Assembly (NCBI GenBank): GCA_029287195.1
Contig: JARFRN010000149.1
Location: forward strand, 1-56,103
Origin: Acidimicrobiia bacterium
GTDB lineage: Bacteria; Actinomycetota; Acidimicrobiia; Spongiisociales; UBA5794
Direction: 5' to 3'
Length of the DNA: 56,103 bases
A program made the translations under genes and the position numbers. A model generated the notes under the pieces. The model saw nothing but the letters and a program-made list of their open reading frames with translations. It had not been told where the DNA came from and did no database searches. This document shows positions 1-56,103 of the stretch, piece by piece (position 1 is the stretch's first letter; each line of letters begins with the position of its first letter).

Positions 1-1397
1 CCAATCGGAAGTCCGGCCGCGGTCCAATGAGTCGGAACCGACATGGCCGGCACGCCACTGAAGTTCGCCACGGGTGTGAATGCGACGTAGTCGAAGAGCT
101 GTTCGACGATTTCGTCCCATTTCGCTTCTTGATCGATCTGACCGAGCCGGAACGGAGGCCGGCCTAGAACGGGGGTGAGCAACACATCGTATTCGTTGAG
201 GAACTGGGCGAATTGGTGTGACACCTGCTGGAGCTGGACCTTGGCCGCCTCCAGCCCGGCTGCGGTGCGGCGCCGTGAGTGGTCGGCCAGCTCCCAGGTG
301 AACGGTTCAAACGCGTCCATGCCCGACTTCCGCTTGTCGAGCCGGGCAATCAGCCTCATGGTGCGCCAGTCACCGAGTGTGCGCCGAAGCATTCTGGCGG
401 ACCGCCGCTGCGAAGCCTCTGCAAGGATGAGCGTGAAGATTTGCTCGGCAAGCGATTCCCACACTGCAAGGAAGGCTTCTGCGAGTGACTGCCCGTCTGC
501 CTCGGGGAGAGCTTCAACAACTTCGTGCCCCGCTTCCTCCATGACTTTGGCAGCCGATTCGACCGCAGCGGCGCAGTCGGGGTCGACCCGTCGCCCCCGG
601 AAGTCCCGTGTGGAAAACGCGACACGCTGCGGCGCCGGGTCGGTTTCGACCGCCGACCGGAAAGAACGCTGGGGCGGTGAAACATGGTAGGCCCCGCCGG
701 GTACCTCTCCGTGTGTCAGGTCGAGCAGCGCCGCGCTGTCGCGCACCGAGCGGCTGACCGCAAGATCGGTCGAGACGTAGTCGGCTGCCGAGGCCGGGTA
801 GCGGGGCATGCGCCCCCGGCTCGGCTTGAGCCCGAACACGCCGCAGATCGATGCCGGAATGCGAATCGATCCCCCACCGTCGCTGGCATGTGCCATCGGG
901 ACGATGCCCGCGGCAACTGCGGCCGCCGCTCCCCCGCTCGAACCTCCCGTCGAGTGCTCGACGCTCCACGGGTTCTTGGTAGGGCCGTGGAGTACGGGCT
1001 CGGTCGTCGGCAGCAATCCGAATTCGGGCGAATTGGTACGCCCAATCGGAATGAACCCCGCCGCAAGGACACGCCGGATGTACTCATCTGTTACATCCGG
1101 CCTGAAGTCACGGAAGAACACCGAACCAAACGTGGCGACCTCACCCTCCACCAGTGCCAGATCCTTGATGAGAATCGGCACGCCACGGAACGGACCGGAA
1201 ACTCCCCCGTCGGCGGCCAGCCGCCGAGCCGAGTCATAGTGCTTTGCTATGACTGCATTGAGCTCGGGATTCAGCCGCTCCACTCGGTCGATGGCGGCTT
1301 CGACCAGCTCGGTCGGCGAGACCTCGCCTCGCGCAACGAGTTCGGCAAGGCCGACGGCATCATGGTCGGTGTATTCGGCAAATCCCGGTTTGGTCAT
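1..1397 (-). CDS. Amidase signature family protein (3' end runs off the window)
   Basis: Not in the ORF track because it has no stop in the window. Manual translation from ATG 1397 gives [28 protein letters not shown]..., the amidase signature [23 protein letters not shown]...[13 protein letters not shown], and C-terminal [16 protein letters not shown]...GLPIG. Confidence 0.93.
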
Positions 1398-1403
1398 CCG
1401 CTG

Positions 1404-2978
1404 CTACATCGTCGGTCCGGCGGTGGCGATCTCGTCACCTGCCTGGTCGGCGAACTCTTCGAAATTCTTCCGGAACCGACCGGCGAGCTCGGTCGCCTTG
1501 GCGTCATAGGCCGCGGGGTCGCCCCAGGTGCCCCGCGGGGCGAGCAACTCCGTCGGAATCCCCGGACACTCGGTGGGGATCGCAAGGCCGAACACCGGGT
1601 CGGTGGCGTATTCGACGTCGTCGAGATCGCCGTTGATGGCTGCCCGAATCACCGCCCGAGAGTGAGCGATCTTGAACCGCTCCCCAACACCGTAGGGTCC
1701 ACCGGTCCATCCTGTGTTGACGAGCCATACCTTGGAGCCGTGCTTTGCGATCTTCTCACCAAGCAGATCGGCATAGACGGTTGGATGTAATGGCATGAAG
1801 GGAGCCCCAAAACACGCAGAGAACGTAGCTTGCGGCTCCTTGACCCCGCGCTCCGTACCGGCAACCTTGGCCGTGTAGCCCGAGATGAAGTGGTACTTGG
1901 CCTGCTCAGGAGTCAGCCGCGAAATCGGAGGCAACACTCCAAAAGCATCTGCCGTGAGCATGAAGATGTGGTTGGGATGACCCGCCATGGAACCTTCGGC
2001 AATGTTGTCGATATGGGTGATTGGATAGGCCCCGCGAGTGTTCTCGGTCCCGGCCTCGACCAGGTTGAGGCGACGGGTGTCAGGATCGATGGTTACGTTC
2101 TCGAGGACGGTTCCGAACCGGCGTGTCGTCTGGTAAATCTCCGGCTCGGCCTCATCCGAGAGGCGGATCATCTTGGCGTAGCAACCACCCTCGTAGTTGA
2201 AGATGCCGGTGTCGCTCCAACCGAGCTCGTCATCTCCAATCAGTGCACGACCGGCCTCGGTCGACAGGGTCGTCTTGCCGGTCCCCGATAGGCCAAAGAA
2301 GACGGCGGAGTCGCCTTCCTCGCCGACGTTGGCGGACGAGTGCAAGCTGAGTACGCCTTGCAGTGGCATCAGGTAGTTCATCACAGTGAAAATCGACTTC
2401 TTGATTTCCCCGGCGTAGCTGGTGCCGCCGATCACGACCAATTTCTTGTCGAGGTTGAGCAGGATGAAGGCCTCACTTGCGGTGTGCTCATCTTCCGGAT
2501 CGGCCTGGAAATCCGGGCAATGGATGACCGTGTAGTCCGGCTGGAAGCTATCCAGAACCTCGCTATCGAACTCGCGGATAAACATGGTGCGGGCGAACAG
2601 GCTGTGCCAGGCATGCTCGCTGATGACCCGTACCTTGATGCGGTAGTTCGGGTCGGCGCCGGCATAAGCGTCCTGGATGAATATGTCCTTGTTCTGCAGG
2701 TACGAGCGCAATCCATAGAGCACCTTGTCGAAATCGACCGGCTCAAACGGCTTGTTGATCTTGCCCCACCAGATCTGTGCCTCGGTGCCGGGTTCTCTGA
2801 CTACGAATTTGTCGTTGGCGGAACGACCGGTGTACTTGCCGGTGCTGACTACTAGCGGTCCGAGATGCCCGACCATCGCTTCTTCGCGCCGGATCGCCTC
2901 CTCGTATAGCTCGGGGGTCGAAAGATTGTGATAGACCTTGCCGACATTCCTTAGATCGAGGCTGTTGATTTGCAGCAT
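1404..2978 (-). CDS. pckA: Phosphoenolpyruvate carboxykinase (ATP)
   Basis: TGRSANDKF, GTSYAGEIKKSIF, P-loop FFGLSGTGKTTLS, LIGDDE, EGGCYAK, ENTRGAYP, LTADAFGVLPP, FSACFGAPF and VNTGWTGG motifs. Confidence 0.97.
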   Translation of the reverse strand: MLQINSLDLRNVGKVYHNLSTPELYEEAIRREEAMVGHLGPLVVSTGKYTGRSANDKFVVREPGTEAQIWWGKINKPFEPVDFDKVLYGLRSYLQNKDIFIQDAYAGADPNYRIKVRVISEHAWHSLFARTMFIREFDSEVLDSFQPDYTVIHCPDFQADPEDEHTASEAFILLNLDKKLVVIGGTSYAGEIKKSIFTVMNYLMPLQGVLSLHSSANVGEEGDSAVFFGLSGTGKTTLSTEAGRALIGDDELGWSDTGIFNYEGGCYAKMIRLSDEAEPEIYQTTRRFGTVLENVTIDPDTRRLNLVEAGTENTRGAYPITHIDNIAEGSMAGHPNHIFMLTADAFGVLPPISRLTPEQAKYHFISGYTAKVAGTERGVKEPQATFSACFGAPFMPLHPTVYADLLGEKIAKHGSKVWLVNTGWTGGPYGVGERFKIAHSRAVIRAAINGDLDDVEYATDPVFGLAIPTECPGIPTELLAPRGTWGDPAAYDAKATELAGRFRKNFEEFADQAGDEIATAGPTM

Positions 2979-3446
2979 TTCCCACTCCCGGGTTTGGCGT
3001 GCGCCGTTGCCTCGAAACTAGCGCATTTGGAGGAGGGCAAAACCCTCCGATTCACCGAACCGCATGTACGCAGCGGAGCGCCTGCGGCTTTCCCGGGAAA
3101 TCGAAGCCGGTTTCAACCGGAGGTCGAGGTCGAGCATCGGATCTGTGATCGTCAAATCGAAGAAAATCGGCTCCCAGGGCGCGCTACAAGGCTTCGTCGG
3201 CGACCACCTCTCAATGTACTTCGTCACGAACGCGGCGATCGGCGATTAGCGAATTGAGCCGAGCACGGCGGGGTCGACCCGGCCGCCGAAGATGTCTGTG
3301 GGACCACCGGCCGGGACAGAATTGCATCCAATCAGAATCACGAATTCACCGTCCTCCCCCGGCTCTCGTGTCATCCACCCTCGGATGCGCCTTTGGATTG
3401 CCTCTCGCAACTGACCCATTAGTGACCGGGCATCCGGACAATTGCC

Positions 3447-3452
3447 TAGTCT
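3447..3452 (+). promoter_or_regulatory. Putative -10 box (TAGTCT) of a leaderless treS transcript
   Basis: TANNNT hexamer 6 nt before ATG 3459, with no Shine-Dalgarno sequence. Confidence 0.5.
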
Positions 3453-3458
3453 TCGCTC

Positions 3459-6400
3459 ATGCCGGCCAACGACATTCACCGACCGCCGCAGTGGTACCGC
3501 GACGCCATCCTCTACGAGGTCCACGTCCGCGCCTTCGCCGACTCCAACGGTGACGGCATCGGCGACTTCCCGGGCTTGACCGGCCGGCTCGACTACTTGC
3601 AGCAGCTCGGGGTCACGGCCATCTGGCTGCTGCCGTTCTATCCGTCGCCGCTACGCGACGACGGATACGACATCGCCGACTACTTCGACGTTCATCCCAG
3701 CTACGGCACAATCGAAGATTTCAAAGAGTTCCTGGCGGAGGCACATGCTCGCGACATGCATGTCATCACGGAGCTGGTGATCAACCACACCTCGGACCAG
3801 CATCCCTGGTTTCAGCGGGCTCGGCGCGCCGCTCCCGGCACACCGGAGCGCGACTTCTACGTATGGAGCGACACCGACGAGCGCTATCCCGAGGTGCGCA
3901 TCATCTTCTCCGATACGGAGACATCGAATTGGGCGTGGGATGGTGAAGCCGAGGCCTACTACTGGCATCGCTTCTTCTCCCACCAGCCCGACCTGAATTG
4001 GGACAACTCGCTGGTACGCGAAAGCGTGATGGAGGTACTCGACTTCTGGCTCGATATGGGTGTCGATGGACTGCGGCTCGATGCCGTGCCCTATCTCCAC
4101 GAGCGCGAGGGGACCAACGGTGAAAATCTGCCGGAGACCCACGAAGAGCTCCAGCGGCTTCGTGCCCACATAGATGCCAAGTACGGCGATCGCATGCTGC
4201 TCGCCGAGGCCAACCAGTGGCCGGAAGACTCGGTCGCCTACTTCGGGAATGGGGACGAGTGTCATATGGCCTTCCACTTCCCGTTGATGCCCCGTCTCTA
4301 TCTAGCGCTCGAGCGGGAGAACCGTCTCCCTATCGTCGATATTCTCGAGCAGACTCCTGAGATTCCTGAGGGGGCACAGTGGGCGATTTTCCTTCGTAAC
4401 CATGACGAGCTGACCCTCGAGATGGTTTCTGAGGAGGAACGCGATCTCATGTGGCGCAGCTACGCCCCTGATCGACGCGCCCGCCTCAATCTGGGTATTC
4501 GCCGGCGTCTCGCCCCCCTCCTCGAGAACGATCGCCGCAGGATCGAGTTGCTCATCAGCCTGTTGCTATCACTGCCCGGCACACCGGTCCTCTACTACGG
4601 GGACGAGATTGGAATGGGCGACAACGTCTTTCTGGCGGACCGCGACGGAGTGCGAACACCGATGCAGTGGAGCAACGATCGCAACGCCGGCTTCTCCAAG
4701 GCAAACCCGCAATCTCTCTACCTGCCCGTTGTCGTGGACCCGCAGTATCACTTCGAGACGGTGAACGTCGAAGCGCAACACGACAATCCCAACTCGCTGC
4801 TGTGGTGGGTGCGACGTATGATCCGGCGCCGCCGCCGGCATCCGGCGCTGGGGCACGGTGACATCCGCTTCCTCGACCCCGACAATCCTCAGGTACTGAC
4901 GTACCTCCGACAGAACGAGGTCGAGACCGTGCTCGTGGTGGCAAATCTGTCTCGGCATTCCCAGTACGTTGAACTCGATTTGAGCGAGTTCGCCGGGCAA
5001 CATCTCGTCGAACTGATCGGCAACACCGAGTTTCCAGCGGTCGGCGCCCTTCCATATCTGCTGACGCTGAGCCCGTACGCCTTCTACTGGTTCACCATCC
5101 CCAGTCCCGGCAAGCTGCCGACCGACTCGACGAAGCAGCTGACCATCTCCGGTCCGATCGACGACATGTTCAGCCCCGATCAGCCACTCGCCGAAACGCT
5201 TGCCGAGTTTGCCTCGCATCAGGTTTGGTTTCAGGCACGCGGCAGGCGACGGCTGAGTGCCGAGGTATTCGACGCCATCCCCGTGGCGATCGAAGACGAG
5301 CGCCGGACCTGGATTGCGTTGCTGGACATCGAATTCGTCACCGGGGACCCGCAACGCTACGTGCTGCCGATCTCCATCCAATCGCACAACGCGCTCACCG
5401 TCCCGGACCCCGCCATCATCGCCCCGATCGAACACAACGGGGAATCCGGATACCTGGTCGATGCCTTGCACGATCCGCGTTTCAGCGATGCGCTTCGCCT
5501 GGCAGTTCAGGAGAACAGCGAGATGCTGGGGCGGATGGGCTCCCTCTACGGGCAGCCTTCGGCAGCCGAACACGACCTCAGCACGGGCGAGACGGTGCCC
5601 CTACTGCGGCAGACCTCCGACGGAGAAGCATTCGTACAATTCCGCAGCGACCTGACCTTGAAACTGTTCCGCCACATCGAGCCCGGGATCAACCCGGATC
5701 TCGAGCTACGGCGCTTCCTCACCGAGCGCACCAACTTCGAGAGACTGGCACCGGTCTACGGCTCACTCGAGTACCACTGCGGTTCCGATTTCAGTGTCGG
5801 CATAATGCAGCGCTCACTCGATCCCGAGAAAACCGCGTGGACTCTGTTCCGTCGTTTCTGCAACGAGTACCTGGACCGCACATCCGATCAGCCGGCACCT
5901 CCAGTGCGCGAAGGCATCGGCTGGGCGGCAGCGACTGAAGAATCAGCGGCGCTACCGACTACTGCCCTCGAGGAGTCCCTGGAGCGAGCCGCGTCGCTGG
6001 GCATTACAACGGCTGAGTTCCATCACGCGCTGGCAACCTTCACGGAGGAGCCGGATCTCCGGCCGGAGCCCTTCAACGCTCATTACCGCCAGTCGCTGTA
6101 TCAGTCGCTGCGTGCCGTCGAGCGTCAAGAACTACGTGCCATTCGCCGACTTGTCGGCACCGCCCCAGAGCCGATTCGGCCCTTTCTCCGCGAGATCCTC
6201 GACGGCGAACAGGCAATGCTGGACCAGATCGACCATATTCGCCGCGCCCCGATCGGGGGCCAGCGAACAAGGATCCACGGCAACTACCGACTCGATGAGC
6301 TTCGCCTCTTCGGTGACGACTTCTATGTGCTCGATCTAAGCGGAGATCACACTCGCGCTATGTCGGAGAGAAGGCTAAAGACATCCCCGTTGCGCGACAT

Positions 6401-6698
6401 CGCCCAGATGCTGCGCTCCCTCGACTACGTGTCCCTCTCTACAGCTCTCGATCACCCATCGACTACAGCCCGCGAGCAGGCCAACTACTGGTACAGATGT
6501 GTCGGGGAGCGTTTCTTTTCCGCCTACTACGAGACATTGGCCGGATCGCCGGCACTTCCCACTTCCATTGAGGACATAGACGCATTGCTTCGCTCATATG
6601 AGCTGGCGCGGGCGTTGCGCGAGGTGCATTGGGAGCTGGTGAACCGGCCCGATTGGCTCGAGGTGGCCCTGCCGGGAGTGCTGCGCTATATCCGGTGA
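3459..6698 (+). CDS. treS: Trehalose synthase (maltose alpha-D-glucosyltransferase) fused to a C-terminal maltokinase (Mak/Pep2)-like domain
   Basis: GH13 TreS motifs [57 protein letters not shown] and [11 protein letters not shown]; the C-terminal ~530 aa has Mak-type LKLFR...GINPDLE and [15 protein letters not shown]. Confidence 0.95.
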
Positions 6699-6699
6699 C

Positions 6700-8064
6700 T
6701 CAAATGGCTTCCAGAATCGCCAGACAGGCGCGGGCCCATTCGAAGACATCCTCCTTGCGCACCGTCCTACGTAGCCGTTGCATACGCATCCGTGCTTCGG
6801 ACCTGTCCATATGTGCCGCTCGCCGGATGGTGGCTGTGACCGTGTCGACGTCGTACGGATTCACGATGAGCGCCGAGCGGAGCTGCTCTGCGGCGCCGGC
6901 AAACTCGCTGAGGATGAGCACGCCCGGGTCTCCGATCCTCGCAGCCACATATTCCTTCGCAACGAGATTCATACCGTCGCGCAGCGGCGTCACCAGCATC
7001 ACATCCGCGGCGACGTAATAGGCAATGAGTTCTTCGAGTTCGAGACTGCGATATAGGTAGGACACCGGCGCCCAGCCGGGCTCACCGTAATCCCCGTTGA
7101 TGCGACCGACGATTTGCTCGATCTCCGATCGCAGATCTTGATATGCCGGCACATCCTCCCTGCTGGGGACGGCCACTTGAACAAACGCATATTTGTGAGG
7201 CTCATCGGTCTCCTCGAGGAGCCCGGCGAAAGCCTTCAATCGGAGGTCGATTCCCTTGGTGTAATCAAGACGATCGACTCCGAGGATTATGTGCTCGGCG
7301 TCACCGAGTTCGTGGCGCAGCGCAGCAACCCGCTCTGTCACCTGCGGGGATCTGGCGAGCCGGCTGAAGTGGGACGTGTCGATGGCGATCGGGGCTCGCT
7401 GCAATTTGATGGTTCGGCCGCGCCACGCCAGCTCGCCACGCGACGACACCCGGGCATCACCGAACCGACGCGCCGCGTCCGCGAAGTTGCGCACGCTGGC
7501 CCTGGTCTGGAAGGCAAGAACATCAGACCCGAGCAGGGCTTCGATTATCTGCTGTCGCCACGGCAAGCGGGAAAACAGCTCGATCGGTGGGAATGGTATG
7601 TGGAGGTAGAAGCCGATGGTGGCCTCCGGCCGCATCGCCCGCAGCATGCCCGGTACCAACTGCAGCTGATAATCCTGCACCCAGGCAATGTCATCGTTGC
7701 GGAGCACCCGGGCGGCGTGATGTGCGTAACGTTGGTTCACGGCGACGTAGGGCCGCCACTGGTGACGATGGAACTCCGGAGCCACGATTGCGTCGTGGTA
7801 CAGCGGCCACAGAGTGGAGTTGCAGAATCCGTAGTAGAAACCGTCCAGTTCGGCGCTCGAGAGCGGCACCGGTATCTGTTCTATCCCGTCGTGTTCGAAC
7901 GGCTCGAGCTCCGAATCGGCGTCGCCGGACCAACCCACCCAGGAGCCGTTGACCCTCTGCAGAACAGGCTCCAGTGCTCGCACCAGACCGCCGGGGCTGG
8001 TCACCCAAAGGCCTTCTTTGCGGGCCACCGGGAGTCGGTTGGCTATGACGATGATGCGTTGCAT
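6700..8064 (-). CDS. otsA: Trehalose-6-phosphate synthase (GT20)
   Basis: ANRLPV, SPGGLV, LWPLYH, WVQDYQL, HIPFP, DRLDYTKG, AVPSR and PLRDGMNLVAKEY motifs. Confidence 0.96.
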   Translation of the reverse strand: MQRIIVIANRLPVARKEGLWVTSPGGLVRALEPVLQRVNGSWVGWSGDADSELEPFEHDGIEQIPVPLSSAELDGFYYGFCNSTLWPLYHDAIVAPEFHRHQWRPYVAVNQRYAHHAARVLRNDDIAWVQDYQLQLVPGMLRAMRPEATIGFYLHIPFPPIELFSRLPWRQQIIEALLGSDVLAFQTRASVRNFADAARRFGDARVSSRGELAWRGRTIKLQRAPIAIDTSHFSRLARSPQVTERVAALRHELGDAEHIILGVDRLDYTKGIDLRLKAFAGLLEETDEPHKYAFVQVAVPSREDVPAYQDLRSEIEQIVGRINGDYGEPGWAPVSYLYRSLELEELIAYYVAADVMLVTPLRDGMNLVAKEYVAARIGDPGVLILSEFAGAAEQLRSALIVNPYDVDTVTATIRRAAHMDRSEARMRMQRLRRTVRKEDVFEWARACLAILEAI

Positions 8065-8130
8065 CGCAACCCTCCAATGTATGGCACACTACTCAACCCC
8101 GCCAGTGAACCCCGATTCGAGGTGAGATCA

Positions 8131-8469
8131 ATGAGCAACTCAGACGCAGCCGGTATGCCCGACGGCCGCGAGGGCCTACGTCGTATGGGCTGGGTCTCGC
8201 TGCCCTACTCGTGTGTTGGCTTGGTACGGAAGACCGGGGTTGGTGACAGCAACACGGTGTGGTCGTGGCTCATTCTCATGCCGTGGTCTTCCGATGCGAA
8301 GCCATGGGTAGATGGCACCGAGGTGGTCGCTGCCTCTACTCTGAATGAGGATCAAGAGCGGGCGCAAATCTTCGAGAAGATGCGTACCCTGCTCGACGAA
8401 CGCTACGGCGAGACTGTGGGCAACAAGGTTGTGGATGATCTGATCCGCCGGCTGCAAGAGGACATCTAG
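8131..8469 (+). CDS. Hypothetical protein (112 aa)
   Basis: 3' part of ORF 7114..8469. GAGGTG RBS precedes ATG 8131; the sequence is protein-like (MSNSDAAGMPDGREG...LIRRLQEDI) and lies in otherwise free space. Confidence 0.6.
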   Translation: MSNSDAAGMPDGREGLRRMGWVSLPYSCVGLVRKTGVGDSNTVWSWLILMPWSSDAKPWVDGTEVVAASTLNEDQERAQIFEKMRTLLDERYGETVGNKVVDDLIRRLQEDI

Positions 8470-8696
8470 CCCCCAATCGCCATGCAATAGCGGGTGCCCA
8501 TGACCGCTCGGCTTCTGAACCCTGCGTATCGAACCTCGATCACGGCTCGTCTGAGCCGTGCCCGCAGCCTGTGCTCGACGAACAGCACCGCCGGCGGCGT
8601 CGGCCGTTGCGCATATCCCTCGCTGCACAGTCTGGCAACACGGGAGGGGATCGTGACAGTTCGGTAGGGCCGCACAACAGTCGAGTTGCAGCCCGG

Positions 8697-8733
8697 ACGC
8701 AGTGAAGGGCCCGAGAGGGCCCTTCCACTGCGT
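8697..8733. terminator. Strong stem-loop, probable terminator
   Basis: ACGCAGTGAAGGGCCC-GAGA-GGGCCCTT(C)CACTGCGT: 16-bp stem with a one-base bulge, 17 nt past the stop of the minus-strand nuclease gene. Confidence 0.65.
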
Positions 8734-8750
8734 TATCGACGATCTTGTGA

Positions 8751-11700
8751 CTATCGGCCGAAAACGAAACGGCCTTCTATCGGGTCATGGTCCGATGCCC
8801 TTATGGTCGTCGTCGCATCTCCGCCGACGGCGCTTGGATAGGCGGCGTTGAAGTGGAGCATGTCCACCGCCGTCACGTGTTTGAGCAGGGCGGCGTTGAC
8901 CAGCATGTGGTCGAGGACCTGACTGTTCCCATCGAACAGGAAAGTCCACCGCTCCGCTTCCTTCTCCTCGTAGATGAGGTTGGTCAGCGGATCATCACCG
9001 GCAGTGCCTTCGAGTATGGCCACCGGGTGATCCGACCCTTCACCCGGTTCACCAAACTGGAAATCGTTCAGGTCACCGGCGACCATCACCAACGCATCAG
9101 GATCAGAATCAAGCAGCGCATCGACGAAGTCGCGGACTACTTGGGCCTGGGCCTTGCGCTGAATCTCGGTGATGCGGTTGAACGACACACCGAATATCGG
9201 GTCATCTCCACCCTTCGACTTGAAGTGATTGCCCACGATGTGGACGATCTCGTCGCCGATCTGGAACTCGCCGTACAACGGCTCACGACCCGGGCTGGGG
9301 CTCGACGGCCCAAAAGCAGCTTCAACGTCGGGCCCGCTCAGCTGGAACGAGTCGAGCAGGTCTACCCGATTGTCGTCGTAGAGGAATGCGACTTCGATAC
9401 CGCGCCCGTCACTGGTCTCGTACGAGACGGCGACATAGTCGGTGCCGTTGGCCGCATTGACCCGATCACCCAACTCCTGAGCGATCGCAGTGTTCTCGAC
9501 CTCCTGCAACACCATGATCTCCGGTAGCCGCAGTTCGTGCTCGATCGACTGGGCCAGCTTGGTGAGCTGGGTCTCCAACTCCTCCGGTGTCGGAGTGCTG
9601 CCGGCGTCGTCCTTGCCCTCTCCTCTCCGGAGAACCACCGCGTCGTCACCGTTGAAGAAATTCGACACGGAGATCTGATCCGCAATTGCAAGGATCGCGG
9701 GATCGGCGCCATCGTCGGCTACCACCCACACATCTCCGGGAGCAAGCGTGCCTGTCAGGTCCACTGTTGTTCCTGGGCTGTTCGAACCATTGAAGTAGAT
9801 GTCGATGGCGTAGCTGTCAGCTGCGAGATCTACCGGAGCACCTGTTGCGTTGTAGATCTCCACGGCCTTGTTGAACGAGCTGCCCTCGATGTACTCCGAG
9901 ATGAACAGGCCGGAACCCGTCGTGCACGTCGTCGTGTGTGTTCCCAGGTCAGTGAAGTTGTTGTTGCCGGTACCGGTCCACTCGAGGCTGGGATCGAAAG
10001 GACCGGTGTCGGTGCGACCAGCACACACATCCGGATTCCGGATCAGAGTGTTGTTTTGGGTGTTCGGCGGACCCCAATAAGAGCCAGGATCAAACCCCAC
10101 CTCTCCAAAGATGTCCACTGCGCCCGTGTTGAGAACCAGGTCGAACAGGTTCTCCACGTTGTATGTCGTGATTGCAGTGTCTCCATTAGGGCCGGATCGC
10201 GTCGATACCGGCACATTGGGTAGCTTCTTGGCATCGAGCTTGCGGAAACTCGCCGGCTGCAATTTGTACATGCCGAATGTGTAGTCGACGACACCAACGA
10301 ATCCCATCACCGTGTCACCGGGACGCACCTGGATTGCTTCGTCCAGGCTCGAGTCGTCGACCACGATCCGCTCCGGGTTGTAGTCGACGCGGTTCTCACC
10401 GATGCTACGGAGCAAGATCTGCTTAGTGCTGGGCTCATACCCCGAGCCCGGCACGGCGTCGGTTCTGGTCAGCATGGCAAACTCGCCAAAGCGTGACGTG
10501 GGGGCAACAACCCTGCCGTCGCGCACGGATACGAGCATGCCCTCGAGCGCCTCCCAGAATGCCTCGCCTTCGGCGATGGAAACGTCGGGGAGATCCTCGA
10601 GTGCCACCGGCTCAGGCAGGTCGTAGCCTGATGCCAGGATCTCGATGTACTCGACGGAGACCAACCTGGTCAGCGGGAGAGCGTTACCGAACTGCTGCTC
10701 TTCCACGGAGGCAAAGACGCGGATCAAGTCCCCCAGTTCCGGGACCTCACCCGTTGCCGGGAAGCCACACCCGGAAACGAATATGCCGTCACTCGTCGCC
10801 GGGTCATCGTCGCCAACTGGATCCTGGATCCAGCAATTGGCCCCATTGGCGGTAAACAGGGTCACTACCCCCGTTGTGTCCACGCGCTGACCGTCGAGCG
10901 GTGAGAAACGGCCGGTGCCCTGGATCTCCATGATCGTTGCGGGATTGGGGGGCGGCAGCACGATCTCAGCGATCTCCCACGTGACTGAGAGATTCTCTGA
11001 CGTTTCATCGTCCGCGGTAATGCCATTGCCGCCGGTCGACGTCTCGAGGCCCTCGTTGGCGTCCGAACGCTGGAACGAATCGCCAACACTATGGCCCCCG
11101 GTCGCAACCACGTCCTGGTTCGCAATCGAAGTGTCGGGAGCGTAGGTAGACGGCGTCGAATCACCGTCCGGCCCATCAATCGATACACCCGTCTTGTCTA
11201 CTGCCTCGGCCTTGTCCCCCCACAGCACGTAATCGATGTCCTGGACCAGATCCGCCGCACCGTCCCATTTGTAGAGAATCACAACCTCGCCGTCGTTGGT
11301 TAGACCCCCCTGACCGTTGATGGACCCGGGCAGGGCTTCCCTCATGTCGGGTACGGCATCGGGCGCCGCGTCATCTTCGTAGAGTTCGTAGGTGGGGAGC
11401 GCACCGTAGGTTGCGAGGAAGTCGGTCGAACCCGCCAGCGCAAGGGTCTGGTATTCCCCAGCCCCAATCGACGCTCCGGATGGGAATCTGGCGTGGAAGT
11501 CGCCAAAACTGCCACCGCCGGCGTTCGAGCCGGTCACGATGTTGTAGTAGAAGGTCCCGCCGGGGGCGAACGTGGCGTCGGTTACGTAGTAGTCGGAGAG
11601 ATCTATGGCCCCACCAGTCGGGTTGTGGATCTCGATGAACTCACCGGCCGTCGGGGTCACGACGATCTCGCTCACGAGCAGATGGTCTCCTCCGGTTGCC

Positions 11701-11780
11701 CCCGCCGGCGCTGCATTGAGAGGCAACAACGTCACCAGCATCCCCACCACAGCGAGAATCGATATTCGTCTTCGTTTCAC
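8751..11780 (-). CDS. Secreted ExeM/NucH-like nuclease (lamin-tail domains + OB fold + endonuclease/exonuclease/phosphatase domain)
   Basis: GGAGG RBS before GTG 11780; signal peptide [27 protein letters not shown]; LTD (LLVSEI...EFIEIHNPT); OB fold (IMEIQG...SPLDGQRV...SDGIFV); EEP motifs [30 protein letters not shown] and SDHDP. Confidence 0.9.
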
Positions 11781-12013
11781 TTCGTCCTCCATTCCCTCTT
11801 GTGAGAAGACCCAATACAAAACGGCCCCTGCATCAGCATGGACCGTTGGATTGAACTGATTGCGTACCCAGTCCGAGTACTTGATGAATGATGTATCCGT
11901 TCGCCCCCTCCCGAGCGTGGCACAGGTACCGGCGCAACAGCTTCCCCTTGATCGAACCCATCATCGAGCATAGCGCCCTTGCGACCACTGTGTGTAGTCG
12001 GATTCCAGAGGAT

Positions 12014-13192
12014 CTATGTCAAGGCCGCCGATTCACAGATCTTCACTACTGCAGCTGCCGTGTCGTTGATCGACTGCGCCCGTCGCCGCGCCATAGAACC
12101 CATGGACGCTCGCAGCCCCGGGTTGTTGGCCAAACGGACGAGTGCGTCGGCCAGGCCGTCAACATCTCCCGGTGGTACCAGCAGGCCACTCTCACCGTCG
12201 GCCACCATCGCCGGGATATGACCCACCGCCGAGGCCACAATCGGCAACCCGGCCATCTCGTAGTCGAGGATCTTCACCGGCTGGTAGTAGTCGTATTTCG
12301 TGTCTTGGTACGGCGCCACTCCGACTTGAGATCGTCGCAGTCGTTCGTACATCTCACTTCGTTGCAGCCACCCGGTGAACACAACGCGGTCATCGAGCCC
12401 AAGCCGAGCCGCCAGCTCCTCACATTCACGCCGGGCAATGCCGTCGCCCATCATGGTCAATCTCATCCTCGGCATCTCCTCAGAGGCGCGAGCAAACGCC
12501 ACCACCAATTCACTCACCCCGTGCCAGGGGAAGAAGCTGCCGACGTAAGCGACGTCTACCCCACTTGTGGTGCTGGCCGGGTTGGCGCGCACTCCGGGGT
12601 CTTCGATCCCAAACGGGATGAGCCTGATTCGCCCACCGTCGTGCCCGACTTGTGTCACCAGCTGCTCCAGCTCGGGGGTGTGCACCCACACGAGATCCGC
12701 CCGGCGAAACATCTGTCGGTCCATCCACGTCAGGTAACGGGAACGCCTCCCACCAAGCAAGACATGCTCTATCGCGGCAGGCGAATGGACCTCGAGCACC
12801 AGCGGTCGCCGTAACAAACGGGAGACCAGCAATGGAGTCCACTCCAGTTTCCGGTAACGCGCCAGCACGACATCAGGCGGACGGTCGCTCAGTTTCCGCC
12901 ACAGCCGCCAGGTCCACAGGATTGAGTTGAGCGTGCCCCGCAGAATCAGACTCAGCCGGATCGCCGCGCCGTACGTTTGACACGGAAGGTGCTCCCATGT
13001 CGGGCGCTTCCAGCCACGTCTGCGGGCTCCACTCGACCCGCCTGATTCGAAGGCGGGTACTGCTTCCACGGTGGCACCGGCCCCGCGCATCGCCGCCACG
13101 AGTTGTCGACCCCGTTCCCCGGCCCAATTCCGTGAACTCGACATGGCCGGATTGTGATAGAGGATGCGGACGGGCGATGTCATTGGCAGCAT
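12014..13192 (-). CDS. Glycosyltransferase family 4
   Basis: LVLEVH, YVGSFFPWHGV, GDG, PVKILDYEMAGLPIVASAVGHIPAMV and GLLVPPGDVDGLADAL. Start may be 13183. Confidence 0.9.
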   Translation of the reverse strand: MLPMTSPVRILYHNPAMSSSRNWAGERGRQLVAAMRGAGATVEAVPAFESGGSSGARRRGWKRPTWEHLPCQTYGAAIRLSLILRGTLNSILWTWRLWRKLSDRPPDVVLARYRKLEWTPLLVSRLLRRPLVLEVHSPAAIEHVLLGGRRSRYLTWMDRQMFRRADLVWVHTPELEQLVTQVGHDGGRIRLIPFGIEDPGVRANPASTTSGVDVAYVGSFFPWHGVSELVVAFARASEEMPRMRLTMMGDGIARRECEELAARLGLDDRVVFTGWLQRSEMYERLRRSQVGVAPYQDTKYDYYQPVKILDYEMAGLPIVASAVGHIPAMVADGESGLLVPPGDVDGLADALVRLANNPGLRASMGSMARRRAQSINDTAAAVVKICESAALT

Positions 13193-13211
13193 TCAAGTCT
13201 AGGTGTCCCTG

Positions 13212-15077
13212 CTAGCCGCGTACTTCGGCGATCCACAGATCGACTACTTCGTCGAGCAGCTCCAACGGCACCGACCCATGCGACAGCACCGCGTCGTGGA
13301 ACCCAACGATGTCGTAATCCTCCCCCAGTTCAGCCGATGCCCTATCCGCAAGCCGCTTGATCTCGAGCATTCCCACCAAGTATGCCGGGGCCTGACCCGG
13401 CCAGACGATATATCGATCCACCTCGGCGGTCGCCCGATCTGTGCCAAACCCCAGCTCAGTCATGTAGCCAAGGGCCTGATCACGGCTCCAGCCGGCCCAG
13501 TGAATCCCGGTGTCGACCACCATCCGAGCTGCTCGCAACAGCTCCATCCGAAGCCGACCGACATTCCCGAGCGGATCGTCCTCGTAGAGGCCCTCGTTGG
13601 CAGCCAGCCATTCCGCATACAGCGCCCATCCTTCGGCGTAGCCGGTGAAGTCGAATGCCCGCTGGTGAAGCGGCAGATGCTGAGATTCTCGCTGCACCGA
13701 CAGCTGGAAATGATGGCCCGGAATCCCCTCGTGGTAGGTCGTAGTGTCCATCGTCAACAGACCGAACTCGAGGCCGCCCAGTGATAGGTAGTAGATCCCG
13801 GGCCGGCTGCCGTCGAGCGGCGGCGAGCGGTAGTAGGCGCCGCTGCCACCTTCCCTGCCGGGGCGGGGTCGCATCACCTGCACTTCCGCCGCGGGCTTCA
13901 AGGTAAACAGATCTTCGAAAGCGCGCGCGGCCTCGGCAACCGTCTGCTGGGTCATCTCGAGCACGGCCGCCCGCTGCGGCTCGCTGGTGGTTGGCATCGC
14001 CCCCGCATCGGACTTCGCTTGACGCATCGCGGAGGCAAAATCCTGCTCCGCCGCATATCCCAGATCGCCGAGCGCGCCGGTGAGTTCGATCCGGAGCCGC
14101 TCCACCTGCTCCAACCCCGCCTCGTGCACGCCCTGCGGGGACATGTCGATACCGAGATGGTGGCGCAGGACCGCGGCGTAGTACTCCTCCCCGCCGGGAA
14201 GGTGCACAAGTCCCGGCGCCTGATCCGAGAGGCCGTCGAGCCGCGCCACGGCCGCATCTAGGTCCTCCATCACCGGGAACAAGTTGCGAACCGCAGCCTC
14301 GGAGCGGGCCCCGATTCCGGCCGCCCACCTCTGATCCTCACCTACCAGGGCGGCGACCCGATCCTTGAAGTCGACAACCATCGGATGCGACTCTGCATCC
14401 CCGTCACCGAGAAAGTTCCCTATCTGCCATCGGGCGATTCCCAGCGATCGTTCGCTCGGAACGAGATCGGACTCCCCCATCCGCTCCACCGCATCGATCA
14501 GATCCATGACCTGCAGCCGAAAGCCGATCAGCCGGTCCACGTAGTCCTCGGCGTCCTGCTCGGAGTTGATCGGATGCACATCCGCCATGAACTCCGCAAA
14601 CCCGGCATGGACGCCCGTGATGTAGTTGACGGGGTTCTCGAGCCCCGCGTACTGCGCCATGGTGACGATGTCTTCGAGGTACCAGCGCAGGATCTCCGCC
14701 GACAATTGCTCTTCCGCGTCGAGCGCCGTGATCGCATAGCCGTCGAGAGCCGCCAGTCCGTCGGCGGCAGCAGTCACCAACTCTTGACGTCCCCGCGGCG
14801 ACAGATCACTCAGCAAGTGATTGGCGTCGAACCCAATCACTTCCCCGGCGCCGAGATCGGTCACCAACTCCGGCTGCATCACCAGCAGGGAACGGGTGAT
14901 CTCGTCGGCTACAGATCGGAAGTCCGTTGGTTCGAGCACGGGTGCGGTCGTCGGCGGCCGAGAACCGGTGGTCGAGACCGGAGCCGGCATGGTCTCGATT
15001 GCCGTGGTGTCGACAGTCGGAGTCGAAGTGCATGCGGCGAGAAGCGCACATATCGAGATCCACCGGTTACATCGCAT
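13212..15077 (-). CDS. DUF885 family lipoprotein (putative metallopeptidase fold)
   Basis: AGGAGG RBS before ATG 15077; lipobox LLAAC; HEGIPGHHFQ, YAEGWALYAE, RAARMVVDTGIH and EVDRYIVWPGQAPAY. Confidence 0.92.
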   Translation of the reverse strand: MRCNRWISICALLAACTSTPTVDTTAIETMPAPVSTTGSRPPTTAPVLEPTDFRSVADEITRSLLVMQPELVTDLGAGEVIGFDANHLLSDLSPRGRQELVTAAADGLAALDGYAITALDAEEQLSAEILRWYLEDIVTMAQYAGLENPVNYITGVHAGFAEFMADVHPINSEQDAEDYVDRLIGFRLQVMDLIDAVERMGESDLVPSERSLGIARWQIGNFLGDGDAESHPMVVDFKDRVAALVGEDQRWAAGIGARSEAAVRNLFPVMEDLDAAVARLDGLSDQAPGLVHLPGGEEYYAAVLRHHLGIDMSPQGVHEAGLEQVERLRIELTGALGDLGYAAEQDFASAMRQAKSDAGAMPTTSEPQRAAVLEMTQQTVAEAARAFEDLFTLKPAAEVQVMRPRPGREGGSGAYYRSPPLDGSRPGIYYLSLGGLEFGLLTMDTTTYHEGIPGHHFQLSVQRESQHLPLHQRAFDFTGYAEGWALYAEWLAANEGLYEDDPLGNVGRLRMELLRAARMVVDTGIHWAGWSRDQALGYMTELGFGTDRATAEVDRYIVWPGQAPAYLVGMLEIKRLADRASAELGEDYDIVGFHDAVLSHGSVPLELLDEVVDLWIAEVRG

Positions 15078-15230
15078 CGCTCTGCCTCCTGAGGCTGCGC
15101 ACCGGTTGCGGCTCTCCCATTTTGGCCCATCGGCGACTGCGGGACAATGCGTCGAACCATCGATCTCTTCCAACCCGACGGTACCGGACGTACGCTGAGG
15201 GGTAGATGCGTCTGCTCCCAAGGAGGTGCC

Positions 15231-15683
15231 ATGCACATTGAGACGACGCACACGTATCCGGTACCCCGCAAGGATGGCTTTGCCTACCTCACGGACCTGA
15301 AGACGTGGGCCGATTGGAGTCCGCTCCGCGTCGGTGATCCCGAGGCGATCACAATGAGGAAAGGGGCCGTGATCGACTTCGTCTACCGCCCAATGGGTAT
15401 ACCGATGCACGGCAAGGCTGAGGTAGTCAAGCTGGTCGACGGTGAGCTGCTCAGGCTGCGGATCCGGGTCCGTGGTTATACCGACGTCATCGAAACGCTC
15501 GAGTTCAAGAACGCCGGGTCCCATGCCTTTACTCTCATCGTCACTGTAGATGCGGATGAACCCGCGGACATCATGGGCAAGACCTATCAATGGGTCCGCA
15601 AGCCGCTGCTCACCCGGGACGTTCATCACTCGCTCGACAGGTTGCAGGAAGTCTTCTTCAACGGAGCCACCAAGGCTGCCTGA
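15231..15683 (+). CDS. SRPBCC (START-like) family protein
   Basis: AAGGAGG RBS before ATG 15231; FAYLTDLKTWADWSP N-terminal pattern and a C-terminal helix SLDRLQEVF. Confidence 0.75.
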   Translation: MHIETTHTYPVPRKDGFAYLTDLKTWADWSPLRVGDPEAITMRKGAVIDFVYRPMGIPMHGKAEVVKLVDGELLRLRIRVRGYTDVIETLEFKNAGSHAFTLIVTVDADEPADIMGKTYQWVRKPLLTRDVHHSLDRLQEVFFNGATKAA

Positions 15684-15695
15684 ACACCAGCTCTG

Positions 15696-16580
15696 CTAGC
15701 CGATTGGTGCCGATTCCGGCTTGTTCGGCGCGCCCAGTCCATAAACCGCCGACTCTGCGATCTTGCGATACCCGATCCGCTCATAGATGGCGTTGGACGT
15801 GGGGTTTGCCAAGTCGGTGTATAAGAAACAGTACTCATAGCCGTTGTCGAGCAACCACTGCGATTGAGCAGCAACCAGCGCGGTCGCATACCCTCGACCC
15901 CGTAGCGCTCGAGGGGTATACACGGGACCGATTCGGATCCCGCGTCCGGTCGGATTGCCGTGTCCGCTCCATGAGACCACCTCGCCGTCGTCCTCCCATA
16001 ACCAGTAGGCGTTGGGCCCTTCCCCCGACAACCGACGTGCAATTGCCCGCTGCTGCCGTTCCTCCTCGAAAGGCTCGTCGGGTAGTGCCTCGGCGATGAA
16101 GGTGCGCATCCACTGTTCCAGCAGCCTCTGGTCGGCGGGTTCACCCGGCCGCGGCATGCCGGGACCTCCCACGATCCCGCTGACCTCCGTGAGCACGAAG
16201 ACGCCTTGCTCCATTTGCAGGTCGGCCCTTCCCCCGGTGATACGGCGCCACTCACCGACGAAGCGATCGATGGTTGGCTGGTTGCCGATCACGCCGGGCA
16301 TCTCGAGGTCCTCGACCAGCAATGCTTCGATGAGAACGGAGAGCGCCTTGGGGTCGGGTGTGTCGGCCAAGATCAGGTTGTAGGGCGGTGTCATGACCGC
16401 GGCGCATTGCGGTCCAGACTCATCTGTGACCAGAAACAAGCGGCGTTCGGGATAGACATCCGGCGCAGAGATGAGCGTTCCCAGAATACCGAGAATGAGA
16501 TTGTGGCGCGCCTCATCCGCCAGGAGCGGGGCGGCGCGGCGCCGGAAGTCAGTGGGGTCGCTCACAATCTCGGTTTTCAT
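15696..16580 (-). CDS. GNAT family N-acetyltransferase
   Basis: RIGPVYTPRALRGRGYATALV acetyl-CoA motif and LYTDLANPTSNAIYERIGY. Confidence 0.93.
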   Translation of the reverse strand: MKTEIVSDPTDFRRRAAPLLADEARHNLILGILGTLISAPDVYPERRLFLVTDESGPQCAAVMTPPYNLILADTPDPKALSVLIEALLVEDLEMPGVIGNQPTIDRFVGEWRRITGGRADLQMEQGVFVLTEVSGIVGGPGMPRPGEPADQRLLEQWMRTFIAEALPDEPFEEERQQRAIARRLSGEGPNAYWLWEDDGEVVSWSGHGNPTGRGIRIGPVYTPRALRGRGYATALVAAQSQWLLDNGYEYCFLYTDLANPTSNAIYERIGYRKIAESAVYGLGAPNKPESAPIG

Positions 16581-16645
16581 GTGACGAGTGTACGTCGGCG
16601 GCTATGTCATCCTCGAACACTCGCTCCGGGTGCCGCGGGCGAGCA

Positions 16646-16951
16646 CTAGTTGTGGTCGTCGAGGAAGCCTTCGACAAGAAGGATGCGAGACGAAGCAGCG
16701 CCATGACGAAGCGGAAGGATGTCTTGGTAGTCCGGATCGTTGTACCAAGCCCTCACATGCTCGATCGAGGGAAACTCGAGGATGACGGTGCGTTCGGCCG
16801 GCCATTCCCCCTCGACGACCTCAGTTGCGTCGCCGACCACCACCGGTCGCCCGCCGTGACGGTTTTCGATCTCGGTGGCGCGCTTTGCGTACTCGACATA
16901 CCTGTCTCGATCCTGCACATCGAGCAGGATGACTGCATATCCCTTCTTCAT
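16646..16951 (-). CDS. DUF1330 domain protein
   Basis: HGGR, VVEGEW, VILEFPSIEHVRAWYNDPDYQ...R pattern. Confidence 0.92.
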   Translation of the reverse strand: MKKGYAVILLDVQDRDRYVEYAKRATEIENRHGGRPVVVGDATEVVEGEWPAERTVILEFPSIEHVRAWYNDPDYQDILPLRHGAASSRILLVEGFLDDHN

Positions 16952-16961
16952 CGCAAAGAGC

Positions 16962-18695
16962 CTAACGATGGACTAGTTGGGAGGCTTCCTCGATCAGTTT
17001 GTGAAGAGCCCGACGCGGGTTGTAACGCCGGTCTATCAAGCCGTGGTGCGGGTAATAACCGCGGTCGTGATCCATGAAGCCGTCCAGAAACACGGCGACC
17101 GATTGTCGACGGGATGCTGCGGTTGCGGCTTCGGCGACCCTAGCCGCCACCGCTTCATCGTCGTCGAAGACCGTGCTCTCGGCTCCGCGGGGAAGTCTGA
17201 TGTCGACGACAGCCGCCCGCCCGAACGCTGCCGCCATCTCTGCCGCCTGGTCCAGTGCCGCGCTGATGGCAACGCCATCGCCAACTCGAAAGACGAATTC
17301 GCCGACCCTCCGATTCGGATCGAGCTCCGCAGCCGCCTCTACGGCGGCGTCATCCCCAAGGTCGAAGCCGGCCGTGACGAAGTGGTGCACGCCGGCTCCT
17401 GGGTCCCCGACGGGCATCAACGGCGCCAGCGCCACCCGCACGTCGCGCGAGCCGATTGCCGCTATCACTGCCGGGAAATCGTCCGGTGGAGCCACAATCT
17501 CCCACCGCCCCAACCCTGCTTCCAGGGCAGCAACCGCGGCCCGCGTTGCGGCGTCGGGCACGCCGGCCGAGCGCACGGTGAATCGCATACCGCGACCCGA
17601 GAGGGCAGCTACTCGTTCTCTGCCCTCGTCACCTGCGATGTCCTCGAGCGGGATACGGACGTTGTTGATTCTGGCTTCCCAGAGTGCCGGCAGCGTCGCA
17701 TCGCTCCGAACCCGTTTCCGCCGGAACTCGTCGAGCCCGGAGATCGGGAAATCGGCAATTCCCATCCAGCCGTGCCGAAGGGTGACCCCGACCGGTGATA
17801 CCCATCCGGGAATGAGCGCTGCAGCGATCGTCGCCGGGAGACCCTCACCCAAATCTGTGGCGCCGTTGGTCCGCACCGGGCGCACCACGTGGCCGCCCTT
17901 CTCCAACTCGACGATGAAGAATCCGAGCTTGGGCGGGTCGTCCCTTCCTCCTTCACTTGCTGGAGCGATGGGTGCCAGCTCTGAGTAGTCGGGACGGACA
18001 AACCCGGTGGACGGGAGAACGTACAACTCTGTTCCCCGGTAGTGGTTGTAGAGAAAGTTGTGCACATGCCCCGAGAACACGGCCTCGACCCGATACTTCG
18101 CCAATAGGTCGAGTAACCAACTGCGGGCCGGCTCACCGAGGTTGTCGTAGTGCTCGCTCTCCCCCGGACTTCTGACAAAGGGCGGATAGTGGGTAAAGAG
18201 GAAGATCCGTTGTCCGGCCCGGACGGCCGCATCCAGCTCAGCCTCGAGCCATTCCATCTGCTGCGCCTCCCGATCGAGACCCGAGTTGAGCACCGGGGTG
18301 TCGACAATGACGAAGTGGCAGCCATCACGGGCAAACGACCTGAACGGCGCGCCCCAGTAGCGCTCGTAGACCTCGTAGCTGGCCTCCGCTACTGAGGGAA
18401 CGGCGACGAGCGAATTCGGTTTGTCCCCGATGTCGTGGTTGCCGGGAACGAAGTGGATCGGAATCATCAATTGCTCGTAGACATCGGCGGCAAGCTGAGC
18501 TGCCGGCTCGTGCCCAGCCTCTACCGGAAGGGGGTGAACGATGTCACCGAGATGGACGACGAACTCGCCGTAGATCCGGTTGCACAGCTCGACTGCTCGA
18601 CGATTGCGATCAACGATCAGCGCATTGGATCGATACGTTGCGATGTCATCATCAGGGAACCGAATGTGGGAATCCGCAACAACTATGAACCGCAT
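16962..18695 (-). CDS. Calcineurin-like metallophosphoesterase with a ~300 aa C-terminal extension
   Basis: DSH, HLGDIV, PGNHDIGD, FTHYP and SGHVH metallophosphoesterase motifs. Confidence 0.88.
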   Translation of the reverse strand: MRFIVVADSHIRFPDDDIATYRSNALIVDRNRRAVELCNRIYGEFVVHLGDIVHPLPVEAGHEPAAQLAADVYEQLMIPIHFVPGNHDIGDKPNSLVAVPSVAEASYEVYERYWGAPFRSFARDGCHFVIVDTPVLNSGLDREAQQMEWLEAELDAAVRAGQRIFLFTHYPPFVRSPGESEHYDNLGEPARSWLLDLLAKYRVEAVFSGHVHNFLYNHYRGTELYVLPSTGFVRPDYSELAPIAPASEGGRDDPPKLGFFIVELEKGGHVVRPVRTNGATDLGEGLPATIAAALIPGWVSPVGVTLRHGWMGIADFPISGLDEFRRKRVRSDATLPALWEARINNVRIPLEDIAGDEGRERVAALSGRGMRFTVRSAGVPDAATRAAVAALEAGLGRWEIVAPPDDFPAVIAAIGSRDVRVALAPLMPVGDPGAGVHHFVTAGFDLGDDAAVEAAAELDPNRRVGEFVFRVGDGVAISAALDQAAEMAAAFGRAAVVDIRLPRGAESTVFDDDEAVAARVAEAATAASRRQSVAVFLDGFMDHDRGYYPHHGLIDRRYNPRRALHKLIEEASQLVHR

Positions 18696-18698
18696 CGC

Positions 18699-19643
18699 TT
18701 ACTCTTCGTCGTCCCACTCAGTCACCGTCACTGCCTTCTGCTCCGACTCGTTGACGTGCAACTTGAAGACGTCGGGTCGGGCATAGTGCCCGACGGCATC
18801 AAAGTCGTAGGTGCCCCGGGCAATTTCACCGATATCGACTTCTGCGATCAGCATTGCCTCGCTGCGGTGATTCGGTTCCACGAGGAAATCGCCGTGGGGG
18901 CCGACGATGCAACTTCCACCGCCAATCAGCACGGCAGTCGGATCGTCCCCATAGCCGGCGTCGTAGTCGGGCGGATAGTCGGCCCGCACCGAGTATTGAC
19001 TTGCGCAGATGACGAAGCAGCGTCCCTCGAGGGCGACATGCTGCATCGTGGCCGCCCATCTCTCCCGGTCGTCGACGGTGGGCGCACACCAGATCTGCAC
19101 ACCTTTGGAGTAGAGGGTGGTGCGGTACATGGGCATGTAGTTCTCCCAGCAAATGGCGGCCCCGATCCGACCCACAGGAGTTGCCACCACCGGCATCGTC
19201 GACCCATCCCCAAAACCCCAGACCAGCCTTTCCGCAGCGGTGGGCATCAACTTGCGATGCTTGCCGAGGAATCCACCGTCTTCGCCGTAGAACAGGACGC
19301 TGCAATAGAGCGTCCCGCCGGAACGTTCGACAACCCCGACTACGAGGCTCAACTCGTGGGCCGCAGCCACTTCCCCGATCCGGTCCGCTTCAGGCCCGGG
19401 TACTTCGATGGCGCCGCTGTGGTAGCGGCGGTACCAATCTCGGCCCTCTTCGGTTCGCGACCCGACGACGGCCCCAAAGGCGTGTCCTTTCGGATACCCG
19501 CCGACGAATGCCTCCGGGAACACGGCGAGTTTGGCGCCGTGATTGGCGGCTGCTGCCACGAGCGTTTCCAGCTTGCCCATCGTCGCCGGCGTGTCGAAAG
19601 CCAGCGAACCAGCCTGCACAGCAGCTACTCGCACCATCTCCAC
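18699..19643 (-). CDS. Nitrilase (carbon-nitrogen hydrolase family)
   Basis: Glu-Lys-Cys triad in FPEAF, KHRKLMPTAAER and ICWENYMP; also FDAVGHYARPDVF. Start may be ATG 19637. Confidence 0.93.
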   Translation of the reverse strand: MEMVRVAAVQAGSLAFDTPATMGKLETLVAAAANHGAKLAVFPEAFVGGYPKGHAFGAVVGSRTEEGRDWYRRYHSGAIEVPGPEADRIGEVAAAHELSLVVGVVERSGGTLYCSVLFYGEDGGFLGKHRKLMPTAAERLVWGFGDGSTMPVVATPVGRIGAAICWENYMPMYRTTLYSKGVQIWCAPTVDDRERWAATMQHVALEGRCFVICASQYSVRADYPPDYDAGYGDDPTAVLIGGGSCIVGPHGDFLVEPNHRSEAMLIAEVDIGEIARGTYDFDAVGHYARPDVFKLHVNESEQKAVTVTEWDDEE

Positions 19644-19666
19644 TCCCTGGTTGAGTGCGACTCACG

Positions 19667-20653
19667 CTAGTGGGGCTCGGCTGTTGACTGACGGGAGAAC
19701 CAATCGGCCAGCTTCTGGAAGCCCTCATCGAGCGAAACCGCCGGCGCCCACTGCAGGGCTCGGCGAGTCTCCCGTTGGTCGAACCAGTGGGCGGTCGCCA
19801 GCTGCTCGGCGAGAAAGCTCGTCATCGGGGGGTCATCATCGCGCCCGGTGCGATCCCACACTCGCTCGACGACCTTGCCCCCGAAGTGCGCTGCCCGGTA
19901 GGGCACTCGCAGTGATGGGGGTTGCAACCCCGCGGCGGTAACGATCTTGGCGATGACTTCGGCGACGGGACGCGGTTGCCCATTGGTGACGACGAACGCT
20001 CTCCCACGGAGTTGCGGAGCTCGATCCAGGGCGGCAACCACAGCGTCGGCTGCGTTGCTGATGTACGTCGTGTCGATGAGCGCAGCCCCGGTACCTACTG
20101 TGGCCAGCCGCCCCGCACGGGCCCGCGCCACGATGCGGCCGACGAGTTGTGTGTCACCCGGGCCCCAGATGAGGTGAGGCCGGAGCACGACCACCGGGAA
20201 CGAGTCCGAGTTGGCACGAAGTGCCAGCAACTCCGCTTGTGCCTTGCTCTTGGCGTAATGACCCCTGGCGAGCTCAGGCTCGGCCGGTTCGGCGTCGATG
20301 CCGACGAGCGCCCGGCCGTGGTGAGCAACCGACGGGGACGATATGTGGACAAAACGCGACACGCCTTCTGCTAGGGCCGCAATCAGCAGGTTCTCGGTAC
20401 CCTCGATGTTTGTTTTCGCAAACTCGTCCCAGGATCCTGTGATGCCGACCCGGGCCGCAACGTGGATGACAGCTTCCTTCCCCGCCACAGCTGCGATAAC
20501 GGTCGCAGGATCGGCAACGTCGCCGAGATGCTCGGCAAATCCGGGCGCACCGGCACGGCGCTGCAGCAGGAACACTTCTTCTCCGCGGTCCCGGAGTTGC
20601 TCGGCCACGGTCCTTCCCAGGAGACTGCTCCCACCGGTCACAAGAACCTTCAC
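19667..20653 (-). CDS. oleD: OleD-like NAD(P)-dependent reductase (extended SDR)
   Basis: VLVTGGSSLLG, SSPSV, YAKSK, LRPHLIWGPGDTQLV and IDTTYI; GTGA start/stop overlap with oleBC; ole cluster context. Confidence 0.85.
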   Translation of the reverse strand: MKVLVTGGSSLLGRTVAEQLRDRGEEVFLLQRRAGAPGFAEHLGDVADPATVIAAVAGKEAVIHVAARVGITGSWDEFAKTNIEGTENLLIAALAEGVSRFVHISSPSVAHHGRALVGIDAEPAEPELARGHYAKSKAQAELLALRANSDSFPVVVLRPHLIWGPGDTQLVGRIVARARAGRLATVGTGAALIDTTYISNAADAVVAALDRAPQLRGRAFVVTNGQPRPVAEVIAKIVTAAGLQPPSLRVPYRAAHFGGKVVERVWDRTGRDDDPPMTSFLAEQLATAHWFDQRETRRALQWAPAVSLDEGFQKLADWFSRQSTAEPH

Positions 20654-23217
20654 AGCCGCTCGATCCTGTTGCCGGCGAGGACCGACGCGGCCCACTGACT
20701 CAGTTGCGGCCGATTGATTTTCGAGTTGTGCCTCTTGTCAACCGGAAGGCCGGCCACCGCCAGCACCGCAGCTACTTCAACCGGGATCGCCCCACGAACG
20801 GCATCCGCCAGGGCGAAGTCGGCCAATCCTGCCCGTCTTGGCGGCACGTCTGGCACCAGGACCAGGATGACCTGTTGCGTGCCGGCGGGCCCAATTCCGA
20901 CGGCCGCGGCTTGGGCAACGCCGGCGACTCCTTCCGCGGCATGTTCGATGGCCACCGGGGTCACAACTCCCGCTGCGGTCTTGATGACGTGGATGAGCCG
21001 GCCCTCGATCCACAGGCAACCCGCGTCGTCGAGGTGCCCCACGTCTCCGCTGCGATGCCAGCCGACCGGATGGGCGCTGGCCTGCTGGGTGACCCAGAGC
21101 TTGTCGTACTCATCCTTCACATGGGCGGCCCGAATACAAACCTCGCCGACCACCTCCGGATCAATCGTCAGCGGTCCGGTGGCGTTCCCATCCGCATCCA
21201 GCGGGCTGATAGCAACCTCGACGCCCGCCACCGGTCGGCCCACACACACTCCGTCGCCGGTCCCCACCGACTCGATTTCCGTGAGACTGATGTCCGCGAC
21301 CGGCAAGACCTCGGTCATCCCGTAAGGCGTATGCAACTCTGCATTGGGGACGATTTTGGCGACCTCCCGCAGCAGTCGGGCAGGCACCGGAGCACCCGCC
21401 GACATGAGCAGCCGCGTGCTGCTGAGGGCATTGTGCAGTTGCGGCGTGAGGTTGTGTGCGGTGGCGACGATGTTCCGGAGCGCGGCAGGCGAAGCGAACA
21501 CCAGAGTCGCATCTACCGCCGCAGCAGCTCCGGCCAGGGCCGTTGCGGTGAGCGTCCCCGGTGAGGTGATTTCCATATCTGGAACCACGGAGGTGATCCC
21601 CAGCGCAGCCCCGTAGAGCGCAAAGGGCCCGAACGCGGCGACAAGCCGATCCTCCTCCGTGATTGCGTACAGGGCGGCGATTGCGTCTCGGTTGGCCCGG
21701 GCTTGATGATGCCGGTAGGTCACCCCTTTGGCCGGCCCGGTTGCCCCTGAGGTAAAAGCCACGATTGCCACGTCGTCGGCCCCTGGGGGCTCCGGCATGG
21801 GCGCTTCCCTGCCCAATTCCTCTAGCTCATCGAGAGTCTTCCAGATTCCCAACGCCCTGCGCGCTTGCGTGCCGACGGAGTCGACAGAGATCCGCTTGCC
21901 GGGCCAGCGCAATGAACGTGCTGCCAGAATGGCGCGGCGTACTCCGATGAGATAGCTCGGTGCGGCACTCTCCAGCGCCTGGGTCATCCCTCTGGGGCCG
22001 AGCCCGGCATCTGCGATCACTACCACAGCTCCGAGTCGCCAGCATGCGTACAGGCAAACGGTCAGATCGACACCGGGAGGCACCAGCAGTGCAACCCGGT
22101 CTCCCCTACGTATCCCTGCTGCCGCCATCCCGCCTGCTGTGGCTGCAACCGCGGCGGCAAGTTCTGCAAAACTCACCGAGCGCACCATCTCCGCACCCTT
22201 CATCTCGGCAACCGCGACGGCGTCATCCTCGTGACGGCGCTCGATTGCCGCCCACAGCGGTTGGCCGGATACCGGCGCCGAGTACCCGCCCGCCCCTTCA
22301 TCGAGCGTCTCGAGCCACCGGAAGATCGGGGTGGCGACGTCGACTTCCTCCGGCAGCAGGTGGCTCGCTTGCGGATACCGATGAACCGCAGCGCCCGGCA
22401 GACGCTGCGCGAGGTCTCGCAGATAGAGATCCGAGAAGACGGGATCGGAGGAGCCCCAGAGGAGCAGTGCAGGCAGGTCGTCCATGCAAGCCAGGGACGC
22501 CGCGACGTCGTCAAGCGCCGGGGAACTGGGATGATCGGCCTCGAGAGGAATGTCGGCGACGAACGTGGCGATGGCGCGGCGGCGGGCGGCTGTGGTGTAT
22601 GGGGCGAGATAGGCGGCTCGCACCGGTCGTTGAATGTGCTTCTTGGACAGACGTACCGTGCCTTTGATGAACCCGGTAGTCCGTGTGCATAGGGTCTCGA
22701 GAATGCCCGGCGAACGAGCCATCCTGATGAGACGGGGCGTCGGCGACCCTGCAGGCTGGTGAACCGCCGTGTTCATCAACACCACACCTGCCAGCCGGCT
22801 GCGGTGCCGACCTGCCCAGCCCAGCGAAATTGGCCCTCCCCAGTCGTGGGCCACTACGACGACAGGACTGTTGATGCCGAGCGCCCCAATGACGGTATCG
22901 AGATCGTCGATGCGTTGCCCCAAACGGCGGGTTTGTCCGGTCCGCTCGGAGAAGCCCATATCGAGATGGTCGACGGCAACCACCCGGACATCCCTCGGCG
23001 CAGCGGCGAGAACGCTTCTCCACAGGTACGACCAGGTTGGATTGCCGTGGACACACACCAAGGTGATTCGCGGTTTGGCCACCCGGTTATCGAGTACGTG
23101 CCACCTCCGCTCGACTTCCCGGCTATCGAGCGCGGTGACGAGCCGTGACCATTTCGCATCGAGACCTTCTAAGCCCGCCGGGGGCAGAGACGCCGCTGCG
23201 ATCGGGCTCGGGCTCAC
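20650..23217 (-). CDS. oleBC: OleB-OleC fusion (haloalkane-dehalogenase-like beta-lactone decarboxylase + AMP-dependent beta-lactone synthetase)
   Basis: N-terminal HGNPTWSYLWR and AHDWGG (Asp nucleophile); C-terminal FTSGATGPAKG, TPYGMTE, HRSGDVG and LPVDKRHNSKI; GTG 23217 overlaps the oleA stop. Confidence 0.88.
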   Translation of the reverse strand: MSPSPIAAASLPPAGLEGLDAKWSRLVTALDSREVERRWHVLDNRVAKPRITLVCVHGNPTWSYLWRSVLAAAPRDVRVVAVDHLDMGFSERTGQTRRLGQRIDDLDTVIGALGINSPVVVVAHDWGGPISLGWAGRHRSRLAGVVLMNTAVHQPAGSPTPRLIRMARSPGILETLCTRTTGFIKGTVRLSKKHIQRPVRAAYLAPYTTAARRRAIATFVADIPLEADHPSSPALDDVAASLACMDDLPALLLWGSSDPVFSDLYLRDLAQRLPGAAVHRYPQASHLLPEEVDVATPIFRWLETLDEGAGGYSAPVSGQPLWAAIERRHEDDAVAVAEMKGAEMVRSVSFAELAAAVAATAGGMAAAGIRRGDRVALLVPPGVDLTVCLYACWRLGAVVVIADAGLGPRGMTQALESAAPSYLIGVRRAILAARSLRWPGKRISVDSVGTQARRALGIWKTLDELEELGREAPMPEPPGADDVAIVAFTSGATGPAKGVTYRHHQARANRDAIAALYAITEEDRLVAAFGPFALYGAALGITSVVPDMEITSPGTLTATALAGAAAAVDATLVFASPAALRNIVATAHNLTPQLHNALSSTRLLMSAGAPVPARLLREVAKIVPNAELHTPYGMTEVLPVADISLTEIESVGTGDGVCVGRPVAGVEVAISPLDADGNATGPLTIDPEVVGEVCIRAAHVKDEYDKLWVTQQASAHPVGWHRSGDVGHLDDAGCLWIEGRLIHVIKTAAGVVTPVAIEHAAEGVAGVAQAAAVGIGPAGTQQVILVLVPDVPPRRAGLADFALADAVRGAIPVEVAAVLAVAGLPVDKRHNSKINRPQLSQWAASVLAGNRIERL

Positions 23218-24233
23218 CACACCACTTCTGTTGCCGCCGCGTTGATCCCCGAACCCATGCCCATGAGAATCACCCGATCGCCCGGCTGTAGAGAGTCGAC
23301 CTCCAGGGACAACGTGATCGGAATCGATGCCGGACCGACGTTGCCGCGCAGCGGGAAGGTGAGCGGCACTCGAGCAGTGTCGATACCGAGGCGTTCGCAC
23401 AGCATTGCCGTGTGCACCTGTGACACCTGGTGAATGATGTAGCGGTCGGCGTCCAGCCATCCCCACTCGTCTGCGTCGCCCCAAGCCAACTTGGATACGT
23501 CGAGCCCGGCATCGAGCAGCCCTCTGGTATCGGTGATCATCTTCTCGAGCGTCCCGATGCACAGGTTGTGATGGCTGGTATCACCGCGAGAGATTCCTCC
23601 GATGACCCGATGGCTGCCCGGGTTGTCGGAGTGACGGCCGATGACGGCGGCGGCCCCTCCAGAACCGAGCGTGAGCGTGGCGAACTCGGCAAAGAGGTCC
23701 GCCATGGTCGCATCAGGTCCGGCCAACCGGCTCAGCGTTGCCTCCTGGGTGTACCGGCTGCCTTCGCCGTCGACAACCAACGCGTAGTTGATCTGGCCGC
23801 TGTCGATCATCGACGCCGCCAGCTGGATGGCGTTCATGAAACCAAGACACGCATTCCCCAGATCGAAGTTGATGCACCAGCTGGGAAGGTCGAGCAAATG
23901 ATGAACCGTGACCGCCGACGATGGTTCGAGACGATCGCGACACACCGAGGTATCGATCAGCAGCCCGATCTCGTCGGGCCTGACCCCGCTGGCTGCAAGC
24001 GCTTTCTGACCGGCGGCAGCGGCAGCTTTAGTGAACGTGTAGCCCTCGGGCCACCAGCGTCGCTCCTTGATCCCGGCGAGGCTTTCGAGCAGCCCGGACT
24101 GCGCCCCCACTCGCGCATAGGTCTCGGCCAGACGCTCGTCGAATTGGGCGGAAGTGACCACCTCGGGTGCGTCTACGTGGGCAATGGAGACGATGGCGGT
24201 GTCCGCGTACTTGAATGATGCGTTCCCTGACAT
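23214..24233 (-). CDS. oleA: OleA acyl-CoA condensing enzyme (thiolase/FabH-like)
   Basis: GIKERRWW, TSVCRDRLEPS (OleA Glu), FDLGNACLGFMN (Cys), HQVS (His), GNVGPAS (Asn) and MGSGIN; adjacent to oleBC and oleD. Confidence 0.88.
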   Translation of the reverse strand: MSGNASFKYADTAIVSIAHVDAPEVVTSAQFDERLAETYARVGAQSGLLESLAGIKERRWWPEGYTFTKAAAAAGQKALAASGVRPDEIGLLIDTSVCRDRLEPSSAVTVHHLLDLPSWCINFDLGNACLGFMNAIQLAASMIDSGQINYALVVDGEGSRYTQEATLSRLAGPDATMADLFAEFATLTLGSGGAAAVIGRHSDNPGSHRVIGGISRGDTSHHNLCIGTLEKMITDTRGLLDAGLDVSKLAWGDADEWGWLDADRYIIHQVSQVHTAMLCERLGIDTARVPLTFPLRGNVGPASIPITLSLEVDSLQPGDRVILMGMGSGINAAATEVVW

Positions 24234-24398
24234 CGGATGTCTTTCTCTGAGATGTTGGAGGATTCTCGCACGAAAACGGATCGAAGCTTGCATTCACGCT
24301 CACCACCCACCGGTTCTTGCGGCTCTGGGTACGACATGTCGGACCAGCACCCGCAGGAACGGAGGGGCGCCGAGTGATCCGGGTGCCAGAATCGGCTC

Positions 24399-25379
24399 AT
24401 GACCGAAGCAACCGTCGGCATCGACGGCGATGAGCTGACGATCACCAACGCCGACAAGATCATGTTCCCTGAGCGGGGCTGGACCAAGCTCGACCTCGTC
24501 AACCACTACCTGGCTTGTGTCGACGGTGCCTTGGCAGGCGTGTTTGGGCGTCCCACGATGCTCAAATGCTTCCCGCGCGGCGTCGGCGAGAAGCCGTACT
24601 ACCGCAAGCGGGCCCCCAAGTCGGCCGGGGAGCGCTACTTCGTCGAGTTTCCTTCGGGCCGCACCGCGGGCTACTTCGTACCACGGACTCCCTACGACGT
24701 GATTTGGATGGCCCAGCTCAACTGCGTAGATCTCAACCCGTGGCCGAGCCGGGTCGAACATGTGGAAAACGCCGACGAGTTTCGTATCGACCTCGACCCC
24801 ACACCCGAGGCGACGTGGCCTGAGGTGCAGGCGGTGGCAATGACGGTGGCCGAGACGCTGAACGACTTTGGCTTGAACGGCTACCCCAAAACTTCGGGCT
24901 CGAAGGGCATCCACATCTACGTGCGTATCGAGCCCGTCTATTCCTTTCTCGAGGTACGCAAGGCCGCCCTGGCTTTCGGTCGCGAGGTCGAGCGACGCCG
25001 CCCCGACATCGTCACCACCCAGTGGCGGAAGGAGGACCGCCACGGCGTATTCATCGACTACAACCAGAACAGTCGTGACCGCACCATCGCCAGCGCTTAT
25101 TCGGTGCGTCCCACCGGGTGGGTTTCGACACCTCTCACATGGGCCGAGGTGCCTGTCGTCGAACTCGCCGACTTCCCGATGGTCGGCTTTGCGGCCCGCT
25201 ATGAAAGGCTGGGAGACGTGATGGCCGGCATCGACGATGAAGCCTTCTCGCTCGGCTCGCTGCTGGACCATGCGGCCCGGGACATGGCCGGGGATCTACC
25301 GGGCGAGCCGTGGCCCGAAAGCTTCGGCAGGCCGCGAGGACGCCGCAGCTGGTGGCCACTGCCTGACGAGCCGCAGTAG
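24399..25379 (+). CDS. Stand-alone LigD-type primase-polymerase (AEP family)
   Basis: TNADKIMFP, TKLDLVNHY, RIDLDP (DxD), KTSGSKGIHIY, FIDYNQN and RTIASAYSVRP. Confidence 0.92.
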   Translation: MTEATVGIDGDELTITNADKIMFPERGWTKLDLVNHYLACVDGALAGVFGRPTMLKCFPRGVGEKPYYRKRAPKSAGERYFVEFPSGRTAGYFVPRTPYDVIWMAQLNCVDLNPWPSRVEHVENADEFRIDLDPTPEATWPEVQAVAMTVAETLNDFGLNGYPKTSGSKGIHIYVRIEPVYSFLEVRKAALAFGREVERRRPDIVTTQWRKEDRHGVFIDYNQNSRDRTIASAYSVRPTGWVSTPLTWAEVPVVELADFPMVGFAARYERLGDVMAGIDDEAFSLGSLLDHAARDMAGDLPGEPWPESFGRPRGRRSWWPLPDEPQ

Positions 25380-25388
25380 ATTCGTCCC

Positions 25389-25757
25389 ATGATCGATGGA
25401 ATATCCGGAATTCTCGTCTACACGAGTGAGGCGCAGTTTCCGGCAATGCGCTCCTTCTACGCCGACACGCTGGGCCTGAACCCGCGGTCGGATAGGGACG
25501 GCTTCGTGAACTTCGAATTCGGGGAGATGAGGCTGACCGTTGCAGTCCATTCCAAAATCGATTGCGCCAACCGGGACCCGCTTCACTTGATGGTGAACCT
25601 GGCAGTCGGCGATATCGACAGCGCATATCGCACGGCCGTTGTGGGCGGGGCACGGTCGCTGCGTCCTCCGGAGCGGGAAGAGTGGGGCGGGAAGATCGCT
25701 ACTTTGCAGGATCCCGACGGCAACATCATTCAGTTGATGCAGTTGCCCGGAACCTGA
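25389..25757 (+). CDS. VOC/glyoxalase family protein
   Basis: FYADTLGL, NLAVGDIDSAY and EEWGGKIATLQDPDGNIIQL. Confidence 0.9.
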   Translation: MIDGISGILVYTSEAQFPAMRSFYADTLGLNPRSDRDGFVNFEFGEMRLTVAVHSKIDCANRDPLHLMVNLAVGDIDSAYRTAVVGGARSLRPPEREEWGGKIATLQDPDGNIIQLMQLPGT

Positions 25758-25851
25758 TCCTGCGGTCTCGCTGGTCGCGTTTGCCCAAGCTTGCCATCCC
25801 TCGAAGCGGCGCGATAGCGTGCGACCGGTCAAGGCCATAACCGAGGGCACC

Positions 25852-27483
25852 GTGGAACCCGAGCCGGCAACGTATCAGCGCACTCGATGGCTTGGGCTCG
25901 CAATGATGGCTCTGGGCGTTGCCATGATCATCGTCGATGCCACCATCGTGAACGTCGCGATTCCGTCGATCATCCGTGATCTGAACCTTTCGCTGATCGA
26001 TGCCGAATGGGTGACGACCATCTACTCCCTGGTGTTTGCCGCCTTCCTCATCACCCTGGGCCGAATCGGTGACGCCTCCGGACGCAAACGCCTGCTTCTC
26101 GCCGGACTCGTTGTCTTCGTCATCTCCAGCATGCTTGCGGGTAGGGCACCAAATGGAGGACTGCTCATCGGAGCCCGCCTGCTGCAGGGGTTCGGCGGAG
26201 CGATGATGCTTCCGGCTACGCTTTCGATCGTCAACGCCACGTTCCGGGGCAGAGAACGGGCCATTGCCTTCGGTATCTGGGGATCCGTGATCGGCGGGAT
26301 GGCCGCCGTCGGCCCGCTGCTGGGCGGATGGCTCACTACAGCTCATTCCTGGCGCTGGGCTTTCTACATCAATCTCCCCATCGGGATCGTGGCCTTTGCC
26401 GGCGTGACCGCGTTCGTTACGGAGTCTCGCGACGAGCATGGTCGCCCCGGTTTCGACCTGCCCGGCTTCCTCACCAGTTCCATCGGACTCGTGGGTGTCG
26501 TGTTCGCGCTCATTGAGGGCAGCCGCTACGGGTGGGTTGAACCAACCAGGCTTTTCACGATAGGCAGCTGGGAGTGGCCACTTGCCTCCCTCTCCCCCGT
26601 CGCACCGGCTTTTGCAGTTGGCGTCACCAGCCTGATTGCGTTCTACATGATCGAGCGGCGCCGCAGCCATGCCGGTCGTGTCGTGTTGTTTGATTTCGGG
26701 TTGTTCGGGCTCGGTAGCTTCCGCTACGGCAACCTGGCCGCGTCGATCGTGTCGCTCGGCGAGCTGGGCATGCTGTTCATTCTGCCGCTCTTCCTGCAAG
26801 CGGTATTGGGATACTCGGCCTTCCGCACCGGTGTCGTGCTGCTGCCACTTGCGATCGGTGCGTTCATGGGAGGGCCCACTGCCGCCCACTTCGCCAATCG
26901 TTACGGTCCGCGCCGGGTCGTCACTGCCGGCATGGGCCTGGAAGCGATTGCGATTGCCTCGATCGGCGTACTGCTATCTCCAGAGCTGAACGCTGCGCCC
27001 CTGCTACTTCCCCTGTTCATTTATGGAGTTGGTGTGGGTCTTGCTTCTGCCCAGTTGACGAGCGTTGTCCTGGCCGAGGTACCGCCGCGTGAGTCCGGCC
27101 AGGCGTCGGGCATGCAGACGACTTTCCGCCAGGTCGGTGCTGCTCTAGGGATTGCTCTTCTGGGAACGGTGCTTGCTACCGGGCTGCGTTCCCTGGCGGC
27201 GGACCGTCTCGCCGAGTTGCCGGAGCTTCCTCCTGCAGCCCAAGCCGGAATCGTCCAAGCGGTCGATGCATCTGGAGGCCAGGTGCTCACCTCCTTGCGA
27301 GAGGATCCGCAAAACGCTGCAGTTGTCGAGGCGGTGGAGGGGGCATTCGCCGACGCGGCTCGCCGCTCGGCCATCACCGGTCTCGTGTTCGTCATCGTCG
27401 GGTTTGGGCTCAGCCTTCTGCTGCCCGAGACGCGTGACTTCGATCTTGCGGACGACCCGGCAGACGGAGCTAAAACCGCCTGA
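25852..27483 (+). CDS. MFS DHA2 (EmrB/QacA-like) efflux transporter
   Basis: VDATIVNVAIPSI, motif A GRIGDASGRKR, RLLQGFGGA, GPLLGGWL and WRWAFYINLPIG; many TM segments. Start placed at GTG 25852 (alternative 25819). Confidence 0.93.
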   Translation: MEPEPATYQRTRWLGLAMMALGVAMIIVDATIVNVAIPSIIRDLNLSLIDAEWVTTIYSLVFAAFLITLGRIGDASGRKRLLLAGLVVFVISSMLAGRAPNGGLLIGARLLQGFGGAMMLPATLSIVNATFRGRERAIAFGIWGSVIGGMAAVGPLLGGWLTTAHSWRWAFYINLPIGIVAFAGVTAFVTESRDEHGRPGFDLPGFLTSSIGLVGVVFALIEGSRYGWVEPTRLFTIGSWEWPLASLSPVAPAFAVGVTSLIAFYMIERRRSHAGRVVLFDFGLFGLGSFRYGNLAASIVSLGELGMLFILPLFLQAVLGYSAFRTGVVLLPLAIGAFMGGPTAAHFANRYGPRRVVTAGMGLEAIAIASIGVLLSPELNAAPLLLPLFIYGVGVGLASAQLTSVVLAEVPPRESGQASGMQTTFRQVGAALGIALLGTVLATGLRSLAADRLAELPELPPAAQAGIVQAVDASGGQVLTSLREDPQNAAVVEAVEGAFADAARRSAITGLVFVIVGFGLSLLLPETRDFDLADDPADGAKTA

Positions 27484-27486
27484 GGG

Positions 27487-28620
27487 CTACTCGCCGGTTC
27501 CCAAAACCCATTCATGACCGTCCCGGGTGTCGCGCACCTCGACGCCCAAGCCAGCCAGAGCGACCCGGATGTTGTCGGCTCGTTCGTAATCGCCCCGGCG
27601 ACGGGCATCGGATCGCAGCTCGAGCAGCAACTCGACAAAACCCCCGACGGACTCCCGAGGATCCCGTAGCCCGGCTTGCGCCAACTCTGCGACTTCTACG
27701 AGCTTCGCACGAAACTCAAGGCGGATACTCGCATCATCCCGGCTCAATTCCTCGGAGAGCAGCAGATCGGCCAACAGTTCTTCGAGACCGGTGGTCGAGA
27801 GCGCCGACGTGGGCTCAGCGGTGGATCGCATCGCCGGCCGAAAGCTGCCGACAATGTCGCCGACGGCCAGAAGCTCGGTCGTCGACCCCGAGTCCAGGAT
27901 CAGGTCGTTACGTCCGCGCACAGTCACCGTTCCCCGGCCGGTGACGGCAAGCGTCCCCGCGTCGAAGTCGACGGTGGCGGCCGTGTGTTCATCAACGCCG
28001 ATCACCCCGACATCTAGGTCCTGCTCCAGCACTGCGAGACGTCTCTGGCCGATGTAGCACCGCGACGTATCGTGGTTGCCGCCCTCAGCGTTGTTCCAGT
28101 GAGGAATCACAACGCAAGGCAGTCCGAGTCGACTGAAGAGATCCAGCCCATCAAGCCAAAACGGGTCCTGACCGACCTTGTAGATCTCGTAGACCGGGAT
28201 GGCCTTCCGCCCCAGGGTCAGCGACGCCGCCGAGGCGAATGTGAGCGTGCCCCCGGCCTCGATCATTGCCTGCAGCGCATCTACGATCCCGGCCCGTTGC
28301 CAGATGTCGAGCGCATAACTCGGTGACCCGGGCCCGGCGAAGACGTAGCGGGCCCGGCGCACCGCAGCCAGCAGTCTTTCCTTCTGCACTTCATCGAAGT
28401 TGCGATGCCGCAGCGAAACGACATCGGCAGCGATGTTGAGACTTGTCTTGAAGAACTCGACCAGTCGCTCGGTGAGGTGTGAAGCGTTCTCCTGGAACCC
28501 GAAGGGTGTGTCCAGGACGACAACCCGGTCGGCGGCGGCAGCCTCGATCCCGGCCCGGTGGGTCCCAATCAAGACCGGAGCCAGCTCGCCAGAACCCATG
28601 ATGATGACCCGCCCGCCCAT
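27487..28620 (-). CDS. Peptidase S51 (cyanophycinase/PepE-like) domain fused to a CysRS C-terminal-like helical domain
   Basis: MGSGE, FAGPGSPSY, FASAA (Ser elbow), VIPHWNN and GVDEHTA; C-terminus LRSDARRRGDYERADNIRVALAGLGVEVRDTRDGHEW. Confidence 0.75.
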   Translation of the reverse strand: MGGRVIIMGSGELAPVLIGTHRAGIEAAAADRVVVLDTPFGFQENASHLTERLVEFFKTSLNIAADVVSLRHRNFDEVQKERLLAAVRRARYVFAGPGSPSYALDIWQRAGIVDALQAMIEAGGTLTFASAASLTLGRKAIPVYEIYKVGQDPFWLDGLDLFSRLGLPCVVIPHWNNAEGGNHDTSRCYIGQRRLAVLEQDLDVGVIGVDEHTAATVDFDAGTLAVTGRGTVTVRGRNDLILDSGSTTELLAVGDIVGSFRPAMRSTAEPTSALSTTGLEELLADLLLSEELSRDDASIRLEFRAKLVEVAELAQAGLRDPRESVGGFVELLLELRSDARRRGDYERADNIRVALAGLGVEVRDTRDGHEWVLGTGE

Positions 28621-28830
28621 ATCAGTACCCCCGCAGCCCATGCAACAGGAGCCGCGGCAGATTCGTGGGGCTGGTTGTCGTCTGTGTTCCCGGCACGCGA
28701 TTCATTGGTGCTAGTCAGTTCGGTCCCGCCGACTCTATCGGTTTTCAACGACCGCTGCGCGCAACGGGCCCGGCAACTCCCGCCGATACTTTCAGGGCAG
28801 CCAATGCCCGTCTGCGACTAGATTCGCCGC

Positions 28831-30294
28831 ATGAAAGTTCTAGTTACGGGCGCGACCGGCTACATCGGCGGGCGGCTGGTCCCGCTGCTCCTCGAACGAG
28901 GTCACGAGGTCCGGTGCATGACCCGCGACTGGGAATCGCTGACTCTGGACCCTTGGAAAGACCGAGTCGAAGTCGTGACCGCCGACGCACACGACGAGTC
29001 GAGCCTCGATCCGGCGCTCGATGGCTGCGACGCCGCGTTCTTCCTCATCCACTCGATGAAGGGCTCGCCAACACGGTTCGCCGAAGATGGTCGCAGGGCG
29101 GCCGCCAATTTCCGTGACGCCGCCGACCGCGCCGGTATCGGCCGAATCGTGTATCTCGGCGGCCTCGGTTCCGAAAAGGACGAACTCTCAGAACACTTGG
29201 CGAGCCGGCAAGAAGTCGGGCGAGTACTGGCCATGGGAAAGACACCTGTGACCGAGTTGCGGGCGGCAGTGATCATCGGCTCGGGGTCAATGTCCTTCGA
29301 AATGATCCGCCACCTCACCGAGGTGCTTCCAATCATGATGACGCCGCGGTGGGTGGAGACCCGCTGCCAGCCCATTGCGATTCGCAACGTCCTCGAAATC
29401 TTGGTCTCGGTCCTGGACGACGACGGATCTGACAACCACCTCTACGAGATCGGCGGGCCCGATATCCTGACGTACGAACAGATGATGCAGATCTATGCCG
29501 AGGTCGCCGGTCTGCGGAGACGACCGGTGATACCGCTGCCGATCTTCAGCGCCCGGCTGTCCGCTCCGCTCGTCGGGTTGGTAACACCTCTTCCAGTCGA
29601 CGTGGCACGGCCCCTGATTGAAAGCCTGCAGAACGACGTGGTGGTTTGCCGCTCCTCGCCACAGGGGTACGAGCCGGAAGGTCTGATCCCATATCGGGAA
29701 GCCATCGAGCGAGCCTTGTACTCCGTGTCCCACCGTGAAGTCGAAACACGCTGGTCAGATGCGCTGACAACGCCCGGTGCCCCGCTGCCCGGAGATCCAG
29801 TGTGGGCGGGCGCCCACATGTTGACCGATCGCCAGGTTGCCGGATCAAAGGCCCGCCCGGAGGATCTCTTCTGGGCGGTGACCCGAATCGGCGGGGATGT
29901 CGGCTACTACGCAATGAACTGGGCATGGAAGATCCGCGGCTGGATCGACCAGGTGATCGGCGGAGTTGGGCTGCGCCGCGGTAGACGCCACCCGGAGGAA
30001 TTGAGGCCCGGGGAGTCGCTCGACTTCTTCCGGGTCGCCGAGATCGAGCCGCACCTCGGCCGACTGCTACTTCAAGCGGAGATGAAGGTGCCGGGAACAG
30101 CCTGGCTCGAGTGGTGTGCCGAGCCGGCACCCGGCGGTTCCAAGTTGACGCAGACCGCATGGTTTGTCCCGCGGGGTCTGGTGGGGAGGCTCTACTGGTG
30201 GGCTCTCTTACCGTTTCATGCACCGATCTGGCGTCTCATGGCCAGGCGGATGGCGAAGACGGCGGAGCGACGGCAGGAACTCTCACCCGGGTGA
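28831..30294 (+). CDS. YbjT-like atypical SDR with C-terminal DUF2867
   Basis: VTGATGYIGGRL, IVYLGGL, SEHLASRQEV, RAAVIIGSGS, GESLDFFRV and AEMKVPGTAWLE. Confidence 0.92.
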   Translation: MKVLVTGATGYIGGRLVPLLLERGHEVRCMTRDWESLTLDPWKDRVEVVTADAHDESSLDPALDGCDAAFFLIHSMKGSPTRFAEDGRRAAANFRDAADRAGIGRIVYLGGLGSEKDELSEHLASRQEVGRVLAMGKTPVTELRAAVIIGSGSMSFEMIRHLTEVLPIMMTPRWVETRCQPIAIRNVLEILVSVLDDDGSDNHLYEIGGPDILTYEQMMQIYAEVAGLRRRPVIPLPIFSARLSAPLVGLVTPLPVDVARPLIESLQNDVVVCRSSPQGYEPEGLIPYREAIERALYSVSHREVETRWSDALTTPGAPLPGDPVWAGAHMLTDRQVAGSKARPEDLFWAVTRIGGDVGYYAMNWAWKIRGWIDQVIGGVGLRRGRRHPEELRPGESLDFFRVAEIEPHLGRLLLQAEMKVPGTAWLEWCAEPAPGGSKLTQTAWFVPRGLVGRLYWWALLPFHAPIWRLMARRMAKTAERRQELSPG

Positions 30295-30372
30295 CTGGGC
30301 TTCGCCTCGATCGAGTGGCGCGTACAGTTGGAGCTAGAGAACTCACTTCGACATCGACGGCGAAAGAGACGT

Positions 30373-30927
30373 ATGGACGTTCGGGCTTGTGGGGGCACAA
30401 TGCTGGTCATCGTTGCCTTGCTTGCAACCGCTTGCTCGGAGGGCAGTTCAGAGCGGCCGGTGCACACAGCGGCCGCGGCAACCACGGAGACCGACATGAG
30501 ACTCACTTCTTCGGCGTTTAGCCATGAGACCCCGATTCCGACTCGCTACACGTGTGACGGTGCTGACGTCTCCCCTCCCCTGCAGCTGAGCGATCTGCCC
30601 ACAGATACCGTTTCGCTGGCATTGGTAATGGACGATCCCGATGCCCCGGCCGGAGTGTGGGATCACTGGGTGGAGTACGACATCGAACCGCGCGAGGCGA
30701 TTTCGGAAGCAGTTACAGACCTGGGCACTGCGGGCAAGAACTCGTGGGATCGCACCGGATACGGCGGCCCGTGCCCTCCGAGCGGTACCCATCGATACTT
30801 CTTCACCGTCTATGCGCTCGACACGGAGTTGGGACTCGATCCCGGTGCCGACAAGGCTTCAGTCCTAGATGCGCTCGAGGGTCACGTTCTCGATCAAGCG
30901 ACACTCATGGGTACCTACAGCCGGTGA
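30373..30927 (+). CDS. YbhB/YbcL (PEBP) family lipoprotein
   Basis: Lipobox LATAC; YTCDGADVSPPL, DDPDAP, WDHW and YGGPCPPSGTHRY. Start uncertain. Confidence 0.9.
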   Translation: MDVRACGGTMLVIVALLATACSEGSSERPVHTAAAATTETDMRLTSSAFSHETPIPTRYTCDGADVSPPLQLSDLPTDTVSLALVMDDPDAPAGVWDHWVEYDIEPREAISEAVTDLGTAGKNSWDRTGYGGPCPPSGTHRYFFTVYALDTELGLDPGADKASVLDALEGHVLDQATLMGTYSR

Positions 30928-31004
30928 CGCACCCCGGGCAGACTGTTCGTAGCATCGCAGGCCACGGGATCGTAAGATCCCGCCGACATCCCCTTGAAGG
31001 CATC

Positions 31005-32549
31005 GTGACCACCACACAAGCCATCCCGCCAATCCACTTTGCTCCTGCTCGCGGGGCGCGCATCGCCTACCAGGTCTTTGGCGATGGGCCAGCAACCATC
31101 GTTGCGATTCCACCAACTGCACAGAACATCGAAATCGCCTGGGAGCGACCCGAGATTCGTCGCATGTTCGAGCGGTTTGCGTCGTTCTCCCGTTACCTCC
31201 ACTTCGACAAACGGGGTACCGGAGCCTCCGATAGGCGCAGCCACATCCCCGGTATCGATGAGAGGGTCGAAGACCTCCGTGCGGTCATGGATCATGCCGA
31301 AATCGAACGCGCTCATCTGTTCGTCGCCTCCGAGGGGGGCCCGATGGCAATCCTGTTTGCGGCCACATATCCCGAACGCGCCGAAAGTCTGACTCTGTGG
31401 GGCTCCGGAGCGTCGATGTTGCCGCGCAAGCTGAGCGAGGAGGAGGTTGCAGAGCAAAGGGAACGGCACGAACGATACGCCCGAGTGTGGGGCACGCCGG
31501 AATCGCCGGTTGTCGACGGCTTCGCCCCCTCTCTTGCAGGTGATCAGTCGTTCCGATCATGGCATCAGCGCTACGAACGCCAGGCGGCCACCACCGACTC
31601 GTTGCTCGAACTCCTCGAGCTGACCTTTGAGATGGATGTTCGCGAGGTACTACCGAAGCTCGACCTCCCGACACTCGTATTCCATCGAACCGATGATCGG
31701 ATAGTTCCCGTTGCCTTTGGCCGGGAACTAGCTGCCAAGATTCCCGGCGCCCGACTCATCGAACTCGAGGGCAACGATCACTTCCCCTACGCCGGTGATC
31801 TCGACACCTGGATGACAGAGATGGAGCGATTCCTGACCGGCGATGTCAAGCTGCGGCCCTCCCAACCGAGTCACAGCCCGATGGTGCGCATTACCACCCT
31901 CGGTCGTTTCGCGGTAGAGGTTGACGGCAGCGAGGTCCCTCGCTCGGCATGGGGTTCCCGGCGGGCACGCCAGCTGTGTAAACGCCTGGTTGCAGCCCGC
32001 GGCTGGCCGGTGACCCGGGATGAGCTCTTCGAGTTGCTGTGGCCGGACGAGTTCGACCGCCGCAAGCTGGGGGCACGCTTGTCGGTGCAGCTTTCTGCGG
32101 TTCGCCGGGTGCTCGGCGGCGGAGTCATCGCCGACCGGCAGACGGTCAGCCTCAACCTGGATGAGGTGACAACCGACCTGGAGGTATTCCACAACGCTCG
32201 TGATGACCGCACGATCGTCGCTGCCTACACAGGCGACTTCTTGCCCGACGATGTATACGAAGACTGGAGTGCAGCTACTCGCAACGAAGTGCGTTCTGTC
32301 TTCCTCTTGGCAGCACGTCGATTGGCAGAGCAAGAAATGCAGAACGAGCGGTTCGGCCATGCGATCGACCTCGGGCGCCGGCTGCTCGATGTTGATCGTT
32401 ATGACGAATCGGCCCACCAGCTCGTGGTTACCGCCCTGCTGGAGAGCGGCGAACCCGGCGAGGCCAAGCGGGCTCATCAGGCGTGGGCGGACGCTCTGGA
32501 CGAACTAGACATCGAGATACCGCCACTCAGCCGGTTACGACGATCGTAA
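31005..32549 (+). CDS. Alpha/beta hydrolase fused to a SARP-type wHTH + BTAD activator domain
   Basis: IAYQVFGDGP, FDKRGTGASDR, ASEGG and LEGNDH; C-terminal LGRFAV, VTRDELFELLWP, YTGDFLPDDVYEDW and DRYDESAHQLV. Confidence 0.85.
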   Translation: MTTTQAIPPIHFAPARGARIAYQVFGDGPATIVAIPPTAQNIEIAWERPEIRRMFERFASFSRYLHFDKRGTGASDRRSHIPGIDERVEDLRAVMDHAEIERAHLFVASEGGPMAILFAATYPERAESLTLWGSGASMLPRKLSEEEVAEQRERHERYARVWGTPESPVVDGFAPSLAGDQSFRSWHQRYERQAATTDSLLELLELTFEMDVREVLPKLDLPTLVFHRTDDRIVPVAFGRELAAKIPGARLIELEGNDHFPYAGDLDTWMTEMERFLTGDVKLRPSQPSHSPMVRITTLGRFAVEVDGSEVPRSAWGSRRARQLCKRLVAARGWPVTRDELFELLWPDEFDRRKLGARLSVQLSAVRRVLGGGVIADRQTVSLNLDEVTTDLEVFHNARDDRTIVAAYTGDFLPDDVYEDWSAATRNEVRSVFLLAARRLAEQEMQNERFGHAIDLGRRLLDVDRYDESAHQLVVTALLESGEPGEAKRAHQAWADALDELDIEIPPLSRLRRS

Positions 32550-32583
32550 GGTTTTCGAAAGGGTCGTGCGGCAGCATCGCCGC

Positions 32584-33096
32584 ATGAGTTACGAACACGC
32601 AACCATCCGCCCAGAGCCACAAGTGCTCGCGACCCATGAAGGCCGGCACCTTCACTTCCTGAATCATCTCGCCACCATCAAGGTGCGTGGCTCCGACACC
32701 GGCACCATGAGCGTTGTCGAGTTTGTTGGACCGCGCGGCTTCGGTCCGCCGCTTCACAACCACGAGTACGAGGATGAGCTCTTCATCGTGCTGGACGGTG
32801 AGATCGTCTTCCGCACCGGAGAGCTCGAGGTCGTCGCAGGTGCCGGTGCCCATGCCTTTCTGCCTCACGGCCGGCCTCACACTTTCCAGGTCCTATCGGA
32901 GACGGCCAGGTTCACTTGTATCACCACGGCAGACGCCGGGACACCGCAATTCGACCAGATGGTGGCCGAATTGGGCACCGTGATCGACAACCCGACCCTC
33001 CCGGCGCCGGGACCTATCGACCCAGCCCGCGTCGCAGAAGTGAATCGCCGCCACGGCATCGAGATACTCGGCCCTCCCCCTACCCCACTCGATTGA
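32584..33096 (+). CDS. Cupin domain protein (quercetinase-like)
   Basis: PPLHNHEYEDELFIVLDGE and LPHGRPHTF cupin motifs. Confidence 0.9.
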   Translation: MSYEHATIRPEPQVLATHEGRHLHFLNHLATIKVRGSDTGTMSVVEFVGPRGFGPPLHNHEYEDELFIVLDGEIVFRTGELEVVAGAGAHAFLPHGRPHTFQVLSETARFTCITTADAGTPQFDQMVAELGTVIDNPTLPAPGPIDPARVAEVNRRHGIEILGPPPTPLD

Positions 33097-33120
33097 CAAG
33101 AGACACCAAGGAGCATTCTC

Positions 33121-33642
33121 ATGCAAAGGAACCGACTGATCATTGCAGCTCTGCTCGGCACGCTGGCTGCAACCGCCTGTGCCGGCGACAGCCTGCCCCC
33201 AACAGACGAACCGATCGTGGTCACCGCCGTCGACTACGGGTTCGAGGGTCTGCCCGAGAAAGTCAGAGCGGGGACCACCCTGGCCCTGCAGAACGACAGC
33301 ATGGTCGAGGTCCACGAATTGGTGGCGATCCGCCTCCCCGATGATGAGACTCGCCCCGTCGACGAGTTGGTCCAGCTCCCACCGGAGCAACTGGCCTCCT
33401 TCTTTCCGGGCGTGGCGACCGTTGTCATAGCGCCCCCGGGCGAATCGGGCTTTGCAGTCGAGGGCACCGGGGTCCTTTCCGAACCAGGCAGATACGCAGT
33501 GATCTGCGTCATCCCCACCGGCGCCGATCCGGCCGCGTATCTCGAGGCCGCGGCCGAGGCCGAAGGAGGTCCGCCGGAGGTGGCCGGCGGACCGCCCCAC
33601 ATAGCAATGGGCATGTACGGCGAGGTCACGGTCGTCGAGTAA
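33121..33642 (+). CDS. Cupredoxin-like lipoprotein
   Basis: AAGGAG RBS; lipobox AATAC; VDYGF, N..(V)HEL, PGRYAVIC and H...GM..EVTV. Confidence 0.7.
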   Translation: MQRNRLIIAALLGTLAATACAGDSLPPTDEPIVVTAVDYGFEGLPEKVRAGTTLALQNDSMVEVHELVAIRLPDDETRPVDELVQLPPEQLASFFPGVATVVIAPPGESGFAVEGTGVLSEPGRYAVICVIPTGADPAAYLEAAAEAEGGPPEVAGGPPHIAMGMYGEVTVVE

Positions 33643-33660
33643 CGACGGGCCCCTCCTGCA

Positions 33661-33696
33661 CGATCCGGCGGGTTCCCTGGTGAGCCCGCCGGATCG
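33661..33696 (+). terminator. Stem-loop terminator
   Basis: CGATCCGGCGGGTTC-CCTGGT-GAGCCCGCCGGATCG: 15-bp stem with one G:U pair, 18 nt after the stop at 33642. Confidence 0.7.
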
Positions 33697-33797
33697 GTCG
33701 TGCCACCCGGTAGAGCGTCCTTGGCCTATCCAGAACCAGCCGTGATTGCGACCGCGGCGACCTTGCTCCGCGGCAGGTTACGTTTAGAGTCTCCCCC

Positions 33798-34220
33798 ATG
33801 ATTTCGATTACCGACCGTCAGCGCCGCTACTTCTCCTATGCCAACGACGTGCTGCTCTTCATCGTCGTACTCAACCTCTTCGTGGAGTATGTGGATGCAG
33901 TCATCATCGACTCATTCACAATATCGATCTTCACCGCGATCGTCCTCAAGATCATCCTCGACCTCCTCCTGGCGTTCGAGCACAGGGTGTCTGGCTTCTT
34001 CAAAGAACACAACCGGCCTCTGTTCGGAGCGCTGGCTGTGTGGCTGATCCTCTTCTCGAGCAAGTTCGTGATCCTCGAAATCATCGACATCATCTTCGGC
34101 GAGCACGTCGAGCTCGGCGGGTTCCTCTCGGTGCTGGCTTTGGTGGCAACGATGATGATTGCCCGGGCGGTGTTCCAGCGCATCTATCAGTCACTGGGGG
34201 ACACTCCGGCGGAGGCATAG
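33798..34220 (+). CDS. Hypothetical integral membrane protein (~4 TM)
   Basis: Hydrophobic 140-aa ORF with TAGAGT -10-like box 7 nt before the ATG. Confidence 0.8.
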   Translation: MISITDRQRRYFSYANDVLLFIVVLNLFVEYVDAVIIDSFTISIFTAIVLKIILDLLLAFEHRVSGFFKEHNRPLFGALAVWLILFSSKFVILEIIDIIFGEHVELGGFLSVLALVATMMIARAVFQRIYQSLGDTPAEA

Positions 34221-34319
34221 CTCCACTCGACCTCGACGCCCAATAGAGTGGGCCACGAGCTCAGAGAACTCGAATGGACGTTTGGCGACAAACGGTGCAA
34301 TAAGACACAGTCTCGGCCC

Positions 34320-34794
34320 TGGCTGAGAATGATCCTGCTATCTCGTTGTCCACGCGCAGAGATCTGCTTGGTAGCCGGACCTATCCCGTCTCGACCGTGT
34401 GGGCGATACTCGCGGTCCAGCGGCTCTTGAAGAAGCAGACTGAGAATGGTTCCTGGAGAGGACCCAGGCTGAGGCGACCGGTCTATCCAGCGAATCATTC
34501 CGACCTCCTCGCAACCTTCAAGCAGGTCCCCCCACTCGTTGAGCGATACAAGTTGACGAAAGCGTCGCCCGAGTTGCTGCTAGCGGCCGAGTGGCTGTTG
34601 GGTTTCCAGACCGACGAAGGCGACATTCGCGGTTCATCGGCAACCAGTACGCCACCTACTACACAGGGGCCGCCGACGGCATGTGGCACATAGTCAATGA
34701 CGGATCGGCCGAACGCCCGACGCCGACGAACCAGGAGCGTCGCGCATGGCCGACGCTCCGCGCATGCCGGGTGTTGAAGTCGCTCGCCGAGTAG
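34320..34794 (+). pseudogene. Remnant of a QW-repeat (prenyltransferase/squalene-oxidase repeat) alpha/alpha-barrel protein
   Basis: LLKKQTENGSW, AAEWLLGFQTDEGDIRG, frameshift near 34633, then (F)IGNQYATYYTGA joined to a C-terminal-like DGMW...WPTLRACRVLK*. Too short for a full barrel; no clear start. Confidence 0.6.
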
Positions 34795-34853
34795 GGCGCA
34801 CCGTCACTGATTTTTCGGGGGCTGACAGCTCTCACAGTTCGTGCCAGCATGGC

Positions 34854-36635
34854 ATGGTGACCGAAGTCATAGGCGCGTTCATCCTCGGCGTGGTTTCCGC
34901 CTCGTCGCTCGGGCTCGGTGCCGCCACCGCCAGGATATGGAAGCCCACCAATTTCATTCTTGGCCTGCTGACGGCATTCGGCGCAGGAGCGCTGCTCTCG
35001 GCGGTGACCATCGACGTGGTTGCGCCCTCGGTTGAACGTGGAGAGACCGGCTGGCTTGCCATCGGTGCAGTAATCGGTGGCTTGGCATTCGAAGGTCTCA
35101 ATCGAACTGTCAATGCTCGAGGCGGATTCCTGCGCAAAGCCTCTACTTCGATCACATTCTTGCGCGACCGGGAGCAGCGGCGAATCCGAGAGGTGCTCGA
35201 CGATCTGGAACGCATCGACGTGTTCGATGGCCTCCCCGATCGCGAACTGGACGAGATCGCCCGCGCCTTCCGCTCCGAACGCATCGCCACCGGGGAGACG
35301 TTGTTCCGTCGCGGCGACGCCTGTGAGCACATCAACGTTCTCGCCGAGGGTGAGGTCACGTTGGCTACGCTGGAGGGTGACGTTCACCTCCATCCCCATC
35401 AGGCCTTCGGCTACCTGGCGTTCGTAAGCGGCACTGCTCACAGTTCGACGGCCACCGCACGGACCGAAGCCGAAGTGCTCCGTCTCAGCCGGAACCGCCT
35501 CCGCAGTGTCCTCGGAACCTGCCCTGAGCTGGCCGAACGGCTGAGAACCAAAGCGGCCGACGACGAACTCGTCGCATACGTCCGCAGCCACCATCCCGAA
35601 ATCGCCGAAACTCACATCACGTCCTGGATGGAAGCACTGCGCGGCGAGGGTATCGAACAGATGCCGCAATTGCTCGACCTCACGTCCACAACACCGCGAG
35701 AGCAATTAGCCGATCATCTGGCCGATGTAGAGGTCTTTCGCAAGCTGTCATCCGACCAGCTGGCGCAGGTAGTGGACCTGATGTTCCCGGAGGAGCACGA
35801 GAGCGGGTACGTGTTCTTCCGGCCCGGCGAGCCTTCGGACCGCTTGTATGTGCTGGCGGACGGAGACGTCGCCCTGATCGACGCGACCGGCGAGTCCGAT
35901 GTCAGCATCCTGCTTCAAGAAGGGGAGGAATTCGGGTTGCTGTCGTTCGTCACCGGCTTGCGCCACGCGGCGACGGCAATCGCCCAGAGCCCCAGCGAGG
36001 CTTGGGTCCTGCTCCGCTCCCACCTCGATGAGATGGTACGCAACGATCCCCAGCTGCGCGCTGCGGTCATCGACTTCCTCGAAAGCCCCCGGATTGCCCG
36101 CTACTTCAAGGAAGATCAAGGTCTGGACGCCGAGCAAGCCGGTAGCATCAAGCGGCGGGCTATCAGTGCGGTGCGGCGGGGCCGACTGGCCCCCACCGTG
36201 AGCGCCAAGCTGACTCAGGGTGCTCCGATTGCCATCTGGCTCGGTCTGCTCCTCGACGGGATTCCGGAGTCGCTGGTCATCGGCGCGACCGCCGGTGCAG
36301 TACGGGTCTCCTTCATCGCCGGCATCTTCCTTTCCAACTACCCGGAGGCCTTATCCAGTTCGGTGGGCATGCGGGAGCAAGAGTTCCGTTGGAAACACAT
36401 CGCGATGCTGTGGGGAAGCGTCATCTTGGTCACCGGTGTGGGTGCCGCCATCGGCAGCGTGGTATTCCAGAGCGCCCCTACTGAGGCTTTCGCCATCGTG
36501 GCAGGCATGGCGGCCGGGGCAATGCTCACAGTCATCACTCAGACGATGATGCCTGAGGCCCTCCACCGCTCAGGCGGCTTTGTAGGCCTGGCCGCCCTCG
36601 CCGGATTCCTGATCACAACCCTGGTCGGCGCTTGA
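34854..36635 (+). CDS. ZIP (ZupT/GufA-like) metal transporter with two internal cNMP-binding-like domains
   Basis: TM1-3 (SLGLGA, AFGAGALLSAV), two CAP_ED-like domains (GETLFRRGD; GYVFFRPGEPSDRLYV), then LLDGIPES, FLSNYPEALSSS and AAGAMLTVITQTMMPEA. Confidence 0.88.
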   Translation: MVTEVIGAFILGVVSASSLGLGAATARIWKPTNFILGLLTAFGAGALLSAVTIDVVAPSVERGETGWLAIGAVIGGLAFEGLNRTVNARGGFLRKASTSITFLRDREQRRIREVLDDLERIDVFDGLPDRELDEIARAFRSERIATGETLFRRGDACEHINVLAEGEVTLATLEGDVHLHPHQAFGYLAFVSGTAHSSTATARTEAEVLRLSRNRLRSVLGTCPELAERLRTKAADDELVAYVRSHHPEIAETHITSWMEALRGEGIEQMPQLLDLTSTTPREQLADHLADVEVFRKLSSDQLAQVVDLMFPEEHESGYVFFRPGEPSDRLYVLADGDVALIDATGESDVSILLQEGEEFGLLSFVTGLRHAATAIAQSPSEAWVLLRSHLDEMVRNDPQLRAAVIDFLESPRIARYFKEDQGLDAEQAGSIKRRAISAVRRGRLAPTVSAKLTQGAPIAIWLGLLLDGIPESLVIGATAGAVRVSFIAGIFLSNYPEALSSSVGMREQEFRWKHIAMLWGSVILVTGVGAAIGSVVFQSAPTEAFAIVAGMAAGAMLTVITQTMMPEALHRSGGFVGLAALAGFLITTLVGA

Positions 36636-36649
36636 CGACCCATACCGGA

Positions 36650-37627
36650 CTAATCCCCGACGGCAATGACGGTCTTGCCGCTCGCATGACCCCCCGAGAT
36701 GTACCTCATCGCCTCGGCAACCTCCGCCAGGGGGTAAGTCCGGTCGATGATGGGTCTCAGCTCGCCGGCGTCGATGAACGCGATCAGATCCACCATGTCC
36801 TGTGACTTGACCTGGGAGTAGAAGGGGCGACCCTGCGCCTTGACGAACATCGAGATGATGCCTGCCTGCATCATCCGCCCCACTGCGCCGAACCAGCGTC
36901 CCTTCGATCGAGCACTGTTGCTGATCAGCACTCCGCCTTCGGCAACTGAGTTGCGGACTTCCGCCAGCGGCCGGTTGGCCACATTGTCGAGAATCAGGTC
37001 GTAGCGCGCCTCGCCCTTCGTGAAGTCGTCCTGCGTGTAGTCGATCACGTGGTCGGCCCCGAGCTGCTTTGCCAACTCGACGTTGCTCGGTCCGCACACC
37101 GCGGTGACCTCGGCTCCCAGCGCCTTAGCGATCTGGACGGCGTACATGCCGACACCACCGGTGGCGCCGTTTATCAGCACCTTGTCTCCCGCTTCGACCT
37201 TGCCGGCGTCACGAATCCCCCGCAGCGCAGTAACACCGGAGACCGGAATGGCGACGGCCTCCTCGGCACTGAGCCCGCCGGGCTTGTGCACCAGCTTGTC
37301 GGTGGGCACCACAGAGTATTCAGCGCACGAGCCACCATTCGTCTCACCGAAGACCTCGTCACCGGTCTGGAAGCCGCGGACCTCCTTGCCGACAGCTTCA
37401 ACCCTGCCGGCGAAGTCGAACCCGGGAATCCGCTTCTTCGGCCTTCGCAATCCCGCACCCAGCCGCATGATGTAGGGCTCCCCCTTCATCAGCATCAGAT
37501 CGCCGATGTGCAGGGCCGCCTTCTCCACCCGAACGAGCACTTCGTCGTCTTTCGGGACCGGCTTCTCGATGTCCCTGAGTTCCAGCACATCGGGGGATCC
37601 GTACTCATCCTGCACCACCGCTTTCAT
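36650..37627 (-). CDS. MDR family NAD(P)-dependent oxidoreductase
   Basis: YGSPDVL, PGFDFAG, VLINGATGGVG, LGADHVIDY and IIDRTYPL. Confidence 0.92.
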   Translation of the reverse strand: MKAVVQDEYGSPDVLELRDIEKPVPKDDEVLVRVEKAALHIGDLMLMKGEPYIMRLGAGLRRPKKRIPGFDFAGRVEAVGKEVRGFQTGDEVFGETNGGSCAEYSVVPTDKLVHKPGGLSAEEAVAIPVSGVTALRGIRDAGKVEAGDKVLINGATGGVGMYAVQIAKALGAEVTAVCGPSNVELAKQLGADHVIDYTQDDFTKGEARYDLILDNVANRPLAEVRNSVAEGGVLISNSARSKGRWFGAVGRMMQAGIISMFVKAQGRPFYSQVKSQDMVDLIAFIDAGELRPIIDRTYPLAEVAEAMRYISGGHASGKTVIAVGD

Positions 37628-37667
37628 CGCACCTCCCTATGACTTGTGCACCGTGGATGCTTCTCGA

Positions 37668-37946
37668 CTAGGCGGCGTCGCCCTTGTCCTTGCTACGTTC
37701 CTCGGCGAGGTACTTCTGGTAGCGCCGGTTGTCGCTGTCTCCGTCACCTATGAAGTAGTAGGCGACATGAAACGCCAAACCAATTCCCCAACCGATCGTC
37801 ACCCATAGGGCCGCTTCCGGAACGATGATCCAGAGGAATGCATTGATGATTACAAACGTAGCGGCGTGCCATGCGACATCGGTGAAGTCCTTCACCCTTC
37901 TCTCGGCCCGCTCCTCTGGCGTGCTGTTCATCGCCTCACCCATCAT
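37668..37946 (-). CDS. 2TM domain small membrane protein
   Basis: RAERRVK..F.WH...FVIINAFLW...W..IGWGIGLAFH pattern; AAGGAG RBS. Confidence 0.85.
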   Translation of the reverse strand: MMGEAMNSTPEERAERRVKDFTDVAWHAATFVIINAFLWIIVPEAALWVTIGWGIGLAFHVAYYFIGDGDSDNRRYQKYLAEERSKDKGDAA

Positions 37947-38028
37947 CTTCTCCTTCGACGTTCACTACCGCACCATCATCTGCCCACACCCCCGAGGCGT
38001 CTAGTCGGCCAAAGGACCCTTTGTGCCG

Positions 38029-38044
38029 TCAACCGATCGGTTGA
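38029..38044. promoter_or_regulatory. Perfect 16-bp palindrome, candidate operator
   Basis: TCAACCGATCGGTTGA in the divergent intergenic region, about 75 nt upstream of the ABC/TCS operon. Confidence 0.6.
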
Positions 38045-38118
38045 TTCAGATACCCCCAACGGGACGATGCACTTGCGATCAGCCTGCGGCATGCTGAGAG
38101 AGTTGTGAAAGGAGCAAC

Positions 38119-39045
38119 ATGCCGGTCATCGAGGTGGAGGGTCTCGTCAAGACCTACGACGGGTTGAATGCCGTGGACGGCATCTCGTTCAGCGTCGAGG
38201 AAGGTGAGATCTTTGGGATCGTCGGCCCCAACGGCGCCGGCAAAACCACGACCGTCGAATCCGTCGAGGGACTACGCAAACCGGATGCCGGCTCGATCCG
38301 GGTGCTCGGCTTCGACCCTCTGCAGGATCGCTACGAGGTAACGCAGCGACTGGGCGCACAGCTTCAGGAGAGTCGGCTGCAGGATCGGCTTCGGGTCGGT
38401 GAGGCTATGGAACTCTACGCTTCGTTCTACACCCATCCGGCCGATTGGCGCGAGTTGCTGCGGAGGCTTGGCCTCGACAACAAGACCGCAGCGCGGTACT
38501 CGACCCTATCGGGTGGGCAAAAACAGCGCCTGGCGGTTGCCCTGGCGTTGATCGGCTCACCGGAGATTGCCATCCTCGACGAGCTCACCACGGGGCTAGA
38601 TCCCCAGGCACGCCGATCTGTGTGGGACAACATCGAAGACATCCGGGATAACGGCGTGACCGTCGTGTTGGTGACCCACTTCATGGAGGAAGCCGAGCGA
38701 CTTTGTGATCGGATCATGGTTGTCGATCGTGGGAGGGTCGTGGCGAAGGACACCCCTTCGGGTCTGGTCGCCCGTATGGGCGCAGAGCAGCAATTGCGCT
38801 TCCGGCCCTCGGTGCCCATCGCAGACGCGGACCTCGAGGAACTGGCCGAAGTCACCACCGTCACCCGCCGTGGCAACCAGCTCGTGGTGAACGGCACCGG
38901 CAACGTCGTGCACGCAGTCACCGCATTGTTGGCGCAGCGGGGTGTCATCGCTGAAGAGCTGCGCATCGAACAGAGCAGCCTGGAGGACGCCTACCTGGCA
39001 CTGACCGGAAACGACAACACTGCATTGAACAGGGAGGTGAAGTGA
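38119..39045 (+). CDS. ABC exporter ATP-binding protein
   Basis: GPNGAGKTT, LSGGQKQR, LDELTTGLD and THFMEEAE; AAAGGAG RBS. Confidence 0.96.
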   Translation: MPVIEVEGLVKTYDGLNAVDGISFSVEEGEIFGIVGPNGAGKTTTVESVEGLRKPDAGSIRVLGFDPLQDRYEVTQRLGAQLQESRLQDRLRVGEAMELYASFYTHPADWRELLRRLGLDNKTAARYSTLSGGQKQRLAVALALIGSPEIAILDELTTGLDPQARRSVWDNIEDIRDNGVTVVLVTHFMEEAERLCDRIMVVDRGRVVAKDTPSGLVARMGAEQQLRFRPSVPIADADLEELAEVTTVTRRGNQLVVNGTGNVVHAVTALLAQRGVIAEELRIEQSSLEDAYLALTGNDNTALNREVK

Positions 39046-39788
39046 TGTCGGCCACGATGCAACTAGCCAAGACCGAGAGCCGGCTCTTCATGAGGGATCC
39101 GATTGCGCTTTTCTTCGGATTGGTGTTTCCCGGGGCCCTTCTCCTGGCACTGGGCTATTTGTTCCCGGGATTTGATGAGCCGTCGGCCGATCTCGATGGT
39201 TTGACCTACACAGAAGCCTTTGCGCCGATGATGATCGTGCTCGGCATTGCGACCTTGGGATTGGTGACGCTGCCGCCGATTCTGGGAACATACCGGCAGT
39301 TCGGCATATTGCGGCGCCTGCGCACGACCCCGGTGCATCCTGCTCGTTTGCTGTGGGCCCAGCTGGTTGTGCATATGGCAGTGGCAATTGTCGCTGCCTT
39401 GATTGCTATCGCCGTCGCAGCCCTGGCATTCGACATCGCGGCGCCGGAGATGCCTCTGTGGTTCGCGCTGTCATTCATCCTTGCAACTACGTCCACATTC
39501 ACGATCGGCTTGCTAGTGGGAGCCCTGGCCCGCAGCACGGTTGCCGGACAGGCAATCGGCATGGGTCTCTTCTTTCCACTGCTTTTCCTTGGCGGTATGT
39601 GGGTTCCGCGCCAAATCATGCCGGACGGGCTGCGAACGGTGAGCGACTTCACCCCGCTCGGTTCTGCAGTGGGGTCTTTGACCGACACGTGGTTCGGCTC
39701 CACCCCGGAACCGCTGCATCTCGTGGTCATGGCTGCCTATGCGGTTGTTGTTGGCTTTCTTGCGGTTCGCCTCTTCCGGTGGGAGTGA
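39042..39788 (+). CDS. ABC-2 type permease
   Basis: About 6 TM segments, YRQFGILRRLRTTP and FLGGMWVP; coupled to the ATPase gene. Confidence 0.93.
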   Translation: MMSATMQLAKTESRLFMRDPIALFFGLVFPGALLLALGYLFPGFDEPSADLDGLTYTEAFAPMMIVLGIATLGLVTLPPILGTYRQFGILRRLRTTPVHPARLLWAQLVVHMAVAIVAALIAIAVAALAFDIAAPEMPLWFALSFILATTSTFTIGLLVGALARSTVAGQAIGMGLFFPLLFLGGMWVPRQIMPDGLRTVSDFTPLGSAVGSLTDTWFGSTPEPLHLVVMAAYAVVVGFLAVRLFRWE

Positions 39789-39830
39789 GGGAAGAACGGC
39801 AACCCCTAGGCTTACAGGCGGAGCAGAACC

Positions 39831-41090
39831 ATGAACAGCAGGGCACGCACACGAGAACGCGACGAGGCTGCAACGCTCTCTGCCCTGAGCTCATGGGAAA
39901 CACAAGTCGACAAGGCTTTCATCTGGATGCCATATGTGCTGCTGGCGATCTCGTTGGGGGTTGCGCAGTTCGGTAGCAAGACCTTCGGTAACCGGCTGAT
40001 CGAGATCGGGCTGGCCGTGGCTGCGGCAGGTTGGACCTGGGTGACGTTCACCCGCAAGGGCAGACCGAGCACCATAGGTCAGGGCGCCCTGCAGGTGTAC
40101 TTCATCGGTTTCGTGTTTCTCGCCTTGCTGCTGGTGCTGCGCTCACCGGTCTTCCTCGTCTACGGCCTCACCGGGCTCTTCCACGCCTCGCTGCTCCGCC
40201 CGTGGCCGGTTGCCTTCGTCGGAATCGGTGCCGCCAGTCTTGTGGTTCACGCCCACATAGTCATCACCGAGAGCACCCCCGCGACGTGGGCCATCTACTT
40301 GGGAATTGCCATTTTGCAGACCGTCGCAGTGTCCGCCGGACTGTACGGCGGCCACCGTATCTCAGAGGTAGCTGAGGAGCGGCGCGAGACACTGGAGCGC
40401 CTGGAACGAATGACGAGAGAGAATGAGGGGTTGCACGCACAGTTGGTTGCCCAGGCTCGAGAAGCAGGTGTTCTCGATGAGAGGCAGCGCATGGCACGCG
40501 AGATCCACGACACCATCGCCCAGGGCCTGACCGGCGTGATCACTCAACTGGAAGCGGTCGAGCAGGCCTGGGACGACGCGGCCGAGGTCCACCGACGCCT
40601 TGCGACGGCTACAGATCTCGCCCGGCACAGTCTCGATGAGGCCCGTCGCTCGGTGCAGGCGATCCGACCCGGCCCTCTGTCCGACAGCAAGCTGCCAAAG
40701 GCTCTGCGCGGAGTGGCAACCCGCTGGTCCGACGTGTACGGCATACCGGTTCTGGTGAGTACCGCCGGGCAGCGGCGGAGCCTCCATCCTGAGATCGAGG
40801 TTGTGCTGCTGCGGGCCGCCCAGGAGGGATTGGCCAATGTCGCCAAGCACGCTGCGGCGACTCAGGTCGGCATTACGCTCACATTCATGGACGGCACCGT
40901 TGCTCTCGACGTGCGCGACAACGGTGCTGGGTTTGAGGCTGTGCAAGCGGGCAACGAGGAGAGCTTCGGATTGGCGGCCATGCAGCAGCGGGTACACAAC
41001 ATCAGCGGCGAAGTCACGATCGAGTCGACGCCGGGGGAAGGCACCGCCATTTCGGTGCGTGTTCCCACCGCACGGCTGCCCCATGAGTGA
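39831..41090 (+). CDS. Membrane sensor histidine kinase (HisKA_3)
   Basis: N-terminal TMs; ERQRMAREIHDTIAQG, QEGLANVAKHA, DNGAGF and FGLAAM. Confidence 0.95.
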   Translation: MNSRARTRERDEAATLSALSSWETQVDKAFIWMPYVLLAISLGVAQFGSKTFGNRLIEIGLAVAAAGWTWVTFTRKGRPSTIGQGALQVYFIGFVFLALLLVLRSPVFLVYGLTGLFHASLLRPWPVAFVGIGAASLVVHAHIVITESTPATWAIYLGIAILQTVAVSAGLYGGHRISEVAEERRETLERLERMTRENEGLHAQLVAQAREAGVLDERQRMAREIHDTIAQGLTGVITQLEAVEQAWDDAAEVHRRLATATDLARHSLDEARRSVQAIRPGPLSDSKLPKALRGVATRWSDVYGIPVLVSTAGQRRSLHPEIEVVLLRAAQEGLANVAKHAAATQVGITLTFMDGTVALDVRDNGAGFEAVQAGNEESFGLAAMQQRVHNISGEVTIESTPGEGTAISVRVPTARLPHE

Positions 41091-41742
41091 AGCCGCAACC
41101 ACCCCGCTCCGGGTTCTCATCGTCGACGATCATCCGGTTGTTCGAGACGGCCTACGCGGGCTGTTTGCCGGGGACCCAGAGTTCGAAGTCGTCGGCGACG
41201 CCGCGGATGGTCGAGAGGCGATAGCTCGGGCCGAGGTGTATCGCCCCGACGTGATCCTGATGGATCTGCGCATGCCCGTCATGGACGGTGTGGCGGCAAC
41301 TCGAGAGATATGCAGTCGTGACCTGGATGCCAAGGTCCTAATCGTCACCACCTACGACACGGAGAGTGACGTGCTTCCTGCGATCGAGGCCGGGGCTACC
41401 GGATACGTTCTCAAGGACACCCCGCGCCACGAGCTGCGACGGGCGGTCAAGGCCGCTGCTGCCGGCGAATCCGTCCTTTCTCCCCCTGTCGCCCGCCGGC
41501 TGCTTGGGCAGGTTCGCCGGCCGAGTCAAGGCACGCTCAGCGACCGGGAGTTGGAGATCCTGCTGATGGTGGCTCGCGGCTCGACGAACAAGCGAATCGC
41601 GGCCGGGCTGTTCATCAGCGAAGCAACGGTCAAGACCCACCTGCTCCACATCTACGAGAAGCTGGAAGTCAACGATCGAGCCGCCGCGGTGGCCGCCGGC
41701 TACGAGCGCGGGTTGTTGCATCCTGGGGACGCAACTAGCTAG
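41083..41742 (+). CDS. NarL/LuxR family response regulator
   Basis: VDDHPVVRDG, LMDLRMP, GYVLKD and LSDRELEIL...ISEATVKTH; overlaps the kinase stop. Confidence 0.95.
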   Translation: MSEAATTPLRVLIVDDHPVVRDGLRGLFAGDPEFEVVGDAADGREAIARAEVYRPDVILMDLRMPVMDGVAATREICSRDLDAKVLIVTTYDTESDVLPAIEAGATGYVLKDTPRHELRRAVKAAAAGESVLSPPVARRLLGQVRRPSQGTLSDRELEILLMVARGSTNKRIAAGLFISEATVKTHLLHIYEKLEVNDRAAAVAAGYERGLLHPGDATS

Positions 41743-41764
41743 TCGCCGGCCGTAGGATCGGCTG

Positions 41765-42466
41765 ATGGGGCATCCGTTCTCAGACCGCAATGTGTTGACC
41801 GTCGCCGGCCTCAGTGTTGCGCTCTTCCTCTACAGCAGCGTCACGCATCTGATCCCCGGCTACAACGTGGTCTATGTGCCCCTGAGCCTCGGCGCGACAC
41901 TTCTTCTTGCGGCTGTTGCGACCGGCATCGGTCTCACACCGTCTGACCTCGGGCTGGAACGGGCATCGACCACTTCGGGCCTGAGGTGGGGTGCCGGCGC
42001 AACATTACTTGCAGCCCTTGCCATCGGAATCGCCGTTCTGGTGCCGTCGTTCCACGGGCTATTTGACGACGCCAGAGTGAACGACATGTCGCTCGGCCTC
42101 CTGGCCTACCGGGCACTGGTGCGAATCCCTTTCGGTACCGCGCTTCTCGAGGAGTTGGCCTTTCGCGGCGTTCTGTTTGGTGCTTGGCAGCGGATCGCCC
42201 GACCGCTCACAGCTGCGCTGGGCAGCAGTGTTGTGTTCGGCTTGTGGCACGTCAGACCCACGGTTGATCTTCTTGAGGCCAATGAACTCGCGGTGTCCGC
42301 AGGTAGCCGGATCGGGACGGTGGTTGCGGCTGTCGCCGCAACCACCGTGGCTGGACTGGTGTTCTGCTGGTTGCGGATACGGAGCCGAAGCCTGCTGGCA
42401 CCGTATCTGGCGCATACCGCAATCAACTCCTTTGCCCTCGTCGGCGCTTTCATCGTCGCCGGCTGA
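41765..42466 (+). CDS. CPBP (CAAX/Abi) intramembrane glutamic protease
   Basis: EELAFRG, FGLWH and HTAIN motifs in a multi-TM protein. Confidence 0.92.
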   Translation: MGHPFSDRNVLTVAGLSVALFLYSSVTHLIPGYNVVYVPLSLGATLLLAAVATGIGLTPSDLGLERASTTSGLRWGAGATLLAALAIGIAVLVPSFHGLFDDARVNDMSLGLLAYRALVRIPFGTALLEELAFRGVLFGAWQRIARPLTAALGSSVVFGLWHVRPTVDLLEANELAVSAGSRIGTVVAAVAATTVAGLVFCWLRIRSRSLLAPYLAHTAINSFALVGAFIVAG

Positions 42467-42531
42467 CGGTGGGCTGGCACACTCGGCGGACGGCCAATAA
42501 CCTGCTTCTGAATCGAGAGGCGAGGTGTCAT

Positions 42532-42903
42532 ATGCCGGTCCCGCAGTGGGTGGCGAAGATCAACAAGCGGCTCTTCAACCCGATGGAGATTCGGCGCGGC
42601 AAACGCCCGGTCATAACGCACTCCGGCCGGTCATCGGGCAAGACCTACCACACCCCGCTCGATGCCCACCGCACCGAAGACGGTTTTGTGTTCATCCTCA
42701 TGTACACATCAGCGTGCGATTGGGTGCAGAACGTGGTGGCCGCCGGCTCGGCGAAGCTATCTGTGAACGGCGAGGAGTTCGACCTGGTGTCGCCGCGGCT
42801 GATCACGATGGAGGAAGCTGCAGCGGTGGTCTCGCCGGAAACAAACCTTCAGCCGGGTCGGGTCAAGGGCATCGAGTACCTGCAGATGGACATTCGGCAG
42901 TAG
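42532..42903 (+). CDS. Deazaflavin (F420)-dependent nitroreductase-like protein
   Basis: GAGGTG RBS; HSGRSSGKTYHTPL and DWVQNVVAAG. Confidence 0.82.
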   Translation: MPVPQWVAKINKRLFNPMEIRRGKRPVITHSGRSSGKTYHTPLDAHRTEDGFVFILMYTSACDWVQNVVAAGSAKLSVNGEEFDLVSPRLITMEEAAAVVSPETNLQPGRVKGIEYLQMDIRQ

Positions 42904-42919
42904 CGCGCCACTGCTGCGC

Positions 42920-43141
42920 GCGTGATACCGAACACGTTGCCTTCGAGATCGGTGCAGACATTCGTTCTGCAGCCACGGCGTTACCTTGCGGCCGGGCGGA
43001 GGCGCTCGGAGCCCGCAGTGTTCGAGCGCCTTGAACTCGAGGTCCAACAGGTCAGCCGGAAGCCGGTCATTGCTGCGAGGTCGACACGGTCGATTGTCGC
43101 TGCGATCAGCAAGGGGACGTCGGCAGGCCGTTGCGATCCAT
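42920..43141 (-). pseudogene. Degenerate VOC/glyoxalase gene
   Basis: TAGGCT-N6-ATG(43141), then frameshifted pieces LIAATIDRVDLAAMTGF / DLLDLEF...GRKVTPWLQ / DLEGNVFGI matching the VOC N-terminus and DPEGN C-terminus. Confidence 0.5.
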
Positions 43142-43182
43142 CGGCACAGCCTACGGCGTGGTAGTTGGTTTTTGCATTCTGC

Positions 43183-43635
43183 CTACGGCTCGCGTTTCGA
43201 CCCGGTAGCAAGGTCCTCGACAATGGCGATGTAGAGCTCGGCATCGAGCTGATGCCCGAAACACACGGGGGCGCTGTGGGTGGTGTCGTCGTGCGTCGTG
43301 AGTATCAGCTGCGGGCCAAGCGCAACGAGGATCATCCACAGCCCGACAACCAGCAACAGGAGCGACACCCACCAGGGCAGGAAGAACCACGGCACGATCA
43401 CTCCTGCCAGTCCTATCAACAGCCGGACTGGGCGCACCGTTCTGCCCGTTCTGATCGAAGCGACTTCATCGATCGGCACTGCAACCAATCGGAGACCGGC
43501 CGGTATCAATCCGAGGATCGTACGAGGCACCTCCCAGCGCACGGTGTTGCCGCTCACCTCGACGGTAACCCGTAGATAGCGGGCCAAGTTGTGCGTTGGG
43601 ACTCTGATCGGAGGCGCCTGAACGGGACCCGTCAT
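43183..43635 (-). CDS. Hypothetical membrane protein
   Basis: 150-aa ORF from ATG 43635 with a central hydrophobic hairpin. Confidence 0.7.
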   Translation of the reverse strand: MTGPVQAPPIRVPTHNLARYLRVTVEVSGNTVRWEVPRTILGLIPAGLRLVAVPIDEVASIRTGRTVRPVRLLIGLAGVIVPWFFLPWWVSLLLLVVGLWMILVALGPQLILTTHDDTTHSAPVCFGHQLDAELYIAIVEDLATGSKREP

Positions 43636-43891
43636 TGTGGGGCTGCCATTATCAGACCTTCGTTCGCCTACCCTCGAGCTAAGTCGACAACGGCGCCAAT
43701 AGCGAGAGGGCTTCGGACCCAATCTGCTGAGTCATCTGTCACTTCGACAGTGTTCCCCGTTGTTGACATCGAGTCGATCATTCGGCGAGCACGATCGGCG
43801 AGTCGACCGTCACCTTCGCGCAGACCTCGGTTCGCTCTCCATGCTGATGGAAACCTCGTATGCCGAGCCGCCGCGACGCAGCTGCGCACCC

Positions 43892-44908
43892 CTAATCGAC
43901 GACGAGAACCACCTTGCCGGCGTATTTGCCCCGTTCGATCACCTCGTGGGCACGAACTGCCTCGAGCAACGGAACTCGCTCGTGCACATGTGGCTTCAGG
44001 CTCCCGTCTGCCAACCAGTTGAGCAGCTTCGCCAGCGTTTCCTGATAACGCTCGATATTGTCCGGGGAGGCCGCCGGGGTCAGCGGTGCCTTCCTGCCGT
44101 CCGGGATCAGCGACACCAGCGTCCGCATGAACAAGCTGCCGGGGATAACCCATCGCCCGTGGTGTTTGGTCCCCGCCACGCCAAACCAAATCAGGCGCCC
44201 CCCTTTGCGCAGCGCCCGATACGATCGCCACACCTGGCGGGTGCCGCCGATCTGATCGAATACGACATCCACACCGTTACCGGTGAGCTCCCGGATTCGC
44301 TCGACGAAGTCTTCGGAGCGGTAGTCGATCGGCGTCGCCCCATAGGACAGCACAGCATCGTGATTGTGCTTCGAGGCCGTGCCGTACATCTCGAGCCCTG
44401 CCAGGGCGCCGAGTTCCAGCAAGGCCGTGCCTGTGCCACCCGCAGCGCCGTGCACCAGAACGCTCTCGCCTGCTTTCACCTTGGCGCCCTGGTGCATCAT
44501 CGTGTGGGCAGTCAGGTAGTTGGCGACGACACACACCGCTAATCCCGGATCCACACCGGCGGGAACGGGAACCGCGCGGTCGGCCGGGATGCACAAGTAC
44601 TCGGTGTAGCTACCTCCGCCCATGTCGAGCAGTGCGGCAACGGTATCGCCCTCGTCGGGTGCGGTCACCTCGTGGCCGCGTGCGTCGACAACGCCGACGA
44701 CGTCGACACCGGGGGTAAATGGCGGCTTCGGAAAGCCGGGAAAGGACAGCGACCGCAACATGACATCAAACGCCGATACTCCGGCGGCAAGGGTCTTCAC
44801 CCTGATCTCGCCGGGTCCGGGCACGGGCATCGGCTCCTCGAAAATCTGTAGAACGTCGGGACCGCCCCGTTCCGAAACGACGACGCGCCGATTAGTGGAT
44901 GCGGTCAT
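43892..44908 (-). CDS. MDR family (quinone oxidoreductase-like) protein
   Basis: AGGAG RBS; GGPDVL, PFTPGVDVVG, ANYLTA, VHGAAGGTG and GKVVL. Confidence 0.92.
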   Translation of the reverse strand: MTASTNRRVVVSERGGPDVLQIFEEPMPVPGPGEIRVKTLAAGVSAFDVMLRSLSFPGFPKPPFTPGVDVVGVVDARGHEVTAPDEGDTVAALLDMGGGSYTEYLCIPADRAVPVPAGVDPGLAVCVVANYLTAHTMMHQGAKVKAGESVLVHGAAGGTGTALLELGALAGLEMYGTASKHNHDAVLSYGATPIDYRSEDFVERIRELTGNGVDVVFDQIGGTRQVWRSYRALRKGGRLIWFGVAGTKHHGRWVIPGSLFMRTLVSLIPDGRKAPLTPAASPDNIERYQETLAKLLNWLADGSLKPHVHERVPLLEAVRAHEVIERGKYAGKVVLVVD

Positions 44909-45059
44909 GTTGGCTCCTGAGCAGGCTGTGCTCATCGTTTCAGGCCGAGGATTCATTCGCTAGAGGCAACGGTCACTCGGCTCATTGCCCTATGTATCCG
45001 GGAATCAAATCATGGTCGCCGGGGAGCGAGTCGAATCCGCCGGCAATCCGGTTCCCTCA

Positions 45060-46904
45060 TCATTGTCGGCTCCGCAAAGCCAACACCATCGCGGCGCCCC
45101 CAATCAGCAGAGCACCGAGCGCCAAGAGCGCTCCTAGCGGTGTTGCGCTCTCCGCCGGTTCCTCACCACCCGCAGCGACCGGAGGCGAAGTCGTCGCCGG
45201 GCCGGCCTCCGTCGGAGGGGACGCGGGATCGGCCGCTTCGGCATCCTCGGTGTCGATGGCGGTCCCGATACGATCGGCCGCCGCCATGCGGCTCTGATCA
45301 AACAGTACTTCCGTTCCGAACCGAATCTCGCTCTCCTGACCGGGGGGCCCGTCCCAGCGAAACCCGACCAGCACCGTCTCGGGTAGCGGATCGGGGTCGC
45401 CGGCCGTGGTGCCGCTCACGGTGGCTTGATGTCGGTCTGTGCCGAAGGCCTGGCTCAGCCGGGGTGGTTCATCGAAAGCCCTTCCCACCGGATTGCCGTC
45501 AAGGTCGGTGAGAACCATCGTGAACTCTCCCGTCGATCCTTGACCGACGTAGCGGTCTCCTGGGAACAGGGCGAAGGCATTCATCGCCTCGCCTCGCTCC
45601 ATATTCAGGCGGTACCACCTGGTCTCTCCAGGGGCAAGGGGACCCCGGAACTCTCCGCCCCGCCAGTTGGGCCCGTTCTCGGCCATTCCGGCCAGTTGCA
45701 GCACCGGTGCCGCCGCCGGGTCCAGCGCCCCGGCCACCTCGGTCCGAGCCAGGTAACGCCCGGTGTCGCTGTTGAGAACTTCGACTCCGACCCGCAGCGA
45801 TCCCAGGAACACCTCTGCTGCTGCATCCCAGTGGAGGCCCACGAGGTAGGAGGCCTCTGCCGACCAGCCCTGTTGCGGTCCTGCAATCGCCGCCCCAGCC
45901 ATTGGGGAATCCGTCCCGGGCAACTCGGTACGCAGCGGATAGCCGCCGCGGCCCACTTCGGTCTCGACTCGGTTCCCGTTCTCGTCGAGGATGATTATCT
46001 CCAGGTAGCCGCCGGCCTCGAGATCGGCAGGCCACTCGAGGTCGGTCCATACCCAGGCCGCCTCCCACTCCCAGAGATCGAGCTGATACCAGCGGATCTC
46101 ACCCGGCATGATGATGCCGGTGAAGCTCTGCACTGCGATCTTTCCGGGCTCATCGCTGACCCAATCGGCTTTGGGGGTGAGCGGGATAAGCGGCGCCGAC
46201 GTCGGGTCCAGCGCCCCGTGCAGCGTCGGCGGCGGTCGCCACTCTGCGAGCGTGTCGGCTACCTCGCCGAGCCGCGCCACGAGCTCGCCGGCTACATCTA
46301 CTGATCGGTACTCGCCACCCGTTACATCTGCGATGCAGCGCAGCTGCTGCTCGGCCGCCGAGCCGGTGTCGAGGAGGAACCCGATCGATTCGATCCGCAC
46401 ATCGAGCAGGTCTCCGAACAGTTCCTCGGCAACCTGGCATGGATCCGGCGGCGCGCACGTGTCCTCACCGTCCGAGATGAGGACGATCGATCTGGGCCCG
46501 AACTCAGGAAGGTCGACCGCCGCCTCCTGAAGCGATAGCCCGATAGGTGTGAACCCCGACGCCGCAACGCCCGCGATCGCCTCGCTGAAGCTTGCCCGAT
46601 CCAGAGGTGCTACCGGAACAACCAACTCGGTATCCCGGCACCCCCGCTCCCGATCAGTATTCGGCTCACGATGGCCGTAGACGCGAAGGCCGACCTCGAT
46701 GCCATCAGGCAACGCCTCGATCAATTCGAGAATCGCCGCTTTTGCCTTGTCGATGTAGGGCACACCGGCCTCGTCGACGTTGTTCATCGACCCGGAAGCG
46801 TCGAGGATGATCAGCATCGCCCCATCCGGCGGCTGATCCTCCTGGGCTGAGCCAACTGCGGGCGTCAAGAACAAGACGATCACGGCCATCAGGAGTTTCC
46901 GCAC
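45060..46904 (-). CDS. Secreted VWA-domain surface protein with a C-terminal membrane anchor
   Basis: GGAGG RBS before GTG 46904; signal peptide; MIDAS DASGS, TPIG and ISDGEDTC; two repeated domains; Pro/Ala/Thr linker; TM helix followed by RSRQ. Confidence 0.88.
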   Translation of the reverse strand: MRKLLMAVIVLFLTPAVGSAQEDQPPDGAMLIILDASGSMNNVDEAGVPYIDKAKAAILELIEALPDGIEVGLRVYGHREPNTDRERGCRDTELVVPVAPLDRASFSEAIAGVAASGFTPIGLSLQEAAVDLPEFGPRSIVLISDGEDTCAPPDPCQVAEELFGDLLDVRIESIGFLLDTGSAAEQQLRCIADVTGGEYRSVDVAGELVARLGEVADTLAEWRPPPTLHGALDPTSAPLIPLTPKADWVSDEPGKIAVQSFTGIIMPGEIRWYQLDLWEWEAAWVWTDLEWPADLEAGGYLEIIILDENGNRVETEVGRGGYPLRTELPGTDSPMAGAAIAGPQQGWSAEASYLVGLHWDAAAEVFLGSLRVGVEVLNSDTGRYLARTEVAGALDPAAAPVLQLAGMAENGPNWRGGEFRGPLAPGETRWYRLNMERGEAMNAFALFPGDRYVGQGSTGEFTMVLTDLDGNPVGRAFDEPPRLSQAFGTDRHQATVSGTTAGDPDPLPETVLVGFRWDGPPGQESEIRFGTEVLFDQSRMAAADRIGTAIDTEDAEAADPASPPTEAGPATTSPPVAAGGEEPAESATPLGALLALGALLIGGAAMVLALRSRQ

Positions 46905-47077
46905 AGAGACCTCCGAGCAGTTCATCGTCAGTGTCCGTTTCGACAATCCGCAGAACCAGGGGACAACGTCACAAACGGAAGGTCGAACTCTGCTGCCGGC
47001 CATTCCGGGGCAAGCAGAATGCTCTCGGGCATCTCCTATATCCTTGGCGAACCCCGTTGAACCATTGAGGAGTAACA

Positions 47078-48025
47078 ATGAGCGACACCACCGGCCTTCA
47101 TGTTGTCCTCGGCGCCGGCGGCGGCGCCGGCAACGCCATCGCCCAGGCACTTCACGCCGCCGGACTACCGACCCGAGCCGTCAACCGCTCAGGTGCGGCC
47201 GACCTCCCCGGGGGCATCGAACTACTTGGCGCCGATATCGCGACCCCCGAAGGTGCAGCCAGAGCCGTCGCCGGGGCAGCCGTTGTCTACATGGCGGCGC
47301 AGCCCCCCTACCACCGCTGGCCCGAAGAGTTCCCTGCGATGTTGCGCACGGCGACGGATGCCACCGCAGCTACCGGCGCCAAGTTCGTTATGGTCGATAA
47401 CCTATACAGCTACGGCCCGGGTGCCGGGACGATCAACGAAAACACCCCCCGCCGCGCCAACGACAGTAAGGGGAAGGTACGCCGCGAGATGATTCGCACG
47501 CTGCTCGACCTGCACCACTCACAGGAATTTCGGGTGGCCATCGGCCAGGCATCGGACTACTTCGGACCGTACGCCAACAACTCTGCCATCACCGCCTTGG
47601 CCATCGAACCCGTGGCTCGAGGCAAAACCATCCGCTGGACCGGCAGTCTCGACGCCCCGCACTCGGTCGCGTACCTGCCCGACATCGCTCGCGCCTACGT
47701 GCAACTCGGCACTTCGGATAGAGCCGACGGCGAGGTCTGGATCCTGCCCCACGGCGAGCCTGCCACCGGCCGGGCTTTTCTCGATCAGGTCAACGGGTCG
47801 CTGCCGCAACCGCTGAAGACCGGTCTCATCTCAAAGGCGATGCTGCGGCTGGCAGCGCCCTTTCACAAGATCTCGAGGGAAACGCTCGGCATTCTCTACC
47901 AGTGGACCGAACCATTCGTAGTCGACGACGCCAAGTTCCAGAAAGCGTTCGGCCCGTTTACGACCACTCCCCTTGCCGAAGCCGTCGGCGCCTCTGTCGA
48001 GTGGTACCGGTCTCGAGGCGACTGA
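47078..48025 (+). CDS. NAD-dependent epimerase/dehydratase family protein
   Basis: GAGGAG RBS; VLGAGGGAG, DNLYSYGP, KGKVR, SDYFGP and HSVAYLPD. Confidence 0.9.
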   Translation: MSDTTGLHVVLGAGGGAGNAIAQALHAAGLPTRAVNRSGAADLPGGIELLGADIATPEGAARAVAGAAVVYMAAQPPYHRWPEEFPAMLRTATDATAATGAKFVMVDNLYSYGPGAGTINENTPRRANDSKGKVRREMIRTLLDLHHSQEFRVAIGQASDYFGPYANNSAITALAIEPVARGKTIRWTGSLDAPHSVAYLPDIARAYVQLGTSDRADGEVWILPHGEPATGRAFLDQVNGSLPQPLKTGLISKAMLRLAAPFHKISRETLGILYQWTEPFVVDDAKFQKAFGPFTTTPLAEAVGASVEWYRSRGD

Positions 48026-48121
48026 TCATCACCACTCCGACAGTCAACAATGTCAGAAACACCCTTCTGCCGGAGACGTAGTGTTTGGGAGGGCTTCGTC
48101 CCCTGACGGTGTGGAAGGCCT

Positions 48122-48540
48122 ATGGATTCTTCGCAACAGCGCCGCCGCTTCGACGAGCTGTACGCACAGAACTTCCAAGACGTCCTCGCCTACTGCATGC
48201 GACGCACCGGGGCTGATGATGCTTTTGCCGCAGCCAACGATGTCTTTGCTATTGCCTGACGGAGAGTCGACGATGTGCCGATTGGCAACGCTGCACGACC
48301 TGGCTATTCGTGGTCGCCCGGCGGGTGCCGTATCGGCAACGGCGTGGCATACACCGTTTTCATCAGCTGGTGGAGAAAGTCGGATCCATTCGGCAATCCG
48401 AAGGGCCTAACCCGGAGAACCTGATTGTGCAGCGGGAGGAATACGACGGCGTCTTGCAGGCGGCATCACGACTCAGCCGGAGCGATCGCGAGGTTTTCAG
48501 CCTGGCGGCGTGGGAAGGCCTCCCCCACCGCGATATCTCC
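48122..48540 (+). pseudogene. ECF sigma factor pseudogene
   Basis: MDSSQQRRRFDELYAQNFQDVLAYCMRR...DVFAIA*RR (TGA 48257-48259 at the usual AWRR Trp), frameshift near 48299, WLFVVARRV, then region 4 LSRSDREVFSLAAWEGLPHRDI, after which similarity breaks off. Confidence 0.8.
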
Positions 48541-48689
48541 GTACAAGAGCCGCCAATCTCCCCGACCACGTGTGGCGATCGGCACAGCTCGAGGTGGTTG
48601 CGCCCTAGCCGGCCGGCGAAGCGGGCCGGCTCCTGTACGAGCCCATCCCGATCGCTAGTGTTGCGCCAGGCTACACGTTGGGACGGATC

Positions 48690-49199
48690 GTGCTTTCAGA
48701 GAACGCAATGAATGTTCTGCGAACCACGTCGCTGTTCGCCGGGTTCAATGAAGAACAACTGGAGATGGTGCCCAAGGTCGGGCGGGAGCGCAACTTCGAG
48801 TCCGGGGAGATGATCGTGGAGGAGGGATCGACGGGAGCCCGATCGCTCTGGCTGGTGCTGGAGGGCGAGGTCGACATCGTCGTTGCCGGAGAGGTTCTTC
48901 GCTCCCAGGGGCCGGGCACCCACTTCGGCGAGCTTGCGCTGCTGGCTGAAGCGCCGCGGTCGGCCGATGTTGTCGCCCGCACCGAGACGGTCGCCCTCGA
49001 GCTATCTCGGAGCCACTTACACGGGCTCATAAGCGCCAACCCGCAGGTGGCCCTCGACATGCTCGCCGAGTTGGCAACCAGGCTGCGGGACGTTACTGAA
49101 GCGCTCGCAGAGAAGACCGCCGTCGAATCGGCCCATGCGGCTCCATCCGATCCCTACTACCTCGGCCCCATCGAGTACGGGGTCGGCGGACGGGACTAG
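48690..49199 (+). CDS. Stand-alone cyclic nucleotide-binding domain protein
   Basis: LFAGF, GEMIVEEG, VLEGEV and canonical cassette FGELALLAEAPRSADV; no HTH. Start is 48678, 48690 or 48708. Confidence 0.9.
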   Translation: MLSENAMNVLRTTSLFAGFNEEQLEMVPKVGRERNFESGEMIVEEGSTGARSLWLVLEGEVDIVVAGEVLRSQGPGTHFGELALLAEAPRSADVVARTETVALELSRSHLHGLISANPQVALDMLAELATRLRDVTEALAEKTAVESAHAAPSDPYYLGPIEYGVGGRD

Positions 49200-51844
49200 T
49201 CGCCGCCGGAATCTGCCAGCGCCAGCGCAACCGCGTCGGTCACGGACATGGTCCGGCCTTCCGCATAGACTGCTCCCAACTCACCGTCGAGCAGGCCGAG
49301 GCTGTCGGGATCGATGTGTGACGTTGCACTGATTCCTACTCTGACCAGATCTACGCCGGTCTCGTCGCGCAGGCCGGTCATGGCTCCGGCGAGCCGCGCA
49401 CCCAGTACCGAGTCACCCCGTTCAATTGCCAGGTAGGCAAAAGCGGCGAGATACATGACGACGGCGGAGACATCGGAGATGTCGAACAACCGCATGCCCC
49501 GCTGGAGATGGCGTCTTGCACTCTCGTACTCCCCGAGCCTGACCAGCACCTCACCTTGGGTATAGAGGGCCCAGCCCAATCCAAATCGATCATCGAGCCG
49601 CTCGAACGCGGCAACACTCTCGTCGAAGCAATGCCGTGCCTCGACCAATTCCCCAGACGCGGCCCAGGCATCGCCCAGGCCCCACCTCGCAGCCGCCATG
49701 CCCGCCTCATCGCCGAGATCGGCAAACATCGCGTGCGCCTCACCGAAGAGCGCCCGAGCGCGGGCGGCATCACCCTCGTAGTTGCGGGCAAACGCCAGGT
49801 TGTACAAGGCATAGGCGATCGGTCCCGGTTCACCGAGGATCCGGAACAAGCCGAGAGCCTCCTCGTAGAACTCCCGGGCCGACTCCATGTCACCGGACCA
49901 ATAGGCAACGCCACCCGCTGCTTCCAAAGCTTTCGCCCGTGACGCGATCGAGGCCCCTTCGATCAGGAGAAGGTTCTGGAGGAGGCCCCCGGCTGAGAAC
50001 AGCAGCCCCCGCATGTGATAGAAGCGCCACAGCGACGCCGCCATCTCGAAGGCCATGTCGATTTCGTCGTGCTCCACGGCCCACTGCTGCGCTTTTCGCA
50101 GGTTGTCGTGGTCGGCCGACAGTTTGCTCAGCCATTCACTCGCTCCCGAACCGGTCAGGTTGGGTTCGGCGGCTGCACTGAGGCGGGCATAGGCCCGCGC
50201 ATGACGTTCGGCGGTTTCCGCCATCCGGCCGGATACTGCGAGCTTTCGTTCAGCGAACTGCCGAACCACCTCGAGCATCCGAAATCGGACGTCCCCGGCA
50301 GCCTCAGATCGAACGACGAGGCTGTGCTCGACCAGAGTTTCCAACCCTTGGAGCGGCTCGTTGCCGAGCTCGGGACCGGCAACAGCGGAGATCTGTTCCA
50401 GCCCCGCTCCCCCTGCAAATACGGCCATCGCTGCCAGCAATGTCTGCGCCGGCTCCGGCAGCAGGTCGTAGCTCCACGCGATCACATGGTCCATGGTCCG
50501 CTGCCGGGCGGGCAGATCCCGGCTGCCCTCGCCTGCCATCACGTGCTCGAGATTCTCGAGGATGGCTCGAGGAGACAGAGTTCTGACCCGTGATGCGGCC
50601 AGTTCGATGGCAAGCGGCAACCCGTCGAGTCGCGCGACCAGCTCGGCCACAATCTGAGCTGCCCGATCGTCCAGTACAAAGGATGGGCGCACCGACTTGG
50701 CCCGATCGGCAAAGAGGGCAACAGAGTCGACTTCCATCAGCGCCGCCGCAGAGGCTGCTCCGAGATCAGGCGTGGCCAGCGGCGGGATCGGCATCTCCTG
50801 CTCACCGGCCAACCGCAGCGGAGTGCGGGAAGTGGCGATGATCTTCGTGTCGATCGATGCCTGCAGGATTCGTAGTGCAATCGGTGCCGCCGCAATCAGG
50901 TGCTCGAAATTGTCCAACACCAGCAGGAGGTTGCGTCGAGCAACGTAGGCAAGCAGGTGATCCTCCGTTGGAGTGGATGCCTGCGCAACGTGATCAGAGA
51001 ACGATTCGAGGATTTTGGCGGGAACTTCTTCCGGATCGGCGATGCCCGCCAGAGCAACGAAGTGCGCCCCGTCGGCGAAGTCGGTGGAGACCATACGCGC
51101 AAGCTCGAGCGCAAGACGAGACTTGCCGGTGCCTCCCGGGCCGGTCAGCGTGAGGAGCCGGGAGCCGGCCAGCAGCGACTGCGCCTGCCGCACCTCGTCC
51201 CGGCGTCCAACAAAGGAACTGAGCTGGGTCGGCAGATTGTCGCGCACGGCACTGAGCGAGCGCGGAGCCGCCTGATTGTCGGGCAACCCGGCGATCACCA
51301 GCCGGAAAAGCCGCACCGGAGTGTCGAGATCTCTGAGCACATGCTCGCCCAAGTCACGGGCGACGACTCCCGGCGGCAAGGAGTGCTCGGCCAGGCTCAT
51401 CGTGGCCGCAGATGCCAGAACCTGCCCGCCGTGCCCTGCGGCCGAGATGCGCGCGGCTCGATGCACCTCGATGCCTACGTAGTCATCTCCACCGACGGCA
51501 CCGATGCCGGTGTGCAGCCCCATCCTGACTTGCACCTTCTCTCCACCGGCGAATTCGTGATCGGCCAACGCCCGCTGCGCTTCCACTGCCGCCGCTACCG
51601 CGGCTGGGGCCGCCGCGAACACGGCGAAGAACGAATCCCCCTCTGTTCGAATCGCTATTCCACCGGTGTCTTCGATGGCCTTGCGTACCAGTTCGTTGTG
51701 AGCCTCGATGATGGCCCGAGAGTTGCCGCCCGCTCGCTGTAGGAGACGAGTCGACCCCTCGATGTCGGTGAACAGGAACGTAACGGTTCCGGTCGGAAGG
51801 TTCGTTGTGGCGTCGATGGCGAACTCCCCCAGCGATGCGCTCAT
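49196..51844 (-). CDS. Class III adenylate/guanylate cyclase + STAND (NB-ARC-like) NTPase + TPR protein
   Basis: LPTGTVTFLFTDIEGST, EGDSFF, RMGLHTG, HRAARI, LGEHVLRD; FVGR, GPGGTGKS, LLVLDNFEHL, LDGLPLAIELAA and WSYDLL; helical repeats at the C-terminus. Confidence 0.93.
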   Translation of the reverse strand: MSASLGEFAIDATTNLPTGTVTFLFTDIEGSTRLLQRAGGNSRAIIEAHNELVRKAIEDTGGIAIRTEGDSFFAVFAAAPAAVAAAVEAQRALADHEFAGGEKVQVRMGLHTGIGAVGGDDYVGIEVHRAARISAAGHGGQVLASAATMSLAEHSLPPGVVARDLGEHVLRDLDTPVRLFRLVIAGLPDNQAAPRSLSAVRDNLPTQLSSFVGRRDEVRQAQSLLAGSRLLTLTGPGGTGKSRLALELARMVSTDFADGAHFVALAGIADPEEVPAKILESFSDHVAQASTPTEDHLLAYVARRNLLLVLDNFEHLIAAAPIALRILQASIDTKIIATSRTPLRLAGEQEMPIPPLATPDLGAASAAALMEVDSVALFADRAKSVRPSFVLDDRAAQIVAELVARLDGLPLAIELAASRVRTLSPRAILENLEHVMAGEGSRDLPARQRTMDHVIAWSYDLLPEPAQTLLAAMAVFAGGAGLEQISAVAGPELGNEPLQGLETLVEHSLVVRSEAAGDVRFRMLEVVRQFAERKLAVSGRMAETAERHARAYARLSAAAEPNLTGSGASEWLSKLSADHDNLRKAQQWAVEHDEIDMAFEMAASLWRFYHMRGLLFSAGGLLQNLLLIEGASIASRAKALEAAGGVAYWSGDMESAREFYEEALGLFRILGEPGPIAYALYNLAFARNYEGDAARARALFGEAHAMFADLGDEAGMAAARWGLGDAWAASGELVEARHCFDESVAAFERLDDRFGLGWALYTQGEVLVRLGEYESARRHLQRGMRLFDISDVSAVVMYLAAFAYLAIERGDSVLGARLAGAMTGLRDETGVDLVRVGISATSHIDPDSLGLLDGELGAVYAEGRTMSVTDAVALALADSGGD

Positions 51845-51881
51845 ACAATAGGCAGGCTACGCCGAGCACCCGGAGAACTCT

Positions 51882-53537
51882 TTGCACCCAGTAATCCTCG
51901 CCGTTGACGATGATCATCTGGTCCTTCGTGCACTCGAACGTGACCTCAGGGAGAGTTTCGGGCAGAGGTACCGTGTTGTCACGGCTGCAACCGGAAGTGA
52001 CGCGCTCGATGCCCTTGCCGAGCTGAAGGCTCGGGGCGCCGGCGTGGCACTTCTCATTGCAGACCAGCGGATGCCGCATATGACCGGCATCGAGTTTCTG
52101 GCCGCAGCGGTGGAGATGGAGTCGAACGCCAAGAGAGTCTTGCTCACGGCCTACGCAGACACAGGGGTTGCGATCGAGGCGATCAACTCGATCAACCTCG
52201 ACCACTATCTGCTGAAACCCTGGGATCCGCCCGAAGAGGGCCTGATTCCCGTACTGGAGGGCTTGCTAGACGACTGGCAAGCAGGCGCCGAGGTTTCGTA
52301 CGAGGGCATCCGGGTCGCCGGAACCATGTGGTCGGCGCAATCCCATGAGGTCAAGGAGTTCCTGGCCCGCAACCGCATCCCATACCGATGGCTCGATATC
52401 GAGCGAGACCGAGCAGCCCGGGCTCTCGTCGAACGGAAAGCCGCGCAACGTCCGCTCCCAATCGTGTTCCTTCCCGACGGGGAGGTTATTGCAGGACCAA
52501 CGCCTCGCCTACTTGCCGAGAGGGCCGGGCTACAGACTGAGGCGGCAGACACCACGTATGACCTGATAATCATCGGCGCCGGACCGGCAGGACTTGCCGC
52601 CGCGGTCAACGCCTCTGCCGAGGGAATGCACACACTGCTCGTCGAAAAATCGGCCACCGGCGGCCAGGCGGGCACTAGTTCCCGGATCGAGAACTACCTT
52701 GGCTTTCCTTCCGGTATCAGCGGCAGCGAGTTGGCGGAACGAGCGACGGTCCAGGCACGACGTCTCGGTACCGAGATCCTGCTGGCCCGTGAAGTCGTCT
52801 CGCTTCGGGTAGGCGACACGTACCGGTACGTACAACTCGATGATGGTACGGAACTCGCCGCAAAGACGGTCCTCATCGCCACCGGGGTGTCGGTTCGAGA
52901 ACTCGAAGCTCCGGGGGTTGCCAGACTCGGCGGAGCCGGGATCTACTACGGCGCTGCCTTGACCGAAGCCGCCAATTACGTCGACCGCCCGGTTGTCATC
53001 GTCGGCGGTGCCAATTCCGCCGGTCAGGCGGCGATTCTCTATGCGCGCCACGCCGGCGTTGTGTCCCTGGTGGCCCGGGCGCGGACTCTGGAGCAAGGCA
53101 TGTCCCGCTATCTCGTCGACCAGATCAAGCACGTTCCGAACATCGAAGTGAGGCTCCGGACGGAGGTCGTCGCGGCCCACGGGACGGATCGGTTGGAGGC
53201 AGTATCGGTAGTCGACAAGGATCGCAACACCGTGGAGAGACTTCCGGCTGCGGCGATGGCCATCTTCATCGGTGCTCGCCCCCACACGGAGTTTGCGGCA
53301 GCCACAGTAGAGCGCAGCGGAGCAGGTTCGATCCTGACCGGACTCGATCTGATCCGTGATGGCCGACGACCGAGCGGGTGGCCGCTCAAGCGAGACCCAC
53401 TCCACCTCGAGACGAGCGTTCCCGGTATCTTCGCCGCAGGAGATGTCCGCTTCGGATCCCAAGCGCGCGTCGGCTCTGCTGTCGGATCAGGAGGTGTCGC
53501 GGTTGGCCTGATTCGGGAGTACCTGAAGACGGTCTAG
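51882..53537 (+). CDS. REC domain + glutaredoxin-like linker + thioredoxin-reductase-like FAD oxidoreductase
   Basis: VDDD, ADQRMP, LTAY and KPW; GAGPAG, GGQAGTSSRIENYLGFP, GGANSAGQAA and TSVPGIFAAGDVR. TTG start uncertain. Confidence 0.92.
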   Translation: MHPVILAVDDDHLVLRALERDLRESFGQRYRVVTAATGSDALDALAELKARGAGVALLIADQRMPHMTGIEFLAAAVEMESNAKRVLLTAYADTGVAIEAINSINLDHYLLKPWDPPEEGLIPVLEGLLDDWQAGAEVSYEGIRVAGTMWSAQSHEVKEFLARNRIPYRWLDIERDRAARALVERKAAQRPLPIVFLPDGEVIAGPTPRLLAERAGLQTEAADTTYDLIIIGAGPAGLAAAVNASAEGMHTLLVEKSATGGQAGTSSRIENYLGFPSGISGSELAERATVQARRLGTEILLAREVVSLRVGDTYRYVQLDDGTELAAKTVLIATGVSVRELEAPGVARLGGAGIYYGAALTEAANYVDRPVVIVGGANSAGQAAILYARHAGVVSLVARARTLEQGMSRYLVDQIKHVPNIEVRLRTEVVAAHGTDRLEAVSVVDKDRNTVERLPAAAMAIFIGARPHTEFAAATVERSGAGSILTGLDLIRDGRRPSGWPLKRDPLHLETSVPGIFAAGDVRFGSQARVGSAVGSGGVAVGLIREYLKTV

Positions 53538-53593
53538 GAGATTCGCGCACAGTGCCGCCGCACACACCGACGGTCGGTTGTCGCGCCTCCGCG

Positions 53594-55015
53594 CTATGGA
53601 ACCGCACCGTCGGGTTCGGGGTTGCTTGGCCGGCACGGCAAGGTGACCCTGAAGGCGGTGCGGCCGGGTTCGGACTCGACCGAGATGTCCCCTCCATGGC
53701 GATTCACAACGATCCCGTAGGTGATGTCTAGACCGAGGCCGGTTCCGCTGCCCGGCGGCTTTGTCGTGAAGAAGGCATCGAAGACCCGGCCCACCACGTC
53801 TGCGGGGATGCCCGGTCCGTTGTCCTCGACTGCAACGGTCACGGCATTGTCCGAGGGGATGACACGTAGAAGTATCACCGGGTTGGGCACCGCTGCCTCG
53901 AGCAGTGCATCAGCGGCGTTGTCAATGAGGTTCGTCCATACCTGATTCAGTTCCGCTGCGTAGGCCTGGATGGATTGTGGTTGCCCCTGGTAGTCGCGTC
54001 GCACCTCGATGCTTCCCAGTTTGTGTTTGAGGATGAGCAGCGTGTTGTCGAGCCCCTCTCTCACGTCGACCTCTTGGACCTCGGCCTGGTCCAAGTAGGA
54101 ATATGACTTCAAAGCGCCCACAATCGCCGAGAGTCGCTCTGCCCCTTCTTCGATCTCCCTGACGAGCGATGATGTATCCGACATGGAGCAGAACGCTTCT
54201 ATGGCCAACATCGCATCTTCGGCTCTCAGACCGGCCAGGGCCGCTTCGAGGTCGGCCGGGGCAATCCCTGCATCCGCCAGCATCGCTGCGCGGCTCCAGG
54301 GTTCGCTGACACCCATCCGGCCGATCAACGTTTCGAACTCGGTCTCACGGTCTGCGCGTTCGAGAGCACCGAGCGGCTCGGGACGTTGCCGGGCGGACTC
54401 CAATAGTGCGTCGACCCGGGCCCTGGCTCCCGGCTCGAGGCCGGCGCCTCGCAGATCACCCATCCGCCCCGCGAAAGCTTCCATTGTGCGGGCCAGCTGT
54501 GAGGATCCACGGCGCACTGCGGCCGCCGGATTGTTCATCTCGTGGGCCAGTCCGGCAGTCAGAGTCCCGATCTGCGCCATCCGCTCCGACTGCCGCAGAC
54601 TCGACTCGGTTTCCCTCCATCGAGACAGCAGGACACCGAACAGGGCCCGCGCTGCAGTGGCCGAGGTTTGCAGAAGTTCGTCCATTTGTTGCTTCGGGAT
54701 GGTCACAAATCTCGAGTCGACGCGTGCCCGCACCGTTGCCATTCTTGGAGCAGCGTCGAGCAGTGCCATCTCCCCGATGATTTCGCCTTGCGTGCGCACT
54801 GCCAGCAAGAGCTCCCGGGGTCCGGTGGTCTTTACCACCTCGACCTCGCCGCTGATTATGACGCATGCTCGATCGCCCTCATCGCCCTCACGAAAAACGA
54901 TCGAGCCTGCGGAAGTCTCCTCCTCGTAGGCCCCGGCCGCCAGGAGTTCTAGATCCTGGTCCGACAGGTCTGCCAACAGCGGAATCGCCCGCAACGCATC
55001 TCGCATCACTCTCAC
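53594..55015 (-). CDS. Cytoplasmic histidine kinase with an N-terminal cNMP-binding domain
   Basis: GEMALLDAAPRMAT; H-box LAHEMNNP, ELNQVWTNLIDNA, DNGPGIP, FFTTK and GTGLGL; GTGA overlap with the upstream gene. Confidence 0.94.
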   Translation of the reverse strand: MRVMRDALRAIPLLADLSDQDLELLAAGAYEEETSAGSIVFREGDEGDRACVIISGEVEVVKTTGPRELLLAVRTQGEIIGEMALLDAAPRMATVRARVDSRFVTIPKQQMDELLQTSATAARALFGVLLSRWRETESSLRQSERMAQIGTLTAGLAHEMNNPAAAVRRGSSQLARTMEAFAGRMGDLRGAGLEPGARARVDALLESARQRPEPLGALERADRETEFETLIGRMGVSEPWSRAAMLADAGIAPADLEAALAGLRAEDAMLAIEAFCSMSDTSSLVREIEEGAERLSAIVGALKSYSYLDQAEVQEVDVREGLDNTLLILKHKLGSIEVRRDYQGQPQSIQAYAAELNQVWTNLIDNAADALLEAAVPNPVILLRVIPSDNAVTVAVEDNGPGIPADVVGRVFDAFFTTKPPGSGTGLGLDITYGIVVNRHGGDISVESEPGRTAFRVTLPCRPSNPEPDGAVP

Positions 55016-56103
55016 ACCGACTCGAGATATTTGTGAATCATCGAGATGGCAACAGAACCCTGTCCTACCGCCGACGCGACGCGCCGCACCACCCCTTCAC
55101 GTACATCCCCCGCGGCAAAGATTCCCGGCACACTCGTCTCTTGCATGTAGGGGTCCCGATCGAGCTTCCAGGCAGGTCGCTTCCCTTTGGTGAAGATGTC
55201 GGGACCCGTCAGGATGAAACCGCGGTCATCCGTCTCGACCAGTCCCTTCACAAAGCTCGAGTGTGGAACGGCACCAACAAAGATGAAGATCGCCGAAGCG
55301 TCTCGCTCGGTTTCGTCACCCGTCGCTTCGTTGCGCAGCTTTATCTTCTCGACAATGGATTCGCCGGCGACCTCGATCACTCGAGTGTTCACCAGAACCT
55401 CGATGTTGCCGGTTGAGTTGATCTGATCGACCAGGTACTGGGACATCTTGGCCTCGAGCGAACCGCCCCGAGCTATCAAGGTCACATTCGCAGCGTGTTT
55501 GCTGAACATGATCGCCGCCTGGCCGGCGGAATTGGCGGCCCCAATCACATAGACGTGGCCTCCCGCATACGTTGCAGCCTCGCTGGGTGCAGCTCCGTAG
55601 TAGACGCCGGCGCCCTCGAACCGGTCGTATCCGGGAACGTCCAACTTGCGGACCGTCATCCCGCTCGCGATCAGAAGCGCATGACAGCGAAGCTCGGACC
55701 CGTCGGCAAGGGTCACGATCTTGACTGTGTCATCAACGCTGATCGCCGTCACCTCAGCAGCCGTGATCAATTCTGCGCCGAGTCGTGACGCCTGGGCCGC
55801 AGCACGGCGCGCCAGATCACCGCCGCTGACTCCCGTCGGGAATCCCAGATAGTTTTCGATTCGGGCGCTGGTGCCCGCCTGACCACCCGGGGCATCCTTC
55901 TCGAGTAGAGCCACTCGAAGACCCTCGGAGGCCCCGTAAACCGCTCCGGCCAATCCGGCCGGGCCACCGCCGATGATGACGACGTCGTAGAACGGACTAA
56001 CGGCCTCGGTGTGCAGGCCGATCTCTCCGGCCAGGGTGCGGCGATCTGGCTTGACCAGTGGGTCTCGACCTGGAATCAGCACAACCGGAATGGAACCCTC
56101 GGT
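55012..56103 (-). CDS. Second thioredoxin-reductase-like FAD oxidoreductase (5' end beyond the window)
   Basis: Frame open to the window edge (TEGSIPVVLIPG...); GGGPAG, GGQAGTSARIENYLGFP, GVYYGA, GAANSAGQAA and TSVPGIFAAGDVR. Confidence 0.92.
   Translation of the reverse strand, partial: TEGSIPVVLIPGRDPLVKPDRRTLAGEIGLHTEAVSPFYDVVIIGGGPAGLAGAVYGASEGLRVALLEKDAPGGQAGTSARIENYLGFPTGVSGGDLARRAAAQASRLGAELITAAEVTAISVDDTVKIVTLADGSELRCHALLIASGMTVRKLDVPGYDRFEGAGVYYGAAPSEAATYAGGHVYVIGAANSAGQAAIMFSKHAANVTLIARGGSLEAKMSQYLVDQINSTGNIEVLVNTRVIEVAGESIVEKIKLRNEATGDETERDASAIFIFVGAVPHSSFVKGLVETDDRGFILTGPDIFTKGKRPAWKLDRDPYMQETSVPGIFAAGDVREGVVRRVASAVGQGSVAISMIHKYLESV

Follow-up and report, generated by a model that had tools for sequence, protein, structure and literature searches.

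A predicted ZIP-type membrane protein with two remodelled cyclic nucleotide-binding-like domains in place of its main cytoplasmic loop

How a ZIP transporter might be switched from the cytosol is the question raised by a gene on the forward strand of the window, i.e. the whole stretch of DNA analysed here (56,103 nucleotides, contig JARFRN010000149.1 of an Acidimicrobiia bacterium). The gating and regulation of ZIPs are still open, and the BbZIP papers examined discuss putative gates only. The gene lies within an intact open frame listed at 34746..36635 (+). As most homologues are 592 amino acids long, with an N-terminus matching that of the 34854 product, a translation start at ATG 34854 (593 aa) or GTG 34857 fits best, and use of the longer ORF from ATG 34746 appears unlikely. 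The encoded protein comprises TM1-3 of the ZIP fold, a 367-aa insert carrying a pair of cNMP_binding domains (hereafter CNBD-A and CNBD-B), and TM4-8, in that order (Table 1).

Table 1. Coordinates of the gene and its predicted features in the window.
Feature	Position	Strand	Basis
Whole gene, 593 aa and stop	34854..36635	+	ORF list, translation; homologue lengths
TM1-TM3 of ZIP fold (residues 1-88), TM2 with T52 and D54	34854..35117	+	Model helices, Zip profile, ZupT alignment
GGFLRKAST motif, cytoplasmic end of TM3	35121..35147	+	Homologue alignment; subfamily hallmark
Long helix from TM3 to CNBD-A (residues 96-118)	35139..35207	+	AlphaFold model; VIA alignments
CNBD-A (residues 119-232)	35208..35549	+	Pfam, PKA RI-alpha alignment, VIA
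Cassette A FGYLAFVSGTAHSST, Tyr187 at Glu position, His196 (35439-35441) at Arg position	35406..35450	+	phmmer to PKA RI-alpha
Helical linker from CNBD-A to CNBD-B	35550..35723	+	Homologue alignment, model helices 237-246 and 252-265
CNBD-B (residues 291-405)	35724..36068	+	Pfam, PKA RI-alpha alignment
Cassette B FGLLSFVTGLRHAAT, Leu362 at Glu position, His371 (35964-35966) at Arg position	35931..35975	+	phmmer to PKA RI-alpha
Helices behind CNBD-B with Y417-(L/F)418, then weakly conserved tether to TM4	36069..36218	+	Homologue alignment
TM4-TM8 of ZIP fold (residues 456-593)	36219..36632	+	Zip profile 180-320, model helices
TM4 transport-site motif DGIPES	36255..36272	+	ZupT alignment (aligned ZupT residues H-N-F-P-E-G)
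TM5 transport-site motif SNYPEA	36333..36350	+	ZupT alignment (aligned ZupT residues H-N-I-P-E-G)
TM7 motif TMMPE	36543..36557	+	Homologue alignment

A previous sequence-only reading had described the protein as a ZIP metal transporter in which two CNBD-fold domains separate TM1-3 from TM4-8, and had proposed profile searches and structure prediction as checks. The Pfam family cNMP_binding (PF00027) matched in two stretches with 99.1 bits against a cut-off of 27.5. The Zip family (PF02535) matched in two pieces separated by the insert (profile 5-88 at 34869-35090 and profile 180-320 at 36231-36620), with a score of 26.7 bits (E 3.9e-6) that lies under the gathering cut-off of 35.1. The profile check thus bore out the inserted domains and left the Zip assignment of this one protein sub-cut-off, yet six of ten relatives examined exceeded the Zip cut-off (43.6-62 bits), which links the family as a whole to Zip. 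The AlphaFold model of the whole protein was confident (pLDDT 88.7, pTM 0.72), with the lowest block pLDDT (65) directly before TM4. It contains the eight-helix ZIP fold, with three and five helices (2-28, 33-61 and 65-88; 456-478, 485-508, 513-538 and 543-592) around the cytoplasmic TM3-TM4 loop, as well as the beta-roll and cassette helix of the CNBD fold (cassette helices predicted at 187-192 and 362-367). When the model was compared to 48,161 chains in a wide VIA structure search, the top match was BbZIP (7z6m_A; Z 24.7, rmsd 2.4 Å, 222 of 238 residues, spanning model residues 3..593), and the CNBDs matched the domains of HCN, CNG, PKA and CRP proteins with Z 14-18. Profile and model agree with the earlier architecture, and the protein is confirmed, at the level of predicted structure, as a ZIP-type membrane protein with its main cytoplasmic loop replaced by two CNBD-like domains. 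The peptides quoted in the earlier reading were found where it had put them, and its approximate domain limits match those in Table 1.

The ZIP match to a solved structure came solely from the VIA search; the family profile against the PDB and a Foldseek search of the whole model gave only CNBD proteins and no ZIP among the matches listed, and a phmmer search of the PDB with the C-terminal 148 aa returned four chance-level matches (best E 0.024), none of them a ZIP. The family profile gave a probability of 3% against the canonical ZIP encoded in the same genome, a comparison that is uninformative because that ZIP belongs to another subfamily.

The same full-length architecture was found in 676 database proteins (E <= 1e-3). 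Species-representative genomes of many phyla, among them isolates and one complete chromosome, gave a further 80 retained loci with this architecture. Carriers include Actinomycetota, Cyanobacteria, sulfur-oxidising and methanotrophic Gammaproteobacteria and anammox Planctomycetota, among others; cultured ones are Thiomicrorhabdus heinhorstiae HH1, Thiohalocapsa halophila DSM 6210 and Adonisia turfae CCMR0081. The current database labels of the homologues, which read only 'cyclic nucleotide-binding domain-containing' or 'CRP-like cAMP-binding', hide the transporter nature of the family. The sequence-only reading had raised the possibility of an assembly chimera. That explanation, or equally a decaying gene, might draw on the sub-cut-off Zip score and on the matching metagenome contigs, which are short and of low depth, but it is extremely improbable given the uninterrupted architecture across these proteins and genomes, the invariant membrane motifs (53/53), the open frame and the confident model. 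Furthermore, the passage from TM3 into CNBD-A is covered by contigs from each of two public runs (34700-35328 and 34700-35298); no contig of the public runs bridged the CNBD-B to TM4 junction by at least 31 letters. No paper describing this ZIP and tandem-CNBD design was found in a literature search, in keeping with the earlier statement that no characterised example was known.

The membrane part was compared to E. coli ZupT in separate MAFFT alignments of the two membrane halves. These replaced a comparison of the family profile to ZupT (probability 25%), which was rejected as it put TM6-7 on ZupT TM1-2, an internal pseudo-repeat. Like ZupT and the Bordetella bronchiseptica BbZIP (7z6m), both prokaryotic GufA-type ZIPs, the protein has the eight-helix ZIP fold; TM1-3 and TM4-8 can be aligned to ZupT, and the x-x-x-P-E-x register is shared in TM4 and TM5. 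The Pro-Glu pairs of the ZIP TM4 and TM5 metal-site motifs are present, P471 and P497 being invariant columns in the family alignment that both align to the P-E pairs of ZupT. The His-Asn opening of the GufA/ZupT-type motifs, on the other hand, is absent, with Asp-Gly and Ser-Asn found instead: compared to ZupT, His is replaced by Asp in TM4 and by Ser in TM5, and the TM4 Asn by Gly. Family-wide, the ZupT His positions are occupied by Asp in TM4 (53/53) and by Ser or Ala in TM5 (53/53). The TM4 motif is otherwise conserved at D468 (53/53), E472 (52/53) and position 469 (G 41, A 10, S 2), the TM5 motif at position 494 (S 41, A 12), N495 and E498 (both 53/53), and the TM7 motif at T564 and E568 (both 53/53), M565 (51/53) and P567 (invariant column in the family alignment). 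In TM2, T52 is found in 44/53 homologues and position 54 is D in 42 and E in 6 of the 53.

No conserved His or Cys was found in the membrane domain among the 53 homologues. A conserved acidic residue in TM6 was likewise absent among the homologues, unlike in BbZIP, for which PMC9873690 describes E240 in this helix. Given that both metal-binding His of ZupT are replaced and that the membrane part lacks any conserved His or Cys, the earlier view of DGIPES and SNYPEA as ordinary ZIP metal-site motifs was not upheld, and the label 'zinc/metal transporter' is an assumption. His is not universal in ZIPs, since the TM5 motif of BbZIP contains Gln-Asp (PMC9873690). The transport site in the family is predicted to consist of oxygen ligands and Met only (Asp, Glu, Glu, Asn, Ser/Thr, Met), which favours a cation harder than Zn2+ (Mn2+, Fe2+, Mg2+ or Ca2+), ligand hardness being a weak predictor in ZIPs. 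A His-free, remodelled transport site of this kind bears on metal selectivity in ZIPs. Behind TM3, and unlike in BbZIP and ZupT, the proteins carry the family-specific GGFLRK motif, with G90, G91, R94 and K95 invariant (53/53) and T98 in 52/53 homologues. Near variants of GGFLRKAST are present also in two relatives without any CNBD.

As in BbZIP and ZupT, the cytoplasmic regulatory loop is the one between TM3 and TM4, but whereas it is short in those proteins it spans about 367 aa with two folded domains here. The helix leading into CNBD-A resembles the last C-linker helices of HCN/CNG channels in the predicted structure, and the VIA alignments to HCN1, HCN4 and CNGA1 begin at model residues 96-99. 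The sequence-only reading had further claimed that Glu is lost and Arg changed to His in both cassettes, and the phmmer alignment to PKA RI-alpha agrees: the cassette Glu is matched by Y187 in domain A and L362 in domain B, and the cassette Arg by H196 and H371, respectively. The Glu contacting the ribose 2'-OH and the Arg contacting the cyclic phosphate in functional cAMP/cGMP-binding CNBDs are thus absent from both cassettes. Conservation in homologues, which the earlier reading had suggested checking, supports the His: it occupies the Arg position in 37/53 (domain A) and 47/53 (domain B) of the non-redundant tandem homologues, and in 50/75 (A), 64/75 (B) and 44/75 (both) of the genome loci. 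Arg itself is found in 6/53 (A) and 4/53 (B) homologues, alongside Asn, Tyr, Thr and further residues. At the Glu position, Glu is not among the eight commonest residues in cassette A (i.e. at most 1/53), and is found in cassette B in 2/53 homologues and in 14/75 genome loci. Each cassette is the most conserved part of its own domain (mean top-residue frequency 0.61 vs 0.50 for domain A, and 0.67 vs 0.51 for domain B), cassette B being the most conserved stretch of the entire insert, and the alignment therefore places the remodelled pocket under selection. A CooA-like heme sensor was considered and dropped, as the cassette is full-length and conserved here, and according to PMC12937710 heme can bind in the N-terminal domain of CooA-type sensors only where the cassette region (CRP residues 72-82) is missing.

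The origin of the tandem was addressed with an unrooted CNBD tree. Domains A and B formed one clade (31 A and 31 B, support 0.805), nested beside canonical single-CNBD inserts as sisters. The earlier reading had the two cassettes altered in parallel; as A groups with B more closely than with any other insert, one cassette change followed by internal duplication is the simpler course and probably the correct one. The ZIP-like relatives with a single CNBD (about 420-475 aa) share DG.PES, [SA]N.PE[AS], GGFLRK and the insertion point with the tandem proteins. They usually have a canonical cassette, with both Glu and Arg retained in 34 of 55 complete cluster representatives, and are likely the true cNMP-gated forms. 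These alignments and the tree indicate that the tandem module descends from an insert with canonical cAMP/cGMP binding, of the kind retained by the single-domain relatives, the window protein belonging to the derived tandem clade.

It is unlikely that the tandem module would still sense cAMP, cGMP or another cyclic mononucleotide in a cNMP-gated ZIP, with His as the phosphate ligand and perhaps weaker or pH-dependent binding. Such a sensor would fit the retained cassette scaffold (F-G ... G ... [ST]-A) and helix, the canonical cassettes of the nearest relatives and the cassette B Glu of some genome loci. It would also fit the 17 cyclase-domain matches in the genome, one of them 13 kb downstream in the window, by which cNMP signalling is available in the host. 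Glu and Arg are, however, lost together in nearly all members, and four other CNBDs encoded in the same genome, used as a control, keep both residues, so the change is not generally tolerated in the lineage. Loss of the cassette Arg is, moreover, the classical route to abolished cNMP binding.

A somewhat unlikely alternative is that the inserts are ligand-free CNBD-homology domains, similar to those of KCNH and plant K+ channels, with a self-filled pocket and a structural, oligomerisation, autoinhibitory or partner-controlled role. Both charged cNMP contacts are gone, and the homology domains of KCNH2, KCNH5, AKT1, KAT1 and SKOR are among the VIA matches (Z 13.7-17.3). A candidate for self-filling is a conserved Tyr-Leu pair on the helix behind each C-helix, 46 residues past each cassette His and kept in both domains (Y242 43/53, Y417 49/53). 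In KCNH and plant Shaker-type channels the pocket is filled by a short strand behind the C-helix. The Tyr-Leu pair, in contrast, is predicted by the AlphaFold model to be helical with no strand, the cassette is the best-conserved part of each domain and its replacement is specifically His, which makes it look like a functional site, and no conserved partner gene lies nearby. Self-filling as such has precedents, as some CRP/FNR members need no ligand and have the cavity occupied by their own residues (PMC12937710). The inter-domain linker further contains Y242-(L/V)243, position 247 (His 36, Gln 9) and W258 (48/53), and behind CNBD-B position 422 is Gln in 26 and His in 21. Assignment of W258 and Y242 as the capping Trp and Tyr of PKA RI-alpha was rejected, since those PKA residues align to non-aromatic positions (~301 and 234).

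We give an even chance to the reading in which the protein is a divergent ZIP-fold importer of divalent cations, gated by a tandem CNBD module that has ceased to recognise cAMP or cGMP in the canonical manner. The importer would be ZupT/BbZIP-like and of the elevator type, with the TM3-TM4 loop turned into a rigid tandem of two CNBD-fold domains, and transport would probably be switched by a cytosolic signal via the insert. In BbZIP, alpha-4 belongs to Domain I (transport) and alpha-3 and alpha-7 to Domain II (scaffold), and the cytoplasmic end of alpha-4 shifts away from alpha-3, as described in PMC9873690. With TM3 a part of the static scaffold and TM4 a part of the sliding transport domain, the insert would span the moving joint, and its inferred role is that of an allosteric clamp across this joint: in one conformation TM4 would be held against TM3 and the elevator stroke blocked, and in the other TM4 would be released. 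With the ribose-binding Glu gone and the phosphate-binding Arg replaced by a conserved His, canonical cAMP/cGMP reading would be lost, and some other cytosolic cue may bind the remodelled, strongly conserved pocket. Leading candidates are the transported cation (as feedback), or a non-cyclic nucleotide, nucleoside or anion. Points against this gated-importer reading are that a protonated His could bind a cyclic phosphate, that His is not universal at the Arg position, that the Zip score is sub-cut-off and that the genome is rich in cyclases. Doubtful is the more specific version in which the CNBD fold has been repurposed to sense the transported cation or protons via the His at the usual cyclic phosphate site, in a non-zinc, all-oxygen ZIP (for Mn2+, Fe2+, Mg2+ or Ca2+) with direct product-feedback gating across the scaffold/transport joint; if true, the protein would be the first ligand-gated ZIP from nature and add a new ligand class to the CNBD fold.

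Several known systems share parts of this predicted design. PKA and PKG regulatory subunits, which gave the best sequence and Foldseek matches, also have two consecutive CNB domains, but A and B are placed differently relative to one another (rmsd 17-20 Å with both domains aligned), the linker is about 40 residues longer here, and the module lies within a membrane protein instead of being attached to a kinase. A precedent for a changed ligand is the cAMP-independent PKA R of Trypanosoma (6flo, 6hyi, 6hyq, 6h4g), in which, going by the PDB titles, nucleosides are bound and the cassette Arg is replaced. In HCN/CNG, MloK1, SthK and the Na+/H+ exchanger SLC9C1 (8pcz), a helical linker likewise couples a CNBD to the gate or carrier in the membrane, and CNBD-regulated channels and carriers matched with Z 15-18 in the VIA search, linker helix included. 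The CNBD is C-terminal in those proteins, whereas the CNBDs here sit between scaffold and transport domains. The CNBDs of HCN/CNG, MloK1, SthK and SLC9C1 retain Glu and Arg. KCNH and plant Shaker-type homology domains resemble the insert in having the CNBD fold without the cNMP-binding charges, and differ in lacking its conserved cassette His. The family would thus represent a natural ZIP with a folded, ligand-type switch as connector from scaffold to transport domain, and it comes in two versions, one with a canonical cAMP/cGMP cassette and a derived tandem with His for Arg. A comparison of both could reveal by what means switching of an elevator carrier proceeds from the cytoplasmic side, and the family could connect cation uptake with second-messenger signalling across many environmental bacteria, or reveal a new ligand of the CNBD fold.

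The surroundings of the gene were compared across 81 loci and contained no conserved neighbour gene. Rfam gave no family in the window at the gathering score and, for 34150-34900, no match with E <= 1, no sigma-70-like promoter was found in 34100-36900, and no RNA run was among the 10 runs listed. No conserved neighbour or riboswitch thus points to a particular cation. A generic ABC ATPase is encoded near the gene in 7 loci. Clusters present in more than 7 of the 81 loci were the gene itself and four others of 24, 19, 13 and 8 loci, and the example ORFs of these four (the examples alone were checked) overlie the gene on the opposite strand.

The gene lies in an open reading frame on the forward strand, and its start codon is most likely ATG 34854, which gives the 593-aa protein (P0001), or the adjoining GTG 34857, as its homologues are mostly 592 aa long and share its N-terminus. 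Compared to Pfam, the protein contains two cNMP_binding (CNBD) domains (99.1 bits, cut-off 27.5), here called A and B, and a weak, split Zip match that remained below the cut-off (26.7 bits, E 3.9e-6, cut-off 35.1). A six-frame profile search of the genome showed a gap between the two Zip pieces, and the ZIP profile is thus broken exactly at the TM3-TM4 loop. The sequence-only reading had described a ZIP transporter interrupted by two cNMP-binding domains, and this architecture was confirmed, with the peptides it cited found in place. In phmmer alignments to PKA RI-alpha, Tyr187 and Leu362 fall on the cassette Glu, whereas the cassette Arg is matched by His196 and His371, so that both domains have indeed lost the Glu and carry His at the Arg position.

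Features of the gene, its predicted fold and its surroundings (window positions unless stated otherwise)
Feature	Position	Strand	Remark
Open reading frame	34746..36635	+	ORF list of window
Gene under study	34854-36635	+	593 aa
Zip piece 1	34869-35090		profile positions 5-88
Zip piece 2	36231-36620		profile positions 180-320
GGFLRKAST motif	35121-35147		directly after TM3
Three N-terminal helices	residues 2-28, 33-61, 65-88		AlphaFold2 model
Long helix	residues 96-118		AlphaFold2 model
Short cassette helices	residues 187-192, 362-367		AlphaFold2 model
Four long C-terminal helical stretches	residues 456-478, 485-508, 513-538, 543-592		AlphaFold2 model
Hydrolase-regulator fusion	30657-32549		630 aa
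Two small proteins	33121-33642, 33798-34220		no Pfam family
Upstream gap	34220-34853		about 630 nt
ORF in upstream gap	34346-34693	+	115 aa
Signalling and redox cluster	48678-56082
Stand-alone CNBD protein	48678-49199	+
Cyclase-STAND NTPase-TPR protein	49196-51844	-	882 aa
Receiver-glutaredoxin-thioredoxin-reductase-like fusion	51882-53537	+
CNBD-histidine-kinase fusion	53594-55015	-
Second thioredoxin-reductase-like gene	55012-56082	-
Ordinary ZIP, same genome	contig C138, 1483-2247	-	254 aa

The fold was predicted with AlphaFold2 from an alignment of 53 full-length homologues with pairwise identities below 75% (A2), giving a mean pLDDT of 88.7 and a pTM of 0.72, with every segment at 50 or above. 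The model places two beta-roll domains, followed by several linker helices, between the N- and C-terminal helices, and the last C-terminal stretch spans both hydrophobic segments read from sequence as TM7 and TM8. An exhaustive VIA search of 48,161 chains ranked BbZIP (7z6m_A) at the top (Z 24.7, rmsd 2.4 Å, 222 of 238 residues, 22% identity, model range 3..593), followed at Z 13.7–18 by single CNBDs of HCN, CNG, SthK, PKA, PKG and CRP-type regulators as well as those of SLC9C1, KCNH and plant K+ channels. The predicted structure thus supports both a ZIP fold and CNBD folds. Many of the CNBD alignments begin at model residue 96–99 and therefore include the helix after TM3, which resembles the final helices of the C-linker in HCN and CNG channels. 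Foldseek with the whole model listed tandem-CNB proteins only, with an rmsd of about 17–20 Å across both domains, indicating an arrangement of A and B unlike that of PKA and PKG.

Of 8000 candidates scored in a word-indexed search, 676 proteins reached E <= 1e-3. Most of the best 120 of these cover 94–100% of the query, at identities down to 37%, and about a dozen shorter entries cover 59–88%; in the databases they are called, for example, “cyclic nucleotide-binding domain-containing protein” or “CRP-like cAMP-binding protein”. An exhaustive search of 50% cluster representatives gave 199 proteins at E <= 1e-30, and scripted classification divided the 150 matches listed into 38 complete tandem-CNBD proteins, 55 complete single-CNBD proteins of about 420–475 aa, four with three CNBDs, four with none, and 49 incomplete or other. 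Ten relatives were scanned with Pfam, where six passed the Zip cut-off (43.6–62 bits) and eight contained cNMP_binding. The TM4 D[GAS]xPE[SAG] and TM5 [SA]NxPE[ASG] motifs recur throughout the relatives, and 88 of the 150 listed representatives have a GGFLRK-type motif directly after TM3 (many others being fragments), with close variants also in members lacking any CNBD, e.g. P0235 and P0238. The shared membrane motifs and varied insert classes set these proteins apart, by sequence, as a ZIP-like subfamily of their own with zero, one, two or three CNBDs in the TM3-TM4 loop, and this loop seems to serve generally as a docking point for regulatory modules.

Members without a folded insert (P0235, P0238) comprise about 350 aa, and others with far longer inserts (684–930 aa; P0201, P0229, P0236, P0243, P0248) have one to three CNBD matches and unassigned sequence. 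No cytoplasmic motif of the family is better conserved than GGFLRKAST, whose Gly-Gly and Arg-Lys are present in 53/53 sequences of A2; it is independent of the CNBDs, with a gate, a lipid contact or a coupling element as candidate roles. In species-representative genomes, a relative is encoded by at least 398 of 600 candidate stretches. The 80 loci kept come from Acidimicrobiia, Nitriliruptoraceae, Scalindua, Alphaproteobacteria, Cyanobacteria, Verrucomicrobiales, Terriglobia/Bryobacterales, Chloroflexota and Pelodictyon, and many Gammaproteobacteria (Thiomicrorhabdus, Thiohalocapsa, Methylococcales). Recurrence of the architecture in these loci, which include isolates and one complete chromosome, excludes an assembly chimera.

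E. coli ZupT was aligned separately to each membrane half, with few gaps in both cases. Its TM4 His-Asn-Phe-Pro-Glu-Gly corresponds to Asp-Gly-Ile-Pro-Glu-Ser and its TM5 His-Asn-Ile-Pro-Glu-Gly to Ser-Asn-Tyr-Pro-Glu-Ala, replacing the TM4 His by Asp, the TM4 Asn by Gly and the TM5 His by Ser. PMC9873690 describes a binuclear centre in BbZIP (M99, H177, N178, E181, Q207, D208, E211, E240) with P180 as helix breaker; by motif register, Asp468, Gly469 and Glu472 would replace H177, N178 and E181, and Ser494, Asn495 and Glu498 would replace Q207, D208 and E211. D468, N495, E498, T564 and E568 are each conserved in 53/53 sequences of A2 and E472 in 52/53, and across A2 no conserved His or Cys was found in the membrane domain and no conserved acidic residue in TM6. 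One site of oxygen ligands and Met seems to remain, with the second lost, and general coordination chemistry hints at a preference for cations harder than Zn2+. The same genome also encodes an ordinary ZIP, of a subfamily other than that of the present protein (hhalign probability 3%); its two Zip matches, in a single frame, score 91.1 and 34.5 bits (118.2 bits summed), and its TM4 and TM5 motifs contain His.

His196 and His371 are invariant in a smaller alignment of 14 sequences (A1). The Arg position in A2 is His 37, Arg 6, Asn 4, Thr 2, Tyr 2, Ser 1 and Lys 1 in domain A, and His 47, Arg 4, Tyr 1 and Glu 1 in domain B (n = 53); among 75 tandem proteins taken from the genome loci together with the window, His occurs in 50/75 (A), 64/75 (B) and 44/75 (both), and among the 38 listed tandem representatives in 15 (A) and 26 (B). 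The Glu position is mainly His, Arg, Tyr, Phe or Trp in domain A, where Glu is outside the eight commonest residues and hence in at most 1/53, and mainly Gly, Ser, Leu, Ala or Val in domain B (Glu 2/53); in the 75 tandem proteins Glu was found in 0/75 and 14/75, respectively.

A midpoint-rooted FastTree phylogeny of 121 CNBD segments, 53 of them single and 34 each from A and B, grouped 29 A segments with one B (A clade, support 0.525), 30 B segments with one A (B clade, 0.92) and 31 of each in a joint A+B clade (0.805), with canonical single inserts as successive, weakly supported sisters (0.48–0.70). The simplest reading is internal duplication of an insert already without, or losing, the canonical contacts. 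The likeness of the two cassettes would then be inherited rather than, as first suggested, altered in parallel, an order of events that is likely but, given the limited rooting and support, not proven.

In sequence, the insert connects TM3 to TM4. According to PMC9873690, alpha-4 of BbZIP belongs to the transport domain (Domain I) and alpha-3 and alpha-7 to the scaffold and dimerisation domain (Domain II), and emptying of the primary site lets alpha-4 swing away from alpha-3 at its cytoplasmic end; the insert thus joins static and moving parts. Ligand-dependent rearrangement of the two-domain module could plausibly arrest or free the elevator movement, the insert acting as a clamp. As for the cue, a module with no ligand, like the KCNH homology domains, ranks second and is rather unlikely: the KCNH CNBDs are among the structural matches, but within each domain conservation is highest in the cassette (mean frequency of the top residue 0.61 and 0.67 vs 0.50 and 0.51 in the beta-rolls), which argues for a maintained rather than a decaying site. 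Candidate lid residues are the Tyr-Leu pairs 46 residues past each His (Y242 43/53, Y417 49/53), the positions five residues later (247, His 36 and Gln 9; 422, Gln 26 and His 21) and W258 (48/53).

Continued sensing of a cNMP ranks last and is rather improbable. The genome has 17 cyclase-domain matches, and a cNMP-signalling cluster lies 12–20 kb downstream within the window; four other CNBDs of the genome have canonical Glu/Arg, two are otherwise non-canonical, and one more Pfam match could not be aligned to the model. In contrast to the tandem proteins, 34 of the 55 listed complete single-CNBD representatives keep both Glu and Arg. Ranked first, at roughly even chances, is a non-canonical ligand at the His pocket, either the cation itself or a non-cyclic nucleotide, nucleoside or anion. 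Trypanosome PKA regulatory subunits offer a precedent for CNB pairs with a changed ligand after Arg loss, judging from PDB entry titles among the Foldseek matches, which name inosine, guanosine and a Thr-to-Arg back-mutant. A heme site of the CooA type is unlikely, as according to PMC12937710 it requires deletion of the cassette.

The combination of a ZIP carrier and a CNBD switch, each of a known kind, is real and widespread. In agreement with the sequence-only reading, which knew of no characterised example, full-text literature searches, whose coverage excludes ~1.7 million PMC articles, most subscription journals and supplements, found no paper on a ZIP with a CNBD insert.

The gene appears to stand alone, with no conserved neighbour across 81 loci and no Rfam element found upstream. 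Its neighbours encode a cupin, the two small proteins, a quinone-oxidoreductase-like dehydrogenase (opposite strand), a 2TM protein, an ABC-2 exporter pair and a histidine kinase. The upstream gap is unusually long; a promoter scan found no sigma-70-like promoter in it, and its ORF, for which Pfam gave nothing at E <= 0.01, may be what is left of a gene. The downstream cluster combines cyclic-nucleotide signalling with redox genes, and both of its CNBDs have canonical Glu/Arg cassettes. The hydrolase-regulator fusion is unusual in joining an alpha/beta-hydrolase, a weak winged-helix match (Trans_reg_C) and a BTAD transcriptional-activator domain.
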